DNA from: Promethearchaeia archaeon
Lineage (GTDB): Archaea; Asgardarchaeota; Lokiarchaeia; Sigyniarchaeales; SOKP01
Reading direction: 5' to 3'
DNA: 64,000 nucleotides
Assembly: GCA_046483985.1 (NCBI GenBank)
Contig: JAWOCD010000011.1
Location: 9,202-73,201, forward strand
The notes below the pieces were generated by a model. It searched no databases. It saw nothing but the letters and a program-made list of their open reading frames with translations, and was not told the DNA's origin. Both the position numbers and the translations under genes were made by a program. Shown here in pieces: positions 1 through 64,000 of the stretch (positions within the stretch are counted from its first letter, which is position 1; each line of letters starts with the position of its first letter).

Positions 1-607
1 CAATAATTGAATATTCAAAATCTTTAATTAATACATTTGATAAATCAAAGACTGCAGATATCATCGCCGAAATTGTCGGTTCTGGCATGGTGGCTTGTAT
101 CTTTATGGGCAAGCCCTCTTTGGTAATGATGGCTATAAGAAGTGCATTGGGGATGGAACGCTTTATGCCGACAAAGAGTTCTTCTTTTGCAAGTTCGGAG
201 GTTTCAATAATGGCGGAAATATGAAGCGCCAAGTCTCTAAGTTTTTTAATTGATTCATTCAATCCCTCCAGATCCGCTAATTCACGATCGAGGTAGGCAA
301 CCATGGTGATATCCTCAGTCAAAATGGATATCAGAATGTATTTTTTCCCAGTCACTAAATTATAGGACACCTCTTGATTTAATGTCCCTTTAAGCATTTT
401 CGATGCAAGGAAAATTAAACTACTGGTTGCCGATGCTATTTTAACTTCTGAAAGGAATTCATCCTTTTTCTTAAAGGCACTCGTCACCGGCGTGCCCGTC
501 AAGCTTCCAACATTAATTCCAATAAGCGAAGGATTCTTTTCCAGTTGATCTTCTATCAATTGCGTTATATCTGACTCTAAATCTTCCATATTCTTTTGTT
601 TTGACAT
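1..607 (-). CDS. Tandem Roadblock/LC7-domain protein (runs off the left edge; not in the supplied ORF track)
   Basis: Manual minus-strand translation from ATG at 607: MSKQKNMEDLESDITQLIEDQLEKNPSLIGINVGSLTGTPVTSAF...IASATSSLIFLASKML..., then a second unit ...IKRSIPNALLIAIITKEGLPIKIQ...ISAMMSAVFDLS. Both units match the Roadblock/MglB pattern, and the frame is open to the window edge. Confidence 0.75.
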   Translation of the reverse strand, partial: MSKQKNMEDLESDITQLIEDQLEKNPSLIGINVGSLTGTPVTSAFKKKDEFLSEVKIASATSSLIFLASKMLKGTLNQEVSYNLVTGKKYILISILTEDITMVAYLDRELADLEGLNESIKKLRDLALHISAIIETSELAKEELFVGIKRSIPNALLIAIITKEGLPIKIQATMPEPTISAMISAVFDLSNVLIKDFEYSII

Positions 608-830
608 AGAGAATTACTCTCCAAAATTTTTTTCTTTGTATAAATACCTTTACAGCTATATGAATTACAAATTAATTAAATTTTAGTCCGTTAATATAAA
701 AAAGTAGAGCATTCCACAATTTATAATTTTATTAATTATGAGACATAATATAATTCTAAGCATAAGCAAAATAAGAAAATCAAATTTGCTTTAAAATAAA
801 TTTAAGGAAGTATTATTAGTTGAGATTTTT

Positions 831-1628
831 ATGGAAGATTTAAAAGACCAAATCGAGATGCTTAAGGATTCTGTGCGACTTAAGGATGATCAAATTCAAA
901 CCATTAAAGATTCAATGAAATTGAAGAACGAACAAATTCAAACCCTTGAAAAGTCCATGAAGTTAAAGGAAGATAAAATTCAAACATTGGAAAAAACCAT
1001 AGAACTAAAAGAGCAGCAAATAAAGGATGCTGAAGGAAGTTCCGGAAAGACTCAAGAATTAGAAGAAAAAGAGGAGGAAATTACCGAATTGAAGCAACAA
1101 GTCGATATCTTAAATGAAGAACTATTAAAAGCAGATAAAGATATAGAAAATCTTGAGTTAGAAATTGAAGAATTACGAAGTGGCGCTCAATCCACGGGAG
1201 ATTCGAAAATCCCGGATTTCACTGACATCGAAATTTCAAGGGAAGAAATCTTAAATAAAATGCGCGATATTCTCGGTAGAGCGCTTTCTAAAGTTACCTT
1301 AGTAGTTCCAACTATCACCGATTTAATGGACCTTCAGTTATACGATGTAAGGTCCTCGGTAAATCTAAAAATTTCTTGTCTAATAAATCCGGGTATTGAA
1401 GAACATTCTGCTTTGTTAGAAGAATTTGAAGTGTTAGATAACATATCATTACGCGCCTATGAAGAAAAAGATAGATATGTCATCATTCGGGATGGTGAAG
1501 AACTAATGATGGCTATAATTGGAAATAAACCCAATAATCACCTCGCATTTCATACTAAAGACGCGGCCCATATTAAATTTTTTAATTCCCTAGTTCTCGA
1601 GGCGTGGTTACGCAGCCGAAAAATATGA
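831..1628 (+). CDS. Coiled-coil protein with 14-aa N-terminal repeats and a C-terminal TrmB-effector/PLD-like alpha-beta domain
   Basis: Repeats of LK(D/N/E)xQIQT(I/L)xxS(M)K. The C-terminal VTLVVP...RYVIIRDGEELMM...FFNSLVLEAWLRSRKI pattern resembles PLD-fold/TrmB C-domains but has no HKD motif. Confidence 0.6.
   Translation: MEDLKDQIEMLKDSVRLKDDQIQTIKDSMKLKNEQIQTLEKSMKLKEDKIQTLEKTIELKEQQIKDAEGSSGKTQELEEKEEEITELKQQVDILNEELLKADKDIENLELEIEELRSGAQSTGDSKIPDFTDIEISREEILNKMRDILGRALSKVTLVVPTITDLMDLQLYDVRSSVNLKISCLINPGIEEHSALLEEFEVLDNISLRAYEEKDRYVIIRDGEELMMAIIGNKPNNHLAFHTKDAAHIKFFNSLVLEAWLRSRKI
879..1025 (+). repeat. Degenerate 42-bp (14-aa) tandem coding repeat
   Basis: aaattcaaac recurs with a 42-nt period; protein units LKDDQIQTIKDSMK / LKNEQIQTLEKSMK / LKEDKIQTLEKTIE / LKEQQIK. 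Confidence 0.8.
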
Positions 1629-1725
1629 AAACGTTAAAATTCAATTAATTTTTTCTTTTTCTTTCACAAATAGATCAAAGAAATGATGATCGTTTATAAT
1701 TTATTTTATGACAGGGAATTTTAAA

Positions 1726-3135
1726 TTAACCCCTCAAGTCATATTCCCAGTTATCAATTTTATTGAGCAAAGCAAATTTACTATCCTCATCAACTGGTTC
1801 ATTTGGCCCCTTTCTTCGAAATGCTGAGGCTTTATTTAAGAGTTTAAACAAGACCTTATGAAATTTTACAAAATTCTTTAACTTTTTACTTGCCGTATTC
1901 AATGATAAAGCAATATCCTCATTTGTTTCCGAGAGTTTTATATCAATTTCAAGATTATGCCATACATCAGAAATTCCTTTTATGTTTTGGATCTTTTGAG
2001 CGGCCAACTGCTGTTTTTTTGTACTTTTATCGGGTGACGGTTCTTTTTTCTGCTCTTTTATTTTTGGAGCAGACGTATCCTTTTGTGGAGGAGGTGTTAT
2101 TTCTGAGGCTTGTTCGGATGCCTGTGGGCTTGGTTGTACTTCTGATTCAGAAGTAGTAGGAATTTCTTCTTGTCCTTCTTGAGTTTCTGGTGGGGCTTGT
2201 TCTTGGGAAGTGACGGGTTTTTTTGTTGGTTGGGGTTGTGGGATCTCTGGTTGCTCTGCTGACGCTGATAACGCTGGTTCTGGTTGGTTTTTTGCTTGCA
2301 ATTCTGGTTCTGGGGATGACGCCGGAGTGGAATGTGGTTGTGGGATCTCTGGTTGCTCTGCTGACGCTGAAGTAGATTTTGGACTTAAATCCTTGGTTCC
2401 AGTTGGTGTTTCCTGTTGTGAGACCTCCGCTGTAATCTCGCTCGCTCCAATACTTTCAGGAGGAGTTCCCTCTTCCACTTCAGTTTCCTTTAACGATTGG
2501 GAAGCAGGTTCTGGTTCTGGTATAGCCTCTGCTGCCTTTTCTTCACTTAATTTCTTTTCCGTTTTTGGAACAGTTTTTTGAGCTGGTTCAAGTGTTGGTT
2601 CGGCGAGTTTTTCTGTTGATTTCGCTTTGATCTCTTTTTCCTTCTTCTTTTCTTTCTCTTCTTTTTCCTTTTCTACTACTTCTTTCTCTTTCTCTTTGTC
2701 TTCCTCCTCTTCTTCGGTTAAAATCTCATCCAATGAGGGCAATTCATCTGCGGATCCAAATTCATCAAGACTGTCCTTTATTTCTTCCTTACTTTTTCCT
2801 TCGAACTTAGCTCCTAATACTTCAGCAATTTCATCCGTAGATGCTTTCTTTTTCTTGCCTTTTTCTTCGCCTTCCCCAGCAGCTGGAATTTGAAAACCGC
2901 CTACACTCATTTCTCTCAAACGTCTTTCCAAATTTTTGAATGATTGTTCCATTTTTGAATATAACTGTTTATTTTCGATAGTTTGCATACGAATTTTGCC
3001 GAGGAAATCCAAACCGTCCTTTACCCGGTTGAATGCGTCTTTAATTTCATTGAATTTTGAGATTAGGGTAAACATTTTTTCTTGGAACCGTTCTTGGAAA
3101 TCCTCAATAATTTTTTTTACTTCTTCTTCCGACAT
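1726..3135 (-). CDS. Hypothetical protein: N-terminal helical/coiled-coil domain, long disordered E/P/Q/K-rich linker, C-terminal helical bundle
   Basis: 472-aa ORF in the track (from 3144); the likely start is the ATG at 3135. Low-complexity centre. Confidence 0.8.
   Translation of the reverse strand: MSEEEVKKIIEDFQERFQEKMFTLISKFNEIKDAFNRVKDGLDFLGKIRMQTIENKQLYSKMEQSFKNLERRLREMSVGGFQIPAAGEGEEKGKKKKASTDEIAEVLGAKFEGKSKEEIKDSLDEFGSADELPSLDEILTEEEEEDKEKEKEVVEKEKEEKEKKKEKEIKAKSTEKLAEPTLEPAQKTVPKTEKKLSEEKAAEAIPEPEPASQSLKETEVEEGTPPESIGASEITAEVSQQETPTGTKDLSPKSTSASAEQPEIPQPHSTPASSPEPELQAKNQPEPALSASAEQPEIPQPQPTKKPVTSQEQAPPETQEGQEEIPTTSESEVQPSPQASEQASEITPPPQKDTSAPKIKEQKKEPSPDKSTKKQQLAAQKIQNIKGISDVWHNLEIDIKLSETNEDIALSLNTASKKLKNFVKFHKVLFKLLNKASAFRRKGPNEPVDEDSKFALLNKIDNWEYDLRG
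2234..2370. repeat. Exact 35-bp direct repeat within the linker coding region
   Basis: ggttgtgggatctctggttgctctgctgacgctga at 2234-2268 and 2336-2370 (102-bp period); encodes SASAEQPEIPQP twice. Confidence 0.9.
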
Positions 3136-3173
3136 TTTTAACAACTCTCTTCGTTATGCTCTCCTTTGGGTGA

Positions 3174-3413
3174 TTATAATCTATTAAGCCTATCCATTAG
3201 TTCATTCATGGTTTCTTCAATAGTTTTAAGGCGTTTACTCTGTTTATCATAATTCTTTTTCATTTTTTTCAGAAAATCGGTGTTTTCCGCCATCTCCACT
3301 GCTTCTTTACTTAAATCCGTCAATTTTTGGAGTAAATCTCCGGTGATATTATCCAAACTTTTCTCAAACATCGTTAAATTTGACTCAAACTCTTTAAGAA
3401 TTTGTTCATCCAT
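3174..3413 (-). CDS. Small coiled-coil/helical-hairpin protein
   Basis: ORF 3174-3428, likely ATG at 3413 (MDEQIL); heptad pattern; co-oriented just upstream of the 1726-3135 gene. Confidence 0.75.
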   Translation of the reverse strand: MDEQILKEFESNLTMFEKSLDNITGDLLQKLTDLSKEAVEMAENTDFLKKMKKNYDKQSKRLKTIEETMNELMDRLNRL

Positions 3414-3550
3414 TTTACAGCAACTCAATTAGGTGTTTTTTAAAATATCTTACTTACTAATCTTACAAAAATATTCTTCCAAATAAAATTTAATCTTTTA
3501 CCTAAATAAAATTTCGTATTCTCTCGCAAAAAATAAAATAAAAAAGTAAT

Positions 3551-4264
3551 TTATGTTTTTGGAAAAAACCGTTTAAACCCTAAACTAAAGATGGAATTAC
3601 CACTAATCAGTAGGAGGGGAGCCAGTATTCTGATAACAACTTCGGGATTTTCTTGTTCCAGACTCCACATAAAATATGCCGTTTCGGGTAAATCTATCAT
3701 GACTGCGATAACAAAAATCAACATCCCTACCGAGATCATAATACAGCCATTCCTTACCGGTCCAGAAGGTGTTTTCCGCGCTAAATTTAAGAATAGTAGC
3801 GGCATAAAAAAGCCAGCAATAAAGAACAGTATAACAGCAGTCCAATATGTGATCTCGTTAAAAAAGAAATAATTAACAATCGAAACCGTTCCCTCAAGGA
3901 TGGAGACAATGGTAAGAATATATCGATTTTTCTTAAAAATAAATTTCTCTATATTAAAATACATTACCGCGATGCCGATCCAAGCTATAAAATAGTAGAA
4001 AAACCTGAGCCAGAAGTTTAGGCCTGTGATTTGATCTCCATTTACCCAAGCATCAAACACATCACCATAATACCCAATAAAATAACGTCTGATATTTTCT
4101 ATCAGACGGGCTACACCGTACGAGGCCATAAAAATTGCAAGACCTAAAAAGAATGGTCTTGAAAGTGTTTTTCTCCGTTTATATTGAACAAGAAACATAA
4201 TCATCAAAGAAAAACAAAGTATTACGGCAAAATACCATAGGACTAATTCTATTAATTCGAACAT
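3551..4264 (-). CDS. Stand-alone ~7-TM membrane protein (HisKA_7TM-like)
   Basis: About seven hydrophobic segments with basic loops and no soluble output domain; likely ATG at 4264. Confidence 0.7.
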   Translation of the reverse strand: MFELIELVLWYFAVILCFSLMIMFLVQYKRRKTLSRPFFLGLAIFMASYGVARLIENIRRYFIGYYGDVFDAWVNGDQITGLNFWLRFFYYFIAWIGIAVMYFNIEKFIFKKNRYILTIVSILEGTVSIVNYFFFNEITYWTAVILFFIAGFFMPLLFLNLARKTPSGPVRNGCIMISVGMLIFVIAVMIDLPETAYFMWSLEQENPEVVIRILAPLLLISGNSIFSLGFKRFFPKT

Positions 4265-4337
4265 TTTAAAGAAACCATAATTTTTCAAAATAATTTCGAT
4301 GTTTAATAAAAAAATTGGTTCTTAATTAGGGTTTTGA

Positions 4338-5615
4338 CTATTTTTTGATTTCATTGAGAAGTGATAAGGCCGAATCATAATTTGGGTCAAGGACTAACGC
4401 CTGTTCAAGACATTGTTTCGCTTTCTCATTATTCCCTTTCTTGAGATAGGTTTTTCCAAGATGCAACCAAATAGATTTTTTATCTCCTTTAATTTCTATT
4501 GCTTTTTTCAGAAATTTTACTGATTGATCGAAGCGTCCCTTATCGTAAAATGCTGAGGCGATGGTTACATATGTATCGACATAATTGGGATTTAATTTTA
4601 ATGCCTTTTTCCCATATTGAATTGCTTGATCATAGGACTCTGTTTCAATCAAACACGTTGCTAAATTCGTCAATATTCTAGGGTTTTTTGGATTTTGAGC
4701 CAAAGCGCGTTGATACTGTTCTATTGCTTTTTGATAATTGTTTTGTTTTTGAAAAGCTTGTCCTTTATTAAACAATGCGAATTCATACTGGGGATCAATT
4801 TGGAGTGCGTGATCATAAGCATTTAAAGCGTTCATGTACTCTTTCTTGAGAAAATAACAATAACCAAGCCCATTCCAAGCATTTTTGAAATTTTCATCAA
4901 GTTCCAATGCGTTTCGAAAATGGTCAATCGCTTTTTCATAATCCTTTTTTTCTTGATATGCATAAGCAATATTCACGTGGGCTTGTATATAGTCTTTATC
5001 TAATTCCAAAGCCTTTATAAAGTATTCTATTGCTGAATCAAAGTGTCCCATCTGGAAATAAGACAACCCTGCGTTGTACCAGACGATCTTATCCTTTTTA
5101 TCAAATGCTAAAATCTTCTCATATGTCTTTAGGGCTTTTGAAAATTTTCTTGCTTTATTATAGATTATCCCTAAATTCAGCAAAGTCCGCTTATGTTGCG
5201 GGTAAATATCTATAATTTTTTGATAAATTTGAACTGCCTTTTGAAATTTTCCTTGTCTATGGAAAACTTGGGCCTTGAAAAACAAGGCGTCTTTTTGTTC
5301 TGGTTCTTTTTCTAAAATTTCATTACATTGCTTCACGACCTTTTTCAAGTTTCTTTTTTTAAGGTTTTCTTTTATCTTGTTGAACTTTAGTCGGAAGGTT
5401 AGATTTTTTATTCGTTTTAAATATTGATTAATTTTTGTTCTACATTGCTCAGTTAAATCTTGATTGGTGGATTTTTTTACAAAATGTGAAAGTAGATCTG
5501 AAGCCTCTTGATATTTGTCTATTGCATCTCTAATTTTTCCACTGGCATCAAGCTCAGTCGCATTTTGAGCAATTTTTACTGCTTTTTTAAAAACATCATT
5601 ATCCGGAGTTCTCAT
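4338..5615 (-). CDS. MIT-domain + TPR-repeat protein
   Basis: N-terminal KKAVKIAQNATELDASGKIRDAIDKYQEASDLL...CRTKINQYLKRIKNL is a canonical MIT three-helix pattern, followed by ~10 TPR units (WYNAGLSY, AWNGLGYCY, ALELDP-like turns). Confidence 0.88.
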   Translation of the reverse strand: MRTPDNDVFKKAVKIAQNATELDASGKIRDAIDKYQEASDLLSHFVKKSTNQDLTEQCRTKINQYLKRIKNLTFRLKFNKIKENLKKRNLKKVVKQCNEILEKEPEQKDALFFKAQVFHRQGKFQKAVQIYQKIIDIYPQHKRTLLNLGIIYNKARKFSKALKTYEKILAFDKKDKIVWYNAGLSYFQMGHFDSAIEYFIKALELDKDYIQAHVNIAYAYQEKKDYEKAIDHFRNALELDENFKNAWNGLGYCYFLKKEYMNALNAYDHALQIDPQYEFALFNKGQAFQKQNNYQKAIEQYQRALAQNPKNPRILTNLATCLIETESYDQAIQYGKKALKLNPNYVDTYVTIASAFYDKGRFDQSVKFLKKAIEIKGDKKSIWLHLGKTYLKKGNNEKAKQCLEQALVLDPNYDSALSLLNEIKK

Positions 5616-5678
5616 TATTGTTTACCCTCTTTTTAAATCGTATAATAAAAAGAAAGAGTTGAATCGTTAAATTTTTAA

Positions 5679-7103
5679 TTATTGCTGTAGATAAAGAAAT
5701 CGCTCAAGATAGAACATCCACACTTGGGCGAAATTATTATTCACTAGGAAATCGCTCGCGTGCGTTGCAAAAGGAAATTCAATCCGGATACAATTGACTC
5801 CCTTATCTTCTAAAGCAATTTCTATGTCCTTACTTTCTTGGGGATCAACTAAGCCATCTTGTAAACCGTGATAGATTAGTGCAGCGCTGTCATTTTGGTC
5901 TGCGAGATTACTGGGGGTAAATTTCTCAAAAGCAAGCGGATTTGATTGGGGTGTACCAGGAATTAACTCCTTTCTGTCACCCGAACTAATCCTTTCTGCG
6001 TCATTTGCCGGATAAATAGGGACGGTTCCTTTAATCGTAATGGCATTACTGAAATTACCACTAAAATAGGGATCGTTATACCCTAGTCCTGAAATTGCAG
6101 TTAAATGGCCCCCCGCTGAACCGCCCATAATAAATACAGAATCCAAACGGGATTGATATTCATCGGCTAAATTCTCTTCCAATTGGTGGGTAAAGTATCC
6201 AATGTGGGATACCATATCGTGTAGGGTAAAATTACCCCGTACATGCTCCGGAGTGGGCAGAGTTGGATCTTCCCCATGATCATATAATCCATATTGAATA
6301 TCAAATACGATATATCCTTGTGAAGCCAGGTATTTATTCACGGGGATCATATTTGCTAATCCTTTATCTCCTTCCGTCCAGCCGCCGCCATGTATCTTTA
6401 TGATGGTGCTATTGCCTCCCGGGAGCTCTCGCTCGGTGGCTTTTGGATAATAGACATCGAACATAAGATAGATATTCTCATCTCTGTAATACTCTCTATC
6501 TGTTTGTAGATTACATTCTTTTTGAGGGATTCCTAAATAATAATTCAAAAGGTTAAATTGAGTTCCCATAAATGATCTCTGGATGTTCTGAGGGATCGTT
6601 GAGTCCCACTTCGGTCCATATGCTTCCTCAAATTCTCGTTCGGCATTTTGGACTGACAGCGGAGTTGTTGCAAGGGGGAATGCATTAACAATAGCTAAAA
6701 TTAAGCCAAACACTAAAATTACCTTCTTTATCATTTCTATTTGATTTGTATGCGGTTTTTCTCTTTCTCTATCCGAAAATTCTGAATAGACAGAGGGAAA
6801 AACTTTGATTATAAGAAGAGCTGCGAGAAGGTAAATAAAGATTAAAAATCCGGAAATTTGACTCGCTCCAGTAGAAATTGTATTTGAAATTCCCCCAAAA
6901 GAGATAAACAAACACAGACTAGCATAGACGCCAAATCCAAGAGTGATAAATCCCAGTATCAGCAAGATAAATTTAAGGTAAAATCGAAATCCCCGCCCGT
7001 TTCCTTGCGATTTATATTTAAACTTCTTTCCTTTTGATTTTTTCGCTTTTTTCGATGGAGTCTTTGAATCCTCCTGTTTTCCCTCGGTTGTTTCTTCACT
7101 CAA
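5679..7103 (-). CDS. Membrane-anchored alpha/beta hydrolase (HSL-family esterase/lipase)
   Basis: HGGGW oxyanion motif, GGSAGG nucleophile elbow, HGLQDGLV and C-terminal His; three N-terminal TM helices. Confidence 0.88.
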   Translation of the reverse strand: MSEETTEGKQEDSKTPSKKAKKSKGKKFKYKSQGNGRGFRFYLKFILLILGFITLGFGVYASLCLFISFGGISNTISTGASQISGFLIFIYLLAALLIIKVFPSVYSEFSDREREKPHTNQIEMIKKVILVFGLILAIVNAFPLATTPLSVQNAEREFEEAYGPKWDSTIPQNIQRSFMGTQFNLLNYYLGIPQKECNLQTDREYYRDENIYLMFDVYYPKATERELPGGNSTIIKIHGGGWTEGDKGLANMIPVNKYLASQGYIVFDIQYGLYDHGEDPTLPTPEHVRGNFTLHDMVSHIGYFTHQLEENLADEYQSRLDSVFIMGGSAGGHLTAISGLGYNDPYFSGNFSNAITIKGTVPIYPANDAERISSGDRKELIPGTPQSNPLAFEKFTPSNLADQNDSAALIYHGLQDGLVDPQESKDIEIALEDKGVNCIRIEFPFATHASDFLVNNNFAQVWMFYLERFLYLQQ

Positions 7104-7560
7104 AGTTAAACACCTCTCGTTTATCGATTGTTAATAATGTCAAGATAGAAAAGAAGATGCCGAGCACGGCAACTCCTATAAGTCCGACGGAGATATTCAC
7201 ATGGTATAAAATTGTCCCGATCATATAGAATTCTCCCTTTAAAATAATGCTCTGAAAGACTACCCCCATAAAGATGAGGAATACCGCCGCGATGAAAAAT
7301 ACAATAAAATAATAGGAATATCTGTTTATTATTTTACCAATTTTATTCGTTTTAACGAGGGTTTTATCTAATTCATAAATTAAATACAGATTCATAAGCC
7401 AACTAAGAATTAACAAAATTCCAGCAAAATCAAAGAAAGGATTATAGGTTGAAATTACTTGAAACGCAATACCAAAACACAAGGTTAACAGATTCAAAGC
7501 AACCAAACTTTTACAGAACCGTATGAACCACGTTTTTTTAGAATTTCTCAATGAGACCAT
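7096..7560 (-). CDS. Four-TM membrane protein, overlapping the start of the hydrolase gene
   Basis: Four hydrophobic segments; 8-bp overlap with the downstream hydrolase gene. Confidence 0.75.
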   Translation of the reverse strand: MVSLRNSKKTWFIRFCKSLVALNLLTLCFGIAFQVISTYNPFFDFAGILLILSWLMNLYLIYELDKTLVKTNKIGKIINRYSYYFIVFFIAAVFLIFMGVVFQSIILKGEFYMIGTILYHVNISVGLIGVAVLGIFFSILTLLTIDKREVFNFE

Positions 7561-7787
7561 TTTAATCAGTAATTGATTTTTTTAAATGTATAAATATATT
7601 AATATTACGTCTTCATGTTATTTTAAATTTCAAATTTTAATTTTACCTTCATTTTTAAATCATTAGTTGGCAGTTTATATCAATGCATGAAATAGTCTCT
7701 AACGTAATACAAATATTAAAAAGAAGGTTTTTACTATTATTATTAATTTTAAGAATTAATCTCTTTACAATATAAAATATTTTAATA

Positions 7788-8708
7788 ATGACGGAAAAAG
7801 AAACAAACAACTCATTTTCTGAAAAAGTTAAAAATTATATTATAAATCTCTTTGATTTTTCGGAATTTGATCGAAAAACCATCGTGTATATAATAATTTT
7901 TATTATATTATTCGTAGTCTCAGTTTCCTTATTATATTATATGTATTTTATTGACGAAACTCTACTATATCGGCTTGTAATCAACCTATTTGTTAACCCA
8001 ATTTTTCATATAGGGTTTTGGGGAATATTTCTATTTCTTGCGGTTATGTCTTTACAAGGAATATTAGTCCCAATTCCATCAGCGATTGTAACATTAGCCG
8101 CGGGGATATTATGGGGTTTTTGGTGGGGTGGCGTATTGGGTGTTATTGGATCTATGTGCGCAGCTACATTATGCTACTACATCTCAAAGAAAGGAGGTCG
8201 CCCTTTAGCTGAAAAGTTTGTGGGAAAGTCAACCATTGATATGACCGATAAATTGATAGAAAAATATGGGACAGGAGCTATATTAATAACAAGATTAATC
8301 CCTTTTATCTCCTTTGACGCTATTAGCTATACTGCTGGTATTGTAGATTTGAACATTAAAAAATATATCATTGCTACTTTTATAGGGTCAATTCCCAGAG
8401 TCTTTTTTTATACATGGTTAGGATCCATAATGAATATTGAACCCCCCGTAAATCTCTTAGAACTTCCTTTGAGTGAAATTGAAGCCCGTGCGAGGGAATT
8501 CAATCTTATATTATCTATTGTTGTGGTCGTTATTTCTGTACTGTTCATTGCCTACATATTATACTCAAAAATTCAAGAAAAAAGGATGGGTAAAAGGGTT
8601 AAGGAACCAGCTATGGAGAATGAAGGAAAAACAAAAACCACCAACATTAATGGTAAAAGTAATAAAACGGATCAAGAAGAAGGTTCAAGAGCGCCACCCG
8701 ATATTTGA
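7788..8708 (+). CDS. TVP38/TMEM64 (DedA/VTT) family membrane protein
   Basis: PIPSAIVTLAAGILWG, ITRLIPFISFDAISYTAG and GSIPR motifs. Confidence 0.92.
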   Translation: MTEKETNNSFSEKVKNYIINLFDFSEFDRKTIVYIIIFIILFVVSVSLLYYMYFIDETLLYRLVINLFVNPIFHIGFWGIFLFLAVMSLQGILVPIPSAIVTLAAGILWGFWWGGVLGVIGSMCAATLCYYISKKGGRPLAEKFVGKSTIDMTDKLIEKYGTGAILITRLIPFISFDAISYTAGIVDLNIKKYIIATFIGSIPRVFFYTWLGSIMNIEPPVNLLELPLSEIEARAREFNLILSIVVVVISVLFIAYILYSKIQEKRMGKRVKEPAMENEGKTKTTNINGKSNKTDQEEGSRAPPDI

Positions 8709-8916
8709 ACAGCGGTCGACAGAACGTAAGGAGAGCGCAACCGTGAATGCTCGATCGACGCTATCAGATATTGCGGATCTTGCCCGACCGGCTCGCCGCG
8801 GTCTGGCAGGTCAACACCGCTTCCTTTTCATTGGCTTGTCTGGTGCAGGCAAAATAATAGCTTCTTCGGCCTTGGCGGAGCAACTGAAGATGGAAATGAC
8901 TCGCCCGTATGTTTGA
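8690..8916 (+). pseudogene. GC-rich relic of an AAA+/P-loop ATPase gene
   Basis: Abrupt GC rise; the frame reads ...HRFLFIGLSGAGKIIASSALAEQLKME (decayed Walker A at 8833-8853); no plausible start. Confidence 0.5.
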
Positions 8917-8985
8917 TCGCACCGAAAACCAGTGCTTTCTTGCACTTTAGTGATAAAATAAATAGAAAAAAAATATAAAAGATCT

Positions 8986-9807
8986 TTATTTTAAGTAGTA
9001 TTTTTTGTATAAAAGAATCATCACAAGTGAAGGAATAGCCGTAGAAAATAATACATCAGAGGCAAAATGGGCAGTCACGACCACTCTAGATGCTCCCACA
9101 AGCAATCCCCAGAAAATGACTCCAATCCACGTCATAATTTTAACTGGATCCTTCCACTCTCGGTCTTTCACCAGCAGGAGAATCGGTAGTAACATCCATC
9201 CCATTGATGTGTGGCCACTTGGAAAAGATTTGTTTCCGGTCACACCATTTATAACGAACCACGGTGTAAATAATTCTTCATTTCCTCCTAATACATGCCG
9301 AGGTCGAACTCTCCCCCATAAGAGTTTCATGGTTTGCACGGTTATTAACGGGTAGATGATGGCTAACAACACCACCACAATAGCAAAAGTTCGATAATTA
9401 TTCCAGTCCTTATTCATGGTGATAAGAGAAAATAAGACTATGGAAACGCCTATTGCTCCTCCCACATGGATTGAAGAATCATCACCTATAATAAGACCTA
9501 TAATCATGATAATAAACCCGATTACTGCCAATACAAGCGGGGCCTTTTTTTGAGACTTTATATCGTCCGTGTTTTTAGAGGTTTTAATTCCAAGTAAGAT
9601 AGCAATGCCAATGGCAATTAAACCGTATCCTGGTATTTCACCATAGTCTGCACCAAAATTCCCCCACACAGATTCAGTATTCATAACTGCTTTGGTTATT
9701 GCTAAATCCGTAAACCCGAAAATAATTGCTAAAATAATCCACGGAATAATGACAATCAAGAGCATCTTGGCTATGACAGATTCTTTTATTTTATCGCTTA
9801 GACTCAT
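8986..9807 (-). CDS. PAP2-family membrane phosphatase
   Basis: KLLWGRVRP, SFPSGH and SRVVVTAHFASDV motifs. Confidence 0.93.
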   Translation of the reverse strand: MSLSDKIKESVIAKMLLIVIIPWIILAIIFGFTDLAITKAVMNTESVWGNFGADYGEIPGYGLIAIGIAILLGIKTSKNTDDIKSQKKAPLVLAVIGFIIMIIGLIIGDDSSIHVGGAIGVSIVLFSLITMNKDWNNYRTFAIVVVLLAIIYPLITVQTMKLLWGRVRPRHVLGGNEELFTPWFVINGVTGNKSFPSGHTSMGWMLLPILLLVKDREWKDPVKIMTWIGVIFWGLLVGASRVVVTAHFASDVLFSTAIPSLVMILLYKKYYLK

Positions 9808-9976
9808 ATTTATACCTTTTTATTGATTATGTAATAATAATATTCTGTATTTTACTTTAATGTTATTAGGATTTAAAATTTATTATTATATTACTTACTT
9901 CAATGCTGACCAAAAATAATAAATCTCAATTCATTCAATTAATTGTTAAAAACTTTTTTCTCAGAGAAAACTAAGC

Positions 9977-10747
9977 ATGAAAACAAAATCTAATACGGAT
10001 ATAGAGCAATTTTTCGAAGATAAACCTTACATCTTCGCGCATCGGGGTGCAATGGGATATGAAGTGGAAAACACCATGGAGTCCTTTAAAAAGGCTTTGG
10101 ATATGCGAGTGGGGATTGAAACAGATGTACGCCTTACTAAGGATAAGAAACTCGTCTGTTTTCATGATAAGAGTTTTAAGATTAATGAGAGATGGCATTC
10201 CGTCAAAAGAAGTACCTTAAAGGAGCTTCGTGGATATAATTTTAAAGATGACCGTTATATTCCCACCATTAAAGAAGTGTTTGAAGAATTTCAATATTGT
10301 TCCATTTTGCGATATAGTATAGATATAAGTAATAGTCGGGCAGGAAAAAGGCTCATTGATATAGCCAAGGAATTTAATATCTTGAATCGGATTGAGATCA
10401 CCGATACTCGATTGCGAGTTTTAGAAAAGTTAAGAAACTATGATAATAAGGTAAAATTAGTACATACAGTTCCACCTATAGTACAGAAGGTTAAAGATGA
10501 TAATGTAGAATTCCAAAAATTAAAAGATTTAAGTATTGACACACTTAATATTCAATATATCCGTGCGGACGAAGAGAATTTTGAGTTAATCGTTGATCAT
10601 GGGTTCCACTGTTATGTCTGGGGCGTAAATCGATCGGTATGGATGAAGCGAATACTAAAACTCAGACATCACGGTGAGTTTGTTAGAGCTCTCTACAGTA
10701 ATTACCCAGACAAGCTGAAACGGTTAAGAAAAGAATGTTTTGGCTAA
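9977..10747 (+). CDS. Glycerophosphodiester phosphodiesterase (GDPD/UgpQ family)
   Basis: FAHRGA, ENTMESF, ETDVRLTKD and CFHD motifs. Confidence 0.92.
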   Translation: MKTKSNTDIEQFFEDKPYIFAHRGAMGYEVENTMESFKKALDMRVGIETDVRLTKDKKLVCFHDKSFKINERWHSVKRSTLKELRGYNFKDDRYIPTIKEVFEEFQYCSILRYSIDISNSRAGKRLIDIAKEFNILNRIEITDTRLRVLEKLRNYDNKVKLVHTVPPIVQKVKDDNVEFQKLKDLSIDTLNIQYIRADEENFELIVDHGFHCYVWGVNRSVWMKRILKLRHHGEFVRALYSNYPDKLKRLRKECFG

Positions 10748-10910
10748 CTCATTCTCGACATATTGCGCTATGTTTAGATTGCATAGTATCCCAGTTTTTC
10801 ACTTTTTTTCAAAAAAGGACTAATTACTCACTTATAGGATAAACTTGATATGGAATGCAGTCTAAATTAAATATGAATGGATATCAATTACTAAGTGAAG
10901 GAGAAAATCG

Positions 10911-11573
10911 ATGAAAGAGATTGTGAAAGATGTGTATCATGTCGGTGATTGGGGATGTTCTGTTTTTCTTGTTGACACAAAAAGTGAGGGTGGATATGTC
11001 CTAATTGATTGCGGGTTAAATATTCAATTGCTCGATAAGATTGAGCAATATGGATTAGACCCCCATAATATTAAGCACTGTATTATTACTCATGCGCATA
11101 TTGATCATATCGGCGCTTGTACTGAGCTACGCGATTTCAACCCCCGAATAAAATTTTACGCTCACAAAAAGGATGCAGCGGCTATTGAAGAAAAAGGTCA
11201 CGACAGGAAAACCGCCGCCTCGTGGTACGGCATAGATTATCAGCCTATTCCCTTATTTAAAAAATTCGAGAAAGACAAAGAAACTCTTCAAATTGGCGGG
11301 TACACATTTCAATGCATCCATACCCCTGGACATACCCCAGGGTCTATCTCTGTCTTTGTTAAAATCGACGAAAAAAAGGTACTTTTTGGACAAGATGTCC
11401 ATGGCCCCTTCCGAAATAGTTTTGGATCTGATTTGAACGAATATCAAAAATCAATGGAGAGACTTCTCGATCTTGATGCAGATATTTTATGTGAAGGTCA
11501 TTTTGGAGTGTTTCGCCCTGCAAAAAAAGTAGAACAATATATTAAAAAACATATAGCTCAGAATGAACCCTAA
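10911..11573 (+). CDS. Metallo-beta-lactamase-fold hydrolase (glyoxalase II-like)
   Basis: THAHIDHIG, TPGHTPGS and CEGH motifs. Confidence 0.92.
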   Translation: MKEIVKDVYHVGDWGCSVFLVDTKSEGGYVLIDCGLNIQLLDKIEQYGLDPHNIKHCIITHAHIDHIGACTELRDFNPRIKFYAHKKDAAAIEEKGHDRKTAASWYGIDYQPIPLFKKFEKDKETLQIGGYTFQCIHTPGHTPGSISVFVKIDEKKVLFGQDVHGPFRNSFGSDLNEYQKSMERLLDLDADILCEGHFGVFRPAKKVEQYIKKHIAQNEP

Positions 11574-12136
11574 AAGTTTGAAATGATTTTTTGAAAAAGC
11601 AAATTAAATGCTTTATCCACGTTCTTGTTTAATTTCGCCGAAGTTTCTATGTAAGGAGCTCCCAATATTGTACATTTTTTTTCAATCGCTGTTTCGGGAA
11701 CTTCCCGATTTTCCCCATCAAATAAATCTATTTTGTTTCCCACAATCACATAAGGGATATCACCGCATTTTTCGTGTATCTTTTCTACCCAGAAGTCCAA
11801 GTGGTTAAAGGTTTCATAGTTATTAAGATTAAACACGACCATTGCTCCGTGCGCATCTTCAAAATAATAATTAGTGACAAATAGGGTATTTTTTTGTCCG
11901 CCTATATCCCAGAAATAAATTTTAAATCCTTTTTGTCTCATTTTCTTTCGAGACTTGAAATCTTTAAACTCGATTTTATCAAGAATTTCGGTTAAATTAA
12001 TTTCGTTAACTATAAAATTAGCGCCCACGGTCTGATTATATTCATCCCTGAAGATTCCTTCGGAATAACGCAAAAGAAGACTCGTTTTGCCCACCATCGA
12101 ATCTCCGCACATCACGACCTTCCCTGTATAGCTCAT
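11570..12136 (-). CDS. Rab-like small GTPase (Ras superfamily)
   Basis: G1 GDSMVGKTS, G2 TVG, G3 WDIGGQ, G4 NKID, G5 ETSAK; no C-terminal prenylation Cys. Confidence 0.93.
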   Translation of the reverse strand: MSYTGKVVMCGDSMVGKTSLLLRYSEGIFRDEYNQTVGANFIVNEINLTEILDKIEFKDFKSRKKMRQKGFKIYFWDIGGQKNTLFVTNYYFEDAHGAMVVFNLNNYETFNHLDFWVEKIHEKCGDIPYVIVGNKIDLFDGENREVPETAIEKKCTILGAPYIETSAKLNKNVDKAFNLLFQKIISNF

Positions 12137-12463
12137 GGTTATTTTTGATTCATATCTGTTTATTGACTGATTTTTGGTCTATATCTTTTTATATTCATAA
12201 CTAATATATAAATCTTTCACTCATTACTCACTCTTAGGTGAAAAGACAAACATCAAATATTAAAAATAAGGAATCACAGACAAATTTAAGGAGTATAAAA
12301 TAAAAAAACAAAAAAGCAATAAGATGCACAGATGATACATAGTCACATGGTACATTTATTGCATGCGTTAATTATTTCGAATGGTGCGATAATCATTAGA
12401 AATGGGTTAGTTCTCTATTTCTAAGTACTTATTGCATTAAAAGATAGAACGTTCTTTGGTATT

Positions 12464-12712
12464 TTAATATCTTTGGCTTCTTCGTGGGGCTTCTTCGGTA
12501 ACTTCCACATTCTCTGCTTGAGGACCTTTCTCTCCTTCAACTATCTCAAATTCAACTTTATCTCCTTCATACATTGTCTTGAAGGAATCTTCTGGCCCTT
12601 CAATTGCCGAATAATGGACGAATACATCTTCCTCTTCGCCCTCTTCAGTAGTGTAAGTTATGAACCCATAGCCCTTACGCGAGTTAAACCATTTAACGGT
12701 ACCCTCGGTCAA
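12464..12712 (-). CDS. cspA: Cold-shock domain protein
   Basis: GTVKWFN, RNP1 KGYGFI, RNP2 [15 protein letters not shown]. Confidence 0.95.
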
Positions 12713-12961
12713 TTAAATCACTCAATTGTTACTTATTGTTTGTTAATTTAATTATATTTAATTTAGATATAACTATATTTAAGTAATAAACCATAATATA
12801 AAAAAATTATTAGGAATTAAGAGAACTATGCATACGACACCAGAACGTGTAATATTCACAAAATTATCTCAAAATTTTAGAGAAAATCTTTTTTTTGGTA
12901 TCGCTAAGAAATAAAAAAATTGAAATTAATAATAATTATTAATGAAATAGGTCGAAAATTT

Positions 12962-13456
12962 TTAGTCAGGATGCTCGATATGTTTGTCCCATATCGCCAG
13001 GTTTTTCTTACCGCCCATGCTAAAGGAATCATAGAGATCGGTAAAAAGATTCTCTTCTTCCATTTGCTCGTCGATAAACCAATTTAATAGGTCATATGCA
13101 TAGTACTCCTCTTTCTGTTTAGCCAAATCCATAAGATTTTCAATTGTACTGGAAATGTGCTCTTCGTGACTGATGGCTTCTTTTAATACTTGTTCCACAT
13201 TTTCATAATCGGTAGAGACCTTTTCAATTGTTCCATACTCTACTTTTCCACCAGCTTCTACGATATAGTCAACAAATTTCATTGCATGTTCATATTCTTC
13301 TTTTTCCGCATGGATTCGTAAAAATCTCGCTAATCCTTTAAGCCCTTGGGATTCTGCCCACGCCGCCATTCCTAAATAAATATATCCTGACCTAAGTTCT
13401 TCTACAATTTGATTATTCATTAAGTCATTCATTTCCTTGGAAATAAAATTAACCAT
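12962..13456 (-). CDS. ftnA: Non-haem ferritin
   Basis: NQIVEEL..Y, EEYEHAMK, HEEHIS and WFIDEQMEEE ferroxidase-centre motifs. Confidence 0.9.
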   Translation of the reverse strand: MVNFISKEMNDLMNNQIVEELRSGYIYLGMAAWAESQGLKGLARFLRIHAEKEEYEHAMKFVDYIVEAGGKVEYGTIEKVSTDYENVEQVLKEAISHEEHISSTIENLMDLAKQKEEYYAYDLLNWFIDEQMEEENLFTDLYDSFSMGGKKNLAIWDKHIEHPD

Positions 13457-13622
13457 TTTTATCCACCTACTATCTTTTTGATTTATCGAATTAAAAAGAC
13501 TTTATATTATAATTTATAAAAATCAATGGGAGATATGGTAGATAAAAAATTTGGAGATCAGACTATTATATCTATGGGAATCTTATCGGTATGAATATAT
13601 TAATTTGTTCTTTCGCAGATCG

Positions 13623-14441
13623 TTAATAACTAAAAAACTTTTTAATCTCCCTATTGCGGTGTTTTATATCACTTTCCCTGACAAATTCGTGGTCCATATC
13701 TTCAATTAAATAGGTAGAGGGTTGCTTATTGGATTGCTGAAAAATCTCATCAATCTCTTCAGGCGGAGTGAGCTTGTCCTCCTTACCAGCAATTATCTTT
13801 AGTTCATTCAATTTAAGCTTACTCACGATGATGCGAATTTGATATTTCTCGTTTTCAAGCTCTTCCCTCGTCATTTCAATAAATTGCTCCTCATCATCTA
13901 TCCCCTTTACATTACCAGGCACAAATTTATTTAAATACCGTAGTCCTGCTTCAAAATCTTTATGGTTTATATGTCTTTTTAAATCCAAGATAGGAGAAAT
14001 TAGGAGGACCTTGTTAAAAAATTCAATTTGAGAGCATACAATCAATCCAATAAAGGCTCCGAAATCGTGCGCGATGAGATGAATCTCGGATAGGTCAAAT
14101 ATTCCTTTTTCCGCCATTTTTTCGATAAATTCTCTGATTTTCATAGCATCCTTCACTTGGGAAGTAATGGAAACAGATCCTTCACTGATTCTATAGCCAC
14201 GAAAGTCAAACACTAAAAATGCATATCCCATATCCAGTAAGGGCTGATGTTTCTTTACAATTTCTTGTAATGGATCTAGTTGAGGAAATCCATGAAAAAA
14301 TGTTACCAAAGGATAGGGTTTGTTGACGTATTGTGGTGGGAAATATAATACTCCCCTTAGAAGCTCTCCGTCAATCTTAATCTGGATCTCGGAAACTTCA
14401 TAAGGTCCATCAAATTGTCTCTCTCTATCTTCAAATTCCAT
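13623..14441 (-). CDS. Alpha/beta-fold hydrolase (Asp at the nucleophile elbow)
   Basis: FFHGFP, FDFRGY..SEG, AHDFG elbow, GKEDKL and DHEF. Confidence 0.82.
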   Translation of the reverse strand: MEFEDRERQFDGPYEVSEIQIKIDGELLRGVLYFPPQYVNKPYPLVTFFHGFPQLDPLQEIVKKHQPLLDMGYAFLVFDFRGYRISEGSVSITSQVKDAMKIREFIEKMAEKGIFDLSEIHLIAHDFGAFIGLIVCSQIEFFNKVLLISPILDLKRHINHKDFEAGLRYLNKFVPGNVKGIDDEEQFIEMTREELENEKYQIRIIVSKLKLNELKIIAGKEDKLTPPEEIDEIFQQSNKQPSTYLIEDMDHEFVRESDIKHRNREIKKFFSY

Positions 14442-14527
14442 ATCACAGCACCTTTATTAAATAATCAAAAGTTTTTTCTTAGTTTAATTATTTGGTTTAT
14501 TAAAATTAAAGTCTTGTTATATTTTAT

Positions 14528-15376
14528 ATGAAAGTTTTAGAAGATTGGCACACCCATCATAAACGTTGCCGGCACGCAGAAGGGATGATCGAAGATTATA
14601 TCAAATCTGCTCTTGATTCTGGAGTCACCTCTATCGGAGTGAGCGACCACTTTCCGTACGAGTTTTTGAATGATCTCGACCGTATCCCTCATGAGGAATA
14701 TGGAATGAGTTTAACGGAGATAACTAGTTATTTAGATGATATTAATACCCTGCAAAAAAAATATGGCGAGAAAATTACCATTCGTGCCGGATTTGAAATT
14801 GATTTCCTCCTCAATCAAGAACATTTATTAAATAAGCAACTCGACAAATTTAAAGAAAAATTAGATTATATTCTTGGATCCGTCCACATTTTAGAAGGAG
14901 ACCGGGGTAAATGGAGTTTCGATGATTCTCGATTTCTCCAAGAATATAAAGATATCGGAGTCGACCAAGTCTATTTAGCCTACTATGAAACCCTCCAAAA
15001 AATGATTTTGTCTGATTCCTTTGATTTTGATATAGTTAGCCATTTTGATTTACCCAAAAAGTTTAACCTCTTTCCCAAGCAAAAAGAGACTGTCCAGAAT
15101 GAAGCTTTCGAAACCTTGGAACTTATTAAAGAGAATGAAAAAGTAATGGAGATCAATACAGGGGGATTGCGAAAAGAAGTCAAGCAACAATATCCCAGCA
15201 AAAGAATTATTGAGGAAATGTTTAGTTTGGGCATTCCCGTTCTATTAGGATCCGATGCCCATCATCCCTCCGAGGTTGCCTTCGAATTTGGTCAAATGAA
15301 ATCTATGTTAAAAGAGATTGGTTATAATCGATTGGCTCATTTCGAAAACCGGACGATGCATTTCGTCGATTTATGA
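14528..15376 (+). CDS. hisJ: PHP-family histidinol-phosphatase (HisJ/HisK type)
   Basis: DWHTH...RCRHA, SDH, GSVH, SHFDLPKK, EINTGGLRK and GSDAH motifs. Confidence 0.88.
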   Translation: MKVLEDWHTHHKRCRHAEGMIEDYIKSALDSGVTSIGVSDHFPYEFLNDLDRIPHEEYGMSLTEITSYLDDINTLQKKYGEKITIRAGFEIDFLLNQEHLLNKQLDKFKEKLDYILGSVHILEGDRGKWSFDDSRFLQEYKDIGVDQVYLAYYETLQKMILSDSFDFDIVSHFDLPKKFNLFPKQKETVQNEAFETLELIKENEKVMEINTGGLRKEVKQQYPSKRIIEEMFSLGIPVLLGSDAHHPSEVAFEFGQMKSMLKEIGYNRLAHFENRTMHFVDL

Positions 15377-15443
15377 AAGACTAAAAGTTTAAACTTTTCT
15401 CCATTTCAAAGTTTATGGGCGTTTTCCTTAACTTCTTAATTCT

Positions 15444-17177
15444 TTACTCCAGAACATCATCTAAAACTCGGCCGTCAACCATTTTCCCATCAAATTCGAC
15501 CCCCAAGGCTGCTAATAGGGTGGGAAGAACGTCAATATTTCTTCCGTAGGGAATTTCGTAATTCTTTTTAATTCCCGGACCTGAAATCGTTAGCGGAACA
15601 ATGCTCTCAACTGCATAAACCCCTCCATGGGATTGAACGTTTTGAATTGCCTTTTCCTTTTTATTCACAATTTGGTTCACATTGACAAACCGATAATCAT
15701 AGTCGGAGGTAACTACAAAATTGGGCGCATGAATGCAATCAAAGAAACCAAAAAGTCTGTGGATTATATCTGGTAAAGGGTGATCAATGGTTGCCTGAAG
15801 CCATTCTTGTTTTGAATAATATTTCTTATATTCTAAATCAATATCAGCGTATTTTAAGGGATCCCTTCCCTCTGTACATTTATAAGCATATTCAATTGCC
15901 CCCGCGTGATATCTTCGCATGATTTTTCCAGTTCCTTCCCCGTCAAATAGATCAATAGAATAAGGACGGGGGATTGGTTCTTCCATACGCTCTTTAGAAT
16001 TACTTATCGGTATCGGAAGGCTCACATCTTCCCGGGGGATAATAACGAATTGGGTATACTCCTTATCGGTATAATACTCAATTAAATTAAGAGGGTTTCC
16101 CTTTTTCGTTTTCCTGTTGTAATTTCGAAAATAAGGCGCCCCGTAAAATCTACGAAAATCCTCCGAACAGCTCCCTTTTGGTCCACCAAACCAACAATGC
16201 CATTGTTCAGAAGCACAAACTGTAAATACATCTATCCTTGATAAATCGCCGTCCAAATTATCCAGTTCATCTAATTTCTCCTCATTTTCGTTTTCGATCA
16301 CGTTAAGTTTTAATCGTTTGTCGGTAATGGTATCAATAAATACATATTTACTCGGATCGATTTTTCGGCCGGCATGATCCGTGCAGATATTCCAAATAAT
16401 ATGGTCATAGAGTCCTAACTCCTTTAACCCAGGGATATGGTTTCCCTTCTTATCTTCTAAACCCTCTACAAGGCATTTTATGAAATAATCCAAGAGCTCG
16501 ATTGATGCTTCATATTCTTTCGAATCAAAACCATAATGATGGGCATTTCCGTCTGATAAGAGAAAGACAATAAAGGTGGCTTGAGGAAAATCTTCTGGCT
16601 TTTTTATTTTCTTTAGGAATCTAATGATGTTTTTATGGAAAAATCTTTTCCAGAATTCAGGGGATTCAATAGGACTCTGTTCGGTGTGACTTTTCCGTTT
16701 TATTTTCCATAGCAAGGGCAAAAACCGAAACAAAATTGTGGTTAAGTTGAGAAGTTTTATGTCTGCACCGCGATGTATGGCATGAAATGAAGCAGACTTG
16801 TCGGTATGTTCAAATATTGTTTTGCATACGGGATAAATTCGGTCTTTATTCATTGCCCTTAAGGCAGAAATGGATATATCCTCAACGTTTATATATTCGG
16901 GGGAGTTCTTCTGGAAATCCCAGAATTGCGAATGCAAGAGATCATTCTTTCCCGCCCAACATCCCGTCATTAAACTGGTATGGGCATTAGCGGAAGTTGA
17001 CGGATAACCTGTCACCAAATTCCTTGAGATTGAAGCTTTTTCATAGGTCCCCTTATCTGATTTTTCCCCTAAGATATATTTCGTCAAATGCGGGGTTAAA
17101 CCTCTATCCACGATATTAAAAAACACGTCTGGGTTTGCATGGTCCACTAAGAACTGGATCAAATATTTTCTTGCCAT
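15444..17177 (-). CDS. Alkaline-phosphatase-superfamily protein (type I phosphodiesterase/nucleotide pyrophosphatase-like)
   Basis: FLVD, YPSTS...LMTG, DGNAHHYG, TDH, SHGG and IDVLPTL motifs. Confidence 0.82.
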   Translation of the reverse strand: MARKYLIQFLVDHANPDVFFNIVDRGLTPHLTKYILGEKSDKGTYEKASISRNLVTGYPSTSANAHTSLMTGCWAGKNDLLHSQFWDFQKNSPEYINVEDISISALRAMNKDRIYPVCKTIFEHTDKSASFHAIHRGADIKLLNLTTILFRFLPLLWKIKRKSHTEQSPIESPEFWKRFFHKNIIRFLKKIKKPEDFPQATFIVFLLSDGNAHHYGFDSKEYEASIELLDYFIKCLVEGLEDKKGNHIPGLKELGLYDHIIWNICTDHAGRKIDPSKYVFIDTITDKRLKLNVIENENEEKLDELDNLDGDLSRIDVFTVCASEQWHCWFGGPKGSCSEDFRRFYGAPYFRNYNRKTKKGNPLNLIEYYTDKEYTQFVIIPREDVSLPIPISNSKERMEEPIPRPYSIDLFDGEGTGKIMRRYHAGAIEYAYKCTEGRDPLKYADIDLEYKKYYSKQEWLQATIDHPLPDIIHRLFGFFDCIHAPNFVVTSDYDYRFVNVNQIVNKKEKAIQNVQSHGGVYAVESIVPLTISGPGIKKNYEIPYGRNIDVLPTLLAALGVEFDGKMVDGRVLDDVLE

Positions 17178-17263
17178 ATAAAATCAAATAATTCCAAAAT
17201 TAAAAGTTTATTTTTAATTTTTAATTTTTAATCCAAAAAGAGTATAAGAACAGAAGGTAAATA

Positions 17264-18778
17264 TTGATGAATAAAAAGATACCAGTAGTTATTGGTGCTG
17301 CTCAATTTACGCAGTCAAAAGATTTGAAAAAACGCTTGGATCCCTTAGGTTTGATGGAAAAAACCGCAAATATGGCCATAGAAGATACGGAATCCTCTAA
17401 AATTAGAGAAATGATAGATTCGATATTCATGTCTAATATAGTCAGTTGGACTTACAGTGATGCGCCCGGAAAACTCGGAAAACGGTTAAATTTAGACCTC
17501 AAGGAAAAGCACTATATGCCAATTGGTGGAAATACCCCACAATATATGTTAAATAAGGCGGCCGAATCGATTGAGAACGGTGAAATACAAGGGGCTCTTT
17601 TAGTCGGAGGGGAAGCTAATTACTCTACATACAAGGCAAAAAAAGGAAAATATGAATTAGATTGGCCAAAGCGTGAGAAGCCCTCCTATGTTGATGAAAC
17701 GCAACCGTTAGGATTTAATCATTTGATAAAAAGATACAATCTCCTCACATTTCCGACCGGATACGCCCTCTTCGAGACCGCATTACGAGCTGCTCAAGGG
17801 CTTTCCATTCAAGGGTATAAAAATCAAATCGGAGAGCTATTCGCTGAGTTTTCTTCCGTAGCGGCTAAAAATCCCCATGCATGGAGCCAAAAAAATTATA
17901 CAAAGGAAGATATCATCACGCCGGGACCAAAAAATCGGTTAATCTCACATCCCTATACCAAGCGAATGGTCTCTAATCTTTATGTCGATATGTCGGCCGC
18001 TGTTTTAATTACGTCCGCAGATATCGCTTCACAATTACATATTCCTTCCGATAAGTGGGTCTATCCCATGGGAGGAGCAAATTTAATGAATGTGAAATAT
18101 ATGTTACAAAAGCCAAAACTCTATACTTCTCCCGCTATAAAGTATGCAAGTCAACTGGCGTTAAAACAAGCGGGTCTTTCTCTGAATGATATTCATGCGT
18201 TTGATTTATATAGCTGTTTTCCGTGTATGGTACAGATTGCCCGAAGGGAGATAGGTATTCCAAAAGAAGATCCCCGACCTCTAACCCTAACTGGCGGACT
18301 TCCCTATTTTGGCGGACCATTTAATAATTATTCCATGCATGGGATTGTCGAAGCCATTAATTATGTTCGGGATAATCCAGAGAAAAAAGCGTTGGTTCAC
18401 GCTAATGGGGGGTATAATACCAAACAATCCATCGGAATCTATGGAAGCAAACCAGGAAAAAAGGCTTGGAATGACAAAACTGAAGGTGAAGAGAAACAGA
18501 CCCTGATCGACAAAACCGCATTGCCAAAACCCATTAAAAAAGCAAACGGCATCTATGAGATTAAAGGGTATACGATCATCTATAATCGAGATGGAACTCC
18601 AAAAAAAGGGTTAATAGTTGCAGAAAAAACCACGTCAAATCAAAGAACCTATGCGTTTGTAAAACCAAAAGCATTAACGCTTAATAAATTCGTAACCGAA
18701 GAACATGTGGGAAAACATTGCAAGCTGAAATTCGATGAAAATAAATCTGCAAATTATTGTATAGAATTGGATTACTAA
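17264..18778 (+). CDS. Thiolase-like protein type 1 (TLP1) with additional C-terminal domain
   Basis: IGGNTPQ, DLYSCFP and TGGLPYFGGPFNNYSMHGI motifs; extra C-terminal beta domain (YTIIYNRDG). Confidence 0.85.
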   Translation: MMNKKIPVVIGAAQFTQSKDLKKRLDPLGLMEKTANMAIEDTESSKIREMIDSIFMSNIVSWTYSDAPGKLGKRLNLDLKEKHYMPIGGNTPQYMLNKAAESIENGEIQGALLVGGEANYSTYKAKKGKYELDWPKREKPSYVDETQPLGFNHLIKRYNLLTFPTGYALFETALRAAQGLSIQGYKNQIGELFAEFSSVAAKNPHAWSQKNYTKEDIITPGPKNRLISHPYTKRMVSNLYVDMSAAVLITSADIASQLHIPSDKWVYPMGGANLMNVKYMLQKPKLYTSPAIKYASQLALKQAGLSLNDIHAFDLYSCFPCMVQIARREIGIPKEDPRPLTLTGGLPYFGGPFNNYSMHGIVEAINYVRDNPEKKALVHANGGYNTKQSIGIYGSKPGKKAWNDKTEGEEKQTLIDKTALPKPIKKANGIYEIKGYTIIYNRDGTPKKGLIVAEKTTSNQRTYAFVKPKALTLNKFVTEEHVGKHCKLKFDENKSANYCIELDY

Positions 18779-18812
18779 AATGGAGAAAAAAAAGGATTGG
18801 TTAATTTTTTAA

Positions 18813-20804
18813 TTATAATTCTTCCCTTATTTCTTCATAGAAATCTAAAGAATCTGGATTACTTAAAGCTCCACGATTACCAACGGACATACCTCGTAAG
18901 ATCTTCGTGACAGCTATTTCTACTTTCTTTCCACTGAAGGTATAAGGAATACAATTTTCAGGGACTTTCATGATTTGAGAAGGTACATGTCTGGGGGATG
19001 CATCATTTCTTAGGGTAGTTTTTATTTTGTCCTTTAGATCATCGGTCAACTCTACGCCTTCAGCAAGATTAACGAACAAGATAACTTCTACATCCCCTCT
19101 TTCTCCTTTATGACCGATCGCTAAACTGTCTTCTACTTCTGGGAGCTGTTCAACCACATTGTAGATTTCTGCTGTGCCAATTCTAACGCCAGATGGTTTC
19201 AGAGTAGCATCGGATCTTCCCAAAAAGGTTATTCCGCCCGTGTCACTATGGATGATTATCCAGTCTCCGTGCCGCCAGACATTTTTATCTTCGTAAAAGT
19301 TAAAGTAGGCATCCTTGTATTTGGTCATATTCTCATCATCTCCCCAGAAATATATGGGCATCGAGGGAGATGGAGCTTCACAGACAAGTTCTCCTTGCTG
19401 ATCCAGGACAGGCTTTCCTTCTGGATCGTATGCCTTAATTTTCATTGCTAATGCTGGAGCTTGTAATTCTCCCGAATATACCGGTTCGATTGGGAATGCT
19501 CCCGCAAAACATCCGTTAATATCGGTACCTCCCGAAATTGAATTTAGAAAAAGATCCTCCTTAATTTCATTATAGCAATATTCAAATCCTTCCGGACTCA
19601 AAGCACTCGCGGTTTGGGAGATCTCTCGTAAGCTCGATAAGTCATATTTCTCCTTCGGCTTTAGTCCTTTTCCCATTAATGTGTGAATATATGTCGCAGA
19701 CGTTCCAAAAATGGAAATATTATATTTTTCTATGAGTTCAAACATCCGTAAAGGTTCCGGATACAAGGGATTGCCATCATAGAGAAAAATAGTTGCGCCA
19801 ACACCTAAGGAACTAATTAACCAATTCCACATCATCCATGATGGCGCCGTGATATAATTGATAATATCATTTCTTGTCAGATCAGTAGATAGGATCAGTT
19901 CTTTAAGATGATTAATTAATACGCCTCCAGCACTTTGAACCATACATTTGGGTTTCCCCGTCGTTCCAGATGAAAACATAACATAAACGGGGTGTCCAAA
20001 CGGGAGTTGCTCAAATTGGAGTTTCGGATTCTCTTCTTTTGAGAGAAACTCATCCCAGTGAACTGCATTCGAAAGGCCGCTGATATCTGGTTTATCATCT
20101 GAAATATAAGAGACGACTACGATTTTTTCAATTGAGGGGATAGCATCAACTACTTCTTTTACATTAGAAAGAATGTTAAACTTCTTATCTTTATAAAAAT
20201 AACCATCCACTGTAAAGAGAACTTTCGGTTCAATTTGACCAAATCGGTCGATTACGGCACTTGCTTGTAACTCCGCGCCACAAGATGCCCAAGTAGCCCC
20301 AATTGCCGTTGTGGCGAGCATAGCAACAGGGGCTTCAATCAAGTTGGGGATATAAGATACTACTCTATCTTTAGGTTTAATTCCTTCCTCTTTCAAAGAT
20401 TTTGCGACTCTGGCAACAAGTGAATTCAGTTCTTTATAGGTAATTTTCTGTGTTTTTTTTGTTTCTCCTTGGAAGATAAAGGCTAATTGGTCATCATCAA
20501 ATTTCAGTAAATTTTCTGCAAAATTTAACCGAGCTCCCTTAAACCATTTACACCCCGGAAACTTATTGAGATCATCAACTATTTCAGTATACGGTTCAGA
20601 CGCTTTGATATCTCCAAAATCCCACATCGCCTCCCAAAAGTTCGGTATTTCTTGGATCGACCATTCATACAAATCGTCATAAGTTTCAATATTTTGGTTA
20701 TATTCTTCATTTACATAATTAATAAACCTAGTAACTTCAGCCTTCTCAATCCAATCCTTGGCAGGTGTCCATAATTTTTTTCTTTTTACCATTTTTTTCG
20801 CCAT
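18813..20804 (-). CDS. acsA: Acetoacetate-CoA ligase
   Basis: WFKGARLNFAENLL, FSSGTTGKPKC, WMMWNWL, SISGGTD, WRHGDW, GRSDATL.P.GVRIGT and SGKKVE motifs. Confidence 0.92.
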   Translation of the reverse strand: MAKKMVKRKKLWTPAKDWIEKAEVTRFINYVNEEYNQNIETYDDLYEWSIQEIPNFWEAMWDFGDIKASEPYTEIVDDLNKFPGCKWFKGARLNFAENLLKFDDDQLAFIFQGETKKTQKITYKELNSLVARVAKSLKEEGIKPKDRVVSYIPNLIEAPVAMLATTAIGATWASCGAELQASAVIDRFGQIEPKVLFTVDGYFYKDKKFNILSNVKEVVDAIPSIEKIVVVSYISDDKPDISGLSNAVHWDEFLSKEENPKLQFEQLPFGHPVYVMFSSGTTGKPKCMVQSAGGVLINHLKELILSTDLTRNDIINYITAPSWMMWNWLISSLGVGATIFLYDGNPLYPEPLRMFELIEKYNISIFGTSATYIHTLMGKGLKPKEKYDLSSLREISQTASALSPEGFEYCYNEIKEDLFLNSISGGTDINGCFAGAFPIEPVYSGELQAPALAMKIKAYDPEGKPVLDQQGELVCEAPSPSMPIYFWGDDENMTKYKDAYFNFYEDKNVWRHGDWIIIHSDTGGITFLGRSDATLKPSGVRIGTAEIYNVVEQLPEVEDSLAIGHKGERGDVEVILFVNLAEGVELTDDLKDKIKTTLRNDASPRHVPSQIMKVPENCIPYTFSGKKVEIAVTKILRGMSVGNRGALSNPDSLDFYEEIREEL

Positions 20805-20976
20805 TAATTAGTCAAACTTTTAAGTAAATAATAATAGATGTTTTCTATAATTTAAATCTTCACAAATTTTCAATTTTTAACATATAGATGAAATTAATGA
20901 AACATTTGAAAAAAAAAGTGAATAACTCTTTAAAAAAAATAAAAAGAAGTTATATGGATTTTTAAGAATTGGGAAT

Positions 20977-21882
20977 TTAGAGCTCAACTTCATCCTTGAG
21001 GCAATTAAAAATTTTAAGGGCCTCCTCACCTTGAGCAATCTCTCTACCAGCATCTTTTGCAACCTTTACTGCCCATTCAACTTGTTCCCAAGAACCTTTA
21101 GCCAAGTCACCTTCGATGTTACGGATATTATCCTCTAATCCAACTCTTATATGCCCACCTAAAGCCGCTGCGCACATTCCCGCTTGAAATTGCTGTTTAG
21201 CCACTCCGCACACACTCCAAGTAGCTTCTGGAGGCTTAAGTTGAAGCAGATGGGCAAGATTTAAAGGAGAAAAAGGAATACCACCAAGCACACCAAATAC
21301 AAATTGAAAATGAAGAGGTTGTTCAAAAAGACCCTCTTGCTTATTTAAAAAGAGCATATTATGTAATCCGCCCATATCATAAATTTCCATTTCTGGCTTG
21401 GTTTTCGCCTTTTTCATCTTTTTCGCGAACTTTTGGATGGTCTTAAACGAGTTTTCGAAAATATTCCCAGCAGCCATAATCACTTCTCCCGTTTTAAAAT
21501 CGCCAATGCTAAAATTCATGGAATTAGTATTTAAAGACGCAATGGGTGGTTTAAAAGTCTTTACCGGTTTTATCCGTTGTCTCTCAGATGCAACTGCACT
21601 AATAGCAGTGCTTAAATTAATGATCACATCAGGAGCTTTTGATTTTATATTTTCTAAGGCATCTCTGATTAAATCCAAGTCCCATGTTGGAATACCCTTC
21701 TCTGGATCTCGAATGTGAAGGTGTACAATTGCCGCTCCAGCGTCATAGCATTTCTTTGCTGCGTCACCGAATTCCTCTGCTGTATAAGGGACTGCTTCAT
21801 TTTGAGACTTTCGAGTTGCCGCTCCAGTCAAAGCTGCAGTAATTATCAACTTATTATCCGGATTTGATTTTGATGAATACAT
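20977..21882 (-). CDS. Beta-keto acid cleavage enzyme (BKACE/Kce, DUF849)
   Basis: ITAALTGA, GAAIVHLHIRD, KPEMEIYD and GGHIRVGLEDN motifs. Confidence 0.93.
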   Translation of the reverse strand: MYSSKSNPDNKLIITAALTGAATRKSQNEAVPYTAEEFGDAAKKCYDAGAAIVHLHIRDPEKGIPTWDLDLIRDALENIKSKAPDVIINLSTAISAVASERQRIKPVKTFKPPIASLNTNSMNFSIGDFKTGEVIMAAGNIFENSFKTIQKFAKKMKKAKTKPEMEIYDMGGLHNMLFLNKQEGLFEQPLHFQFVFGVLGGIPFSPLNLAHLLQLKPPEATWSVCGVAKQQFQAGMCAAALGGHIRVGLEDNIRNIEGDLAKGSWEQVEWAVKVAKDAGREIAQGEEALKIFNCLKDEVEL

Positions 21883-22196
21883 TTTTTAATTAAACTTTTG
21901 TTTTTAATTGGAAATTCTATATATAGAATTTTTTTTAGAAAAGATATATTGAATAATAACTTATATCTCTTTCTTTATAAATCTTAAAAAATCATAAAAA
22001 TTAAATTAAAAATTACCGATTTTCGTATTTCTTAAGGAATTTAGTCATTATAAAGTATAAAAATGCAGAAATTAGTTTGCTTTCTATTATCATCTTTTGG
22101 ATTCTGAAAATATGAAAAAATAATGATGTCTCACAATTCCTTTAAGAAATTGCTTTAAAAATGGAAATTAAAAAAAAAGTTTAAAAAATGATGGTT

Positions 22197-22718
22197 TTAT
22201 TCCTCGTTATCCTCCTCTTCGTTAATTTCCTTTGCTGGGTCGGGTATTACATCATAATGATCAATATCCATCCATTGTCCCTTTCTTTCATCCGCCCATG
22301 CTACTTTTAATGGCATCCCCACATACACATCATGAAAATCCACTTGCTCTTCATTTAAGTTTTGAATAAATACTGTATCTGCTCCATCTTGTTGCACAGC
22401 AACAACAGGAAAAGGTACTTTTTCTCCCTCCTCATTTTCTTCGTAAGTTGCTGAAAACGTTGAGACTTTTGCCGTCTTTGGGAGTGTTACCCATTGATCG
22501 GGCTTTTTAAGGCATCTTCCACAGATCAAACGAGGTGGAAACGAAACTGTATTACAGGATCTACATTTTAATCCGAGTAAATTGCCTTCTTTTAATCCTT
22601 GCAAGAAAACTTTAATTCGGGAGAGGTTAAATTTATAATTATAACTGCTTAAATACCAATGTCCCTTTGTGGTTTTTGTCTTCTTATATTCCTTTTTCTC
22701 ATAATCTGGTAAAGGCAT
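22197..22718 (-). CDS. DUF35 Zn-ribbon/OB-fold protein (cassette 1, downstream)
   Basis: CRSC...FPPR..CGRC zinc ribbon, DGADT and VGMPLKVAW OB fold. Confidence 0.92.
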   Translation of the reverse strand: MPLPDYEKKEYKKTKTTKGHWYLSSYNYKFNLSRIKVFLQGLKEGNLLGLKCRSCNTVSFPPRLICGRCLKKPDQWVTLPKTAKVSTFSATYEENEEGEKVPFPVVAVQQDGADTVFIQNLNEEQVDFHDVYVGMPLKVAWADERKGQWMDIDHYDVIPDPAKEINEEEDNEE

Positions 22719-22736
22719 TAGTCAACATTTCACCTC

Positions 22737-23981
22737 CTATGTAAATTTTCTCCTTGGCTTATCGGCCAATACAATATGTGTAATAAAATTTATCGCGCCA
22801 CCCCAACCATGCCCTAAAGCGGTATGTACTGTTTTAGGAACCCGGTTTCCAGCTTTGCCCATAATTTGTAGCGCCGCTTCAGCTGGTCGTTCCATCGCAG
22901 ATGCACCAATAGCATTAGTTGAATTTACTCCACCCGAACAATTCACGGGTAACTCCCCATCACGAGCAGTGACTCCATTTTTATAGGCTTCGGGTGCAGA
23001 ATTAGGCTCAAATAAACCCGTTCTTTCTACCCACATTAATTCTTGATTTGGAAAGGGAGAATACACTTCAGCATAATCAATTTCTTTTTGTGGAAAAGCA
23101 ATTCCTGCTTGACCGTAAGCAATTTCTGCGGATTTAACAGCGCCTAACTGTTCTGTGGGGTCTACTTGACCAGCACCAGAAACATCAACCCCTATAATCG
23201 CGGGCTCATTAGCTATACTGGCTACCCCATTAACGTAGACTGGAATATCTGCAATTTCTTTTGCTTTCTCTTCTGTGGTGAATAGAACCGCGCAAGCTCC
23301 ATCCGATGCCGGACACACCATCCCAAACCTTAGGGGATAGGAAATATAAGGGGTATCGAGCACATCATCAATGGTTAAATTGGGCATTTTTAAATGGGTC
23401 CACCAATTTTTAGCAGCGTTTCTGCGATTTTGAACAACAACACGGGCTAAATCTTCTTCGGTTGCTTTAGTCCGTTTCATATAATTCATAGCTTGATATG
23501 ACGCAACTCCTATAGCTGCTCCCGCCCCCATATTTCTCCTCAATCTATCAATATCATAGCCAAGTTGGGGAAAGATTGATACCTCCCCTAAAGCTACAGA
23601 AGATAATCCCACAGTAGTATCACCACATGATTGCTGTTCAAACGCAATAGCCAAAACCGTATCATATAGTCCCGATGCAACTGCATAATACCCAGAAATA
23701 AAAACTGATCCTCCAGTTGTTCCGCCAGTAGTTACCCTTAAAAGAGGTTTATCTTTTGCGGCAATATGATCGGTCATCCATAATTCGGGCATATTAGCTC
23801 CCTCAAATGCGGGCATATTTCCATTAATAACACAATCGATATCTTTCCACTCCACAGAATCGGCTTTCTCTAAACAATCTTCGACTGCTTCGTTTACCAT
23901 CTCGGCCATATTCACATCAGAGCGTTTCGATGCATGCTCACAAAACCCACAGCTAATTACAGCAGGTTGAATTTTTTCCAT
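22737..23981 (-). CDS. Ltp3-like thiolase-fold protein (no acylating Cys), cassette 1
   Basis: FEGANMPELW, KPLLRVTTGGTTGGS (Gly at the usual Cys position), CPASDGA, AEVYSPF, SGGVNSTNAIGAS and ALGHGWGG parallel actinobacterial Ltp3. Confidence 0.82.
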   Translation of the reverse strand: MEKIQPAVISCGFCEHASKRSDVNMAEMVNEAVEDCLEKADSVEWKDIDCVINGNMPAFEGANMPELWMTDHIAAKDKPLLRVTTGGTTGGSVFISGYYAVASGLYDTVLAIAFEQQSCGDTTVGLSSVALGEVSIFPQLGYDIDRLRRNMGAGAAIGVASYQAMNYMKRTKATEEDLARVVVQNRRNAAKNWWTHLKMPNLTIDDVLDTPYISYPLRFGMVCPASDGACAVLFTTEEKAKEIADIPVYVNGVASIANEPAIIGVDVSGAGQVDPTEQLGAVKSAEIAYGQAGIAFPQKEIDYAEVYSPFPNQELMWVERTGLFEPNSAPEAYKNGVTARDGELPVNCSGGVNSTNAIGASAMERPAEAALQIMGKAGNRVPKTVHTALGHGWGGAINFITHIVLADKPRRKFT

Positions 23982-23983
23982 TT

Positions 23984-25141
23984 TTAGGCAGCACCTCCTT
24001 CTAATACAAATATTATATTATTCTGCGCACAGAATCCAACTTGCCCAGACGCGATTGCTCTTTTTGCCCCCGAAACTTGATGGCCTTCCGCTTCCCCACG
24101 AATTTGTTTCGCTGCCTCAATAATTCTCGTTAGCCCGTTTGCACATGGAGTATATCCCGCCATTGTTCCGCCGGAAGGATTCAAAATCTCCTTATCCACC
24201 AATTCGACACCTTTTCCTTTTTCAGCTAATTTTGCGGCTTCTGATAAAATTAAATCCTCACATGCCGTATGTCCGAATATCTCGGCAACATCGATTTCCT
24301 TTTTTGGATCCCGAATATTAGCCATTTCATACGCTTTCTTAGAAGCTCGTTCCATTGATTTGCTTGTACTAAGGTCCCGATCTCCTATATAATAGGTATC
24401 ATTATTATGCCCTACACCTGTAATCCATACGGGGTTGTCAGTGATTTTTAACGCTAATCTTTCTGGGGCGATAATCACTACTGAGCAAGAATCACATAGT
24501 ATAGGATACATCAACTCTCTTAAAGGAGAACTTAAATAGTCAGATTCAAGCACATCTTCAACTGTGATACCCGATTTCTGAGCTTCGGAAAGCGCTAAGG
24601 GATTTTTAGCCGCATTTTTATAATTGGATACCGCCATTTTCGCTATAACTTCCTTAGATACCCCAAAATTATGCATATATGCCCTCATTTGCATTGCACC
24701 TGTCGTATAACTGTTGAGTAAATTAATCTGTCTATCAAAAGTGGGATCATTCTCTAAAACTCGGGTAGATTCATATGGGAAACATGAAGGCATGCTCGTT
24801 CCGTATATTACTGCAAGATTGTGATTGCCTGATAATATTCTCCATAGACCGTACATCAACCCATGTGCACCATCCATTTCTACCTTAGTTTCATCCTTCA
24901 TATAGGCTCCCCCAGACTCAACCTTAAAACAGTTTGATATCGTCTTTCCATCATAATAATCATTATTGACACCCACTACAGTTGTGATATCATCTCGTTT
25001 TAAATTTGCATAGTCCAAAGCCCCTCTGACTGCCGTGAAGTCCATTTCATATTGGCTCATTTTCATATCTAAATCGGGTTTCACTTGGTAATATCCTACT
25101 ATTCCAACTTTATGCACCTCATTCACCTCCCAAGGGTTCAA
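23984..25141 (-). CDS. Ltp4-like degenerate thiolase-fold protein, cassette 1
   Basis: DYYDGKTIS, ETKVEMDGA (cf. Ltp4 ESHVEMDAA), NPSGG and C-terminal AQNNIIFVLEG. Confidence 0.82.
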   Translation of the reverse strand: MNPWEVNEVHKVGIVGYYQVKPDLDMKMSQYEMDFTAVRGALDYANLKRDDITTVVGVNNDYYDGKTISNCFKVESGGAYMKDETKVEMDGAHGLMYGLWRILSGNHNLAVIYGTSMPSCFPYESTRVLENDPTFDRQINLLNSYTTGAMQMRAYMHNFGVSKEVIAKMAVSNYKNAAKNPLALSEAQKSGITVEDVLESDYLSSPLRELMYPILCDSCSVVIIAPERLALKITDNPVWITGVGHNNDTYYIGDRDLSTSKSMERASKKAYEMANIRDPKKEIDVAEIFGHTACEDLILSEAAKLAEKGKGVELVDKEILNPSGGTMAGYTPCANGLTRIIEAAKQIRGEAEGHQVSGAKRAIASGQVGFCAQNNIIFVLEGGAA

Positions 25142-25595
25142 ACCCTTCTATATCTGATGGATCTCCTTCACGCTTTTCACTCCAGACAATTTGCATTTTC
25201 ATATTCATTTTTAAATCTCCCAGTTCGGTATTAATAATTGGGAGAACCATGGCTGTATCAGCTCCATCTATTTTTATTAACCCAACCGTATTTTCTGAAC
25301 GACTCTTTCTTTTTCTTCGTTCTGAAATTTTATAGGGTGTCACAGTAAAATTCTTCAATGTTCCCGTATCGGGCAATACGATATATTCTTCTGCTTTGGT
25401 GAAACAATCTCCGCATCTCTTTCTTGGGGGGATAAATATTTTACCACATTTATTGCATTTGTTACCGATTAATTGCTGATTCTCTAATCCCTCGAAAAAT
25501 TTATCCATAGGTTCGCCAACCCAAAAATCAAATTCTGCACGTACCATTCCACGAGTTACGTAAATGTCTTGGTCTTCTTCTAAATCAATAGGCAT
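25119..25595 (-). CDS. DUF35 Zn-ribbon/OB-fold protein (cassette 1, upstream)
   Basis: CNKC..IFIPPRKRCGDC and IDGADT; likely ATG at 25595. Confidence 0.92.
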   Translation of the reverse strand: MPIDLEEDQDIYVTRGMVRAEFDFWVGEPMDKFFEGLENQQLIGNKCNKCGKIFIPPRKRCGDCFTKAEEYIVLPDTGTLKNFTVTPYKISERRKRKSRSENTVGLIKIDGADTAMVLPIINTELGDLKMNMKMQIVWSEKREGDPSDIEGFEPLGGE

Positions 25596-25903
25596 TTCAT
25601 TCACTTATCTTTTTTGAATTTTTTATTTAATTACGTTTTATTTTTTAAAAATTGGATATAAATATTTTTCTTTTCCCTAAATATATATTTTTAATTTTTC
25701 TGTTTTGATAATTTGTTTTTATATTATTTTCATAGATTCCACATTTTATGAATTTTTAATCATTGAACCTCTCTTTTTCTATTAAAATTATAATTATGGA
25801 GGAATTACTACCTCTTATGGAGAATTTCTGTTAAATTTCATAAAAGTTTTAACTTTTTATAAATGAAAAGTATTAAATTATAAAAAAACCCATAAATATT
25901 AAT

Positions 25904-27640
25904 ATGGAATTTAATAATGAGATCAAAAGATCGGACTACAAATCACGTTTTTGGAAAAACAACTGGGATGAAGGATTAGAAGACCTAGATCCCAATAAAT
26001 GGAAAAAATTGGGATCTTTTGATAATGCCTTACGGCACGCATTTGAAACATATCCAAATAGAAATGCTTTATCATTTTTGGGTGTTGAAATCACCTTTCG
26101 AGAGCTTGATAAATATTCCAATCAATTCGCAAATATGCTCCTCGACAAAGGGTTTCAAAAGGGAGATATTGTTGCTATAGCTATGCCTAACATTCCTGAA
26201 TATATCATTGCAATAGTAGGGGGCTTAAAAGCAGGTTGTACGGTCTCAGGTGTGAGTCCCTTGTTTTCAGATGTTCAAATGGAATATCAATTAAATGATT
26301 TAGGAAGCTCTGGTAGGAAGATATGTTTAGTAACCTTAGATGCAATATTTGAAGAGCGAGTAACTAAAATCCATCATTTGATAAAACAGATCAAATTGGT
26401 GGTGGCAGGAAACCTAGGAGATTTTTTACCAGCTTACAAACGCTTTTTGGGAAAATTATTGAACAAAATTCCCAAAGGGAAGGTAACTCCTTTACCAGAG
26501 AAGGAAGTTTTGGACTTTCATAATGATATATTGAACACTTATCCCCATACTGCAGTGAACGTAGAAGTAGATAATGAAGATATAGCCTTTATTCAATATA
26601 CTGGAGGAACCACTGGAACGCCGAAAGGCGCGAAGTTAACACATAAGAATATTCTTTCCGATTTACTTATTGTGCAAGAGTGGTTGGGGTGGGAAGAAGG
26701 AAAAGGAACTGCTCTATCGGGGTTCCCATTTTTTCACATTGCCGGTTTGTTCTTCTGTGAAAATTGTCTATATCTTGGCTGGCAACAATGCTTAATTCCA
26801 GATCCCCGGGATGCTTCCCATATTTGCGATGAAATAGAAAAATATAAGCCAACGGCCTTAGTCAATGTCCCCTCCTTATTTCAGATTCTATTAAAAGAAC
26901 CAGAATTTAAAGAACTTGATCATTCTAATTTAGAGTTTTGTATATCCGCAGCCTCCCCGTTTCCTGTAGAATCGCAAGAGAAATTAGAAGCAATTATAGG
27001 AGAAGGAAAATTATTGGAGGTTTATGGGATGACTGAAACTTCTCCGCTCACTACTATGAATCCTGCCCACGGTGAAAAAAAACTCGGGTCTATCGGATTG
27101 CCTTTACTAAATACTGAATTAAAATTGGTTGCACCCGATACCGGTGAAGAAGTCCCAATCGGAGAGCCAGGCGAAATATGCGTCAAGGGACCTCAAGTAA
27201 TGAAAGGGTATTTAAATAAGCCAGAAGAAACTGAAAAAGCAATTGACTCAGAGGGTTATATGCATACTGGCGATGTCGCCATAATGGATGAGGAAGGATA
27301 TTTAAGAATTGTAGATCGCACGAAAGATATGATAAATGTCTCGGGTTATAAGGTATTTTCTACCAAAGTTGAAGACACTTTATCAAAACACCCGGCAATA
27401 GACATGATTGCGTTGGTAGGAGTTGATAACCCCGAAAGACCCGGTTCTGAAATAGTAAAAGCATATATTAAATTAACTGCTGAGTATGAAGAGACCCCCG
27501 CCGAAGAAGTTAAAGCAGATATCATTGAGTATGCGAAGGAACACTGCGCGCCCTATGAAGTCCCAAAAATCATTGATATTTCAAAGGAAATGCCTATGAC
27601 AGGAGTGGGTAAGATAGATAAGAAAATCCTAAGAGATTGA
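25904..27640 (+). CDS. Long-chain-fatty-acid-CoA ligase (FadD/LcfA-like)
   Basis: YTGGTTGTPKG, YGMTETSP, HTGD, DRTKDMINVSG and GKIDKK motifs. Confidence 0.93.
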   Translation: MEFNNEIKRSDYKSRFWKNNWDEGLEDLDPNKWKKLGSFDNALRHAFETYPNRNALSFLGVEITFRELDKYSNQFANMLLDKGFQKGDIVAIAMPNIPEYIIAIVGGLKAGCTVSGVSPLFSDVQMEYQLNDLGSSGRKICLVTLDAIFEERVTKIHHLIKQIKLVVAGNLGDFLPAYKRFLGKLLNKIPKGKVTPLPEKEVLDFHNDILNTYPHTAVNVEVDNEDIAFIQYTGGTTGTPKGAKLTHKNILSDLLIVQEWLGWEEGKGTALSGFPFFHIAGLFFCENCLYLGWQQCLIPDPRDASHICDEIEKYKPTALVNVPSLFQILLKEPEFKELDHSNLEFCISAASPFPVESQEKLEAIIGEGKLLEVYGMTETSPLTTMNPAHGEKKLGSIGLPLLNTELKLVAPDTGEEVPIGEPGEICVKGPQVMKGYLNKPEETEKAIDSEGYMHTGDVAIMDEEGYLRIVDRTKDMINVSGYKVFSTKVEDTLSKHPAIDMIALVGVDNPERPGSEIVKAYIKLTAEYEETPAEEVKADIIEYAKEHCAPYEVPKIIDISKEMPMTGVGKIDKKILRD

Positions 27641-27745
27641 ACTACCACGCCATAAATGTCGGTGGATTCGTGCTCTCCGCTACGGCGGATAACACTTGCT
27701 GGTTCTCCAGCGGCTCTCGCATGGTTTCTATTCATTGCGAACTGT
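27617..27745 (-). ncRNA. Putative omegaRNA/reRNA-like scaffold plus flank-derived guide
   Basis: Four consecutive hairpins (27717-27740, 27698-27711, 27670-27695, 27645-27665) lie downstream of a BRE/TATA-like motif and end at the element's right end. Boundaries are inferred. Confidence 0.5.
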
Positions 27746-27845
27746 TTTCTCGGAATTCTTATATATATCCTTTCCGTTATTTAAATGGTTGGATTGGTGC
27801 GATTCATCGCACACCTAAAGGAGTATGTTTTCTCGCACATTTTGG
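27637..27845 (-). mobile_element. Non-autonomous IS200/IS605-family miniature element (PATE/MITE-like), 209 bp
   Basis: On the minus strand: TTTAT target motif, left-end hairpin GTGCGA...CCTTTAGG...TCGCAC (27797-27838), and right-end hairpin GAATCCACCGACATTTATGGCGTGGTAG ending in TTCAA. No target duplication. Deleting 27637-27845 gives CTA AGA GAA TAA, an intact in-frame end for the ligase gene. Confidence 0.85.
27757..27776 (-). promoter_or_regulatory. Archaeal BRE/TATA-like promoter inside the miniature element
   Basis: Minus strand reads CGGAAAGG-ATATATATAAG, about 20-25 nt upstream of the first hairpin. Confidence 0.5.
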
Positions 27846-28019
27846 ATAAAAATAAAAATTGGGATCAGTAAAAAACAGTCACAAAATCAGTAATAATTCT
27901 GACAAATTATTATTACTACTCGTATAATCAGTAATTAAAAATAGCACGAAATTTTCTAAATGTGAAAAAAACATGAATTTTAAAAAAAAAAAAATAGCAA
28001 AAAAAAATAAAGAAAATTA

Positions 28020-28520
28020 TTATAAATCCTTTGAATCGTCTTCTATAGGCTCGTAATGATCAATCGCGGAAATATTAGCTACTGGCTCTTCAGACCATAC
28101 CACTTTAACTGGCATTCCGACATACACATCTTCAAAATCTATATCCTTTCTCAATGATGCTAACATTGTCGTATCACAGCCATCATGACGGACTGCAACA
28201 ACCGGTTTTTCAGCAACTTCTCCAGTTTCGGGATCTTTTTCATAGGTTATACTATATGTGGCAATTTGAGCCGTTTCACGAATATCTACCCATCTGTCGG
28301 GTTTAATAAAGCACTTTCCACAGACCAGTTTTGGAGGAAAAAACACCGCATTACAACTCCGACATTGATTTCCAACTAACTTTCTCTCCTTTAATTTCTC
28401 AAAGAATGGTTGAAAATGAGTGAAGTCAAATCGGAATTTATACTTGGATAAATACCAATTAGCGCCAATTGTTCTTGTCTCTTCATATTCTTTTCTTTCA
28501 TACTCCAATTTTTTTGACAT
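28020..28520 (-). CDS. DUF35 Zn-ribbon/OB-fold protein (cassette 2, downstream)
   Basis: CRSC..VFFPPK..CGKC; clear paralogue of 22197-22718 (WYLSxY, KPDxWV, DVYVGMP, IDHY). Confidence 0.92.
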   Translation of the reverse strand: MSKKLEYERKEYEETRTIGANWYLSKYKFRFDFTHFQPFFEKLKERKLVGNQCRSCNAVFFPPKLVCGKCFIKPDRWVDIRETAQIATYSITYEKDPETGEVAEKPVVAVRHDGCDTTMLASLRKDIDFEDVYVGMPVKVVWSEEPVANISAIDHYEPIEDDSKDL

Positions 28521-28532
28521 TTTATTAACCTC

Positions 28533-29780
28533 CTATTTCGTTTTTCTTTTTGGCTCATCTGACATGACCATCATCGTGATAAGATTGATAATACCGCCCC
28601 ATCCATGCCCTAATGCCGTGTGCACCGTCTTATCAACTTGATTCCCTGCTTTTCCCATGATTTGTAATGCCGCTTCCGCGGGACGTTCCATCGCTGATGC
28701 TCCAATTGCATTGGTTGAATTTACACCTCCAGAAGCACATACAGGGAGTTCCCCATCGGGAGCTGTGACTCCAGTCTCATACATTTCCGGTGCCGTATTA
28801 GTCTCAAATAATCCCAGTTTTTCAACCCACATAAGTTCTTGATTAGGAAATGGTGCATAGACTTCTGCGTAATCAATTTCTTTATTGGGGAAAGAAATCC
28901 CAGCTTGACTATAAGCTAATTCGGCACTTTTTTGAGCGCCCAATTGCTCCGACGGATCCAACTGACCTGAACCCGAGGCAGCATATCCCATAATTCCCGT
29001 CTCATTGGCAACACTAGCTACTCCATTCACATACACAGGCACATCTACCAATTCTTTAGCCTTTTCTTCGGTTGTAAAAATCATAGCACAGCACCCATCA
29101 GATGCCGGACACACCATCCCAAATCTTAATGGATATGAGATATAGGGAGTATCTAACACTTTATCAATAGTAAGATCAGGCATCTTAAGATGCGTATACC
29201 AATTTTTGGCAGCATTCCTTCGATTTTGGACCACCACACGGGCTAAATCTTCTTCGGTTATCTTCGATTTTCTCATATAATTGGTCGCTTGATAGGACGC
29301 AATCCCGATTGCAGCCCCGGCAGATACCAATCTCTTCAACTTTTGTAAAGGAATCCCTAAGGATTGAGTTGCAGTTAGTTCGCCCAATGCAACACTCGAC
29401 AATCCCACGGTTGTATCCCCAATTGATTGATGTTCAAATGCAATAGCCATCACCGTATCGACACCAGGGATTTCCGCAGCCACGGAATAATATCCTGAGA
29501 TAGCCACAGACCCTCCTGTTGTACCTCCGGTGGTAACACGCATTAAGGGTTTATTTCTCGCTCCCATCCAATCAGTCATCCATAATTCTGGGATACTGGC
29601 CCCCTCGAACGCGGGCATATTTCCATTTACAAACATATCAATATCTTCAATTCCCATTCCTGGTACATTTTCTAAGCAGTTTTCCACAGCTTCACTCACC
29701 ATTTCAGGCATACTCACATCAGAACGACTCTTAGCATGTTCACAAAATCCTGCTGAAGCTATAGCAACTTGTCTACCCAT
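28533..29780 (-). CDS. Ltp3-like thiolase-fold protein, cassette 2
   Basis: Close paralogue of 22737-23981 (RVTTGGTTGGS, AEVYAPF, HTALGHGWGG); likely ATG at 29780. Confidence 0.82.
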   Translation of the reverse strand: MGRQVAIASAGFCEHAKSRSDVSMPEMVSEAVENCLENVPGMGIEDIDMFVNGNMPAFEGASIPELWMTDWMGARNKPLMRVTTGGTTGGSVAISGYYSVAAEIPGVDTVMAIAFEHQSIGDTTVGLSSVALGELTATQSLGIPLQKLKRLVSAGAAIGIASYQATNYMRKSKITEEDLARVVVQNRRNAAKNWYTHLKMPDLTIDKVLDTPYISYPLRFGMVCPASDGCCAMIFTTEEKAKELVDVPVYVNGVASVANETGIMGYAASGSGQLDPSEQLGAQKSAELAYSQAGISFPNKEIDYAEVYAPFPNQELMWVEKLGLFETNTAPEMYETGVTAPDGELPVCASGGVNSTNAIGASAMERPAEAALQIMGKAGNQVDKTVHTALGHGWGGIINLITMMVMSDEPKRKTK

Positions 29781-29781
29781 T

Positions 29782-30921
29782 TTAATTTGCACCTCCTTCT
29801 AAAATAAAAGCAATATTGTTTTGTGCACAGAAACCTATTTGACCCGTTGCGATTGCCCGTTGTGGGTCTTCCACTTGGTGATTACCAGCCTTTCCTTGAA
29901 GCTGTTTAACGGCTTCAATAATTCTTATTATACCCGTTGCAAACGGGGCATTTCCCGCAATCCCTCCACCCGACGGATTAATTGGTAAGTCCCCGTCTAT
30001 CTCAGAATTGATCTCGGGGGCTTTTCCTTTTTCAGCTAAACCGATTGCTTCAGCCAGAATTAATTCTTCGTGGGCAGAATGTTCAAATATTTCAGCAACA
30101 TCAATATCCTCCGCTGAGAGATCAGCAGATTTCAAAGCCAATCTTGCTGCTTTTTCCATTGCTTTATTTTCATATAAGTTTCTATCTCCCAAATAATAGG
30201 TATCTTGGTTATATCCCACTCCAGTAATCCAAATGGGGTTATCAGTTATTTTAAGAGCTTGTTTTTCTGGTGCTAGTAATAAAGCTGCCATCCCGTCACA
30301 CGGATGTGCATACATTGATTCCGTTACTGGAGAACTCATGATTTCGGATTCCATTACATCATCCACCGTAATCTCTGCGTCTTGAGCATCGGGACAAGCC
30401 TTTTCATTCTTGGCAGCATTCTTTCGATTTTTCACTGCAACTTCAGCGATTTCCTCAGCACTTACACCGAACTTCTCCATGTAGGCTCTCATCTGGAAAC
30501 CACCGGCTGTGATATCATTTACCAGCATAGTAGGGCGTTCCCAAGTAGGATCAGATGTATACAAGCGTGCAGCATGATACGGATATGTACTGGGAGTTGA
30601 GCCGCCGTAAACCACTGCCAATTTATGATTTCCGGATAGAATGCGCATCAAGCCATAAAGAACCGCAAACGCGCCGTCCATCTCAACCTTACTTTCGTCT
30701 TCCAAATACGCACCAGCAGGCTCCACGACATATGCATTTGAGATGGTTCTTCCGTCATAATAGTCATTCGTAGCGGAGATCACCGTAGTAATATCCTTTT
30801 TCTTGAGATCGGCATTATCTAATGCGCCCCGGACAGTTTCAAAAATGAGATCATAACGTCCATATTTTAATTTACTCGCTAAAGGACTCTGTTTATATCC
30901 GACTATGCCAACTTTTTGCAT
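29782..30921 (-). CDS. Ltp4-like thiolase-fold protein, cassette 2
   Basis: DYYDGRTIS, ESKVEMDGA and GQIGFCAQNN; paralogue of 23984-25141. Confidence 0.82.
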   Translation of the reverse strand: MQKVGIVGYKQSPLASKLKYGRYDLIFETVRGALDNADLKKKDITTVISATNDYYDGRTISNAYVVEPAGAYLEDESKVEMDGAFAVLYGLMRILSGNHKLAVVYGGSTPSTYPYHAARLYTSDPTWERPTMLVNDITAGGFQMRAYMEKFGVSAEEIAEVAVKNRKNAAKNEKACPDAQDAEITVDDVMESEIMSSPVTESMYAHPCDGMAALLLAPEKQALKITDNPIWITGVGYNQDTYYLGDRNLYENKAMEKAARLALKSADLSAEDIDVAEIFEHSAHEELILAEAIGLAEKGKAPEINSEIDGDLPINPSGGGIAGNAPFATGIIRIIEAVKQLQGKAGNHQVEDPQRAIATGQIGFCAQNNIAFILEGGAN

Positions 30922-30923
30922 CT

Positions 30924-31400
30924 TTACTCCTCACCTCCAGCTTTAATAAACCCTTCAATATCTTCTGGGCTTCCCTTGGGTTTTTCTGCCCATTTTACTT
31001 TCACTTTCAGTCCCGTTTCTAATTCTTCTGGTTCCATATCTAATAATTCATAGATGATTGAGGTGGAGCATCCATCTATCTGTACCATTCCAATCATTCG
31101 TTTAGAGCTCACGGTTCTTGCCCCTCTTTCATTAACTTTATAGGGGGTCAGAGTATAATTCACCAAGGTTCCTGTGTCTGGAAGGTCTACCCAATTCTCT
31201 TCTAAGGGGATAGTAACATGGCATTTTCCGCAGATTTTTCTCGGGGGGAGAAACACATCATTGCATTCCGGACATTGATTCCCAATCAATTCTTTATTCT
31301 CAAATTCGTCAAACATTTTATCCATGTATTTTCCCACATAAAAGTCGAAATTGGCTCGGACCATTCCACGATTTGTTACGATTACTTTGTCATTTGACAT
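30924..31400 (-). CDS. DUF35 Zn-ribbon/OB-fold protein (cassette 2, upstream)
   Basis: CPEC..VFLPPRKICGKC; shares RGMVRAxFDF and MDK with 25119-25595; likely ATG at 31400. Confidence 0.92.
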   Translation of the reverse strand: MSNDKVIVTNRGMVRANFDFYVGKYMDKMFDEFENKELIGNQCPECNDVFLPPRKICGKCHVTIPLEENWVDLPDTGTLVNYTLTPYKVNERGARTVSSKRMIGMVQIDGCSTSIIYELLDMEPEELETGLKVKVKWAEKPKGSPEDIEGFIKAGGEE

Positions 31401-31565
31401 TTTTTTTCCTTCTTCTAAATTTGGATTAAATAAATTTTCTAATAAACTATTTGTTTTCAATCAATTTAAAGGTTTTAATTAAAAATTATCATAATCCCAA
31501 ATTTGTTAAACTTTAATTATGAAAAATAGAAAATCTGATCACTAAATATAAAAAAAAATTAAAAT

Positions 31566-31937
31566 TTATTGAGATTTTAATGCAGCAGTTATGGCTCTGG
31601 TTAATCGAATAACTTCCATTACTTTTCCTTGTTCGACGGTGATTTCCTCTCTAGAAATCGCGTGGGTGAAATCTCCTTGTCCATTGCAAATCTTAACAAT
31701 GGCTTCCGAATCTCCAGACATAATGATATCGGGGTTTTCTGCCTTTCCTTCATACAGTTCTCCTTTTGTGTCTTCGATCTGAAGATAAAACGGTTTTTGA
31801 TCGTCCAAATTAAATTGAAATACCATGTCCCAGTTGACATCGGTACCGGCTTTATTGGTCACAAAGACTTGACGGGCTTTTCGCGTATCATTCACTTTCT
31901 TGATAATTTCTTCTAAATTCTTTTTTGGCTCGCTCAT
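31566..31937 (-). CDS. SCP2 sterol/lipid-binding domain protein
   Basis: FQFNL..PFYLQI...G.AENPDIIMSGDSEAIVKICNGQGDFTHA pattern. Confidence 0.88.
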   Translation of the reverse strand: MSEPKKNLEEIIKKVNDTRKARQVFVTNKAGTDVNWDMVFQFNLDDQKPFYLQIEDTKGELYEGKAENPDIIMSGDSEAIVKICNGQGDFTHAISREEITVEQGKVMEVIRLTRAITAALKSQ

Positions 31938-32443
31938 TCTTTCTCGCCTCCTTCAAATTCTGGTTTTTGTATCCAATTTTCATATTCTCCTTCGGGAACA
32001 AAGAAAAAATCCGTAATTTTTCCTTCCCGATCTTCTTCCTTCTTAAAGACTGCGCGAACTATTTCTCCTTTTTTGATTTTGGAAGGGACTAAGTTTTCCG
32101 AAAAGATTCCTTGTAGCATAGCCGTATCTGCCTCATCCAATCGGATAAACGCAATCCCATATGGAACATTTTGGATAAAGTCAGATGTGGTATACCAGAC
32201 GATTGTGCTGACCTCAATAGTTCCCGTATGGGGAAGTTCAATCCACTCGGTATCTTCGTAGCAATCAGAACATGCAATTCTGGGCGGCATCCAGACTTTC
32301 CCGCACTTCTTACACTGAGTTCCCAGCAATTTTTTCTCATTCATCAAGTCTATAAAGAACTTTGATTGACCACCCAGTGTATATTTGTAGGATATCTTGA
32401 TTTGATCTCTTATCTGATGTTCTTGAAAATCTTTCTCACTCAT
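31934..32443 (-). CDS. DUF35 Zn-ribbon/OB-fold protein
   Basis: CKKC..VWMPPRIACSDC and PY.IAFIRLDEADT. Confidence 0.92.
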   Translation of the reverse strand: MSEKDFQEHQIRDQIKISYKYTLGGQSKFFIDLMNEKKLLGTQCKKCGKVWMPPRIACSDCYEDTEWIELPHTGTIEVSTIVWYTTSDFIQNVPYGIAFIRLDEADTAMLQGIFSENLVPSKIKKGEIVRAVFKKEEDREGKITDFFFVPEGEYENWIQKPEFEGGEKE

Positions 32444-33693
32444 TCTTTTATCAACCCCTCCTTATTTGCCATTGTAATTACGGCAGCATATGCTGCCCCC
32501 GGTCCACCAATTGAATGAGAAAGTGCACGTCCATGTTTTATGGAAACTTGATGCTTTCCAGCATCTTCTCGTAATTGAAGTGCAGCTTCACCCGTTGACA
32601 TAATCCCCGTGGCGCCTACGGCATGACCACATCCAATTAATCCACCTGACGGGCAGCAAGGTAATTCACCGTCAATCCATGGTCCCTCTCCGGTATTAGG
32701 TCCGGATTCAATCCATTTTCCTCCTTGTCCGAAGTCAACAAATCCGAGTTCCTCATAACTGATTACCTCTTGGCCGGAAAAGGCATCATGTAACTCCGCC
32801 ACATCAATTTGATCCTTAATGTTATCATAATCCAATCCCGCCATCTCATAGGCTTTTTTTGCTGCATTAATATTCGAATATAACCTCCCCAAATCCTCTC
32901 TATTTCCAATAAAGCAATCGGTATTGGCAGCTCCAACACCCGTGATCCAAATTGGCTTTTCAATTCCCAACTCCTTTACCTTATCTTCATTGGCTAATAT
33001 TAAGGCGGCAGACGCTTCTGAATAAAGACAACAATCTAACATCTTGAATGGATAACAAATGATCCTTGAATTCATAACATCTTGAACGTTTATGTCCATT
33101 GGAGATTGCGCTTTGGGATTTAACATTGCATTTTTATGATTTTTTACAGAGACCAGTGCCATTTGTTCTTCAGTCGGATTTCCAAACTCTTCTTTATGTG
33201 CGTTGACCATGGATACATACGAACTTGCCGCCATCATACCTAATGGATATTCATAAGTCATATCAGCACTGTAGGCGATAGCATTAAGAACTTCTGGAGT
33301 GGTTGTCCCTGTCTGTTCGTCATAACAATCATTGCATTTTTCTACTCCTAGACATAAAGATAAGTCGGAAAGACCCGAAGCAACTTCCGCATATGCCATT
33401 CGTACAGTGTATCCTCCTGTAGCCCCACCGGAGGCAATTCTTGTCCCCGGTTTATCATTCATTCCAATATAGCTATTTGTGAAAATATCTGGCATAAACT
33501 GTCGTTCAAATAATTCATTATAAATCCCGTAGACAGTCGATTCGAGATTCTTGTGGGTAATATTGGCACCATTCCGGTTTGCATCTTCAAGTGCTAATTT
33601 TGTAGCATCGTAGGCTAATTCAAAATAAGTCTTATCCAAATAGCGAGCTTTAAATGGTGTAATTCCAACCCCTATTATAGCTACTTTCTTCAT
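32440..33693 (-). CDS. SCPx-type thiolase-fold protein lacking the N-terminal Cys
   Basis: IASGGATGG (Gly for Cys), KNHKNA..NP.AQ, AELHDAF and GHAVGATG. Confidence 0.85.
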   Translation of the reverse strand: MKKVAIIGVGITPFKARYLDKTYFELAYDATKLALEDANRNGANITHKNLESTVYGIYNELFERQFMPDIFTNSYIGMNDKPGTRIASGGATGGYTVRMAYAEVASGLSDLSLCLGVEKCNDCYDEQTGTTTPEVLNAIAYSADMTYEYPLGMMAASSYVSMVNAHKEEFGNPTEEQMALVSVKNHKNAMLNPKAQSPMDINVQDVMNSRIICYPFKMLDCCLYSEASAALILANEDKVKELGIEKPIWITGVGAANTDCFIGNREDLGRLYSNINAAKKAYEMAGLDYDNIKDQIDVAELHDAFSGQEVISYEELGFVDFGQGGKWIESGPNTGEGPWIDGELPCCPSGGLIGCGHAVGATGIMSTGEAALQLREDAGKHQVSIKHGRALSHSIGGPGAAYAAVITMANKEGLIKE

Positions 33694-33873
33694 TTTTATA
33701 CTCCTTTTTGTAAAAATTTTTATATTTTTTATTGAATTCTTAATTTATTTTTGATTTCTTTATTAGATAATTAATTTTAAACGAAATACTATTTATAATT
33801 AAACATTTTTAAGTTAATAAAACAAAATTATCTTAAATTATTTCAAAAAGTAATAAAATATATGTGATTCCTC

Positions 33874-34896
33874 TTGTTAAAAACTAAAATAACAGAAAAA
33901 TTTGGAATTAAGTACCCGATTATGAGTGCTCCAATGGGTCCTTTTTATACAACAGAATTGACTATTGCGACTTCCGAGGCGGGAGGTCTGGGTGTATTAT
34001 CTCATGCAACTCTCATGGGGAAGAATTCTATTGAAGATATGAAGGATCAAATTGATTACGTTGTTGAACATACAGATAAACCCTTCGGAGTAAATATTCG
34101 AACTGCTCGAGTACAAACCGACCATAAAATTCTGTTAAGAAAAATAAGAGAATGGAGAAATAAGAACCCAAAGATTAGGGAACAATTAATCTACGGATTA
34201 ACAAGCGCTGGGGGACCCCATTATGCGAGAAAAATATGGGGGGAAAAATCGCCAGGATTAAATCATTATCATGTAGCGCCTGCAATGTGGCTCATTGATA
34301 AAGTTGTAGAACAAGGGTGTGATGGAATTGTTGCAACCGGAACAGAAGGAGGAGGGCATCAATCTTATGAAAAGATTACAAGCTTGGTGCTTTTACAAGA
34401 AGTTGCCCGAAAATATCCTGATATGCCATTAGTTGCATGTGGCGGTATTGCTTCTCCGGAAGGAATTGCAGCTTCAATTGCCTTAGGTGCCGATGCGGTT
34501 ACTATGGGGACCCGATTTATTGCTTCTGAACAAAGTGAATTTCATCCGAAATATAAGAATCTTATCCCCCCCGCGGAAGACCGAGATACCCTCTTAACAA
34601 CCGGAGGATTTGGCCCTATTAGACTTATTAAGAATAAATACGCCTTAGAACATGGAAAAGTCATCTCTAAAGAAGAGAAAATTGCTCAAGAATTATCATA
34701 TGATATTGATGAATATATCAAAGATTTGAAAAAATATGAGATAGTCTATACCAAAGGCGATGTGGAGAATGGTGCAATCCCCGTAGGACAATCTTGTGGA
34801 ATTATTAAGGAAATAAAAGACGTTGATGACATTATTACCACGTTTACTAAAAAAACTGAAGAAATTCTACAAGAAGCGTGTTCTAAAATATCTTAA
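33874..34896 (+). CDS. Nitronate monooxygenase/FabK-family FMN oxidoreductase
   Basis: YPIMSAPMG, EAGGLG, KPFGVN, GTEGGGH, ACGGIA and GTRFIAS motifs. Confidence 0.9.
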   Translation: MLKTKITEKFGIKYPIMSAPMGPFYTTELTIATSEAGGLGVLSHATLMGKNSIEDMKDQIDYVVEHTDKPFGVNIRTARVQTDHKILLRKIREWRNKNPKIREQLIYGLTSAGGPHYARKIWGEKSPGLNHYHVAPAMWLIDKVVEQGCDGIVATGTEGGGHQSYEKITSLVLLQEVARKYPDMPLVACGGIASPEGIAASIALGADAVTMGTRFIASEQSEFHPKYKNLIPPAEDRDTLLTTGGFGPIRLIKNKYALEHGKVISKEEKIAQELSYDIDEYIKDLKKYEIVYTKGDVENGAIPVGQSCGIIKEIKDVDDIITTFTKKTEEILQEACSKIS

Positions 34897-34946
34897 TTAT
34901 TTCTTTTTACCCTATTTTTTTTAATATTTTATTTAAACTAAAAACT

Positions 34947-35198
34947 ATGAAATCAGCAACAAAAAGATTAGAACAGAAATTTAAGGAACTTTCTAGTTTC
35001 ATCTATAAGGCAATTACAGTTGGAGAATGTGTGGGCTGTGGTACTTGTGTTAAGTTCTGTCCTCTAAAGATACGGGTATTTGATGTACATAAAAAGGCGA
35101 AAACAATAAACACTTATAAAACTTGTCATGGTTGTTCTGTTTGTGTGAAACGTTGCCCTCTAAATGCGATACAACTCATTAACACGAAAAAACTTTAG
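34947..35198 (+). CDS. 2x[4Fe-4S] ferredoxin
   Basis: CVGCGTCVKFCP and CHGCSVCVKRCP. Confidence 0.9.
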   Translation: MKSATKRLEQKFKELSSFIYKAITVGECVGCGTCVKFCPLKIRVFDVHKKAKTINTYKTCHGCSVCVKRCPLNAIQLINTKKL

Positions 35199-35233
35199 GA
35201 GAAATATTAAGAGTTCATAACTTTTCCTTGATG

Positions 35234-36397
35234 TTAGGGTATCCAATTCTGTTTTTTATACCAAATTACATTTTTAATGATTCCTTCCCGAAATTTAGGG
35301 TATTTATATTTGAATCCAAGTTTCTGAAGCTTTTTAGTGTCCCAGATGTAGTTTGATTGGAAATAGGTAAACCATTCCTTAGAAATATTGACCGGGATTT
35401 TGGTGAATTCATAGTCCATGTATAATCCATATAACTTAAATAGGAATGAAAGAATCATCGCAACCAACTTTGAAATATATTTATTAAAAATCTTGTCGAA
35501 GCGCTGGATTAAAAACTTAGATAAAGGTATGACCCCCCAATTGAAGGACATTTTCTCAGAAGCCATCATTAAATTAAAAAAATCGATGCTATTGATCGGA
35601 TCCAAATCGGCAATATTGTATGCTTCTCCAATAGCTTCGTCTTTTTCTAATATCAGCGCACATGCCCTGATAATATCTTCCACGTGAACAAAATGTAAGT
35701 ATGTAGCTCCTCGGCATGGAATGGCTAAAAGGGAAAGGAGAAGATACTTTAAAAATCCAGAAAAGAGGTTTCTGCAGATGGATGCAATTTGGAAAAAAAT
35801 TGCCAATCCATATCGGTTTTTGGGTCCATAGATAAGCGTTGGTCTGAAAACTGTGACCGGAAGCCCCTTTTTATAATATTTCCAAGCAAAATTTTCGCCC
35901 ATAAATTTTGTAATTCCGTATGGACTATTTGGCTTTTGAGGTTCACTTTCTTTATAAGGTTTTAAATCTGTGTAAGGATTCGACCCTCTGTTTTCATACG
36001 GCGTTCCGTAGATTGAAACGGTGGAAATATGAATGATATGTCTCCAATTATTTACTTGATAGGCTGCAGCCATTACATTCTTTGTTAATGCAACATTGAT
36101 AAGAAATAGCTTTTCGGGAGAAGCACTAAATTTAAACAATCCAGCAAGATGTATCATATATGCTTCGTCACATTCTTGGATAAGACGTTTAAATAAGGGG
36201 ACTAAATTATCATGTAATAAGTCTATTTTAATGGTTTCTATTTTTTCACCTTTAGCTGCAATATTTTTCAACTCAGTATCATTTATATCAATCGCAACGA
36301 TATGGTACTCTCGATTTATAAAATTATCTACTATATTCTTACCTAAGAAACCTCCCGCTCCCGTTATTATTACAGATTTATTATATTTACTACTCAT
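35234..36397 (-). CDS. Extended SDR, NAD-dependent epimerase/3-beta-hydroxysteroid-dehydrogenase-like
   Basis: TGAGGFLG, HLAG, ISTVSIYG, YGITK (YxxxK), RPTLIYGP, FVHVED and GEAYNI; hydrophobic C-terminal insertions. Confidence 0.85.
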   Translation of the reverse strand: MSSKYNKSVIITGAGGFLGKNIVDNFINREYHIVAIDINDTELKNIAAKGEKIETIKIDLLHDNLVPLFKRLIQECDEAYMIHLAGLFKFSASPEKLFLINVALTKNVMAAAYQVNNWRHIIHISTVSIYGTPYENRGSNPYTDLKPYKESEPQKPNSPYGITKFMGENFAWKYYKKGLPVTVFRPTLIYGPKNRYGLAIFFQIASICRNLFSGFLKYLLLSLLAIPCRGATYLHFVHVEDIIRACALILEKDEAIGEAYNIADLDPINSIDFFNLMMASEKMSFNWGVIPLSKFLIQRFDKIFNKYISKLVAMILSFLFKLYGLYMDYEFTKIPVNISKEWFTYFQSNYIWDTKKLQKLGFKYKYPKFREGIIKNVIWYKKQNWIP

Positions 36398-36426
36398 TGA
36401 TTAAAACTTTCTTTTTTGTTTATATT

Positions 36427-38445
36427 CTAGGTGAGTACACTCATATCATAAAAATCTGTCAAACGATCTTCCATAATTAAAAATTCCTTATTTATCTCAT
36501 ATAGCCTATCAATTGTATCGGAAAACTCATCATAAACTTTATTGCGCTTGAATTTTAAAGTGGGGGTTAGAAAGCCTTCTTTTTCAGAAAAATATTGACA
36601 GCTGATTGCAAATCTTTTTGGTCGAGAGAATTCCGCCACATCTTCAGTGAATTCTACAACCTCTTCTTTTATTAACTTTTGAATTTTCTCATTCTTAACT
36701 AAATCCTTCAATGTTTCATACTCTATTTCATGGTTCTTAGCAAATTTTTTCAACGGTTCTTGATAGGGAACTACAATTGCGGTAAGGTATTTTTTTTCTT
36801 GGCCCGTGAGCACAATCTGAGCTATAATTCTTGAATAAGGAACAATCATCCCTTCCACTAACGCGGGACTTATCATTTTACCGGTAGATAGTTTGATAAT
36901 TGCCTTCTTTCTTCCAATAATCCTAACGTAACCATCCTCATCAATTTCAGCTAAATCCCCTGTATGGAGCCATCCCTCATCATCAAGCGCAGCTTGAGTC
37001 AGCTTCGGCTTTTTCCAATAACCTTTCATTATATTAGGGCCTTTAAGCAATAATTCTCCCTCCTCGGTGAGCTTTTGCTGCATATTTTCATATGGATTAA
37101 GATACTCTGGAATTTCCATAAGAGGTCCCACAGTCCCTATTTTTTCATAAACCTCAACTTTTTTATCGAAGTTCGGTCGAAAATCCGAATTATCTTTTGT
37201 TCGCGAATAATGAGTTGCTGGAGCCGCCTCAGTCAATCCATATCCCTCTGCAATATTAAAGCCACACGACCAGAAAAATAAGATCAGTTCCTCAGAAATT
37301 GAAGCGGAAGCCGTAGCAAGCAATTGCAACTTGCCTCCCATTTCTTTCTGAATCCTTTTTAGAATTAGATGTTGATAAAACCAATATTTTATTCTTAACC
37401 ATAAGGGATTCTTTTTACCCTCTATTTTATTTTTATAATATTGTTTCCCCGTGGACACAGCACTATTGAAAATGCTTTGAACCATAGGACTCATCTTTTC
37501 TACGGTGTTAATAATTCGTTCATAAATCTTTTGATAGAGATATGGAACACCCACCATGATAGTTGGCTTAAAAACTTGAAATGCCTTTTGAATTTGTTCT
37601 TGTGTCTTGCCTCCCACATAATTAATGGTTGAAGAATTAAAAATTAGTCCATATTCTTCCACAGTTCTTCCATAAGAATGAGCGTAAGGCATATAGGTAA
37701 TGGATCCTTCTCCCCAGGGTTTTTTCCCTTTTTCCAAGGTTAGGGCGATGGCAGATACAACGAGAGTATCAGATAAAAAGTTTTTATGAGTAAGCATAAC
37801 TCCTTTCGGTATACCGGTTGTTCCCGAGGTATAAATTAGACTGGCTAAGTCATCCTCATAGATATTTGCGATTGAACCGTTAAACAGATCGGGATGGTTC
37901 TTTTCATAATCCTTTCCTTTTTGCATAAATTCTTCCCATAAAATTACATTGGACTTGTTCAATTCATCATTGATTTCTTCAAATACAATGATGTTTTCTA
38001 CTTTTGGTACTTTTTCTTGAATGGCGTAAAACTTTTTCAAATTCTCTTGGGTATCAATGATTAATGCAATTGATTCTGAATCCTTGATGATATATAAGAT
38101 TTCTTTCGGTTTTAATTGGGGATAAATTGCAATAGTTATTCCACCTAAGCATTGAATTCCTAAATCCGCCCAAGCCCAATATTGAGAGGTTTCAGCACAG
38201 ATTGAAATATGGTCTCCTTTTTTTAAGCCCAGAGATCGGAGCCCATAAAATACTGTTTTGATAATCCCGTAAAGATCCTTATATTTTATAGATTCCACTG
38301 TTTCTCCATCTTCCTTGAACCATCTCATTACAATTTCTTCTGGAGTATGATCGATGGTTTCGAGCACCATCTCTGCAATATTATTATATCTTTTAAGTCT
38401 GAGATACGGCGACCATTTGGTTTCGGTATAATAATCTTCCGACAT
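36427..38445 (-). CDS. Long-chain fatty acid-CoA ligase (FACL/FadD15-like)
   Basis: YTSGTTGIPKGVMLTH, EGYGLTE, WLHTGDL and LTPTLKFKR; likely ATG at 38445. Confidence 0.92.
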   Translation of the reverse strand: MSEDYYTETKWSPYLRLKRYNNIAEMVLETIDHTPEEIVMRWFKEDGETVESIKYKDLYGIIKTVFYGLRSLGLKKGDHISICAETSQYWAWADLGIQCLGGITIAIYPQLKPKEILYIIKDSESIALIIDTQENLKKFYAIQEKVPKVENIIVFEEINDELNKSNVILWEEFMQKGKDYEKNHPDLFNGSIANIYEDDLASLIYTSGTTGIPKGVMLTHKNFLSDTLVVSAIALTLEKGKKPWGEGSITYMPYAHSYGRTVEEYGLIFNSSTINYVGGKTQEQIQKAFQVFKPTIMVGVPYLYQKIYERIINTVEKMSPMVQSIFNSAVSTGKQYYKNKIEGKKNPLWLRIKYWFYQHLILKRIQKEMGGKLQLLATASASISEELILFFWSCGFNIAEGYGLTEAAPATHYSRTKDNSDFRPNFDKKVEVYEKIGTVGPLMEIPEYLNPYENMQQKLTEEGELLLKGPNIMKGYWKKPKLTQAALDDEGWLHTGDLAEIDEDGYVRIIGRKKAIIKLSTGKMISPALVEGMIVPYSRIIAQIVLTGQEKKYLTAIVVPYQEPLKKFAKNHEIEYETLKDLVKNEKIQKLIKEEVVEFTEDVAEFSRPKRFAISCQYFSEKEGFLTPTLKFKRNKVYDEFSDTIDRLYEINKEFLIMEDRLTDFYDMSVLT

Positions 38446-38782
38446 TTTTAATTTCACGATTTTGTCGATTTAGGACTAATGAATATTAAGATCTTAACTT
38501 TTTTACTAGATTTATTATTAGGATCCACTAGTATTTATAAGTTTAGTTATCATTTTTCCTCATTTTATGCGAGATTCATCATCTATTAATATGGATTATG
38601 GGTCCTCTTCATTTTCAAAAGCTTTTTTCATATATTTTCCAAAATTTCATCAGTACAAAAAATCTTTTTTTTTAAAAAGAAAACTTCTGATCCAGTTAAT
38701 ATTTCATAGAGGAAACCTCTGGCGAATAATTATCTATAATCATAATCTTATTTTAGGCAAATCAATATATTTCTAATATATC

Positions 38783-39205
38783 ATGAAAGGAAAACAGAAA
38801 AAAAAGAATGAAAAAGAAAAAGAAACCAAAGAATATTGGAAAGAGAAGTTAACAGAAGATCAATACAGAGTCCTTCGGAAAAAGGGAACTGAACCTCCAT
38901 TTACGGGTAAATATTGGGATAATCATAAAAATGGTATTTATAAATGTGCCGCATGTGGGGAACCCCTATTCGAGTCTAAAACAAAATTTAAATCTGGTTC
39001 GGGATGGCCTAGTTTCTATAAACCAATTAAAGATGAAAATATAGATGAAAAATCCGATACAAGTCTGGGAATGAGACGGACGGAAGTTCTATGCAGTAAC
39101 TGCAAAGGGCATTTAGGACATATATTCAAAGACGGACCAAAACCAACAGGATTACGATATTGCGTTAATTCAATTTCCCTTGATTTTGAAGCCAATGGAG
39201 ATTGA
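38783..39205 (+). CDS. msrB: Peptide-methionine (R)-S-oxide reductase
   Basis: [30 protein letters not shown] and RYCVNS. Confidence 0.97.
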
Positions 39206-39243
39206 AATCGCTATAATTTAAGAATATTGTTATTTGATATCCA

Positions 39244-39370
39244 TTATTCACATACTTTCCTTAACAAACCTCGACTGATTTCACTAGAAAGTCCAAAACC
39301 TTCATAATATTCATCAACTACCACAATTTCCCCCTGTTTTCTCAACAGACTTTTTTATGGCATCCATCTC
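39244..39370 (-). pseudogene. Frameshifted fragment of a 2-oxoacid dehydrogenase E1-beta / transketolase C-terminal domain
   Basis: Minus strand reads DAIKKSVEKTG, then an extra G in the G5 run (39330-39334), then EIVVVDEYYEGFGLSSEIS. This matches the SVxKTGxxVVVDE..FG...EI motif. Confidence 0.7.
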
Positions 39371-39455
39371 TAATTCAGAATCAATAAATACTAATCAGAA
39401 GGTTTTAATAAAATTAATTTTATCTTATTAATAATATATAAAAATTGAATTTGAG

Positions 39456-39821
39456 GTGACATCAATTAAGGAAATCAAGTTTAATATCAGCATCCCCTTG
39501 AGCGGGTTGCGAAAAGGGAACGAATTTACTGTACACGTAAAGGATGATGCAAGCTTTCTGGAAGCTTTAGCTATTGTTGATAAGCAAGATAAAGCACATC
39601 CAGAAGACTCCATTTTCCCGATCTACGAGGATTACATCTACAGTTACTTGCAACTCTTTTGGGATCCGAGGGATAACGTCTTGTACGAAGATTGCGGTAT
39701 TTCGGCATATGCTCCCAATGAGGAAGGATTATTGAGGGAATTTCAACCTGTTGCAGAGAATCCCGATTATGTCATTGCCGACGGTACTTATGTATATTTG
39801 GAACCAGACGCAGGATGTTGA
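39456..39821 (+). CDS. Putative ubiquitin-like (beta-grasp, MoaD/ThiS/Urm1-related) protein ending in Ala-Gly-Cys
   Basis: Two N-terminal strands (IKFNISI, EFTVHV), helix DDASFLEAL, and C-terminal DYVIADGTYVYLEPDAGC, paralleling L.DGD.V...P...GG. Confidence 0.55.
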   Translation: MTSIKEIKFNISIPLSGLRKGNEFTVHVKDDASFLEALAIVDKQDKAHPEDSIFPIYEDYIYSYLQLFWDPRDNVLYEDCGISAYAPNEEGLLREFQPVAENPDYVIADGTYVYLEPDAGC

Positions 39822-40275
39822 TGAAATAAGGTGAAAACACGCGTGGACAAGGGCACCTTAAAACAATATATAAGAGATAAGTTTGATAAGGAACATGAAT
39901 ACTTTTCTCATTATTTTCAAGGGTCATGAAGGGATGAGATCTTTCAATAAATGGTTGTGAAAGATTGACCGCGGGACAGCCTCCCGTAATTAAATATCTC
40001 ACTAAAGATTAGAAATACAACAAGAATTTTAAGAGCTATATAGTCTCTTGCTATAATAATTTTTAATCATATATATCCAGATATCCCGCTTCTTTTCAGA
40101 ATTGAGGGTAGATATGATTAAAGTTGCTATAAATTAGAAAAACTGGAATTATAAAGTGTAAAAAAACTTATGCAAAAAAATATAGAAATTTGATCTCTCA
40201 CAATTTCGTAATACAAGAACAAAAAACCCAAAATTCACATCGATTTAAATACTTTTGTTGGTTCTTTCTATTTAG

Positions 40276-40554
40276 GTGGTTTTATTGGAATCAGTTGAGG
40301 TTGAAAAGAAAAAAATTTTAGATGCTCGCAGGAATTTTGAAAATGTCAAGCGTGCAATAAAAGGTATATATGAAATCCTTTCAATCAATTTGTCTGAAGA
40401 AAATATGTATTACAAAATGAGTATCGATAATATCATTGGACTTTATCAGAATTTACTAGAACTCTTAACTAATGAACAAGGTATGAAGGATTTACGAGAA
40501 CGAATTAAAAATTCAGAAATTGATATTGACATCCCAATGGATATTTTCATTTAA
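40276..40554 (+). CDS. Small helical protein of unknown function (paralogue of 61644-61910)
   Basis: GTG start; visible similarity to the 61.6-kb ORF. Confidence 0.75.
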   Translation: MVLLESVEVEKKKILDARRNFENVKRAIKGIYEILSINLSEENMYYKMSIDNIIGLYQNLLELLTNEQGMKDLRERIKNSEIDIDIPMDIFI

Positions 40555-41023
40555 TGAATAAAATAATCAAGCAAAATTTGTATTACTTCTTTAGAGGTTG
40601 TCAAAGTTTGTCCAGAGTTATATTTACTAGTTACTACAGTTCTTTAATCTATTTTTAATCTATTTTTAATTCTCCAAAAATAATGTTTCAAATTTCCAAT
40701 CCTCAAAATATAAAGTCCATAATTAAAAAATTTCATTTCTAACGAAAAGAGACTAAGTGTTATATTTTTTGTAAGAAAATAAAATCATCTCTTTTCATTC
40801 GTTCTTTAAAAAGTTAAACTCATCTATTTGCACCATTATTATAGCAAGAAATTTAGGGAACCCTTTAAGCGGCAATAATCTCCCTAAGAAAGAGCCTCTA
40901 CTGAGTCGGTAGGAGTCACAATTTTCGAGGGAGATCGAATGGTTTTTAGATGAAGGATTTACAGTTTGATCATACAAAAAATATAACATTAAGTCCGAAA
41001 AGAAAAAAAAGAGTAAATTTTAT

Positions 41024-41758
41024 TTATTCTTTGGGCAAGAATAAGTCCTTGATTCCGGGGGGCAAAATGAATCCGATATAAAATAACAATGCGCTTGAGA
41101 CCAAAAGTAATCGAGTTATCGGTAATGTAAAGAAGGTTAGCTCAATCGAGGAATCTAAAATTGCTCCTGTACACCACGTTAAGAAAGCAACCAATAAAAA
41201 CCTCCCCTTTATTTTAACTTCCCTCTGATTAGACTTTAAAGAGTTTCGGGCAAACACTATTCCCGTAATTAACAAATTTAAGACAATGAATAGCAAGTAA
41301 ATCATGACAAAGGACTTATACTCGATATCAATTCCTGAAGTAGGATTTGAAAATTCGCCTATGAGCTTTGGATCTTCAAATAGAAGATTAAAGAATATGA
41401 TCTCGAACGCAATTCCAATAATGATGTAGATTCCAATTATAATCGCTTGGTGTTTTTTATAGATGAGATCTGTAAATGCAATCATCCACGCAACTAAACT
41501 TACCGGCGTTAATACATTACCGATAATCACATAGAGGTCCAAGCCTAACGGGGTATTAAATATCAAATTCGAGAGAAAACTTAATGTACTGGGTATCCAC
41601 GGTTCGCTGATACCGATCCAAGTAATACCCACAAAAAGAAAAGATCGTTGTCTATACTTAAAATACTTAGATAATATTTTCAAGCCCACCAGAAAGCTCA
41701 CAATTACAAATGCTAAAGAAGAAAATCCATTTAAATAATCTACTGCCTCTAATACCAT
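41024..41758 (-). CDS. Stand-alone ~7-TM membrane protein
   Basis: About seven hydrophobic segments; KYFKYRQR after TM1, KIKGRFL before TM6, terminal YIGFILP. Confidence 0.75.
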   Translation of the reverse strand: MVLEAVDYLNGFSSLAFVIVSFLVGLKILSKYFKYRQRSFLFVGITWIGISEPWIPSTLSFLSNLIFNTPLGLDLYVIIGNVLTPVSLVAWMIAFTDLIYKKHQAIIIGIYIIIGIAFEIIFFNLLFEDPKLIGEFSNPTSGIDIEYKSFVMIYLLFIVLNLLITGIVFARNSLKSNQREVKIKGRFLLVAFLTWCTGAILDSSIELTFFTLPITRLLLVSSALLFYIGFILPPGIKDLFLPKE

Positions 41759-41989
41759 TTTAATTCTATCTCTATTTTTTTGATTTTTTTAGCCAATGTT
41801 GGCCTTAGATTGTAATAGAAAATAAATTCCCAATTTATTATTATAGTTATTTTTATATATAAGCTTTTTTGATTTCAGTAATTTTTTGAGTTTTCTTTTC
41901 GAAAATGGAAAATTGTAAGCATGTTTAAATCCAAGTTAAAATTAAAAATGGAGACTTTTTTACAGATTAATAATTTTCCATAATCACAT

Positions 41990-42715
41990 ATGGTTAACAG
42001 AATTGAAACACAAATTATAAACCTATATGAGTATGCTAAAAATTTAGTACAGAATAGCGGATATCGCGAATATATTCATACCTTAACAGAATTATTAGAA
42101 AAAAAGCCGTATAAAACCATAGATAGTTCAAAATTCTTAAGAGAATATACCTGGGTTGTTTTCTCGTGCGGATTTAAGGCTGACACAGTGAGAAAATATT
42201 GGTCTGAAATTCAGAAAATGCTTTTTAATTTTAACGTAAAAAAAATCAGGAAGTTAACTTTTGAGGAAATGCTAAATAAGTGCCCCATAAAAAATGAACG
42301 GAAAGTAACCGCGATTTATAAAACATGTAGAGATTTAGATAAACAATTCTTAGCAAAAATTGCCCACTTAGATTCGGAGAAAGAGGCAAAAGAACTATTT
42401 AAATCATTACCATTCATTGGAGATATCACAGTTTTTCATATTATGCGCAATTTAGGAATAGACTGCTATAAACCCGATCGTCATATTAAAAATTTGGCTA
42501 AAACATTAGGAATTGAAGAGAAGAAAATATTCAACATATTATTATCTAAGAAAAAAGTCAAATATGTCGGAATTGCGGATTTTATTCTTTGGAGAGCCTC
42601 AGCATGTCTCAATTCCGCCCAAAAATTAGTTGAATATGCACAAAAAGATTTAGATCTTGAGAAAATCGATAATGTGGTACAAGCTGAGGAGGAAGTTAAT
42701 TCGTTTCTTTTTTAG
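41990..42715 (+). CDS. Helix-hairpin-helix DNA glycosylase-like protein
   Basis: WVVFSCGFK, KNERK, LPFIGDITVFHIMRNLG...KPDRH and ADFILW. Confidence 0.72.
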   Translation: MVNRIETQIINLYEYAKNLVQNSGYREYIHTLTELLEKKPYKTIDSSKFLREYTWVVFSCGFKADTVRKYWSEIQKMLFNFNVKKIRKLTFEEMLNKCPIKNERKVTAIYKTCRDLDKQFLAKIAHLDSEKEAKELFKSLPFIGDITVFHIMRNLGIDCYKPDRHIKNLAKTLGIEEKKIFNILLSKKKVKYVGIADFILWRASACLNSAQKLVEYAQKDLDLEKIDNVVQAEEEVNSFLF

Positions 42716-42961
42716 TTGGAATAAGAGAATCCGTTTCGGCCGATATCCTAAATAAAAAAAAGATATCTATAATTTTGTATACAAGCCAGCAGTTTTCTTA
42801 CCCCTTTTACTAAAATCTTCTTTATTTCATGAGAAAACTATGAAATTAATCCCTTTTTTGTAATCATAACACGAAATGAGTATTAAATTACTTTAGTTTA
42901 TATAGGTAAAATCATATCTAAATATTGAGAATTGTGAAAATATCTGGAGGTATATATTATA

Positions 42962-43291
42962 ATGATGGAAAATAATGACTCTGAACTCGAATGTTATCTT
43001 AAAATCATCAGATATTTCCAAGAGCGGGAAAATAAAGAAAAAACCGAAATTTGGAAAAGTTCTACGTTAATTCATCTTATGGAAAAGCTCAAGGAAATTG
43101 AAGATGAAGGGATCGAAAAGAAAAGAAATGTCATTAAAAATTCCTTAATCTTATTAATGTCCTTATTCGAAAATATTCCTCCAGATGTCTACAACAATAG
43201 GGGAGTACATATTAATCGGCTTTCTGAGGAAGATAAAGAACCCTTAAAGAACACACTTAAAGAAGAAGTGCTAATTGAAGCTAATTCCTAA
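42962..43291 (+). CDS. Hypothetical helical protein
   Basis: 109-aa ORF with a GGAGGT ribosome-binding motif upstream. Confidence 0.7.
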   Translation: MMENNDSELECYLKIIRYFQERENKEKTEIWKSSTLIHLMEKLKEIEDEGIEKKRNVIKNSLILLMSLFENIPPDVYNNRGVHINRLSEEDKEPLKNTLKEEVLIEANS

Positions 43292-43591
43292 GAATTTCTA
43301 AAGTTGCGATTTAACAGTTCCCTCTCTGCTTTTATATTATATTAAATATTCCTTTAAGAAAATAGATCTATAATTAGTTAAGTGGTACTGTTACAATATC
43401 ATAAAATTTAAATGGGATCTTATTAAAATCCTCTAAGTAATCGTAAAATTTAAAAATATATTAAGTGAGCTCGGAGATAATGAAAATATATTCCTAAATT
43501 TTTTATATTCTTCACCATTTATAGATTTAAAAAATTTTTATTTATCTATTTAACTTTAAAACTTGAAAATTACAAATGATTTTGATGAATT

Positions 43592-45859
43592 ATGTTTTAT
43601 CAATTACCTAGTATTCAAGCACTCAGAGATTCGCTCACCCCAATTGGAGATAATTTGATCTTTTTTATCTGTTTATTTGTCTTGATTCCGATCACGATTG
43701 CTTGCTCTTTTATTGCGCTTTTTCTTATTTTTCGAAAAATTAATTCCTTAGAAGAAAAAACTAAACGGATGCGAGAAATATCAGGGTATATCAGGCACGG
43801 AGCACGTATATATTTAAAAAGGCAAGGAAGAATGCTTCTAATTATATCCGCTGTGCTTTTTATTCCGGTCGGTATAACAGGAATAGGATATTTAGGAATT
43901 CCATTATTGAGTTTACTGATAACGGGCTTAGTCTTTATTATAGGAGCCCTAAGTTCTATGCTTGCCGGATATATCGGGATGATGTCGGCAACAAAGGCAA
44001 ATATATTAGTCCTTGAGGCCACTATTGATGACCCGAATGAAGGTTTTAAACTAGCATATTATGGAGGGATGGTAACTGGGATATTAAACATTTCTCTTTT
44101 TGTCGTTGGTATTTGGTTGATATTTTTATTCACCAATGCAAATATCTATCTTATAATTGGTTTTGGGTTCGGAGCAAGTGTATGTGCGCTTTTATCTCAA
44201 GTTGGCGGAGGAATCTACACGAAATCAGCTGATATGGGAGCCGATCTTGTAGGGAAATACGAGTATAATATTAAGGAAGATGACCCGCGTAATCCTGCGG
44301 CAATTGCCGATTTAGTTGGCGATAATGTCGGAGATTGCGCTGGACGTGGTGCGGATTTATTTGAAAGTGCCTCTTCTGATGTTGTAGGAGGGATGGTGCT
44401 GGGACTCACCTTATTTTTGTTCTTGGGAGATCCCATTTTTATCATTACGAACATCACTTTAATCTCGTTAGGGGTGTTTTCCTTATTCTTTACGACATTG
44501 TTTCTAAAAATCGATTTTGAAAATACGGCACGAAGCATTTGGAAGGTCTTTATTTCTGCAACTCTAATGAACGGAGTGATTCTTTTAACACTCAATCTAT
44601 TGCTTTTTGGTTCAGAGGGGATCTATTTATTTTTCGCGTGTTTTACGGGTTTAATGGCTGTCTTTGTCACGATCATTTTGACAGTCTATTATACAAGCAT
44701 TGAATATGAACCAACTAAGAGAGTATCACGAAGTTGTAAAGATAGCCCTTCTTTAAATATTATTGCTGGGCTTTCTGCTGGATTTGGCTCCACCTTTGGT
44801 CCTATTATTGTATTTATAGTTGGAATTGTAGGAGCATACTTTTTTGGAGCTCTTTTTGGAGAAGAGATGTTAGCTACTTTAGGTTCAAACCCCACTAATA
44901 TTTTCGGACAGGAAATCAAACCAGAATTAATTATAATCACCTTCGGAATCTGGGGAATCAATATGGCTTCTGCGTCCAGTGATGTAATTATCAGTACAAT
45001 CTTAAGTTTTGATACATTCGGTCCCATCCTTGATAATGCGGCAGGGATTGCGCAAATGGGGAAAGAAATAGATCATACCCCTGAGGATTTACGAGTAAAC
45101 TTAGATAGACTTGATGCGGTAGGAAATACCACTAAAGCTGTTGCTAAGGGTTTTGCGTTAGTATGTGGTGGTTTTTCCAGTATTGTGATGTTTTTGACCT
45201 TTCTAACCTCTACTTCGACCTTAGCTCCTGATGTGTCAACCTTAATTCCCACGGAGGAACTAGTAAATATTTTTGACTATTTAGTCCTTCATAACCCCTT
45301 AATTATTGGAGGGTTGTTTGTGGGCGTGTCTATACCGGTAATTTTTTCTGCTTTAATTTTAAATGCGGTCCAAAAAGGTGCAAAGGATATGGTCGCTGAA
45401 GTGCGATTCCAGTTTGAAAATGTAGATGGATTGATAGACGGAGATACGGATCCCAATTATGATAAAGGTATTGAGCTTGCTGCGAAGAATGCATTGAAAT
45501 ATATGATAAAACCGGTATTTGTCGTTGTCCTAATAGTTATCATTGTGGGAATTTTGTTTGGACCAATGGTGGTTGGGGGACTTTTGATTGGAAATCTAGT
45601 TGGTTGCTTGATATTCGGAATTTTCATGAGTGTAAGTGGTGCTGCCTACGATAATGCGAAGAAAGGGATCGAAGATGGATTACACGGGGGAAAACAAAGT
45701 GCTGCTCATAAAGCTGCAATTATTGGAGATACGGTCGGCGACCCCTTAAAAGATGCTGCGGGACCTAGTATGAATATTATTATTACAACGATCAACACGC
45801 TTGCGATGACGTTCTTACCCATATTCATAATGACTGGTTTTCTCTGGGGAATTATCTAA
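43592..45859 (+). CDS. hppA: Membrane-integral ion-pumping pyrophosphatase, K+-independent signature
   Basis: GGGIYTKSADMGADLVGK, EDDPRN, DLVGDNVGD, GNTTKA, AYDNAKK and GDTVGDPLKD. Confidence 0.95.
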   Translation: MFYQLPSIQALRDSLTPIGDNLIFFICLFVLIPITIACSFIALFLIFRKINSLEEKTKRMREISGYIRHGARIYLKRQGRMLLIISAVLFIPVGITGIGYLGIPLLSLLITGLVFIIGALSSMLAGYIGMMSATKANILVLEATIDDPNEGFKLAYYGGMVTGILNISLFVVGIWLIFLFTNANIYLIIGFGFGASVCALLSQVGGGIYTKSADMGADLVGKYEYNIKEDDPRNPAAIADLVGDNVGDCAGRGADLFESASSDVVGGMVLGLTLFLFLGDPIFIITNITLISLGVFSLFFTTLFLKIDFENTARSIWKVFISATLMNGVILLTLNLLLFGSEGIYLFFACFTGLMAVFVTIILTVYYTSIEYEPTKRVSRSCKDSPSLNIIAGLSAGFGSTFGPIIVFIVGIVGAYFFGALFGEEMLATLGSNPTNIFGQEIKPELIIITFGIWGINMASASSDVIISTILSFDTFGPILDNAAGIAQMGKEIDHTPEDLRVNLDRLDAVGNTTKAVAKGFALVCGGFSSIVMFLTFLTSTSTLAPDVSTLIPTEELVNIFDYLVLHNPLIIGGLFVGVSIPVIFSALILNAVQKGAKDMVAEVRFQFENVDGLIDGDTDPNYDKGIELAAKNALKYMIKPVFVVVLIVIIVGILFGPMVVGGLLIGNLVGCLIFGIFMSVSGAAYDNAKKGIEDGLHGGKQSAAHKAAIIGDTVGDPLKDAAGPSMNIIITTINTLAMTFLPIFIMTGFLWGII

Positions 45860-46154
45860 AAAACTTTTTTCATTAATCTTTATCTTTTTTATTTAAAATT
45901 TGCTTTTTTTTCTAGGGAAACGTGGGATTTGAATGTTACTTTATTATTCAAATTAAATAGGATCGTGAAATTGTTCATGAAGATAATACGGATCTCATTA
46001 TCGAGGATTTAAGTCGTTTATTTCTAAAAAAATTATTATTCCTTATAATGAGAAAAAAATGATACAAATTAGGACACGGCAAAGAAAGATATAAATTAAA
46101 TGTAAAAAGAAAATTCAAAAATTATTATTCATTTTTATTTATTAGAGTAGTTCT

Positions 46155-46781
46155 ATGTCCGAAAAACGAAAAAAAGGACTTCGTTTTCAGTGCGTTCGCT
46201 GTGGAAATTGTTGTACTGACAAAGATACTTTAGTAAATGTGACATTTCATGATATATTGCGCTTGAAAAAAGGGCTAGATCTTACATTGGACGAGATCTT
46301 GGAAATTCTAGGATTTTATATGTTTGATAATCCCCCATCCCAAGACCAGATCGATAAAATGGTTGTTCCCCCTATAAAAACGGAGAGGGGTTTGGCCTTT
46401 GTGGGATTGAGAAAGAACCCCTCCGGTCAGTGTTTTTTTTATAACAATGAGGAAGAGAAATGCATGATCTATAGGATCAGACCAATGTTTTGCCGTACTT
46501 TCCCTTTTTCTTTTAAAATCCTCTTTAATAAAAAAGATAAACGGAAAGGAAAAATCAAGATGTACCGCACGGAAAAAGCAAAACGATATTGTAAAGGAAT
46601 AGGAGATGAGATGCCGAAAATCGATGAGGAAGCGTGGATACAACTGGGCAAGACCACCATCGAACAAATGAACGAAAATAATATCTTAACGGAAAAATGG
46701 AACGATAATGTGGAAAAAGGGGTAGTGGTACCCACCGCAAGAAATTATCTTCTAACCGTCTTTAACATTGAAAAAAATTAA
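46155..46781 (+). CDS. YkgJ-family cysteine-cluster (CxxCxxCC) protein
   Basis: FQCVRCGNCC, C.FY, CMIY..RPMFCRTFPF and CKGIG. Confidence 0.9.
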   Translation: MSEKRKKGLRFQCVRCGNCCTDKDTLVNVTFHDILRLKKGLDLTLDEILEILGFYMFDNPPSQDQIDKMVVPPIKTERGLAFVGLRKNPSGQCFFYNNEEEKCMIYRIRPMFCRTFPFSFKILFNKKDKRKGKIKMYRTEKAKRYCKGIGDEMPKIDEEAWIQLGKTTIEQMNENNILTEKWNDNVEKGVVVPTARNYLLTVFNIEKN

Positions 46782-46813
46782 TGTACGTACGAATCTGTTT
46801 TCTTGTTATTTAT

Positions 46814-48679
46814 TTAATAGCATGTAATTAATGCCCAGTATAACATACGCAATTCTACCTTATAAGCATATTTATCTGTTTTCCAGTTAAAATCTTCATT
46901 TAAATTTTCTTGGCTAAAATAATTTGCCTTATTGGCTATATATTCACGGAGATTTTGGACGAGTTTAAACTCTTTTTGTGAAAGATCCAATAATTTTAGT
47001 GCAAGAAAGGAGCGTGCGGCGTCAGTAATAGTCGTGTCTATCTTTTTTTCAGAATTTAAGACTGCTTTTTTTAACTCATTCGTATATAAGCCCCTGTAAT
47101 GACTTAAATCCGTAGAGGGATCTAACAATCTAATAAGAGCAATTTTTTCGAAAATATCTAAGGGGGGATCGTATTTCTCAAATTCCCTCACTTTCAAATT
47201 TAAAAGAGGATTTAGTAAATTAGTTTTGGGTGTGATGACAGAGCCATTCTTTTCCAAGATTTTCAAGCCGAGTAACGTATAAAAATTGAGATGTAACTTT
47301 TCCGGAATAAATTTGGATAATTCTCCTTCAAGAAACATCTCTATGTCAAGAAGGTCTATGATAGAAGTGGTATTCAGCAAGTCGTATTCAGAAAGGATAG
47401 ACAGTCCATAAAAAACTGAAACGGGATCGGCTGCACCCTCTTGCTGGGATATAAATAATCCATTTTGTGTGTACTTATCAAGTAGAGAGATTATCTTCTC
47501 CTCGGTAAAGGGCAGATCTACATTCATCATTTTTAAGATCGATACATAATAATAAAGGTTTTCCAGATCTAAAAAGGAGGAATCGTTATCTCGCGAGGTT
47601 ATTAGATTAAGTCGATTAATTGTCAGTTCTCCCAACGAGTCTGATTTTACTTCCGGAAATTCTCCAAAATGATCCAAAAAATATCCAGATTTTTTAATAA
47701 GCATTGCCTTGGTATCCAATGACTCGCTTATCTCTTCTATGCTCTTCGAAATAGGGGGTTCGGATTGCTCTACCAGTTCCGACTCGGTGCTCTCTTCAAC
47801 TTGGGTTGGCTCTTGCTGCGATGGAGCGGGTCCCTCTTCGATTCCGGGTTCTTGTTTCGAAACTGAAACATCTAGAGTTGATTCAACAACTTCTGGGGTT
47901 GGTTCCATCTTTTCTCTCGCTTTAACGGGCTCGACTGCTTCTGGAGCTCTTTCTTTCGTGGATGACTTTATGGATGCTTTTAACGCTTCGATATTTGTTT
48001 CCTTTGCTAATCGAAGTTTTTCTAGGATTTCCCCTTCGTCTGCTTTTGATGTCGAGGGTGCTGCTTCTTGAGAGTCTGCAGTTTCTTTCTCTTTCTCTTC
48101 TTCAATTACAAATTCCTCATTTAGAGTTAAGGTGGACGGATCGAGATAGTCTCCCAGGTTAGTTCGCTCTTGGTTTATCAAATCTTTCAATTTAGAGGAG
48201 GTAATAAATTGATCTTTAACTTGGTCTAATTTCGAAATAAAATTACGGGGTAACAAGTCAAATAAATCGAGATTCTCAATATTCGAGGGGTCACGATCGA
48301 TTAAATACTCTATCAAAAGTTCCAATAAAAGCGGATCTATATGGGATTTCAAATCCTTTACAAAATAAGATTCATAATCGGGATATCCTTCTTTTTTGTC
48401 ATCAAGATCCGTAAAATCCTCAAAATACTCTTCTAACTGATTTATCCGGTCTTTCGAAACACCAATTGTATTAAGGGCAACTCTCAAACTTTTCGTCATT
48501 TTTTTTAATGTATCTCTTACCTTCTTTACGCTTTCATAATTCGTTTTAAATTTTAGATCAATTTGCTTATCAGCGAATAAATCCTTGATGTAATCATAGC
48601 ATCTATCATAATATTCAAGGATATCTTCTTTTAGCATTTTTGAGAACCGGGCAAGAATTTTACCGACTTCTTCTTCCAT
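46814..48679 (-). CDS. Hypothetical protein: helical N-domain, acidic disordered linker, C-terminal alpha/alpha-repeat (prenyltransferase-barrel-like) domain
   Basis: 621-aa ORF with recurring helices ENLYYYVSILKMM, DPVSVFYGLSILSEY, NFYTLLGLKIL, DAARSFLALKLL and MLYWALI. Confidence 0.65.
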   Translation of the reverse strand: MEEEVGKILARFSKMLKEDILEYYDRCYDYIKDLFADKQIDLKFKTNYESVKKVRDTLKKMTKSLRVALNTIGVSKDRINQLEEYFEDFTDLDDKKEGYPDYESYFVKDLKSHIDPLLLELLIEYLIDRDPSNIENLDLFDLLPRNFISKLDQVKDQFITSSKLKDLINQERTNLGDYLDPSTLTLNEEFVIEEEKEKETADSQEAAPSTSKADEGEILEKLRLAKETNIEALKASIKSSTKERAPEAVEPVKAREKMEPTPEVVESTLDVSVSKQEPGIEEGPAPSQQEPTQVEESTESELVEQSEPPISKSIEEISESLDTKAMLIKKSGYFLDHFGEFPEVKSDSLGELTINRLNLITSRDNDSSFLDLENLYYYVSILKMMNVDLPFTEEKIISLLDKYTQNGLFISQQEGAADPVSVFYGLSILSEYDLLNTTSIIDLLDIEMFLEGELSKFIPEKLHLNFYTLLGLKILEKNGSVITPKTNLLNPLLNLKVREFEKYDPPLDIFEKIALIRLLDPSTDLSHYRGLYTNELKKAVLNSEKKIDTTITDAARSFLALKLLDLSQKEFKLVQNLREYIANKANYFSQENLNEDFNWKTDKYAYKVELRMLYWALITCY

Positions 48680-48827
48680 TTTTCAAGATCCCACGATAAA
48701 TTAAATACTAATGATCTTATATTTTTAATTCTATAAATATTTTTAATCAATAGTATGAGAAATGTAACATTATTCCCCTCTCTAAAATTAAATTGGAAAA
48801 AGTCTTTAAACGGAAAAAAAATTCATC

Positions 48828-49565
48828 ATGACCGAAAAAGAACGAGTTTATTATAATTTTTTTGCACATGATTATCATCTTAAAAGAAAACAGCCGTGGA
48901 GGGCATTTTTGGACTTTATCGAAAAATATGTCGGAAAAGATCTATTTAGATCAATAACTACAGGGATTTCGGTAGATTTAGGGTGTGCAAATGGGAGACA
49001 TTTTGAGGTAATAAATTCAAAACATAACCATTTAATCGGAATTGACAATTCGATTGAATTCCTCACCATAGCCAGAAAGACCCAATTGGAAGATAATTTT
49101 AAAACAATACATTTATGCTGTGCGGATATCAATTATTTACCTCTACGGACCGCTTCTGTGGATAACTTCATTTCTATTGCAACATTACATCATATCTCCT
49201 CGGAGAAGAATCGGAAACGCGTTATGGAAATCATTTTTAAGAGTTTAAAAAAGGAGGGATACTTACTCTTTTCAGTCTGGAGACGATGGCAAAAAAAGTT
49301 TTTCTCACATTTCCTTTTGGATAAAATAAAACGGCTTTTCTTGCCAAAATATCGGATTTGTCAAGAAAAGTTAGGCTTAAAAGAATTCGGCGATAAACTG
49401 GTTCCTTGGACGGTATCTCAAACAAATAAGACCTATTATCGATTTTATCATCTTTTTTCTAAGCGAGAAGCTAAGCATCTTTGCGAGGATTTTGAGATTG
49501 TTAAGTTTGAAGCTATAGGAGGTCCTACTCACAGAGATAATTTTTTTATTCTTTGTCAGAAATAG
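48828..49565 (+). CDS. Class I SAM-dependent methyltransferase, Trm9/ALKBH8-like (tRNA wobble U34)
   Basis: R.QPW, DLGCANGR, ISIATLHH, FSVW and VPW...YRFYHLF motifs. Confidence 0.75.
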   Translation: MTEKERVYYNFFAHDYHLKRKQPWRAFLDFIEKYVGKDLFRSITTGISVDLGCANGRHFEVINSKHNHLIGIDNSIEFLTIARKTQLEDNFKTIHLCCADINYLPLRTASVDNFISIATLHHISSEKNRKRVMEIIFKSLKKEGYLLFSVWRRWQKKFFSHFLLDKIKRLFLPKYRICQEKLGLKEFGDKLVPWTVSQTNKTYYRFYHLFSKREAKHLCEDFEIVKFEAIGGPTHRDNFFILCQK

Positions 49566-49605
49566 TTAGAATGAGCCAGTTTTTTTCTTATTTTACTCAT
49601 TAAAG

Positions 49606-49763
49606 AATAAAAAGGGTGGAAGTTCCGTGCATCCATGAGCCCAGAAGATATTGGGGCTCTCGAACGGAATAGGGTAAGCAGGGCAAAATCAAAATTACGC
49701 TATATCGCGTAATCACCAAAAGACAAAAATCCAGGGTGATGCACGAACCTTCCATTTTTTATT
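49606..49763. other. Unclassified GC-richer structured intergenic element (candidate ncRNA or miniature inverted-repeat element)
   Basis: Ends pair (tggaagttccgtgcatc 49617-49633 with gatgcacgaaccttcca 49738-49754); internal hairpins gagccc/gggctc and attacgc/gcgtaat. Confidence 0.55.
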
Positions 49764-50085
49764 GGTACTTGATATTTGTATTTCATCTTCTGTTCTACTA
49801 AATAAATAAGTAAGAAGATTAATAAATACAATAGCTTATCATTTGAGGCCGTACATTTAGTAAACATCTATATGACATATATGTCAGTTTATTTACAAAC
49901 TCTTGAAAGAATGTTTTAGATAAAAGGTTCTTAGAAACATAGCGTCTCTTTCTAAAAATTGATAGAATTCCCCTCTGGATTGAAAATTAGCAAAGATTTC
50001 ATATGTTTTGCAAAAAAAGTATTAATAGCAGAATGTATCATACTTTATGTAAGAATCAAAAAAGTATCTTTTAAGGTAAGGTCAT

Positions 50086-51969
50086 ATGGTAACAAAGTTT
50101 CCGAAAACAGAGGAAGATTTAAGGCGAAAGAGTATTAAAGTTCCAAAGTCTGAGCTTGACTTTTTTCGATTAGTTGATGCGCTCCCAGATGAGTGGTATG
50201 TGTGGCATTCGGTCAAATGGTATAATGATGCTGATGCCCAATTAGGTGAGGCTGATTTCTTGGTCTTTCATCCAGAATACGGATTTATCGTGGTGGAAGC
50301 AAAGGGAGGGATCATTCATGTAAATGGAGGGGTATTTTCTCAACAAGACACTCATACCCTTAAAACCCATCGTCTTTCCAAGAGTCCGTTTAGTCAAGCA
50401 GAAAATACGATGTACCAATTCTTAAAACTTTACCAGAAGGCGGCAAAAGAACAAGAAAATCCTCGTCAATTCCTTAAAGAAGGGAAATATCAATTAAAAT
50501 TCCCATTAAATTTTGATTTTGCAGTCTTTTTTCCCCAAACGAAATTCAAAAAAGAATTTGAGTATTTACAATATCCCGATAAACGTATATTTGATGAAAC
50601 AGATGTTAAAAAGCAAAAGGAATGGAAAAATTCTGGTTCACAAAATAAGGCTTCTCCTTTGGAACAGTTTATTGTTAATCTTTTGGATACCCATAAACAT
50701 ACTCGCGTCTTAAAACCACAGATAAAGTCATTTTTTCCAAGGTGGATCGGCTCTGATATACGCAGATCTATGAGTTTAGAGAAATATTATCAAATTCGAG
50801 CAGAAGAATTAGAGGAGATCAATGAGATTCAAGATTTTTTATTGAATGCTCTATCAGAAAAAAAACGGTGCATCTTTAAAGGAAGTGCGGGCTCTGGTAA
50901 AACCTATGTCGCCATGAAGAAAGCCATCCGAAATTATAAAAACGGAATAGAAACCTTATTTATCTGTTTTAACACCGAGCTCCGGGATTCTGTCCGCGGG
51001 TATATCACTGAACAATTGGAAAAACCTTATGAACGGCTTCAAGGAGACTTAGATATCTATTCTGTTAATGCATTTTTATATAAACTCATTGGAAAACTCT
51101 TTAATGAATACACCGCAAACAAGTTAAGAGACCATCTTGGCGAATTCGAATACGAACCAATTAGTAAGAAAATGGAGGAGAAGCGAGAGAGTTTACCGTT
51201 GAGCTATAAGTATAATGCGATTTTAGTCGATGAAGCTCAAGATATTGATAAGAGTCTCTGGAGTGTTTTGGAATACTTTCTAAAAGATTTTGACGAATCT
51301 TTATTTTATGTCTTTTATGACGGAGGGCAAGCAATCTTCATGGATGAGTTCAGCCCCGCACAATTCGGGATGGAGGAAAAATCAGATTTAATTCTGCTCG
51401 ATCGAAACCTCAGAAATACCATTGAGATAGCAAAATATCTACAGCATAGAACCAAATTTGGAAAATATAAAGAATATTCGGGCATAAATGGCTTTAAAAT
51501 TTCAAAACTTTCAAGAAATTCAGCACGAGAAGCAATAATTTCTGCTGTAAACGTCATAAAGAAAGAACTTCTCGATGAAGGGATCGGGCCAGAAAAAGTC
51601 ACAGTTCTCTCCAATTATAGATTACATACTTTAATCTCCGATTTAAATGAAAATGAATTTGGAGAATATCTTTGCTTTGGAGATCAATCAGAAGATGTTG
51701 ACACGATGTTTTATCTATTCGAGCCGAAGAGTATTCATGAATTCCCTAAGATTAAAGACCATAAGGAGATTAAGAGTAAATGGATTATCCTATACAAAAC
51801 GATCAGCTCTTTTAAAGGTTTAGAAAGCGATATTGTTTTGCTTATTATCCCGAATATAGACGAATACAAGGAAATGAAGCCGAATCGATTTAAGAATTTT
51901 CTAATGCAAGTTTATGTCGGCGCTTCTCGGGCGAAATTTAAATTGTATATCGTTGAGTACGCTTTATGA
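50086..51969 (+). CDS. NERD nuclease + superfamily 1 (UvrD-like) helicase fusion
   Basis: GEADFLVFHP...VVEAKGG (PD-(D/E)xK), GSAGSGKT, LVDEAQD, NLRNT, FKGLESD and YVGASRAK. Confidence 0.9.
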   Translation: MVTKFPKTEEDLRRKSIKVPKSELDFFRLVDALPDEWYVWHSVKWYNDADAQLGEADFLVFHPEYGFIVVEAKGGIIHVNGGVFSQQDTHTLKTHRLSKSPFSQAENTMYQFLKLYQKAAKEQENPRQFLKEGKYQLKFPLNFDFAVFFPQTKFKKEFEYLQYPDKRIFDETDVKKQKEWKNSGSQNKASPLEQFIVNLLDTHKHTRVLKPQIKSFFPRWIGSDIRRSMSLEKYYQIRAEELEEINEIQDFLLNALSEKKRCIFKGSAGSGKTYVAMKKAIRNYKNGIETLFICFNTELRDSVRGYITEQLEKPYERLQGDLDIYSVNAFLYKLIGKLFNEYTANKLRDHLGEFEYEPISKKMEEKRESLPLSYKYNAILVDEAQDIDKSLWSVLEYFLKDFDESLFYVFYDGGQAIFMDEFSPAQFGMEEKSDLILLDRNLRNTIEIAKYLQHRTKFGKYKEYSGINGFKISKLSRNSAREAIISAVNVIKKELLDEGIGPEKVTVLSNYRLHTLISDLNENEFGEYLCFGDQSEDVDTMFYLFEPKSIHEFPKIKDHKEIKSKWIILYKTISSFKGLESDIVLLIIPNIDEYKEMKPNRFKNFLMQVYVGASRAKFKLYIVEYAL

Positions 51970-52185
51970 CAATTTTTCTTGTTTCCCTTTTCTACTCTCT
52001 GTATTTTATATTTATTAAGTTTGTTAAGTTAATAGAATTCAAATATTTGGTTACTTTACTTTTTATTACAATGAGAAATATTTTGAACTTTTCTTTTGAT
52101 TTCTTAATAAATTATTATCAGATTGACTCTAGGAATTTAAATACGTGCAAAATAATTAATAAATATACTATTTGAGGTAAAGAAA

Positions 52186-53364
52186 ATGAGCGAAGATGAT
52201 AAGGAATTTGAGGAGACATTAACTCTGGTGTCCCCAGAAGGTAAAATAAAATCTCCCATAAAGAACTGTATTAATTTCATCGAATCAGCAAAAAAAGAAT
52301 TTAAGATTGGAGATAAGCCATTTGTTTCAGGTACTGATGAGGAATCGTTTCCTATCGCCGAAAAACGCATTAAACGAATTCCTACATGTAAAGATATCCG
52401 GAAAGTTGGTTTTGTTGATGGAGGAAATGCCCCACTTATTAAAAGTGCAGATTTTAATGTCAGTCTAAATCGCGTAGCGGGAACAATATTTCGGTCATCC
52501 GAATTTATTCCCTTACAAGACATGCCTGAAGTGGTGGAATTTTATTCGGCAACTATTTTATCCCCCACAAAAGGCGGCGGAATGGAATTTCACACGAAAT
52601 TTTTTCCGCAAAATCCAGAAGATAAAATTTATCTCCCCAAAAAAGATATTAAAATCTCCATATCTGATGAATCGATAAGAGAACGTGGGTTTTTGCCGAG
52701 AATTGAACGCTTTGGAGGGATAGCACGTAGATTTGCGGAATGGTCTTATGCTAAAGAGTTAATTAAACGAGAATTGGATGAGAAGGATATTTTTGTACGA
52801 GACGGTTCACTGCAGACAGGATATAAAGATGAAATTCTTTTAGCAGAGCGCTTATATAAAAAAGCCAAACATAAAAATGTTTATGTCACTGGCATTTCCA
52901 AAACATGTCGACTTTTTACTACCAGAGGGGATTCGCTCATTTCTGCCGTCGATTATATCGCGAGCAATAAATATCCCAAGGAAAGATGGTATTTCCATCC
53001 AATATATAAAATCACTAAAGCGGATAACCAAGCTGACCTATATTTTGTAAAATTACACGCGCAGTCAGATTACCCATTCAGATTTGATATTTACTTAGAA
53101 CAATCTGAAAAGTTAGACCAGCAAGGACGTGAAAATATTATTTCCAATATCGCCACCACCGCGCAAGATTTATCCTTTCCTGGATATCCCTACGGCCTCA
53201 TTAAAGTGGACCAACTCTCACGAGTCGCATTTCGTGAATTAGATTCCTATAAAGTGATGCTGCTTTCCGAATTCCCCCAAGATATTTATGAAAATTTCAT
53301 TGTACCACGTGTACATTCTGTAAATGCACACGATTTAATAAATAAGGTTCGCATTAATAGATAG
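52186..53364 (+). CDS. nurA: NurA 5'-3' nuclease
   Basis: GFVDGG, RRFAEW, RDGSL, GISK and GYPYGL; first gene of the herA-mre11-rad50 run. Confidence 0.9.
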   Translation: MSEDDKEFEETLTLVSPEGKIKSPIKNCINFIESAKKEFKIGDKPFVSGTDEESFPIAEKRIKRIPTCKDIRKVGFVDGGNAPLIKSADFNVSLNRVAGTIFRSSEFIPLQDMPEVVEFYSATILSPTKGGGMEFHTKFFPQNPEDKIYLPKKDIKISISDESIRERGFLPRIERFGGIARRFAEWSYAKELIKRELDEKDIFVRDGSLQTGYKDEILLAERLYKKAKHKNVYVTGISKTCRLFTTRGDSLISAVDYIASNKYPKERWYFHPIYKITKADNQADLYFVKLHAQSDYPFRFDIYLEQSEKLDQQGRENIISNIATTAQDLSFPGYPYGLIKVDQLSRVAFRELDSYKVMLLSEFPQDIYENFIVPRVHSVNAHDLINKVRINR

Positions 53365-53436
53365 AGTTATTAAGAATTAAAATCATATTATTTCATTTAC
53401 AATAATCAAAATAAATAAAAACCAAAAAAAGAAATA

Positions 53437-55032
53437 TTGAAGAAAATGACAAAATTAGGAAAAAATATTGGACAATTCGTTTCTGGTTCCTTTGATAAAT
53501 TAATTTTACGGCAAAAGGCTGACCAAACCTTTGAAATTGGTCAATTATTAGTCGCCGGCACTGATCTTAAAAACTATTCGATTTATCAAATTAACGATTT
53601 GAAGTACGGCAGCCAAATTCCCGGCGATTCACTTGAATTAATGGCAGGATATCAGTTAGAACGGGAACACACCTCTTTCCAAATCTACGAACCCGAATTA
53701 CGTAATTACGTATTGGCAGAGGCAAAGGCTCTGGTGAAAGTGTCCTATGATCCAGAACGAGATGAACTAATTCCCGTCTTGCCGAAAACACTTCCCTCTT
53801 TTTTCCAAGCAGTTTGTGAACTTAATAATGACCACCTTTCATTTTTGAAAGAAAGGGAGCTGAAAAATCCAATTGGCATCGGAAAAGTTCGATCGGGTTC
53901 TCAAATTCTCGATACGGAGGTAAATTTAGAGGCTCGAGATGTTTTAACCCATCACATCCTCATTCCGGCAACGACTGGCAGGGGAAAATCAAATCTCGTC
54001 AAGGTAATGTTGTATAACATTTTAGAGAATGAAGACTGCGGAATACTGGTATTTGACGCTCATAATGAATATTATGACAGTCTCAAAGAACATCCAAAAA
54101 GCTCGGAATTTCTGAAATATTACTCTATCCGCGGAATTCCCGGTTCTCTCGATCTCAAATTTAATACAAAATTTATTCAACCCAGTCATATTCGGGGAGC
54201 AATTTCTCTTACCAATGCTCAACGACAAGCACTCACAGTATATCATCGAGATGCCAAGTCAAATGATGAAAATTGGATTAAAAATCTCTTTACCAAAGAC
54301 CTCTCCGAAAGGGGTGTCGCTACCAGTACGCAATCTGCATTAAGACGGAAAATAGGGATCTTACTACATATCAAAATGGAACCCAATGACACCGGAGTTG
54401 AGGAACCAATTGAAGGGGGAATATACCGATTTAGTGGCTATGAAACTACAGTAACAAGTATACTTGATGCATTGGAAGATGGCAAGACTGTAGTTGTTGA
54501 TACCTCATTACTAGGAGGGAACGAGGAAATATTCGTGGCTACCATCATTGTTGAGAAGCTTTTCGCACAATATAAAAATTATAAATTCAACGACCTATTA
54601 AAAAATTATCCGGTCATTTCTGTGGTGCTGGAAGAAGCTCCCCGGGTTATTGGGAAAAAGGTCTTGGAGGCGAAGGAAAATATTTTTGGCACGATTGCCA
54701 AAGAAGGGCGGAAATTTGATATTGGACTTATCGCAATTACGCAACTACCGAGCATCATCCCCCGCGAAATTTTAGCAAATATGAACACCAAAATTGTGTT
54801 AGGTAATGAGATGGGGCCCGAACGGAAGGCAATTATCGAGAGCGCCGCCCAAGATCTATCCAAAGATTCTCAGACCATTGGAAGTCTGGATAAAGGGGAA
54901 GCAATCGTCACATCTAATTTTACGAAATTTGCGATTCCCATCAAAATTCCGTTGTTTGAAGATTTAGTAAAAAAAGAACAAGAAAGTAGCGAAAGCCAAT
55001 CTTACGCCAAGAAAGGAGTACCTGGCTTGTAA
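53437..55032 (+). CDS. herA: HerA DNA translocase/helicase
   Basis: [34 protein letters not shown] and ITQLPS; TTG start at 53437 or ATG at 53446. Confidence 0.93.
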
Positions 55033-55108
55033 AAAAATGTAAATATACACCAATAACAGAATTATATTAAAGATATACAGTTTATAGAAGAGGAAGTAAA
55101 AAATTAGT

Positions 55109-56407
55109 ATGAAGTTTAAATTTGCTCATATTTCCGATTGCCATTTGGGCGCGTGGCGGAAGGAATCCCTAAATCATGCAGGATATGACGCTTTTCAGCA
55201 GATGATTGACCAAATACTTGCACAGGACATCGATTTTGTCCTCATTTGTGGTGATCTATATGACACGTCAAACCCCAAAGTAGATGTAGTGGATTTAGCG
55301 ACGCGAGAACTCACCCGGCTTTCGGATAATAATATCCCTGTATACGGAATCATGGGATCCCACGATTTTTCTCCTTCCAATAAAAGCATGATCCGTCCAC
55401 TAATCTCCGCGAAATTGTTTACAAACGTGTTCCGAGGAAATGTAAACGAACAAGATCAAATTGTTTTAGATTTCACCGAAGATCCTCGTACAAATATTAA
55501 ATTAACGGGTCTGCGTGCCAGAAAGCGAGGTTTAGAAATTGAGGATTATAAAGACTTAGAGAGAGACTCACTAGAACACGAAAAAGGAAATAAAATTTTT
55601 CTCTTACACACCATGCTCACGGAATTAAAACCCGCAGAATATAAAGAGATGAAAAGCGGACCAAAGTCCCTCTTACCACGTGGATTCATATACTATGCCG
55701 GTGGACACGTTCATAAAACCATCCCAGAAAGATTACGGAAAGAACCAATCACTATTACGCCCGAAAAAGAATTGAACAATAAAGTGGTGTATCCGGGTTG
55801 TCTATTTCCCAGGAATTTTAGAGAGCTAGAACAATTTCAGCATGGAGGATACTGTATCGTGGAAGGAAATTCTGAAACAAGGAATCTAACGGTGGAATTT
55901 ATGCCCATTCAAGTAAAAGATGTCGTTACATTACATATTGATGGGCGGAATAAGTCGGTGCAAAAAGTAAAGGAACACATTGATGAAGAGATGTATGCAA
56001 AAGATTTACAAGATAAAATTGTGACTGTTAGAATTGAGGGGGAACTTGCATCCGGAAAATCTTATGAAATTGGGGTAAATGAAATCGTTGAGCGAATGAA
56101 AAAGCAAGGCGCTTTTGAGGTATTAGTCAATAAGATGAAGCTAACTTCCAAGGAAGTTGCAGCTTCAAGGGTTGAGACGGGTGAAAACCTTGAAGAAATT
56201 GAAGAGCGCTATATTTATGAACACGCCCAAAAAAGCGAAATAGGACCCCTTTCTGCACAAGATCTTGAAAAGAAGATTCATAGGCTCATCGATGTAATGG
56301 GACAAGAACCAGAGCCGGGGATGAAAAAGAAAGATTTCATGCGAGGTTTAGTTAATTCATTCCTAAAAATAATGGAAATCAATAGAAGTGGAGCTGATCG
56401 GACCTAA
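55109..56407 (+). CDS. mre11: Mre11 nuclease
   Basis: AHISDCHLG, CGDLYD, GSHD, YAGGHVH and YPG. Confidence 0.93.
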   Translation: MKFKFAHISDCHLGAWRKESLNHAGYDAFQQMIDQILAQDIDFVLICGDLYDTSNPKVDVVDLATRELTRLSDNNIPVYGIMGSHDFSPSNKSMIRPLISAKLFTNVFRGNVNEQDQIVLDFTEDPRTNIKLTGLRARKRGLEIEDYKDLERDSLEHEKGNKIFLLHTMLTELKPAEYKEMKSGPKSLLPRGFIYYAGGHVHKTIPERLRKEPITITPEKELNNKVVYPGCLFPRNFRELEQFQHGGYCIVEGNSETRNLTVEFMPIQVKDVVTLHIDGRNKSVQKVKEHIDEEMYAKDLQDKIVTVRIEGELASGKSYEIGVNEIVERMKKQGAFEVLVNKMKLTSKEVAASRVETGENLEEIEERYIYEHAQKSEIGPLSAQDLEKKIHRLIDVMGQEPEPGMKKKDFMRGLVNSFLKIMEINRSGADRT

Positions 56408-58503
56408 TGCAGTTTAATTCGGTTCAGATAAAAAATATTCGAAGTATCAAAAACCTTGAGATCACATTTCCTTTAGGCACTATTTTATTTCACGGGGATA
56501 TTGGAAGTGGAAAATCATCCGTTTTAAAAGCTGTCGAATTTTGTTTGTTTGGTATACTCCGATCCGCTGATTTGGCTGGAGCATCGATTTTACGTCGAGG
56601 AGAAAGAAAAGGAAGGGTGACTCTTAGCTTTTCAATTGGCAATGAGGATTATATCGTACGTAGGACACTTAAACGACATGGAAAGGATTCCGTGAGAGAT
56701 GAAGGGGGATGGCTAGTTCAAGAAGGGACCAAAACCTCTTACAGCGCCCGGGATTTAAAAAGTAAAATCCTTTCCCTTTTAAATTATTCTATATCCAAAT
56801 GGAAACATAAACAATCTCTTGATATTTTCCGGTATACCGTCTACACACCGCAAGAGAATGTAAAACAAATCTTGCAAGCAGATCCCGATGATCGATTTGA
56901 AGCTTTGAAAGATGTATTAGAAATTGAAAAATACGAGAATACGCTTAACCATCTTGATGATGTAAAAACTGAATTAAATTCCAGAGTGAGCCAAAAGGAA
57001 GCAGAACTAAAGGCGCTAGGGATCCCTAAGAAAGAGATTCCCGAGAAGAAAAAGGAAATTGAGGTGAAAAGAAAGGAGATCAAAGCCCATGAGAAACAAA
57101 TATCGGAAATAAAGAAAGAGTTAAAATCTTCAAAGGAAAAAAGGGATAAAAAGCAAGAGGAGTTAAAAGAGTATAGCAATAAAGTAACGGAAATCACAGG
57201 TAAGCAGAAACAAAATAAGGAAAGTAAAAAAAATATTGCAACTAAAAGACAGAAATTAAAGAAGAAGTCGAATCAAATAGAGCATACAAAACAAAAATTA
57301 CGAGAATTGCCGGAAATAGAACTGAAAACAGACAAATCGAAGCAAACACTTGAAGACTCTCTAAAAAAAATGCGAAAATCTCTCTCTGCAAAGGAAGAAG
57401 AGAAAGGAAAATTGAAAAAAGACAAGGAGTCCATTGAATCTTTACTGGAAAAGGGAATTTGCCCCCGTTGTAAACAGAAGATTCATGAAAAAGAGCGATT
57501 CGATACAGAATTAGAAGAAGCGGCTCAATCTATTGAGAAATTAGAGCTTGAGAGAAAAAATCTTCAAGAAGATATTAACCGTACGGAGCAACTGATAGAG
57601 AATATTCAAAAATATAAGGGAAATACAAAGGAACGGAAGGGGCTCCAAAATCTTTTAACAGAACAAGAAACAAGCCAGAAAGAAATTAAGTCCCAAATTG
57701 CCCAATTAGAAAAAGAAGTAAAAAAACGTGACCAAATGATCCAAGACATCATGGATACATATGAGATTAAGGATTTCAAGAAGTTTCAACAATTGGAAGA
57801 GGAATTATCGGATGATTTGAAAACTCTCAAAAAAGAAGTTGAAGAACTTCAATCAAATCTCACTGATGCTGAAAAAGCAAAAAGTACAGCCGAAGCTGAG
57901 TTAAAACAACTTCAAAATGAATTAACAGAATTGAAAAGGGCCCTCAAGCGAAAAAAGGAGATTAAAGAGGAGATTAAATATATTGGACAAGTGAGAGATT
58001 GGGTTTCGGAACAATTCCCAGTACTATTACGTGATATCGAACGGTCTATCTTAGCCGCCACCGCTGATAAGTTCAATAAATATTTCAAACAATGGTTTCG
58101 AGCGATGGTGGAGGAAGAAAATATCGAAATCAGCATTAATCCCGAGAATTTTGAGCCAATTATTAAAGTAAATGGCTATACTTCACCCTTCCAAGATTTA
58201 TCCGGCGGGGAAAAAAGCGCACTTTCGCTGGCATACCGCTTAGCACTCAATAAGATAATCAATACAAAACACGAAGATATCAAGACGCGAGATTTGCTGG
58301 TCTTAGACGAACCAACAGACGGATTTTCCCAAGAACAAGTGAATAAAATGCAGGATATTTTTGGAAAACTGGACACAGAACAGATGATTATCATTTCCCA
58401 TGAGCGCAACTTGGATTCGTTTGTTACGGACATTTTTCATTTTCGGAAGGAAAACCATAAAACAAAGGTCACGCGGGAACAAAACTTAGGGTTAAGTGCT
58501 TAA
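56407..58503 (+). CDS. rad50: Rad50 ATPase
   Basis: KNIRS, GDIGSGKSS, zinc hook CPRC in the centre of the coiled coil, LSGGE, LDEPT and IISH; TAATG stop/start overlap with mre11. Confidence 0.95.
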   Translation: MQFNSVQIKNIRSIKNLEITFPLGTILFHGDIGSGKSSVLKAVEFCLFGILRSADLAGASILRRGERKGRVTLSFSIGNEDYIVRRTLKRHGKDSVRDEGGWLVQEGTKTSYSARDLKSKILSLLNYSISKWKHKQSLDIFRYTVYTPQENVKQILQADPDDRFEALKDVLEIEKYENTLNHLDDVKTELNSRVSQKEAELKALGIPKKEIPEKKKEIEVKRKEIKAHEKQISEIKKELKSSKEKRDKKQEELKEYSNKVTEITGKQKQNKESKKNIATKRQKLKKKSNQIEHTKQKLRELPEIELKTDKSKQTLEDSLKKMRKSLSAKEEEKGKLKKDKESIESLLEKGICPRCKQKIHEKERFDTELEEAAQSIEKLELERKNLQEDINRTEQLIENIQKYKGNTKERKGLQNLLTEQETSQKEIKSQIAQLEKEVKKRDQMIQDIMDTYEIKDFKKFQQLEEELSDDLKTLKKEVEELQSNLTDAEKAKSTAEAELKQLQNELTELKRALKRKKEIKEEIKYIGQVRDWVSEQFPVLLRDIERSILAATADKFNKYFKQWFRAMVEEENIEISINPENFEPIIKVNGYTSPFQDLSGGEKSALSLAYRLALNKIINTKHEDIKTRDLLVLDEPTDGFSQEQVNKMQDIFGKLDTEQMIIISHERNLDSFVTDIFHFRKENHKTKVTREQNLGLSA

Positions 58504-58603
58504 AACCTTAATAGCATCAATTAACCCCACGAAACCTTATTACTCGACTTATAAAGATAGAGTTGGATTTTATTTTTACGCATTATAAAAAAAAATAGAA
58601 GGT

Positions 58604-59314
58604 TTATTCGATTTGCCTCCCAATTCCGTAGTAGATTAAATAGATCCACAAAATAACTGTCAGACCAAACAAACTGAAGCCCGTTCTGAACGCCGGTTGG
58701 TTAACATAATTGCTTAAATATGCGCCAAACATATAAATGAATAACCCGACGACCCCAATTATGAAAAATCTCCACTTTTTCCTAAGAGTATCGTCTTTAA
58801 ATTGTTTGATGATTTTGATCGATGTGCTTAGAATCAGAATTAAGGCAATGGAAAGCAAAATAAACACATATATCAGTAGCGGTAGCTCCCAGACTGGTTT
58901 CCATTCAGTACCTTCATTAATAGTTACACCTTGTCCGAAGGGATAAAGGATTGCCATAAGAGCAAAGAGTCCTGCATAAATGAGGACAACCTTCAATTGA
59001 TCTTTTTTGGAGAACACCATTTGGGATTCTAACAGAATTTTATTCGTACAATAAAGAAAAATGACCCCGAAAGAGATACAGAAGTTGGTAAGGAAATTCA
59101 AGGTAACTACCACTGACTCAATATCTATTAAGGAATAAACTACGTTCAAGAGAAGTCCAACGGCGGGAAATATATAAAAGAGGCTAAAGGTAATATTCAA
59201 TCGACTTCTATTCTTTTTCAAGATTCTATAGCTTAAATAGAGAAAGAATAATCCAATAAATAATTGAAAGACAAAGACTTGTAAAATCCGAATAAGACCA
59301 AGTTCAATAGCCAT
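58604..59314 (-). CDS. Stand-alone ~7-TM membrane protein (HisKA_7TM-like)
   Basis: About seven hydrophobic segments; KKNRSRLN after TM1, LRKKWRFF before TM6, terminal IYYGIG. Confidence 0.75.
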   Translation of the reverse strand: MAIELGLIRILQVFVFQLFIGLFFLYLSYRILKKNRSRLNITFSLFYIFPAVGLLLNVVYSLIDIESVVVTLNFLTNFCISFGVIFLYCTNKILLESQMVFSKKDQLKVVLIYAGLFALMAILYPFGQGVTINEGTEWKPVWELPLLIYVFILLSIALILILSTSIKIIKQFKDDTLRKKWRFFIIGVVGLFIYMFGAYLSNYVNQPAFRTGFSLFGLTVILWIYLIYYGIGRQIE

Positions 59315-59616
59315 TATATATTTTATTACATCTTAAATCTATTTAAGCATTATGGTTCTGTTGGCTTTTTTTAAAATGTTGCTTATGGTATAATTAGACT
59401 TATCTGATTTTTTGAAATCCTTAGAGAAGCGAATACTATAAATAAGGTCATTTTTTCTTTCATGTCCTAATTGATGAAAGAAAATCCTTATTTTTTGAAA
59501 GAGTTTTCATCTTTACTTCTAATATATTAACAAATTTAATAAACGTTTAATCGATATGGTTCATAAATTAATTCCTATAAGGAAACCCGTTTTGGATCAA
59601 TTTATTGTTCATTCAG

Positions 59617-60588
59617 TCAAAAATGAAACTCTTGCACTTTCCACTTCAAGGACTCTAGACGTTTTAGCAAATATGCCTTAAACTCGGAATTAAAGTCCTT
59701 CACCACTAAGTCCGAGACTAATGTATACGCTAAATCCTGCGGTAAAGTTTCTAAAAGACGCTTAATACTTTCCATCGGCAAGTCTTTCCACACCGCATCA
59801 GATAACCCCAAGATTTCATCAAACTGAGAATTAAACCAACTCCGCCATCCGTATTTCCCCCTTAATTTAGCCCGTACATTGGCAGTAGGCTTCACATCGA
59901 TCAATCCCTTCAGATACTCCGCAAGATAGTCAGGAATATAGGGGGGATTCTGGAACTTCGCATTAATCATGCGTTGATCGGTCAGCAATTCCCCATTCTT
60001 GTCCGTCCGTTTCCCAAACGTCTCTGCATATCCTGGCTCATTGTAATACCAATTGTAGTCGCCGTTATCGGGAGTGGTATCCGGGTCAAATCGAGCGAAG
60101 AGTTCTTGACATAAAGCTCGATCAAAGGGGAAAGGTTTTGTCCCAATTAATCGGGATGCAGCAGCATCACCCACAAAAAGTACGCACTCTTGGTCATTCT
60201 GATGCTCTCGCTCCTCCGAATTCTCTCCTTTCACGCCGAGGGTCTTCTGGATATGCACATTATAGCAATACGGATGGAATACTCGCAGATGATCCATACT
60301 GTATGCCTCAAGTAATTCCGCAACGGTTACGATCTCCGTAATTCGCAAATAACCTACAAAGTGGGTAATCCTCTCGCTGGTCTGGGCATGCTGGAGGGTC
60401 ATCGTAAAGAAGACAGTATCTCCCTCCACTAAATCGCCCAAATGAACCTTACTAGGTTTCTGCGGATAGTCGCCGAATGTCCAATGAACAAAATCCGGAT
60501 CAGTATGATCAGCCAAAAATGCAATCTCATAATTTCCATTGGTAAACAAGTGTCCAACGTCGCCAAAATTAAGGATTACTCCCGCCAT
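59617..60588 (-). CDS. Nmad3-like (nucleotide-modification-associated domain 3) protein
   Basis: HTDPDF..WTFGD, L.EGDTVFF..TL, HFVGYLRI.EI and NVH; visibly more GC-rich than the flanks. Confidence 0.55.
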   Translation of the reverse strand: MAGVILNFGDVGHLFTNGNYEIAFLADHTDPDFVHWTFGDYPQKPSKVHLGDLVEGDTVFFTMTLQHAQTSERITHFVGYLRITEIVTVAELLEAYSMDHLRVFHPYCYNVHIQKTLGVKGENSEEREHQNDQECVLFVGDAAASRLIGTKPFPFDRALCQELFARFDPDTTPDNGDYNWYYNEPGYAETFGKRTDKNGELLTDQRMINAKFQNPPYIPDYLAEYLKGLIDVKPTANVRAKLRGKYGWRSWFNSQFDEILGLSDAVWKDLPMESIKRLLETLPQDLAYTLVSDLVVKDFNSEFKAYLLKRLESLKWKVQEFHF

Positions 60589-60769
60589 GAGAGATACCCC
60601 ATTTGTATGAGGTTTTGTCCAGTATATATCAACATGTTATTATTAGAAATTTAATCTATTTAAATCATTAGATTTTATGATCTCTCCTCCAAAGTCTTTG
60701 AATTAAGCAACAAAATGGGAGAATCTTTTGTATTTTAAAAAATCAGCCCTTCCTTTAGAAAGAGGGGGT

Positions 60770-61261
60770 TCAATGGCAAATTATGGATTTGAACGCTTCT
60801 AGAATATAGGGTTTAAATCCATCATAATGCTTCTTGATGACGCGCGCATCCACCGTATATTGGCGATTTTTTATTTCGCAGTAGAAAATACCATGGATGA
60901 TCTCCTCGGGGTAATAATGCTTCCGAATCATTTTTTTCCTATTGCCAAACCAATATGTGAATTCATGGCTGCGATGCCAAACCCGTTCCTTATCGGTCAC
61001 CACAACATCAATAGCATTATACATATCGATTGATTCTTGTACTTCGCGCGCGTGATAAAAATCGGTTCTTGGTTTCGCCTCCCAGTCCACTTGCAACTTC
61101 GCATTTGGACCCCAAGTCTCATCATATTCATTATTCGAATGGAATACAATCGAACCCTTTTCGATGTCACCCTCTACACGGGCCTCCGAGAACCACACCG
61201 GCAATTTTCCGATCTGAATTCCTAAATTCTCTTTCTTATATATATAATAATTCCTTTGCAT
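60770..61261 (-). CDS. Hypothetical protein, possibly PsbP/Mog1-like fold
   Basis: ORF 60770-61288, likely ATG at 61261; LPVW..EGD..G, LQVDWE, FYC and terminal SIICH. Confidence 0.65.
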   Translation of the reverse strand: MQRNYYIYKKENLGIQIGKLPVWFSEARVEGDIEKGSIVFHSNNEYDETWGPNAKLQVDWEAKPRTDFYHAREVQESIDMYNAIDVVVTDKERVWHRSHEFTYWFGNRKKMIRKHYYPEEIIHGIFYCEIKNRQYTVDARVIKKHYDGFKPYILEAFKSIICH

Positions 61262-61643
61262 ACCCACGTTCTCACAAAAAAAATTCAAAAATCTGTTATT
61301 TGATTTACTTTAGTACAGAGTTATATTAATATATGAGTCTTGATTCATAAAAATATTTTGTATTGTTTTTTGATAAAAAAAAGATTGCAACTAACCATGA
61401 AAATAGAGAGCAGAGGGAAAGGTTCACCTTTTGTCTTTTTGTAAAGACTTTGAAATATAAATATTTGCCAAGTACTTTATGGGGCCTCGAGAGAAGTGAC
61501 GCCCAAAGATAAATTTGAAACTAAATAGGAGAAAAAATTTAAAAACAATGGGAAGAGAAAGATATCCCGAACTCTCTTTTCTTATACCCCCAAATTATAT
61601 AATTTCCTAATTGGAAAGATCCAAATGCTATGAGCGGGACAGC

Positions 61644-61910
61644 CTAAAATGGCAGAATTTCGCGCAGCTCGTAGTCATCAAGTGCGGATTCTTTCAATTT
61701 TATCCGTACATCTTTCGGCGAATAAACTTCCTTTAATAACTTCACCAAATTGTCGTGAAGTCCCTTAATGTTATCAATGCCGGCATGGTAAAGAATATCG
61801 TTGCGATCATTGCATTTCAGATTAAGCACATGGAATATCCCTGTTAATGCCTTTCTCATCTGCTGATAATACTCAAAAGCCTCATCTAATTCTTCTTTTT
61901 CACTGACCAC
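61644..61910 (-). CDS. Small helical protein of unknown function (paralogue of 40276-40554)
   Basis: KALTGIFHVL...Y..GIDNIKGLHDNLVKLL aligns with RAIKGIYEIL...Y..SIDNIIGLYQNLLELL. Confidence 0.78.
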   Translation of the reverse strand: MVSEKEELDEAFEYYQQMRKALTGIFHVLNLKCNDRNDILYHAGIDNIKGLHDNLVKLLKEVYSPKDVRIKLKESALDDYELREILPF

Positions 61911-62077
61911 TTCAAAAACCTCAACGGTATTATATTAAAAAAAAGGAATAAGTGTTATTTAAATTACATTTTTTCACAAACTTTTATACGCCTAGAACGA
62001 AATTATTTTTGTTTCAGAAATCCCATGCGTTAAAAAGGGTAAAAAGGGCTATCCATGATCTCAAATTTACCTATGCG

Positions 62078-62298
62078 TCATATGCAGAAATTGGAAAAAA
62101 ATAGAATAATCTCCTTTTTGTAAACAGATAGTTTTTCCTCCTTTCGCTTCATATATTTTTTACCATACTCCGGTAAATACCAGTCATATTTGAGCTTCTT
62201 TCCGTTGACACGATTGGTTTGCTCGTTTTCATGGTCAATCCCGAGCCGGTATAAATGATTATCGATGATAAGTTCGCCTTTGTATCCATATATTTAAA
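62078..62298 (-). pseudogene. Deleted/frameshifted relic of a PD-(D/E)xK-type nuclease domain (SKGE..IDN family)
   Basis: Minus strand reads FKYMD, then a frameshift, then KGELIIDNHLYRLGIDHENE...KYDWYLPEY, directly joined to GKKYMKRKEEKL. The expected YIEYWG-like catalytic segment is missing. Confidence 0.55.
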
Positions 62299-62511
62299 AA
62301 TATGTTAATTTTTGCCCGAAGAATTTTGGTATGCGTGGTCGGCATTTCTGTCCACGGGGACTTGGTGAAGATGACCGTAGGAAATTATCCACACATACGT
62401 TTTTTCGCCTCTCGAGCGTCCTTTTCTTTATTCGCGGGTATCGACATAATTACAATAGAAAGGTAAAGACTCAGTTTTAAGTGAAAGGATGCGCACATAA
62501 AGTGATAGTCT

Positions 62512-62742
62512 AGAATAAGCGACATCGAGACGAGAGACGACTTTTTGGAGCTCGTGGAGACCTTGAAGATCGAGGGCAACGGCCAAATGCAAGCCTTTTT
62601 GGACGAGAAGTTTTCTTCTGGTGCGAGGGGACATCAAGATTCGGCAAGTTATAATTCTTCTGCATTACCGTCCGACAGTGATTTTGCCGCCTTCAAGCAG
62701 CAGACGAGAGAGATTATGCGAGATGTGAGATTTCTCTACTAA
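62512..62742 (+). pseudogene. GC-rich gene fragment of unknown origin
   Basis: Open frame RISDIETRDDFLELVETLKIEG...MRDVRFLY* with GC-ending codons and no convincing start. Confidence 0.3.
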
Positions 62743-63046
62743 CGCTTGAGAAAAAGGAGAGAAAAATGAATTACCCAATTTTTCCTCATGTCAGAATTTT
62801 TCGAAAAATGGCCCGCGATTTTAATGCCTATATATCCATCTCGAATAATGATAATAGAACGCTGGTGAGTAAGTGAAAAAAGTTTGAAATGATTGGATAT
62901 TTATTATTGATTTGTTTGAAGAAAGGTAAATTTTAAATAAAATTATTAAGAATTTTTATTCATAACCATAGAGAAATTCCCCCAAATTAATAAAACTAAT
63001 ATGATATTAATTATTTTCCTAAATATTGGTCTTTTAACGTGTTATT

Positions 63047-63544
63047 ATGAATACAGATATTAAATTACATAGTGAACTTATAAAATCAGATATAGAACTA
63101 ATTCTTTCGGTGCCTTGTGCGATGCTAAAGGGGCTTATCAAGATCATTAATAAAAAAGAAAGAATTCATCATATTCCCGCTACACGGGAAGAAGAGGCAG
63201 TTGGTATTGCTGTAGGCGCCTATATGGGAGGAAATATTCCTTTAATTTTAATGCAAAACTCGGGACTCGGAAATTCAATTAATGCAATAAAATCCTTAGC
63301 ACAAATATATAAGATTCCCCTAATATTTATGATGAGTCATCGGGGAGCAGAAGGAGAAAAAATAGTGGCGCAAGAACCTATGGGTTCGATTACTACCGAT
63401 TTATTAGAATGTGTGGATATTAAAAATTATACCGTAAAATACCATTCAGACATTCCAAAAATAAGAAATGCAGTAGAATATGCACAAAAGCATAAAAGCT
63501 CAGTGTCTATTCTCTTGAAAAGAACCTTATGGGAGGAAAATTAG
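63047..63544 (+). CDS. comD: Sulfopyruvate decarboxylase alpha subunit (or a phosphonopyruvate decarboxylase N-domain)
   Basis: SVPC..LK, TREEEAVGIAVGAYMGG, MQNSGLGNSINA, SHRG..GE and AQ.PMG. Confidence 0.85.
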   Translation: MNTDIKLHSELIKSDIELILSVPCAMLKGLIKIINKKERIHHIPATREEEAVGIAVGAYMGGNIPLILMQNSGLGNSINAIKSLAQIYKIPLIFMMSHRGAEGEKIVAQEPMGSITTDLLECVDIKNYTVKYHSDIPKIRNAVEYAQKHKSSVSILLKRTLWEEN

Positions 63545-64000
63545 ATGAAGCGATATGAGATCTTGGAAGAAATTTCTAAAGCAATAACCAATCAACTTAT
63601 CATTTGCAATATAGGAATCCCCTCAAAAGAACTATATGCTATTAACGACCGCGAGAAAAATTTCTATATGTTGGGTTCAATGGGGATGGTCTCTTCGATT
63701 GCATTCGGATTGGCAATCTCTCAACCAGAAAAACAAGTCTGGTCAATTGATGGGGACGGCTCCTCGCTAATGAATTTGGGAACCTTATGCACGATAGGAA
63801 GCAATCTCCCCTCCAATCTAACGATCATTACAATAGATAATGGTGCTTATGGATCGACGGGAAACCAATCGACCTATACGCAAAAGAACACTGATTTGGC
63901 CCACATTGCTAAGGGAGCAGGGTTTAAAGAGATAAATGTGATTAAGAAAAAAGAAGAAATTGTTCCCACCTTAAAAAACATGGAAAAAAAATGCAATTTT
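63545..64000 (+). CDS. comE: Sulfopyruvate decarboxylase beta subunit, truncated by the window edge (not in the ORF track)
   Basis: ATG directly after the comD stop: MKRYEIL...CNIGIPSKELY...NFYMLGSMG...IDGDGSSLMNLG...IDNGAYGSTGNQ (ThDP-binding motif). Confidence 0.88.
   Translation, partial: MKRYEILEEISKAITNQLIICNIGIPSKELYAINDREKNFYMLGSMGMVSSIAFGLAISQPEKQVWSIDGDGSSLMNLGTLCTIGSNLPSNLTIITIDNGAYGSTGNQSTYTQKNTDLAHIAKGAGFKEINVIKKKEEIVPTLKNMEKKCNF

Follow-up and report, generated by a model that had tools for sequence, protein, structure and literature searches.

What might thiolase-fold proteins without an acylating cysteine do in an Asgard archaeon? The window, as we call the whole stretch of 64,000 nucleotides that was analysed, contains the four-gene order DUF35b-ThlB-ThlA-DUF35a twice on the minus strand, at 25604-22197 (cassette 1) and 31460-28020 (cassette 2).

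Two paralogous cassettes and a third module

DUF35b1, 25119..25604, minus strand: zinc-ribbon and OB protein, gene 1 of cassette 1 (Pfam zf-ChsH2, OB_ChsH2_C)
ThlB1, 23984..25141, minus strand: Ltp4-type thiolase-fold protein, cassette 1
ThlA1, 22737..23981, minus strand: Ltp3-type thiolase-fold protein, cassette 1
DUF35a1, 22197..22718, minus strand: end gene of cassette 1 (Pfam)
DUF35b2, 30924..31460, minus strand: gene 1 of cassette 2 (Pfam)
ThlB2, 29782..30921, minus strand: Ltp4-type thiolase-fold protein, cassette 2
ThlA2, 28533..29792, minus strand: Ltp3-type thiolase-fold protein, cassette 2
DUF35a2, 28020..28520, minus strand: end gene of cassette 2 (Pfam)

The genes are tightly packed, with gaps of -23 to +18 nt (DUF35b1 and ThlB1 overlap by 23 nt). 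Gene by gene, the cassettes are 74 % (A1/A2), 57 % (B1/B2), 48 % (DUF35a) and 46 % (DUF35b) identical, against 25 % between A and B and 28-31 % between DUF35a and DUF35b; as the pairwise E-values of the paralogues range from 0 to 1e-54, this relationship is not due to chance. The position-by-position paralogy described in a sequence-only reading of this DNA is thus confirmed by Pfam gene calls and pairwise identities, and its bounds differ from those found here only by the choice of start codon (25604 versus 25595; 31460 versus 31400). It had also anticipated the standard annotation as acetyl-CoA acetyltransferase, and close homologues, whose organism labels are Promethearchaeota/Hodarchaeota, are indeed named 'acetyl-CoA C-acetyltransferase' in public sources. 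Along with these labels, a Ras-family GTPase encoded elsewhere in the window (11570-12136) marks the host as an Asgard archaeon.

Upstream of cassette 2 lies a third module, ThlC-DUF35c-SCP2 (33693-31566, minus strand):

ThlC, 32440..33693, minus strand: close homologue of archaeal acetoacetyl-CoA thiolase
DUF35c, 31934..32443, minus strand: partner of ThlC, with a 4-nt overlap between the two (Pfam)
SCP2 lipid-binding domain protein, 31566..31937, minus strand: gene 3 of the module, 105 nt upstream of cassette 2 (Pfam SCP2)

ThlC closely resembles archaeal ketothiolase (E 1e-45) and keeps both histidines, but has lost both catalytic cysteines: Cys85 of the 6ESQ thiolase is replaced by Gly, and HDCF by HDAF. 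It falls into a 'no Cys, His-His' clade of its own. When 40 genomes from the same family were sampled, 29 had it at 85-89 % identity, and the order of its module is conserved in eight of eight loci. All five thiolase-fold proteins of the locus lack the nucleophilic cysteine, including ThlC, for which the sequence-only reading had not mentioned the loss; elsewhere in the genome there are two ordinary Cys-His-His thiolases. Four cysteines are invariant in the five DUF35 proteins of the locus.

The synteny survey proposed along with the earlier reading recovered the order DUF35b-B-A-DUF35a, with overlapping genes, in 8/8 Asgard and 6/6 Actinomycetota loci examined. The cassette forms an operon by itself, amid unrelated genes, in many Asgard genomes and in all of the examined loci of (small-genome) Actinomycetota; the surroundings of the cassette-2 lineage and of the actinobacterial cassettes are likewise unrelated. 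ThlA2 represents the more widespread Asgard lineage, with orthologues of 76-79 % identity in L102 and L107.

Active sites and kinship with Ltp3 and Ltp4

In alignments to solved thiolases, Gly stands in place of the acylating cysteine in all four cassette proteins, within the motifs RVTTGGTTGG (A) and KVEMDGA (B) already picked out from the sequence, and it does so throughout both clades. In ThlA1, Gly87 occupies the position of the acylating cysteine, Tyr307 that of the HDCF histidine and Asn356 that of the second histidine; ThlA2 has the same set. The tyrosine, found in AEVYSPF or AEVYAPF as the predicted AEVYxPF, aligns with the HDCF histidine of the SCP2 thiolase 4BI9, and a comparison of 21 archaeal and bacterial A-type sequences showed Gly87, Tyr307, Asn356 and His196 to be invariant. 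In ThlB1 the nucleophile loop carries Asp-Gly, the HDCF histidine is replaced by Phe (FGHT) and the C-terminal loop holds a cysteine (GxC); ThlB2 likewise has Asp-Gly, together with FEHS and an Asn in place of the second histidine. Both oxyanion/base histidines are absent from ThlA and ThlB. Cys223 of ThlA is not a compensating change, since ordinary thiolases also have Cys or Ser there.

The best NCBIfam model for ThlA is PRK08313 (364 bits versus 200 for the runner-up), and ThlB matches PRK07937, sharing the motifs VEMDGA and GxCxQxN, with scores under the curated cut-offs in both cases (364 versus 514 for ThlA; 166-182 versus 419 for ThlB). In five of five actinobacterial genomes with EchA19 above cut-off, PRK07937 and PRK08313 are adjacent and 5-9 kb from echA19; as this matches the order echA19...Rv3521-ltp4-ltp3 of M. 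tuberculosis (PMC6429209), the two models denote the ltp4-ltp3 pair. A tandem DUF35-DUF35 gene precedes the pair in Streptomyces. In a phylogeny of 116 rows, to which the solved aldolases TcLtp2-ChsH2 and CtSal-Shy do not belong, ThlA falls into an Ltp3-type clade with the Streptomyces PRK08313 protein and ThlB into an Ltp4-type clade with the PRK07937 protein (SH-aLRT 95 each), and the joint A+B clade (support 99) stands apart from the Cys-His-His thiolases, with which a grouping had been conceivable. An Asgard-only A+B clade, and with it an Asgard-only duplication giving rise to ThlA and ThlB, was rejected by the AU test (p 1e-4). Taken together, HMM scores, motifs, gene order, tree and AU test place ThlA as a putative Ltp3-type and ThlB as a putative Ltp4-type protein, substantiating the kinship initially proposed from motifs. 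Within these clades, the Asgard proteins lie in another subclade than the Ltp3 and Ltp4 of sterol clusters, next to proteins of small-genome Actinomycetota (43-53 %).

The actinobacterial system of Ltp3 (Rv3523), Ltp4 (Rv3522) and tandem DUF35 (Rv3521 type) shares with the cassettes two paralogous cysteine-less thiolase-fold genes, B then A, two accompanying DUF35 domains, and the A (Gly/Tyr/Asn, YxPF) and B (VEMDGA, C-terminal GxC) signatures of the same two clades. However, the Asgard DUF35 proteins are separate genes bracketing the pair rather than one fused upstream gene, a Phe of ThlB takes the place of a His in the Ltp4-type protein of Streptomyces, and the cassettes reside in an archaeal host with no linked echA19/fadD19 or sterol genes. 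Genetically, neither Ltp3 nor Ltp4 can be dispensed with, and both are termed aldol-lyases (Wilbrink 2012, cited in PMC10832528 and PMC6273163). In vitro activity for a member of the Ltp3/Ltp4 clade was not found in the accessible literature.

As every classical catalytic residue is lost, the proteins could be non-catalytic pseudo-enzymes, binding or carrying acyl-CoA or lipid or serving as scaffolds for other enzymes via DUF35, in line with the scaffold role of DUF35 proteins and the adjoining SCP2 carrier gene. We regard this as very improbable in view of their strong conservation (more than 100 Asgard ThlA clusters at at least 72 % identity; ThlC at 85-89 %), the invariance of polar residues at active-site positions across domains, and the catabolic block that follows loss of ltp3 or ltp4 (PMC10832528, PMC6273163).

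Candidate chemistries

The best structural matches to the cassette proteins are archaeal ketothiolase/DUF35 complexes (TM up to 0.90). Such complexes, exemplified by the thiolase-HMGCS-DUF35 assembly of M. thermolithotrophicus (PDB 6ET9) and by the fatty-acid synthase core Saci_1121/1120 of S. acidocaldarius, share the fold subfamily, the stand-alone DUF35 gene and the archaeal host, but keep the Cys nucleophile and both histidines and pair one thiolase with one DUF35. Best in both sequence and fold for ThlA and ThlB is the uncharacterised Sulfolobus tokodaii protein ST0096 (PDB 4YZO). This thiolase-like protein likewise has its nucleophilic Cys replaced (Ser), but retains the two histidines (HDMA, GHP). 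With AF2 monomer models (pLDDT 90 for ThlB1, 85 for ThlA1), the fold search did not separate aldolases from thiolases. The cassettes could be working ketothiolase/DUF35 pairs like those shown to drive fatty-acid synthesis or beta-oxidation in Sulfolobus, using a relocated nucleophile such as the C-terminal-loop Cys of ThlB, which is conserved in roughly two thirds of the B-clade rows. Archaeal complexes of this kind perform Claisen condensation, and Asgard genomes average 3.8 such pairs (bioRxiv 10.1101/2024.07.05.601840); a FabK-like flavoprotein, an SDR and acyl-CoA ligases are close by, and the genome counts eight acyl-CoA dehydrogenases and six crotonases against only two Cys-His-His thiolases. 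Given the consistent Gly at the acylating position, the missing histidines and the separate clades, we nevertheless hold this to be improbable, while the conserved ThlB cysteine could still be a catalytic thiol.

Further relatives are the solved steroid side-chain retro-aldolases TcLtp2-ChsH2 (PDB 6OK1) and CtSal-Shy (PDB 9MYR), with weak sequence similarity (E 4e-10 to 8e-14). They share the SCP2-thiolase fold, the DUF35 partner, Gly at the Cys position and the tyrosine of ThlA at the HDCF-His position, which in Ltp2 (Y294DHF) and Sal (Y302DCY) is the base, the Gly backbone contacting the hydroxyl (PMC12329534). Unlike the cassette proteins, they are homodimers with one DUF35 kind fused to a MaoC hydratase, and their catalytic acids are missing from ThlA, which has Pro at Sal Cys304 and Asn at Ltp2 Tyr344. 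Because ThlA has its tyrosine at the position of this base, a non-thiolytic retro-aldol carbon-carbon lyase is, we infer, the best reading. The retro-aldolase claim of the sequence-only reading is reasonable for ThlA; the lack of the tyrosine base in ThlB and the missing acids in ThlA tell against it.

Since the acylating cysteine is absent and ThlA keeps the Gly backbone and Tyr of the aldolases, we propose, at somewhat better than even chance, that each cassette forms a hetero-oligomeric enzyme of the Ltp4/Ltp3/double-DUF35 kind for CoA-independent retro-aldol cleavage of a 3-hydroxyacyl-CoA. Its two zinc-ribbon DUF35 proteins, which differ from each other, would act as a clamp on a ThlA-ThlB heterodimer, in the way that DUF35 does on the Ltp2 and Sal dimers. 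Thiolysis or Claisen condensation via an acyl-enzyme would not be available to it; instead, the Gly backbone at the former Cys position and the Tyr of ThlA would act on the beta-hydroxyl, the latter as base, yielding acetyl- or propionyl-CoA and an aldehyde or ketone, or catalysing the reverse addition. ThlB, an old paralogue with its own Asp-Gly and C-terminal-loop Cys, may contribute a distinct second site or serve to shape its partner.

Other cysteine-free chemistry, such as decarboxylation of acyl- or malonyl-CoA, hydrolysis or isomerisation, is unlikely, yet has some points in its favour: thiolase-like active sites are heterogeneous, the trypanosome SCP2-thiolase-like TbSLP is reported to decarboxylate malonyl-CoA (PMC12329534), ThlA lacks both known aldolase acids, and the conserved set of ThlB differs (Asp and Cys). 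The tyrosine of ThlA, however, is common to TbSLP, Sal and Ltp2, the same authors argue that TbSLP is itself an aldolase (PMC12329534), and the nearest named relatives are genetically labelled aldol-lyases.

Substrate and product

Which substrate might a retro-aldolase of this kind cleave? Three neighbouring genes form the linked context of the cassettes:

BKACE (beta-keto acid cleavage enzyme), 20977..21882, minus strand: co-directional, 314 nt downstream of cassette 1 (Pfam BKACE, 303 bits)
Acetoacetate-CoA ligase, 18813..20804, minus strand (TIGR01217, 821 bits versus cut-off 521)
NMO/FabK-family flavoprotein, 33874..34896, plus strand: divergent from ThlC (Pfam NMO, weak FabK match)

The flavoprotein also adjoins cassettes in L101, L103, L105, L108 and the actinobacterial L125. 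A 3-beta-HSD/epimerase-family SDR and acyl-CoA ligases lie nearby in the locus.

The C24-branched sterol route consists of carboxylation of the branch by a carboxyltransferase, hydration, and retro-aldol release of propionyl-CoA. That the cassettes form an 'actinobacterial-type sterol side-chain module' which removes branches from sterols, hopanoids or isoprenoids was the starting proposal. An enzyme of this sort would work along the lines of that route, and the idea fits with Ltp3 and Ltp4 being needed only for C24-branched sterols (PMC10832528, PMC6273163), with the SCP2 and SDR genes, and with a BKACE that could take a beta-keto acid product. The analysis did not support this proposal, and we consider it very improbable: a search for the carboxyltransferase (PF01039) drew matches in 12 of 14 control genomes but none in this genome, which is 97 % complete; the examined locus has no echA19/fadD19-type or other sterol genes linked to the cassettes, nor does it encode a hydratase (MaoC or crotonase), as the Ltp2, Sal and Ltp3/4 loci do; and the unrelated contexts and the position outside the sterol-cluster subclade argue in the same direction.

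BKACE, which scores under every equivalog cut-off, also stands beside the cassettes nearest to cassette 1 (L101, L106, L108), and the ligase recurs in L101 and L108. Their presence beside cassette 1 suggests a beta-keto acid or acetoacetate as one product. Both cassettes probably act on an acyl-CoA by breaking one of its carbon-carbon bonds, and the substrate is probably not a sterol.

A duplicated cassette of cysteine-free thiolase-fold proteins

The genome bearing the window (4.06 Mb, 97 % complete) encodes an acyl-CoA-type gene cluster, spanning 17-38.5 kb of the window, in which the minus-strand order DUF35b-ThlB-ThlA-DUF35a occurs twice (cassettes 1 and 2, with suffixes to match). Here, ThlA and ThlB denote thiolase-fold proteins of the Ltp3 and Ltp4 type, respectively, and ThlC a fifth such protein with its own DUF35 and SCP2 partners. 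Genes within the cassettes overlap or are spaced by at most 18 nt, and the DUF35 proteins, of 161-178 aa, are encoded separately.

Genes of the cluster, in window coordinates
33693-32440, minus strand: ThlC, transcribed first in the minus-strand series
32443-31934, minus strand: DUF35c, after ThlC
31937-31566, minus strand: SCP2, after DUF35c and followed by 105 nt, then cassette 2
31460-30924, minus strand: DUF35b2, first gene of cassette 2
30921-29782, minus strand: ThlB2, second gene of cassette 2
29792-28533, minus strand: ThlA2, third gene of cassette 2
28520-28020, minus strand: DUF35a2, fourth gene of cassette 2
25904-27640, plus strand: acyl-CoA ligase, between the two cassettes
25604-25119, minus strand: DUF35b1, first gene of cassette 1
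25141-23984, minus strand: ThlB1, second gene of cassette 1
23981-22737, minus strand: ThlA1, third gene of cassette 1
22718-22197, minus strand: DUF35a1, fourth gene of cassette 1
21882-20977, minus strand: beta-keto acid cleavage enzyme (BKACE), below every equivalog cut-off
20804-18813, minus strand: bona fide acetoacetate-CoA ligase (TIGR01217, 821 bits; cut-off 521)
33874-34896, plus strand: NMO/FabK-family flavoprotein (NMO)
35234-36397: epimerase/thioester-reductase-like SDR, after the flavoprotein gene
36427-38457: further ligase, after the SDR
17264-18778, plus strand: TLP1-type thiolase-like gene at the opposite end, the sixth thiolase-fold gene of the cluster, with an extra C-terminal domain (PF18313)

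Elsewhere, the window encodes a Ras/Roc-family small GTPase (11570-12136, minus strand; Pfam Ras, 1e-37), as is typical for Asgard archaea, and adjoining NurA-like and HerA/DUF87 proteins (52186-55032, plus strand), downstream of a NERD/UvrD-type helicase gene (50086-51969). Together with this GTPase, the names given to close homologs of the window's proteins, Promethearchaeota or Hodarchaeota, identify the source as an Asgard archaeon.

The sequence-only reading had described a duplicated four-gene order with gene-by-gene paralogy, and this is real and beyond chance: between the cassettes, identity amounts to 74 % for ThlA, 57 % for ThlB, 48 % for DUF35a and 46 % for DUF35b, as against 25 % between ThlA and ThlB and about 30 % between DUF35a and DUF35b. 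As the two copies are just 64-68 % alike in DNA, the duplication must be old. The loss of catalytic residues that the same reading had pointed out, an absent acylating cysteine in four proteins and a tyrosine in the YxPF motif of ThlA, is confirmed by alignments. The acylating cysteine of solved thiolases (AAC-ASG, 7YVY, 6ESQ) is matched by the central glycine of RVTTG-G-TTGG in ThlA and of KVEMD-G-A in ThlB, and all five proteins (ThlA1/2, ThlB1/2 and ThlC) have glycine at this position. In the alignment with the trypanosome SCP2 thiolase 4BI9, the histidines of HDCF and GHP are replaced in ThlA by tyrosine (AEV-Y-SPF) and Asn356, respectively. Thus, none of the five displays the ketothiolase/DUF35 signature of a nucleophilic cysteine and two histidines; ThlA and ThlB lack both histidines, which ThlC keeps. 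Cys223 of ThlA was considered as a relocated nucleophile and rejected, because ordinary thiolases also have Cys or Ser in that column. The genome does encode two ordinary Cys/His/His thiolases, on contigs other than that of the window (C41, C94).

ThlC is a close homolog of the M. thermolithotrophicus thiolase (E 1.5e-45), but its own sequence has glycine for Cys85 and HDAF for HDCF, so that both catalytic cysteines are missing. The location of its gene beside that of SCP2 recalls eukaryotic SCPx, and the three-gene operon (31566-33693, minus strand) may represent a further, putative enzyme type. Its gene order is kept in all eight loci compared, and in 29 of 40 genomes of the family ThlC shows 85-89 % identity, its cysteine position invariably occupied by glycine, making this module more conserved than the ThlA/ThlB cassettes.

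Kinship with the Ltp3/Ltp4 family

Are the cassette proteins Ltp3 and Ltp4? Among NCBIfam models, PRK08313 (NF006180) is the best for ThlA1 (364 bits) and ThlA2 (356 bits), the next scoring about 200, yet both stay below its curated cut-off of 514 bits, as compared with 714-762 bits for Streptomyces and EchA19-linked proteins. ThlB1 and ThlB2 reach 166 and 174 bits on PRK07937 (NF005924), below the curated cut-off of 419, and this is not their top model, PRK06066 and PRK06065 scoring 182-199 bits, about equal within the overall range of 166-199. To which proteins these models refer can be read from reference loci. In all five actinobacterial genomes with EchA19 above cut-off, a PRK07937 match is directly followed by a PRK08313 match, both above cut-off and 5-9 kb from echA19; since this order matches echA19 (Rv3516)...Rv3521-ltp4 (Rv3522)-ltp3 (Rv3523) of M. 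tuberculosis (PMC6429209), we equate PRK07937 with Ltp4 and PRK08313 with Ltp3. The Streptomyces reference locus comprises, in this order, a PRK07798 acyl-CoA synthetase, a crotonase resembling EchA19 (374 bits, against an equivalog cut-off of 400), a tandem DUF35-DUF35 protein of 320 aa, and proteins matching PRK07937 (571 bits) and PRK08313 (714 bits). The Ltp4-Ltp3 module thus has two DUF35 domains, as does the Asgard cassette, though in Streptomyces they are fused rather than encoded by separate genes, and the halves of this fusion could not be matched one-to-one to DUF35a and DUF35b. A ThlB gene directly followed by a ThlA gene, together with two DUF35 domains, is found in the window, in eight Asgard loci and in six loci of Actinomycetota.

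The motifs of 136 sequences fall into four groups: ordinary thiolases (xCx / HDCF / xHP); an A-type (GG[TS] / YxPF / [TS]N[PA] plus His196); a B-type, which has DGx, varies at the HDCF position and carries a C-terminal GxC in roughly two thirds of its sequences; and a 'no Cys, His-His' type, with ThlC among its members. The Gly/Tyr/Asn signature of ThlA, invariant in position across 21 sequences, reads GGT/YSPF/TNA in Asgard archaea and AGS/YVPF/TNP in Streptomyces, while ThlB and Ltp4-type proteins have the Asp-Gly and C-terminal GxC motifs in common. A quick-search maximum-likelihood tree (IQ-TREE, PMSF; 116 rows, drawn from matches to ThlA1, with Ltp2 and Sal left out), whose supports deserve less trust than full bootstraps, unites A and B in one clade (SH-aLRT 99). 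Within it, ThlA1 and ThlA2 share an A clade (46 rows, SH-aLRT 95) with the PRK08313 proteins of Streptomyces, though in different subclades, and ThlB1 and ThlB2 share a B clade (38 rows, SH-aLRT 95) with the PRK07937 proteins of Streptomyces; ThlC belongs to a separate clade outside A+B (support 95). Constraining Asgard A with Asgard B, a grouping chosen after the tree was seen, lowers the log-likelihood by 281 units (AU p 1e-4). As an Asgard-only A+B group is thereby rejected, the A/B duplication predates the divergence of the actinobacterial module from that of Asgard archaea. One lokiarchaeial A-clade protein (P0130, 389 aa, about 43 % identical to ThlA1) shows an unusual mixed state, with CGT for GGT, its cysteine one residue before the nucleophile position, and Tyr and Asn retained at the two histidine positions; genes like it, encoding 389-395 aa, occur in many sampled Asgard genomes.

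Thus, the proposed kinship stands at the family level, by tree, motifs and gene order, with ThlA grouping with Ltp3-type and ThlB with Ltp4-type proteins apart from Cys-His-His thiolases in the quick tree of 116 rows; membership in the strict sense, by curated cut-offs and sterol-cluster linkage, does not apply.

Distribution, genomic context and substrate

ThlA-like genes (E <= 1e-60) are present in 44 of 201 sampled genomes of the phylum. Orthologs at least 70 % identical are encoded by 31 of 40 genomes in the family of the window and by 3 of 19 in a second one, while two further families have orthologs of 47-49 % identity. Most genomes have one cassette; two high-identity ThlA copies were seen only in the window's genome and in a sister-genus genome (G144). 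The latter also has variant modules on one contig (13696-16951 and 5482-8910 of L106), with ThlB-like and ThlA-like genes followed by two tandem DUF35 genes, and another pair with the motifs DGL/DDRF and GGG/YDPF, so that the theme of two thiolase-fold and two DUF35 proteins can have several arrangements in a single genome. The four-gene order is kept in all eight Asgard loci examined. The loci closest to cassette 1 (L101, L106, L108) retain BKACE, two of them (L101, L108) also acetoacetate-CoA ligase and NMO, while the lineage of cassette 2 appears in unrelated contexts (L102, L107). The pair of BKACE and acetoacetate-CoA ligase genes (18813-21882, minus strand) thus adjoins the cassette in other Asgard genomes, too.

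The closest non-Asgard relatives, 43-53 % identical, belong to small-genome Actinomycetota (29 of 401 sampled genomes). All six of their loci have the split four-gene cassette amid unrelated and uninformative neighbors (histidine kinase, S1 protein, ferredoxin, BAAT-type thioesterase), one with an NMO gene. As their proteins join the Asgard ThlA clade (support 100), the sequences suggest a transfer of the cassette between domains.

What, then, could be the substrate? The sequence-only reading had proposed the removal of branches from sterol, hopanoid or isoprenoid chains. Degradation of C24-branched sterol side chains indeed requires Ltp3/Ltp4, according to a genetic phenotype in Rhodococcus (Wilbrink 2012, as related in citing papers), and the genome encodes 8 acyl-CoA dehydrogenases, 6 crotonases and 3 MaoC proteins elsewhere. 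However, the window holds no crotonase and no link to echA19/fadD19 or a sterol catabolic cluster, and PRK07798 is not the best match of its ligases; the neighbors are instead BKACE, acetoacetate-CoA ligase and NMO. With no echA19/fadD19-type or hydratase genes at the locus, and with no carboxyltransferase, which the known C24-branch route needs, found in the 97 %-complete genome, a sterol or branched-chain reading has little in its favor, and the proposed role is unsupported. A role as HMG-CoA lyase was also considered; no canonical lyase scores above cut-off in the genome, and nothing speaks positively for this role.

The recurrence of BKACE and the acetoacetate-CoA ligase adjoining cassette 1 would allow for another scheme, in which, speculatively, cassette 1 feeds its products to BKACE. 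The cysteine-less complex would split a 3-hydroxy-3-substituted, HMG-CoA-like acyl-CoA into acetyl-CoA and a beta-keto acid, from which BKACE would make acetoacetate and an acyl-CoA of reduced length. The ligase would then salvage the acetoacetate, and the highly conserved ThlC-DUF35-SCP2 module would add a third cysteine-free enzyme of this sort. That these genes together constitute such an undescribed oxygen-free, thiolase-independent Asgard route seems to us rather improbable.

Putative reaction and implications for the family

Precedents for thiolase-fold proteins with a non-thiolytic function are Ltp2 (Y294DHF and Tyr344), Sal (Y302DC304Y) and TbSLP (YDCF), solved retro-aldolases or aldolase-like proteins in which a catalytic tyrosine replaces the HDCF histidine and a glycine the nucleophilic cysteine, the glycine backbone binding the substrate hydroxyl, and all of which bind a DUF35 domain (PMC12329534). 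ThlA resembles them in its glycine and tyrosine, invariant in archaea and bacteria, but differs from Ltp2 and Sal in having Pro and Asn at both acid positions (Cys304, Tyr344). ThlB lacks the base tyrosine, as FGHT aligns with YDCY of Sal; in ThlB1, the base position is taken by Phe and that of Ltp2-Tyr344/Sal-Gln352 by Tyr, and ThlB shows an invariant Asp-Gly and GxCxQ of its own in an alignment with rows partly picked for cysteine. While Ltp2 and Sal are homodimeric aldolases with DUF35 fused to MaoC, the Asgard DUF35s stand alone, with no MaoC in the window and the three MaoC genes on other contigs. Confident AlphaFold2 models of ThlA and ThlB (pLDDT 85 and 90, respectively) show the SCP2-thiolase fold, and Foldseek ranks DUF35-partnered thiolases and aldolases alike, so that it cannot tell one from the other.

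From this comparison, we infer a ThlA-ThlB heteromer, clamped by DUF35, that would cleave a C-C bond of a 3-hydroxyacyl-CoA in a non-thiolytic reaction of the retro-aldol type, with ThlA as the tyrosine-based catalytic subunit. While homology and the loss of residues are demonstrated, the complex, the reaction and its direction are deduced from them.

A 2024 preprint (bioRxiv 10.1101/2024.07.05.601840) demonstrated that fatty-acid synthesis in Sulfolobus is driven by complexes of ketothiolase and DUF35, and counted a mean of 3.8 such pairs per Asgard genome. These pairs have been read as a sign that the archaea most closely related to eukaryotes make fatty acids. The cassette proteins, which are annotated as acetyl-CoA acetyltransferases just as the sequence-only reading expected, are presumably counted among these pairs. 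As they lack the thiolase cysteine and cannot be thiolases, such metabolic reconstructions need correcting. Within the Ltp3/Ltp4 family, the cassette stands for a non-sterol branch from archaea, its kinship supported at the family level and its aldolase chemistry plausible from sequence. For this biochemically undefined family, on which we found no in vitro chemistry in the literature, the small split-subunit versions of Asgard archaea or Actinomycetota could be suited to defining the reaction.

Follow-up and report, generated by a model that had tools for sequence, protein, structure and literature searches.

A gene-less 209-nt IS200/IS605 derivative with an omegaRNA-type scaffold region at the stop codon of an archaeal acyl-CoA ligase gene

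Results

A non-autonomous IS200/IS605 derivative and its family

We identified the 209-nt sequence at 27637-27845 of the window (the whole stretch of DNA analysed, 64,000 nt), read on the minus strand, as a non-autonomous, ORF-less derivative of the IS200/IS605 type, a PATE (Table 1). It probably arose by internal deletion from a tnpB-only parent and is now an old, orphan relic, a reading to which we assign a probability of about 0.65. The sequence-only reading of this DNA had described an ORF-less mini-element that follows TTTAT and ends in TTCAA, and each of these features was found at the minus-strand coordinates it gave. In the left end, an outer stem of GTGCGA (27838-27833) paired with TCGCAC (27802-27797) on the minus strand encloses an imperfect hairpin, CATACT-CCTTTA-GGTGTG, and the guide tetranucleotide AAAA (27831-27828), also inside the left end, pairs with the target TTAT. 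This left-end hairpin is degenerate (6 bp, two of them G.T) against the family consensus CACCGTCC-TTTA-GGGCGGTG. The right-end hairpin, CCAC(C)GACA-TTTA-TGGCGTGG (27665-27645), has one A.G mismatch, and the element terminates in TAGTTCAA with 27637 as the last base. The TTTA loop is common to the left-end and right-end hairpins; there are no terminal inverted repeats.

Table 1. Positions of the element's parts, its host gene and its flanks in the window
Feature	Position	Strand	Basis or remark
Host gene, AMP-binding enzyme (acyl-CoA ligase type), 578 aa	25904-27640	plus	Pfam
Target/transposon-adjacent motif TTTAT (core TTAT)	27850-27846	minus	directly 5' of the left end; element start = 27845
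Left end	27795-27845	minus	nhmmer E=5.4e-18, alignments, fold
TTTAAATA, conserved archaeal TATA-box-like motif	27785-27778	minus	alignment to tnpB elements
Second A/T-rich motif ATATATATAA, preceded by GGAAAGG	27768-27759	minus	the BRE/TATA of the sequence-only reading
Vestige of the tnpB 5' end, AAG AAT TCC GAG AAA ACA G	27742-27760	minus	alignment to relatives
H1, TCGCA...TGCGA	27740-27736 with 27721-27717	minus	fold
H2, GCTGG-AGAA-CCAGC	27711-27698	minus	fold and alignment
H3 compound stem, outer GTGTT/AGCAC, inner TCCGC-CGTA-GCGGA	27695-27670	minus	fold and alignment
Right end	27637-27669	minus	GAAT guide tetranucleotide, hairpin, TAG, cleavage motif TTCAA
3' flank TCTCTTAGGATTTTCTTATC	27617-27636	minus	would-be guide of a read-out omegaRNA

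Two short open reading frames that overlap the element, one of 60 aa (27553-27735, minus) and one of 70 aa (27637-27849, plus), were rejected as coding, since neither is in the frame that encodes TnpB in homologous copies. Within the 209 nt that frame is not kept, and there is no tnpA or tnpB remnant frame either. An Rfam search gave no family match for the element, a tnpB-linked copy or an intact relative, and a tRNA/tmRNA search of the window returned none.

Both ends recur throughout the genome. The left-end core has 162 nhmmer matches; the right-end core is present in ∼40 copies by BLASTN and ∼100 by profile, with an identical last base and unrelated flanks. Since repeated copies share the terminal base and differ in their surroundings, the ends are not a matter of chance. 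The check for extra copies with different flanks, suggested together with the sequence-only reading, turned up multiple copies of left and right ends alike. About 28 paired ORF-less family members could be aligned, mostly of 219-227 nt. Neither the genome nor the collections searched contain a second copy of the exact 209-nt sequence; its sublineage consists of this one complete copy, a sister at C97:38632 (right 119 nt, 84%) and a left end at C67:14027 (85%). TTTAC or TTTAT precedes most left-end matches of the family. On contig C23, one member is nested in the left end of another element; the filled site reads ATTTTAC[CACTAGAG...GTTCAA]CCTAAGAA, whereas copies without the nested insert read ATTTTACCCTAAGAA. 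This comparison gives the exact family ends and shows that no target duplication is made. The proposed mode of insertion, 3' of an AT-rich motif without duplication, is therefore supported by the TTTAT flank at the ligase locus and by the nested pair.

In IS608 of Helicobacter pylori, the guides are AAAG on the left and GAAT on the right, the target is TTAC and the right end is TCAA. The element shares with IS608 the insertion 3' of a TTAC-type tetranucleotide, the TCAA end, guides located 5' of subterminal hairpins and a target that follows the left guide. It differs in having neither tnpA nor tnpB, in its left guide AAAA and target TTAT, and in the tnpB-only parent seen in its relatives. Genome-wide, the target-guide pairs are TTAC-AAAG (41), TTAT-AAAA (31) and TTAT-AATA (8), against four cross-combinations; GAAT...TTCAA is present in all family right ends, and the 209-nt copy carries AAAA with TTAT. 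PF01797 (Y1 TnpA) has 15 matches in the genome. The assembled tnpA copies all carry a stop, a frameshift, a deletion or a contig-end cut, and all belong to an end family other than that of the 209-nt element.

Insertion at the stop codon of the ligase gene

The host ligase, with PF00501 (E=5.9e-89) and PF13193 domains, ends in ...KKILRD*. Its coding sequence closes with ...AGA GAT TGA, and the TGA (27638-27640) falls within the right end of the element. Deletion of 27637-27845 restores ...AGA GAA TAA; the stop-codon arithmetic of the sequence-only reading, with its change of E to D, is correct base for base. On the plus strand, ATAAA, the complement of TTTAT, holds the original TAA stop, and the last bases of the right end, T+TGA, supply the new last-codon base and the new stop. 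The empty allele at the ligase stop is predicted to read ...AGAGAATAAAAATAA, or ...AAAATCCTAAGAGAATAAAAATAAAAATTGGG across the junction. Ligase homologues in related genomes end in ...KK[IV]LR(K/S)E*, ...LLRE* and similar sequences; with C-termini so alike, the ligase protein is not truncated. The element sits between convergent genes. The ligase genes of relatives end without it and the locus is not conserved; they are only ∼70% identical, and no empty allele was found among these genomes at the nucleotide level. Neither the exact 24-mer abutting the junction nor a 28-mer from the scaffold matched the metagenome contigs searched.

Long ORFs run into 13 right ends, 8 of them in the NNT-TGA frame (binomial P ∼0.035), and stops of ORFs of at least 150 codons carry 7/102 right ends, compared with 3.0% expected at tolerated TTTAY sites (Poisson P ∼0.04). 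The suggestion that stop codons serve as a safe harbour is borne out to the extent of a ∼2-fold enrichment; as a strategy it was rejected, because the effect is weak and the target motif together with purifying selection largely explains it.

Descent from a tnpB-only element

Elements with intact tnpB genes and matching ends, which the sequence-only reading had proposed to look for, exist in related Promethearchaeota MAGs. They encode a 417-aa TnpB (PF01385 and PF07282) whose N-termini read MILRTNILELNPS, in the order left end, TATA box, ATG-tnpB, right end. The left half of the 209-nt element can be aligned with these from the left end through the TATA box to the first tnpB codons, and its right ∼85 nt correspond by homology to the 3' end of tnpB and the right end. 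This homology on both sides makes it an internal-deletion derivative that keeps an omegaRNA-type scaffold. The distance from the tnpB stop codon TAG to the right-end terminus downstream is 40 nt in remnants of the same genome and 42 nt in the relatives with an intact element. Where the relatives have ATG (ATT/CTT) CGG ACT AAT..., that is, M(I/L)RTN, the 209-nt copy has lost the start codon and retains the decayed vestige; the alignment places the putative deletion junction just downstream of it.

The intact elements, found in Promethearchaeota archaeon isolate DZ2S.179 and in genomes of the same family, share the left-end architecture, the TATA box, the M(I)LRTN start, the AGAA-loop hairpin, the compound stem and a right end of the form GAATCC-hairpin-TAGTTCAA, and they insert at a TTTAC-type target. 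They differ in length (∼1.4 kb) and in coding for the 417-aa TnpB; missing from the mini-element are ∼1.2 kb of sequence and, in the compound stem, the innermost hairpin, and the H1 of the mini-element cannot be aligned to them. The earlier proposal had both tnpA and tnpB lost; of the two losses only that of tnpB is shown, the parent type in the relatives being tnpB-only (IS1341-like).

An internal promoter had also been proposed at ATATATATAA. The parental promoter region is indeed kept and ATATATATAA is present, but the motif conserved as the TATA box is TTTAAATA, further upstream. It aligns with a near-invariant TTTAAATA or TTTTAAAATA that precedes the start codon of tnpB by ∼25 nt, both in the remnants found in this genome and in the intact elements of a related Promethearchaeota MAG. 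The intact elements also have an A/T-rich stretch at the position of ATATATATAA, only ∼8 nt before the ATG. By its alignment, the TATA-like motif was inherited from the parent's tnpB promoter.

Conservation of the scaffold hairpins

All four hairpins of the sequence-only reading and the left-end structure are present in both the MFE and the centroid RNA folds of the element (z=-3.4, 0/200 shuffles as good). H1 has no alignable counterpart in the intact elements, which form a different hairpin at that position; the sister at C97:38632 keeps 4/5 of its pairs, one through a compensatory change of G-C to T-A. H2 appears as GGTGG-AGAA-CCATC and GGTAG-AGAA-CTATC in tnpB-linked copies. H3 is homologous to their three-tier stem, of which the innermost hairpin is absent in the 209-nt copy. 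RNAalifold recovered H2, H3 and the right-end hairpin as a consensus. In helix 2, 97.3% of cells are paired with two-sided changes at 2 pairs; in helix 3, 98.1% with such changes at 4 pairs; helix 5, in the right-end hairpin, covaries as well. Consensus pairing reaches 95.6% of cells, compared with 36-45% for slid partners, and two-sided (compensatory) changes occur at 10 pairs, a number attained in 0/500 shuffles, in an alignment of 15 sequences that represents few independent lineages and a region that is also coding in the tnpB-linked copies. The omegaRNA-like scaffold proposed earlier is thus homologous to the 3' end of tnpB and the right end of intact elements, in sequence as well as in covarying structure.

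A covariance model (R1) was built, as had been suggested, and the hairpins proved conserved with compensatory changes; the model scores the 209-nt element at 68.9 bits and matches 76 loci in the genome. Scaffold matches at E<=1e-4 number 48 in this genome and 35 in one related genome. Scaffold-bearing mini-elements (∼50-75) outnumber minimal 47-nt elements (∼10) in the genome. For the 224-nt family, the global RNAalifold fold is poor, and a single interior helix covaries clearly. The excess of scaffold-bearing over minimal elements and this covarying helix hint at past or present selection on the scaffold.

For the 209-nt copy itself, selection on the stems was considered and set aside: 27/28 pairs are intact compared with 23/28 in the sister copy, a difference that is not significant. 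The two copies are 16% diverged and the stems of the former are still near-perfect, an observation that would fit continued selection at the RNA level and counts against a relic, with an excess short of significance.

Search for a partner TnpB and for guide targets

The sequence-only reading had assigned the would-be guide to a trans-encoded TnpB-like protein, and this partner did not materialize. Six-frame searches with PF07282 and PF01385, tblastn with the intact relative and phmmer on ORFs of at least 280 aa found no intact cognate tnpB in this 97%-complete assembly, only fragments with frames of at most 160 aa; the assembly consists of 128 contigs with repeated elements collapsed at contig ends, so that this absence is not proof. 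The sole intact TnpB, of 409 aa (family D), shares ∼29% identity with the cognate type in an alignment of 113 residues and belongs with another end family, a different scaffold and an apparent TTAA (TTAA-like) target, not TTAT. None of the family-D right ends (C68, C57, C96, C41:94912, C116:41608) is in the R1 match list. A guide function of the 209-nt element in this genome is therefore hypothetical. Two further observations count against a relic: the collapsed repeats could conceal an intact cognate tnpB or tnpA missing from the assembly, and contig C33 encodes a divergent 689-aa TnpB/Cas12-like ORF, a RuvC protein.

By geometry, the 3' flank is antisense to the last ligase codons, as had been noted earlier. 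The first 16 nt of the would-be guide (TCTCTTAGGATTTTCT) match exactly only at their own locus in the genome, and matches with 2 mismatches are near the control level. The 3' end of a paralogous ligase gene (C102:103858) was rejected as a guide target, as it has 2 mismatches and is preceded by CATAA rather than TTTAT.

Discussion

We propose that the PATE originated by an internal deletion of ∼1.2 kb from a ∼1.4-kb tnpB-only (IS1341-type) element. It keeps the left end with its hairpin and AAAA guide, the tnpB TATA box followed by remains of the first few codons, now decayed, ∼105 nt from the tnpB 3' region and right end that correspond to the omegaRNA scaffold region of the intact relatives, and the right end with GAAT, its hairpin and TTCAA. 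Movement was presumably as single-stranded DNA, in the manner of IS608, with a Y1 TnpA acting in trans. The AAAA guide would have selected TTAT, leading to insertion without duplication 3' of TTTAT, the complement of the ligase's terminal A-TAA. Read in this frame, the right end supplies T-TGA, so that the ligase exchanged only E for D and gained a stop; the insertion was presumably tolerated for this reason. If transcribed from the retained promoter, the element may yield a scaffold of ∼100-120 nt with a 3' guide equal to the flank; such an RNA, together with a cognate TnpB, would cut the empty TTTAT site, and recombination would restore the element, as in the published cases of trans-acting PATE omegaRNA.

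The element is most likely old and at present an orphan relic, with the scaffold there by descent and not as an active guide cassette, because only fragments represent the cognate TnpB in this genome, the left-end hairpin of this copy has degenerated and the closest relatives of the element are partial. It is unlikely that we are looking instead at an active, self-promoted guide-only cassette whose omegaRNA joins a TnpB-family nuclease encoded elsewhere, the complex then cutting the empty TTTAT-TCTCTTAGG... site and driving retention and homing. The promoter region and the full scaffold are kept with 27/28 pairs intact, the scaffold structure is conserved with that of intact tnpB elements, scaffold-bearing PATEs are abundant (48 and 35 matches in this and one related genome), T-runs upstream (28019-27846) imply a need for an own promoter of the kind present in the element, and the published model and the trans-activity of standalone omegaRNAs provide precedent. 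As for the nuclease, it might be an unassembled cognate copy, the 409-aa TnpB of family D or the divergent 689-aa protein. However, no intact cognate tnpB is present in the 97%-complete assembly; the 409-aa TnpB is ∼29% identical, R1 misses its 3' region and its elements adjoin TTAA-like motifs; and the sublineage has a degenerate left-end hairpin and only one complete copy. We regard as very doubtful the wider proposal that the ∼50-75 promoter-plus-scaffold mini-elements form a dispersed library of trans-guides, here and in at least one related genome, read by the family-D TnpB or the 689-aa RuvC protein, with the TTTAY/TTCAA geometry (NNA-TAA to NNT-TGA) adaptive for parking on stops.

The host could also have taken over the insert without any TnpB, either through a read-out transcript acting in antisense on the ligase mRNA at its 3' end or as a 3'-UTR/terminator module between the convergent genes. 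The right-end read-out is antisense to the last ligase codons, and the insert is strongly structured (z=-3.4) and suitably placed between convergent genes, but nothing about it is locus-specific: the same family adjoins many unrelated genes and the ligase locus in relatives ends without the element, which makes such exaptation highly improbable. A chance set of hairpins, or a structured RNA gene particular to this locus, would agree with the missing Rfam match and with the uniqueness of the exact 209 nt. Both ends, however, fall into families of dozens to hundreds of copies with the same terminal bases and unrelated flanks, a nested filled/empty pair exists and the interior is homologous to tnpB elements; copy number and boundaries have already refuted this explanation.

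PATEs of Haloquadratum walsbyi derive from IS605/IS1341-type transposons, arising when tnpB elements lose their core (Dyall-Smith et al. 2011, PMC3119063). As in the present family, they have subterminal palindromes, no terminal inverted repeats and no target duplication, and are too short for a transposase; ∼50-bp versions consist of the termini only, tnpA and tnpB are mostly disrupted and some PATEs keep a C-terminal part of tnpB. The host here is an Asgard archaeon (Promethearchaeota), not a haloarchaeon, and the end sequences are unrelated. That study predates omegaRNA, and the kept 3' region is not interpreted there. Standalone omegaRNAs acting in trans with TnpB/IscB are attributed to Altae-Tran et al. 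2021 as cited in PMC10691335, and PATE-borne omegaRNAs in trans with TnpB were reported by Meers et al. 2023 (PMC10055086). Guide-only PATEs that act in trans are therefore a known concept (Meers 2023; Altae-Tran 2021/2023; Dyall-Smith 2011). Like the published units, the 209-nt element has no effector or transposase, a right-end scaffold, a flank equivalent to a guide and an empty TAM-adjacent site as the predicted target. For the published omegaRNAs a compatible effector resides in the same genome and expression and trans activity were shown, whereas the present element is known from sequence and no intact cognate TnpB was found.

The element contributes an Asgard (Promethearchaeota) case to a known class, the gene-less IS200/IS605 derivatives with a retained guide-RNA region, and illustrates a route of origin, the fusion of a tnpB promoter to an omegaRNA scaffold by internal deletion. 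The large number of scaffolds set against no cognate TnpB deserves notice and is not surprising per se, given Haloquadratum and Geobacillus. The exact family ends and the covariance model can be used for annotation and for TnpB tool mining, in which the 209-nt copy represents a compact natural variant of the scaffold with one hairpin fewer. The family is also a natural display of the IS608 guide/target rule, with AAAG accompanying TTAC and AAAA accompanying TTAT.

Insertion at the stop codon of a ligase gene

The sequence-only reading had described a 209-nt ORF-less IS200/IS605 element behind TTTAT. Each of its claimed hairpins and the TTTAT flank were found on the minus strand at 27850-27637, and all hairpins were present in both the MFE and the centroid RNA fold of the element (z = -3.4; 0 of 200 shuffles folded equally well). 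The host ORF terminates in AGA GAT TGA, with the right end of the element donating the T and the TGA. In silico excision of 27637-27845 gave AGA GAA TAA AAA TAA, thus returning the proposed original stop. Ligase homologues in related genomes terminate in ...KK[IV]LRKE*, ...LRSE*, ...LLRE* and similar, indicating that the present ...KKILRD* is full length; an ancestral ...LRE* terminus is plausible from these sequences. The spacer at 27846-28019 (minus strand), between a ChsH2-like zinc-ribbon/OB-fold gene (28020-28520, minus strand) and the element, contains very long T-runs (T10, T14 and T7), which resemble archaeal terminator signals and make read-through into the element unlikely.

Features in the window and on contigs (C-numbers) of the same genome
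Feature	Location	Strand	Remark
Target motif TTTAT	27850-27846	minus	read from sequence
Element	27845-27637	minus	terminal bases ...GGTAGTTCAA
TATA motif of element	27785-27778	minus	TTTAAATA
Host ORF, AMP-binding enzyme	25904-27640	plus	PF00501 E = 5.9e-89, PF13193
Minimal 47-nt elements (examples)	C45:44461-44507, C45:82027-82073, C107:60560-60606, C99:47635-47681, C74:22720-22766
Third right-end family (examples)	C85:16213-16507, C69:11925-12195, C59:4606-4875, C24:95700-96023
tnpA-tnpB element copies at contig ends	C96:60142-60414, C74:120035-120406, C116:41780-42052, C4:180-437, C76:7934-8329, C26, C27, C16:1-291, C9:63583-64155, C59:1-475
689-aa ORF	C33:17123-19192	minus	no Pfam family; TnpB/Cas12-like signs

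Derivation from a tnpB element

Near its right end the element matches tnpB remnants of the same genome at C24:23891, C18:104495, C71:19188 and C14:4442, in which the tnpB stop codon sits 40 nt ahead of the right-end terminus. The C18 remnant frame contains OrfB_IS605 and TNB domains; used as a query, it identified intact 422-aa open frames in related genomes (one recorded as 'MAG: Promethearchaeota archaeon'), giving 417-aa TnpB proteins from the start codon that have both TnpB domains and share 64-67% identity with the remnant where they overlap. The intact elements of these relatives are tnpB-only and ~1.4 kb long, in the order TTTAC, left-end hairpin, TTTTAAAATA, ~25 nt, ATG-(I)LRTNILELNPS..., stop, 42 nt and TAGTTCAA. 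Homology of the mini-element to them covers, on the left, their left end, near-invariant TATA motif and first tnpB codons, the start codon being gone (AAG AAT TCC GAG AAA AC versus ATG ATT CGG ACT AAT AC); on the right it runs from the AGAA-loop hairpin through to the terminus. The element thus derives from such a parent by internal deletion, which has brought the tnpB promoter and a remnant of the tnpB 5' end up against the final ~105 nt. A partial copy, 84% identical (C97:38632-38750), has the same junction, so the derivative has existed in at least two places. Loss of tnpB, as proposed, is borne out by these alignments; a loss of tnpA is not, since the relatives are tnpB-only.

Family size, boundaries and target rule

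The genome assembly (4.06 Mb, 128 contigs, 97% complete) contains ~40 BLASTN copies of the last 20-40 nt of the element, all with the same terminal base and unrelated sequence beyond, in agreement with the claimed mobility; the element belongs to a mobile-element family and is not a one-off. Profiles gave 127 right-end matches, ~100 with a TTCAA-type end, and 162 left-end matches in several sub-families. Pairing of ends on the same strand yielded 28 ORF-less elements, mostly 219-227 nt, and most right ends have 100-380 nt of ORF-free sequence upstream, followed by unrelated genes in either orientation. About ten minimal 47-nt elements (TTTAT followed by CATAGACGGCAAAAGAAAACACCGCCCTTTAGGGCGTGGTAGTTCAA) use one hairpin as left and right end at once. 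Contig ends C125:1-120 and C127:1-170 carry 54-bp units (GGGTTACCACTAAAGTGCGAGAAAGCACCGTCCTTTAGGGCGGGGAGACTTCAG) repeated head-to-tail, each joining a left-end core to the right-end core of another family; minimal chimeric elements arrayed in tandem, or misassembly of repeats, may account for them.

Scarless insertion was confirmed at the family level on contig C23, where a family member interrupts another element's left end. The occupied site reads ...ATTTTAC, the inserted element (CACTAGAGTGCGAG...GTGGTTGTTCAA) and CCTAAGAA..., and uninterrupted copies read ...ATTTTACCCTAAGAA, placing insertion exactly 3' of TTTAC with a TTCAA terminus and no duplication. The tetranucleotide 5' of the left-end hairpin tracks the target (AAAG with TTAC, n = 41; AAAA with TTAT, n = 31; AATA with TTAT, n = 8; cross-combinations, n = 4), and in right ends GAAT precedes the hairpin on its 5' side while TCAA forms the tip. 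These end rules match those of IS608. The element has AAAA and adjoins TTAT; its unusual target is thus encoded by its own left end.

The complement of the target is RTAAA and that of the right end starts TTGAA, so insertion at the TAA of a convergent gene always turns NNA/G-TAA into NNT-TGA, a general property of the family rather than of this copy. Among 13 ORFs of at least 100 codons running into a right end, eight are in the NNT-TGA frame (binomial P ~0.035, our own calculation). Stops of long ORFs (at least 150 codons) hold 428 of 48,306 TTTAY sites, or 3.0% of the sites outside long ORFs, and 7 of 102 right ends, a roughly two-fold enrichment. The overlap of the target with TAA stops, as suggested, holds; the enrichment fits survival of tolerated insertions under selection, and a dedicated strategy is not required.

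The nearest described class is the PATEs (palindrome-associated transposable elements) of Haloquadratum, which have palindromes near their termini without inverted repeats or duplications and derive from IS1341-type elements that lost their core, leaving as little as ~50 bp; most tnpA and tnpB genes there are disrupted, and one PATE retains part of the tnpB C-terminal region (PMC3119063). The minimal 47-nt elements parallel the 52-bp terminal-only PATEs. The element adds to this existing class rather than founding a new one.

Conservation of the scaffold

We aligned 15 scaffolds, ten of them tnpB-linked copies from relatives; the others were the element, its C97 sister copy and three remnants of the same genome. 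The RNAalifold consensus contains the compound stem as well as the AGAA-loop and right-end hairpins, and 95.6% of cells were paired, versus 36-45% with partners slid by 1-3 columns. Two-sided changes occurred in 10 pairs (0 of 500 shuffles attained the observed values), in few independent lineages and with the tnpB-linked copies also coding in this region; examples are GGTAG/CTATC, GGTGG/CCATC and GCTGG/CCAGC in one hairpin and TAGT/ACTA versus GTGTT/AGCAC in another. In the mini-element 27 of 28 pairs are kept and the innermost hairpin is missing; it has a TCGCA/TGCGA hairpin of its own, in which the sister copy (23 of 28 pairs) shows one compensatory change.

A covariance model (R1) of the kind that the earlier reading had called for was derived from the aligned scaffolds; it scored the element at 68.9 bits and found 76 loci in the genome. 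No Rfam family matched. R1 matches occurred in 10 of 41 genomes of the family, with large expansions in this genome and one other (48 and 35 matches, respectively, at E<=1e-4). R1 was the sole route to a third abundant right-end family (...CATTAGAGAATATGAATCTCACGCCTTTAGGCGTGAGTAGTTCAA, ~35 copies), mostly 270-325-nt ORF-less elements with left ends TTTAT followed by CAAAAAAGCAAAAGAAAACTCCATCC....

Orphan relic or guide cassette

Altae-Tran et al. (2021, as cited in PMC10691335) state that standalone omegaRNAs work in trans with compatible effectors; the concept of a trans-acting guide cassette is already published (see also Meers et al. 2023, PMC10055086), and complements the likeness of the element to PATEs and IS608. 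The first 16 nt of the predicted guide have no exact genomic match other than their own locus, as expected for a homing guide. An active cassette is kept in play by the fact that scaffold-bearing derivatives far outnumber minimal ones, and the assembly is fragmented at repeats, where a partner could lie. Against this, the cognate TnpB lineage was represented in the genome only by fragments in six-frame PF07282 and PF01385 searches, tblastn with an intact relative and phmmer over all ORFs of at least 280 aa. The one intact TnpB, of 409 aa (C97:3-1229; further copies are cut by contig ends), belongs to a different end family (right end ...CCCCGTCCTTTAGGGCGGGGAGACTTCAA, left ends that appear to adjoin TTAA) and shares ~29% identity with the cognate type across 113 aligned residues; no right-end position of that family is among the R1 matches in this genome. 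Since, in addition, no assembled tnpA copy is free of damage or truncation at a contig end and the left-end hairpin of the element itself is degenerate, we rate an orphan relic, its scaffold presumably present by descent, above an active guide cassette. Of the proposed trans-guided system, the retained scaffold stands, and no intact cognate TnpB was found in this 97%-complete assembly.

In a related genome of the same family but another genus, scaffolds likewise stand out of proportion to intact tnpB, with 35 R1 matches (E<=1e-4) against a best cognate frame of just 295 aa. Many contigs of the window's genome are broken by a tnpA-tnpB (IS605-type) element with right end ...GGGCGGGGAGACTTCAA. 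Its copies are 95-100% identical in protein, and it is probably the autonomous element now active in this genome; each fully assembled tnpA copy has a stop, frameshift or deletion. The 689-aa ORF gave a weak six-frame OrfB_IS605 match, an Atlas feature score of 0.95 to Cas12f1-like_TNB clusters and structural TM by row of 0.56-0.68 to TnpB clusters. No right-end-type motif was found downstream of it; its motif 'YTSGICGEC' aligns with 'YTSSICPIC' of TnpB, and the surrounding DNA seems more GC-rich than the genome's 35%.
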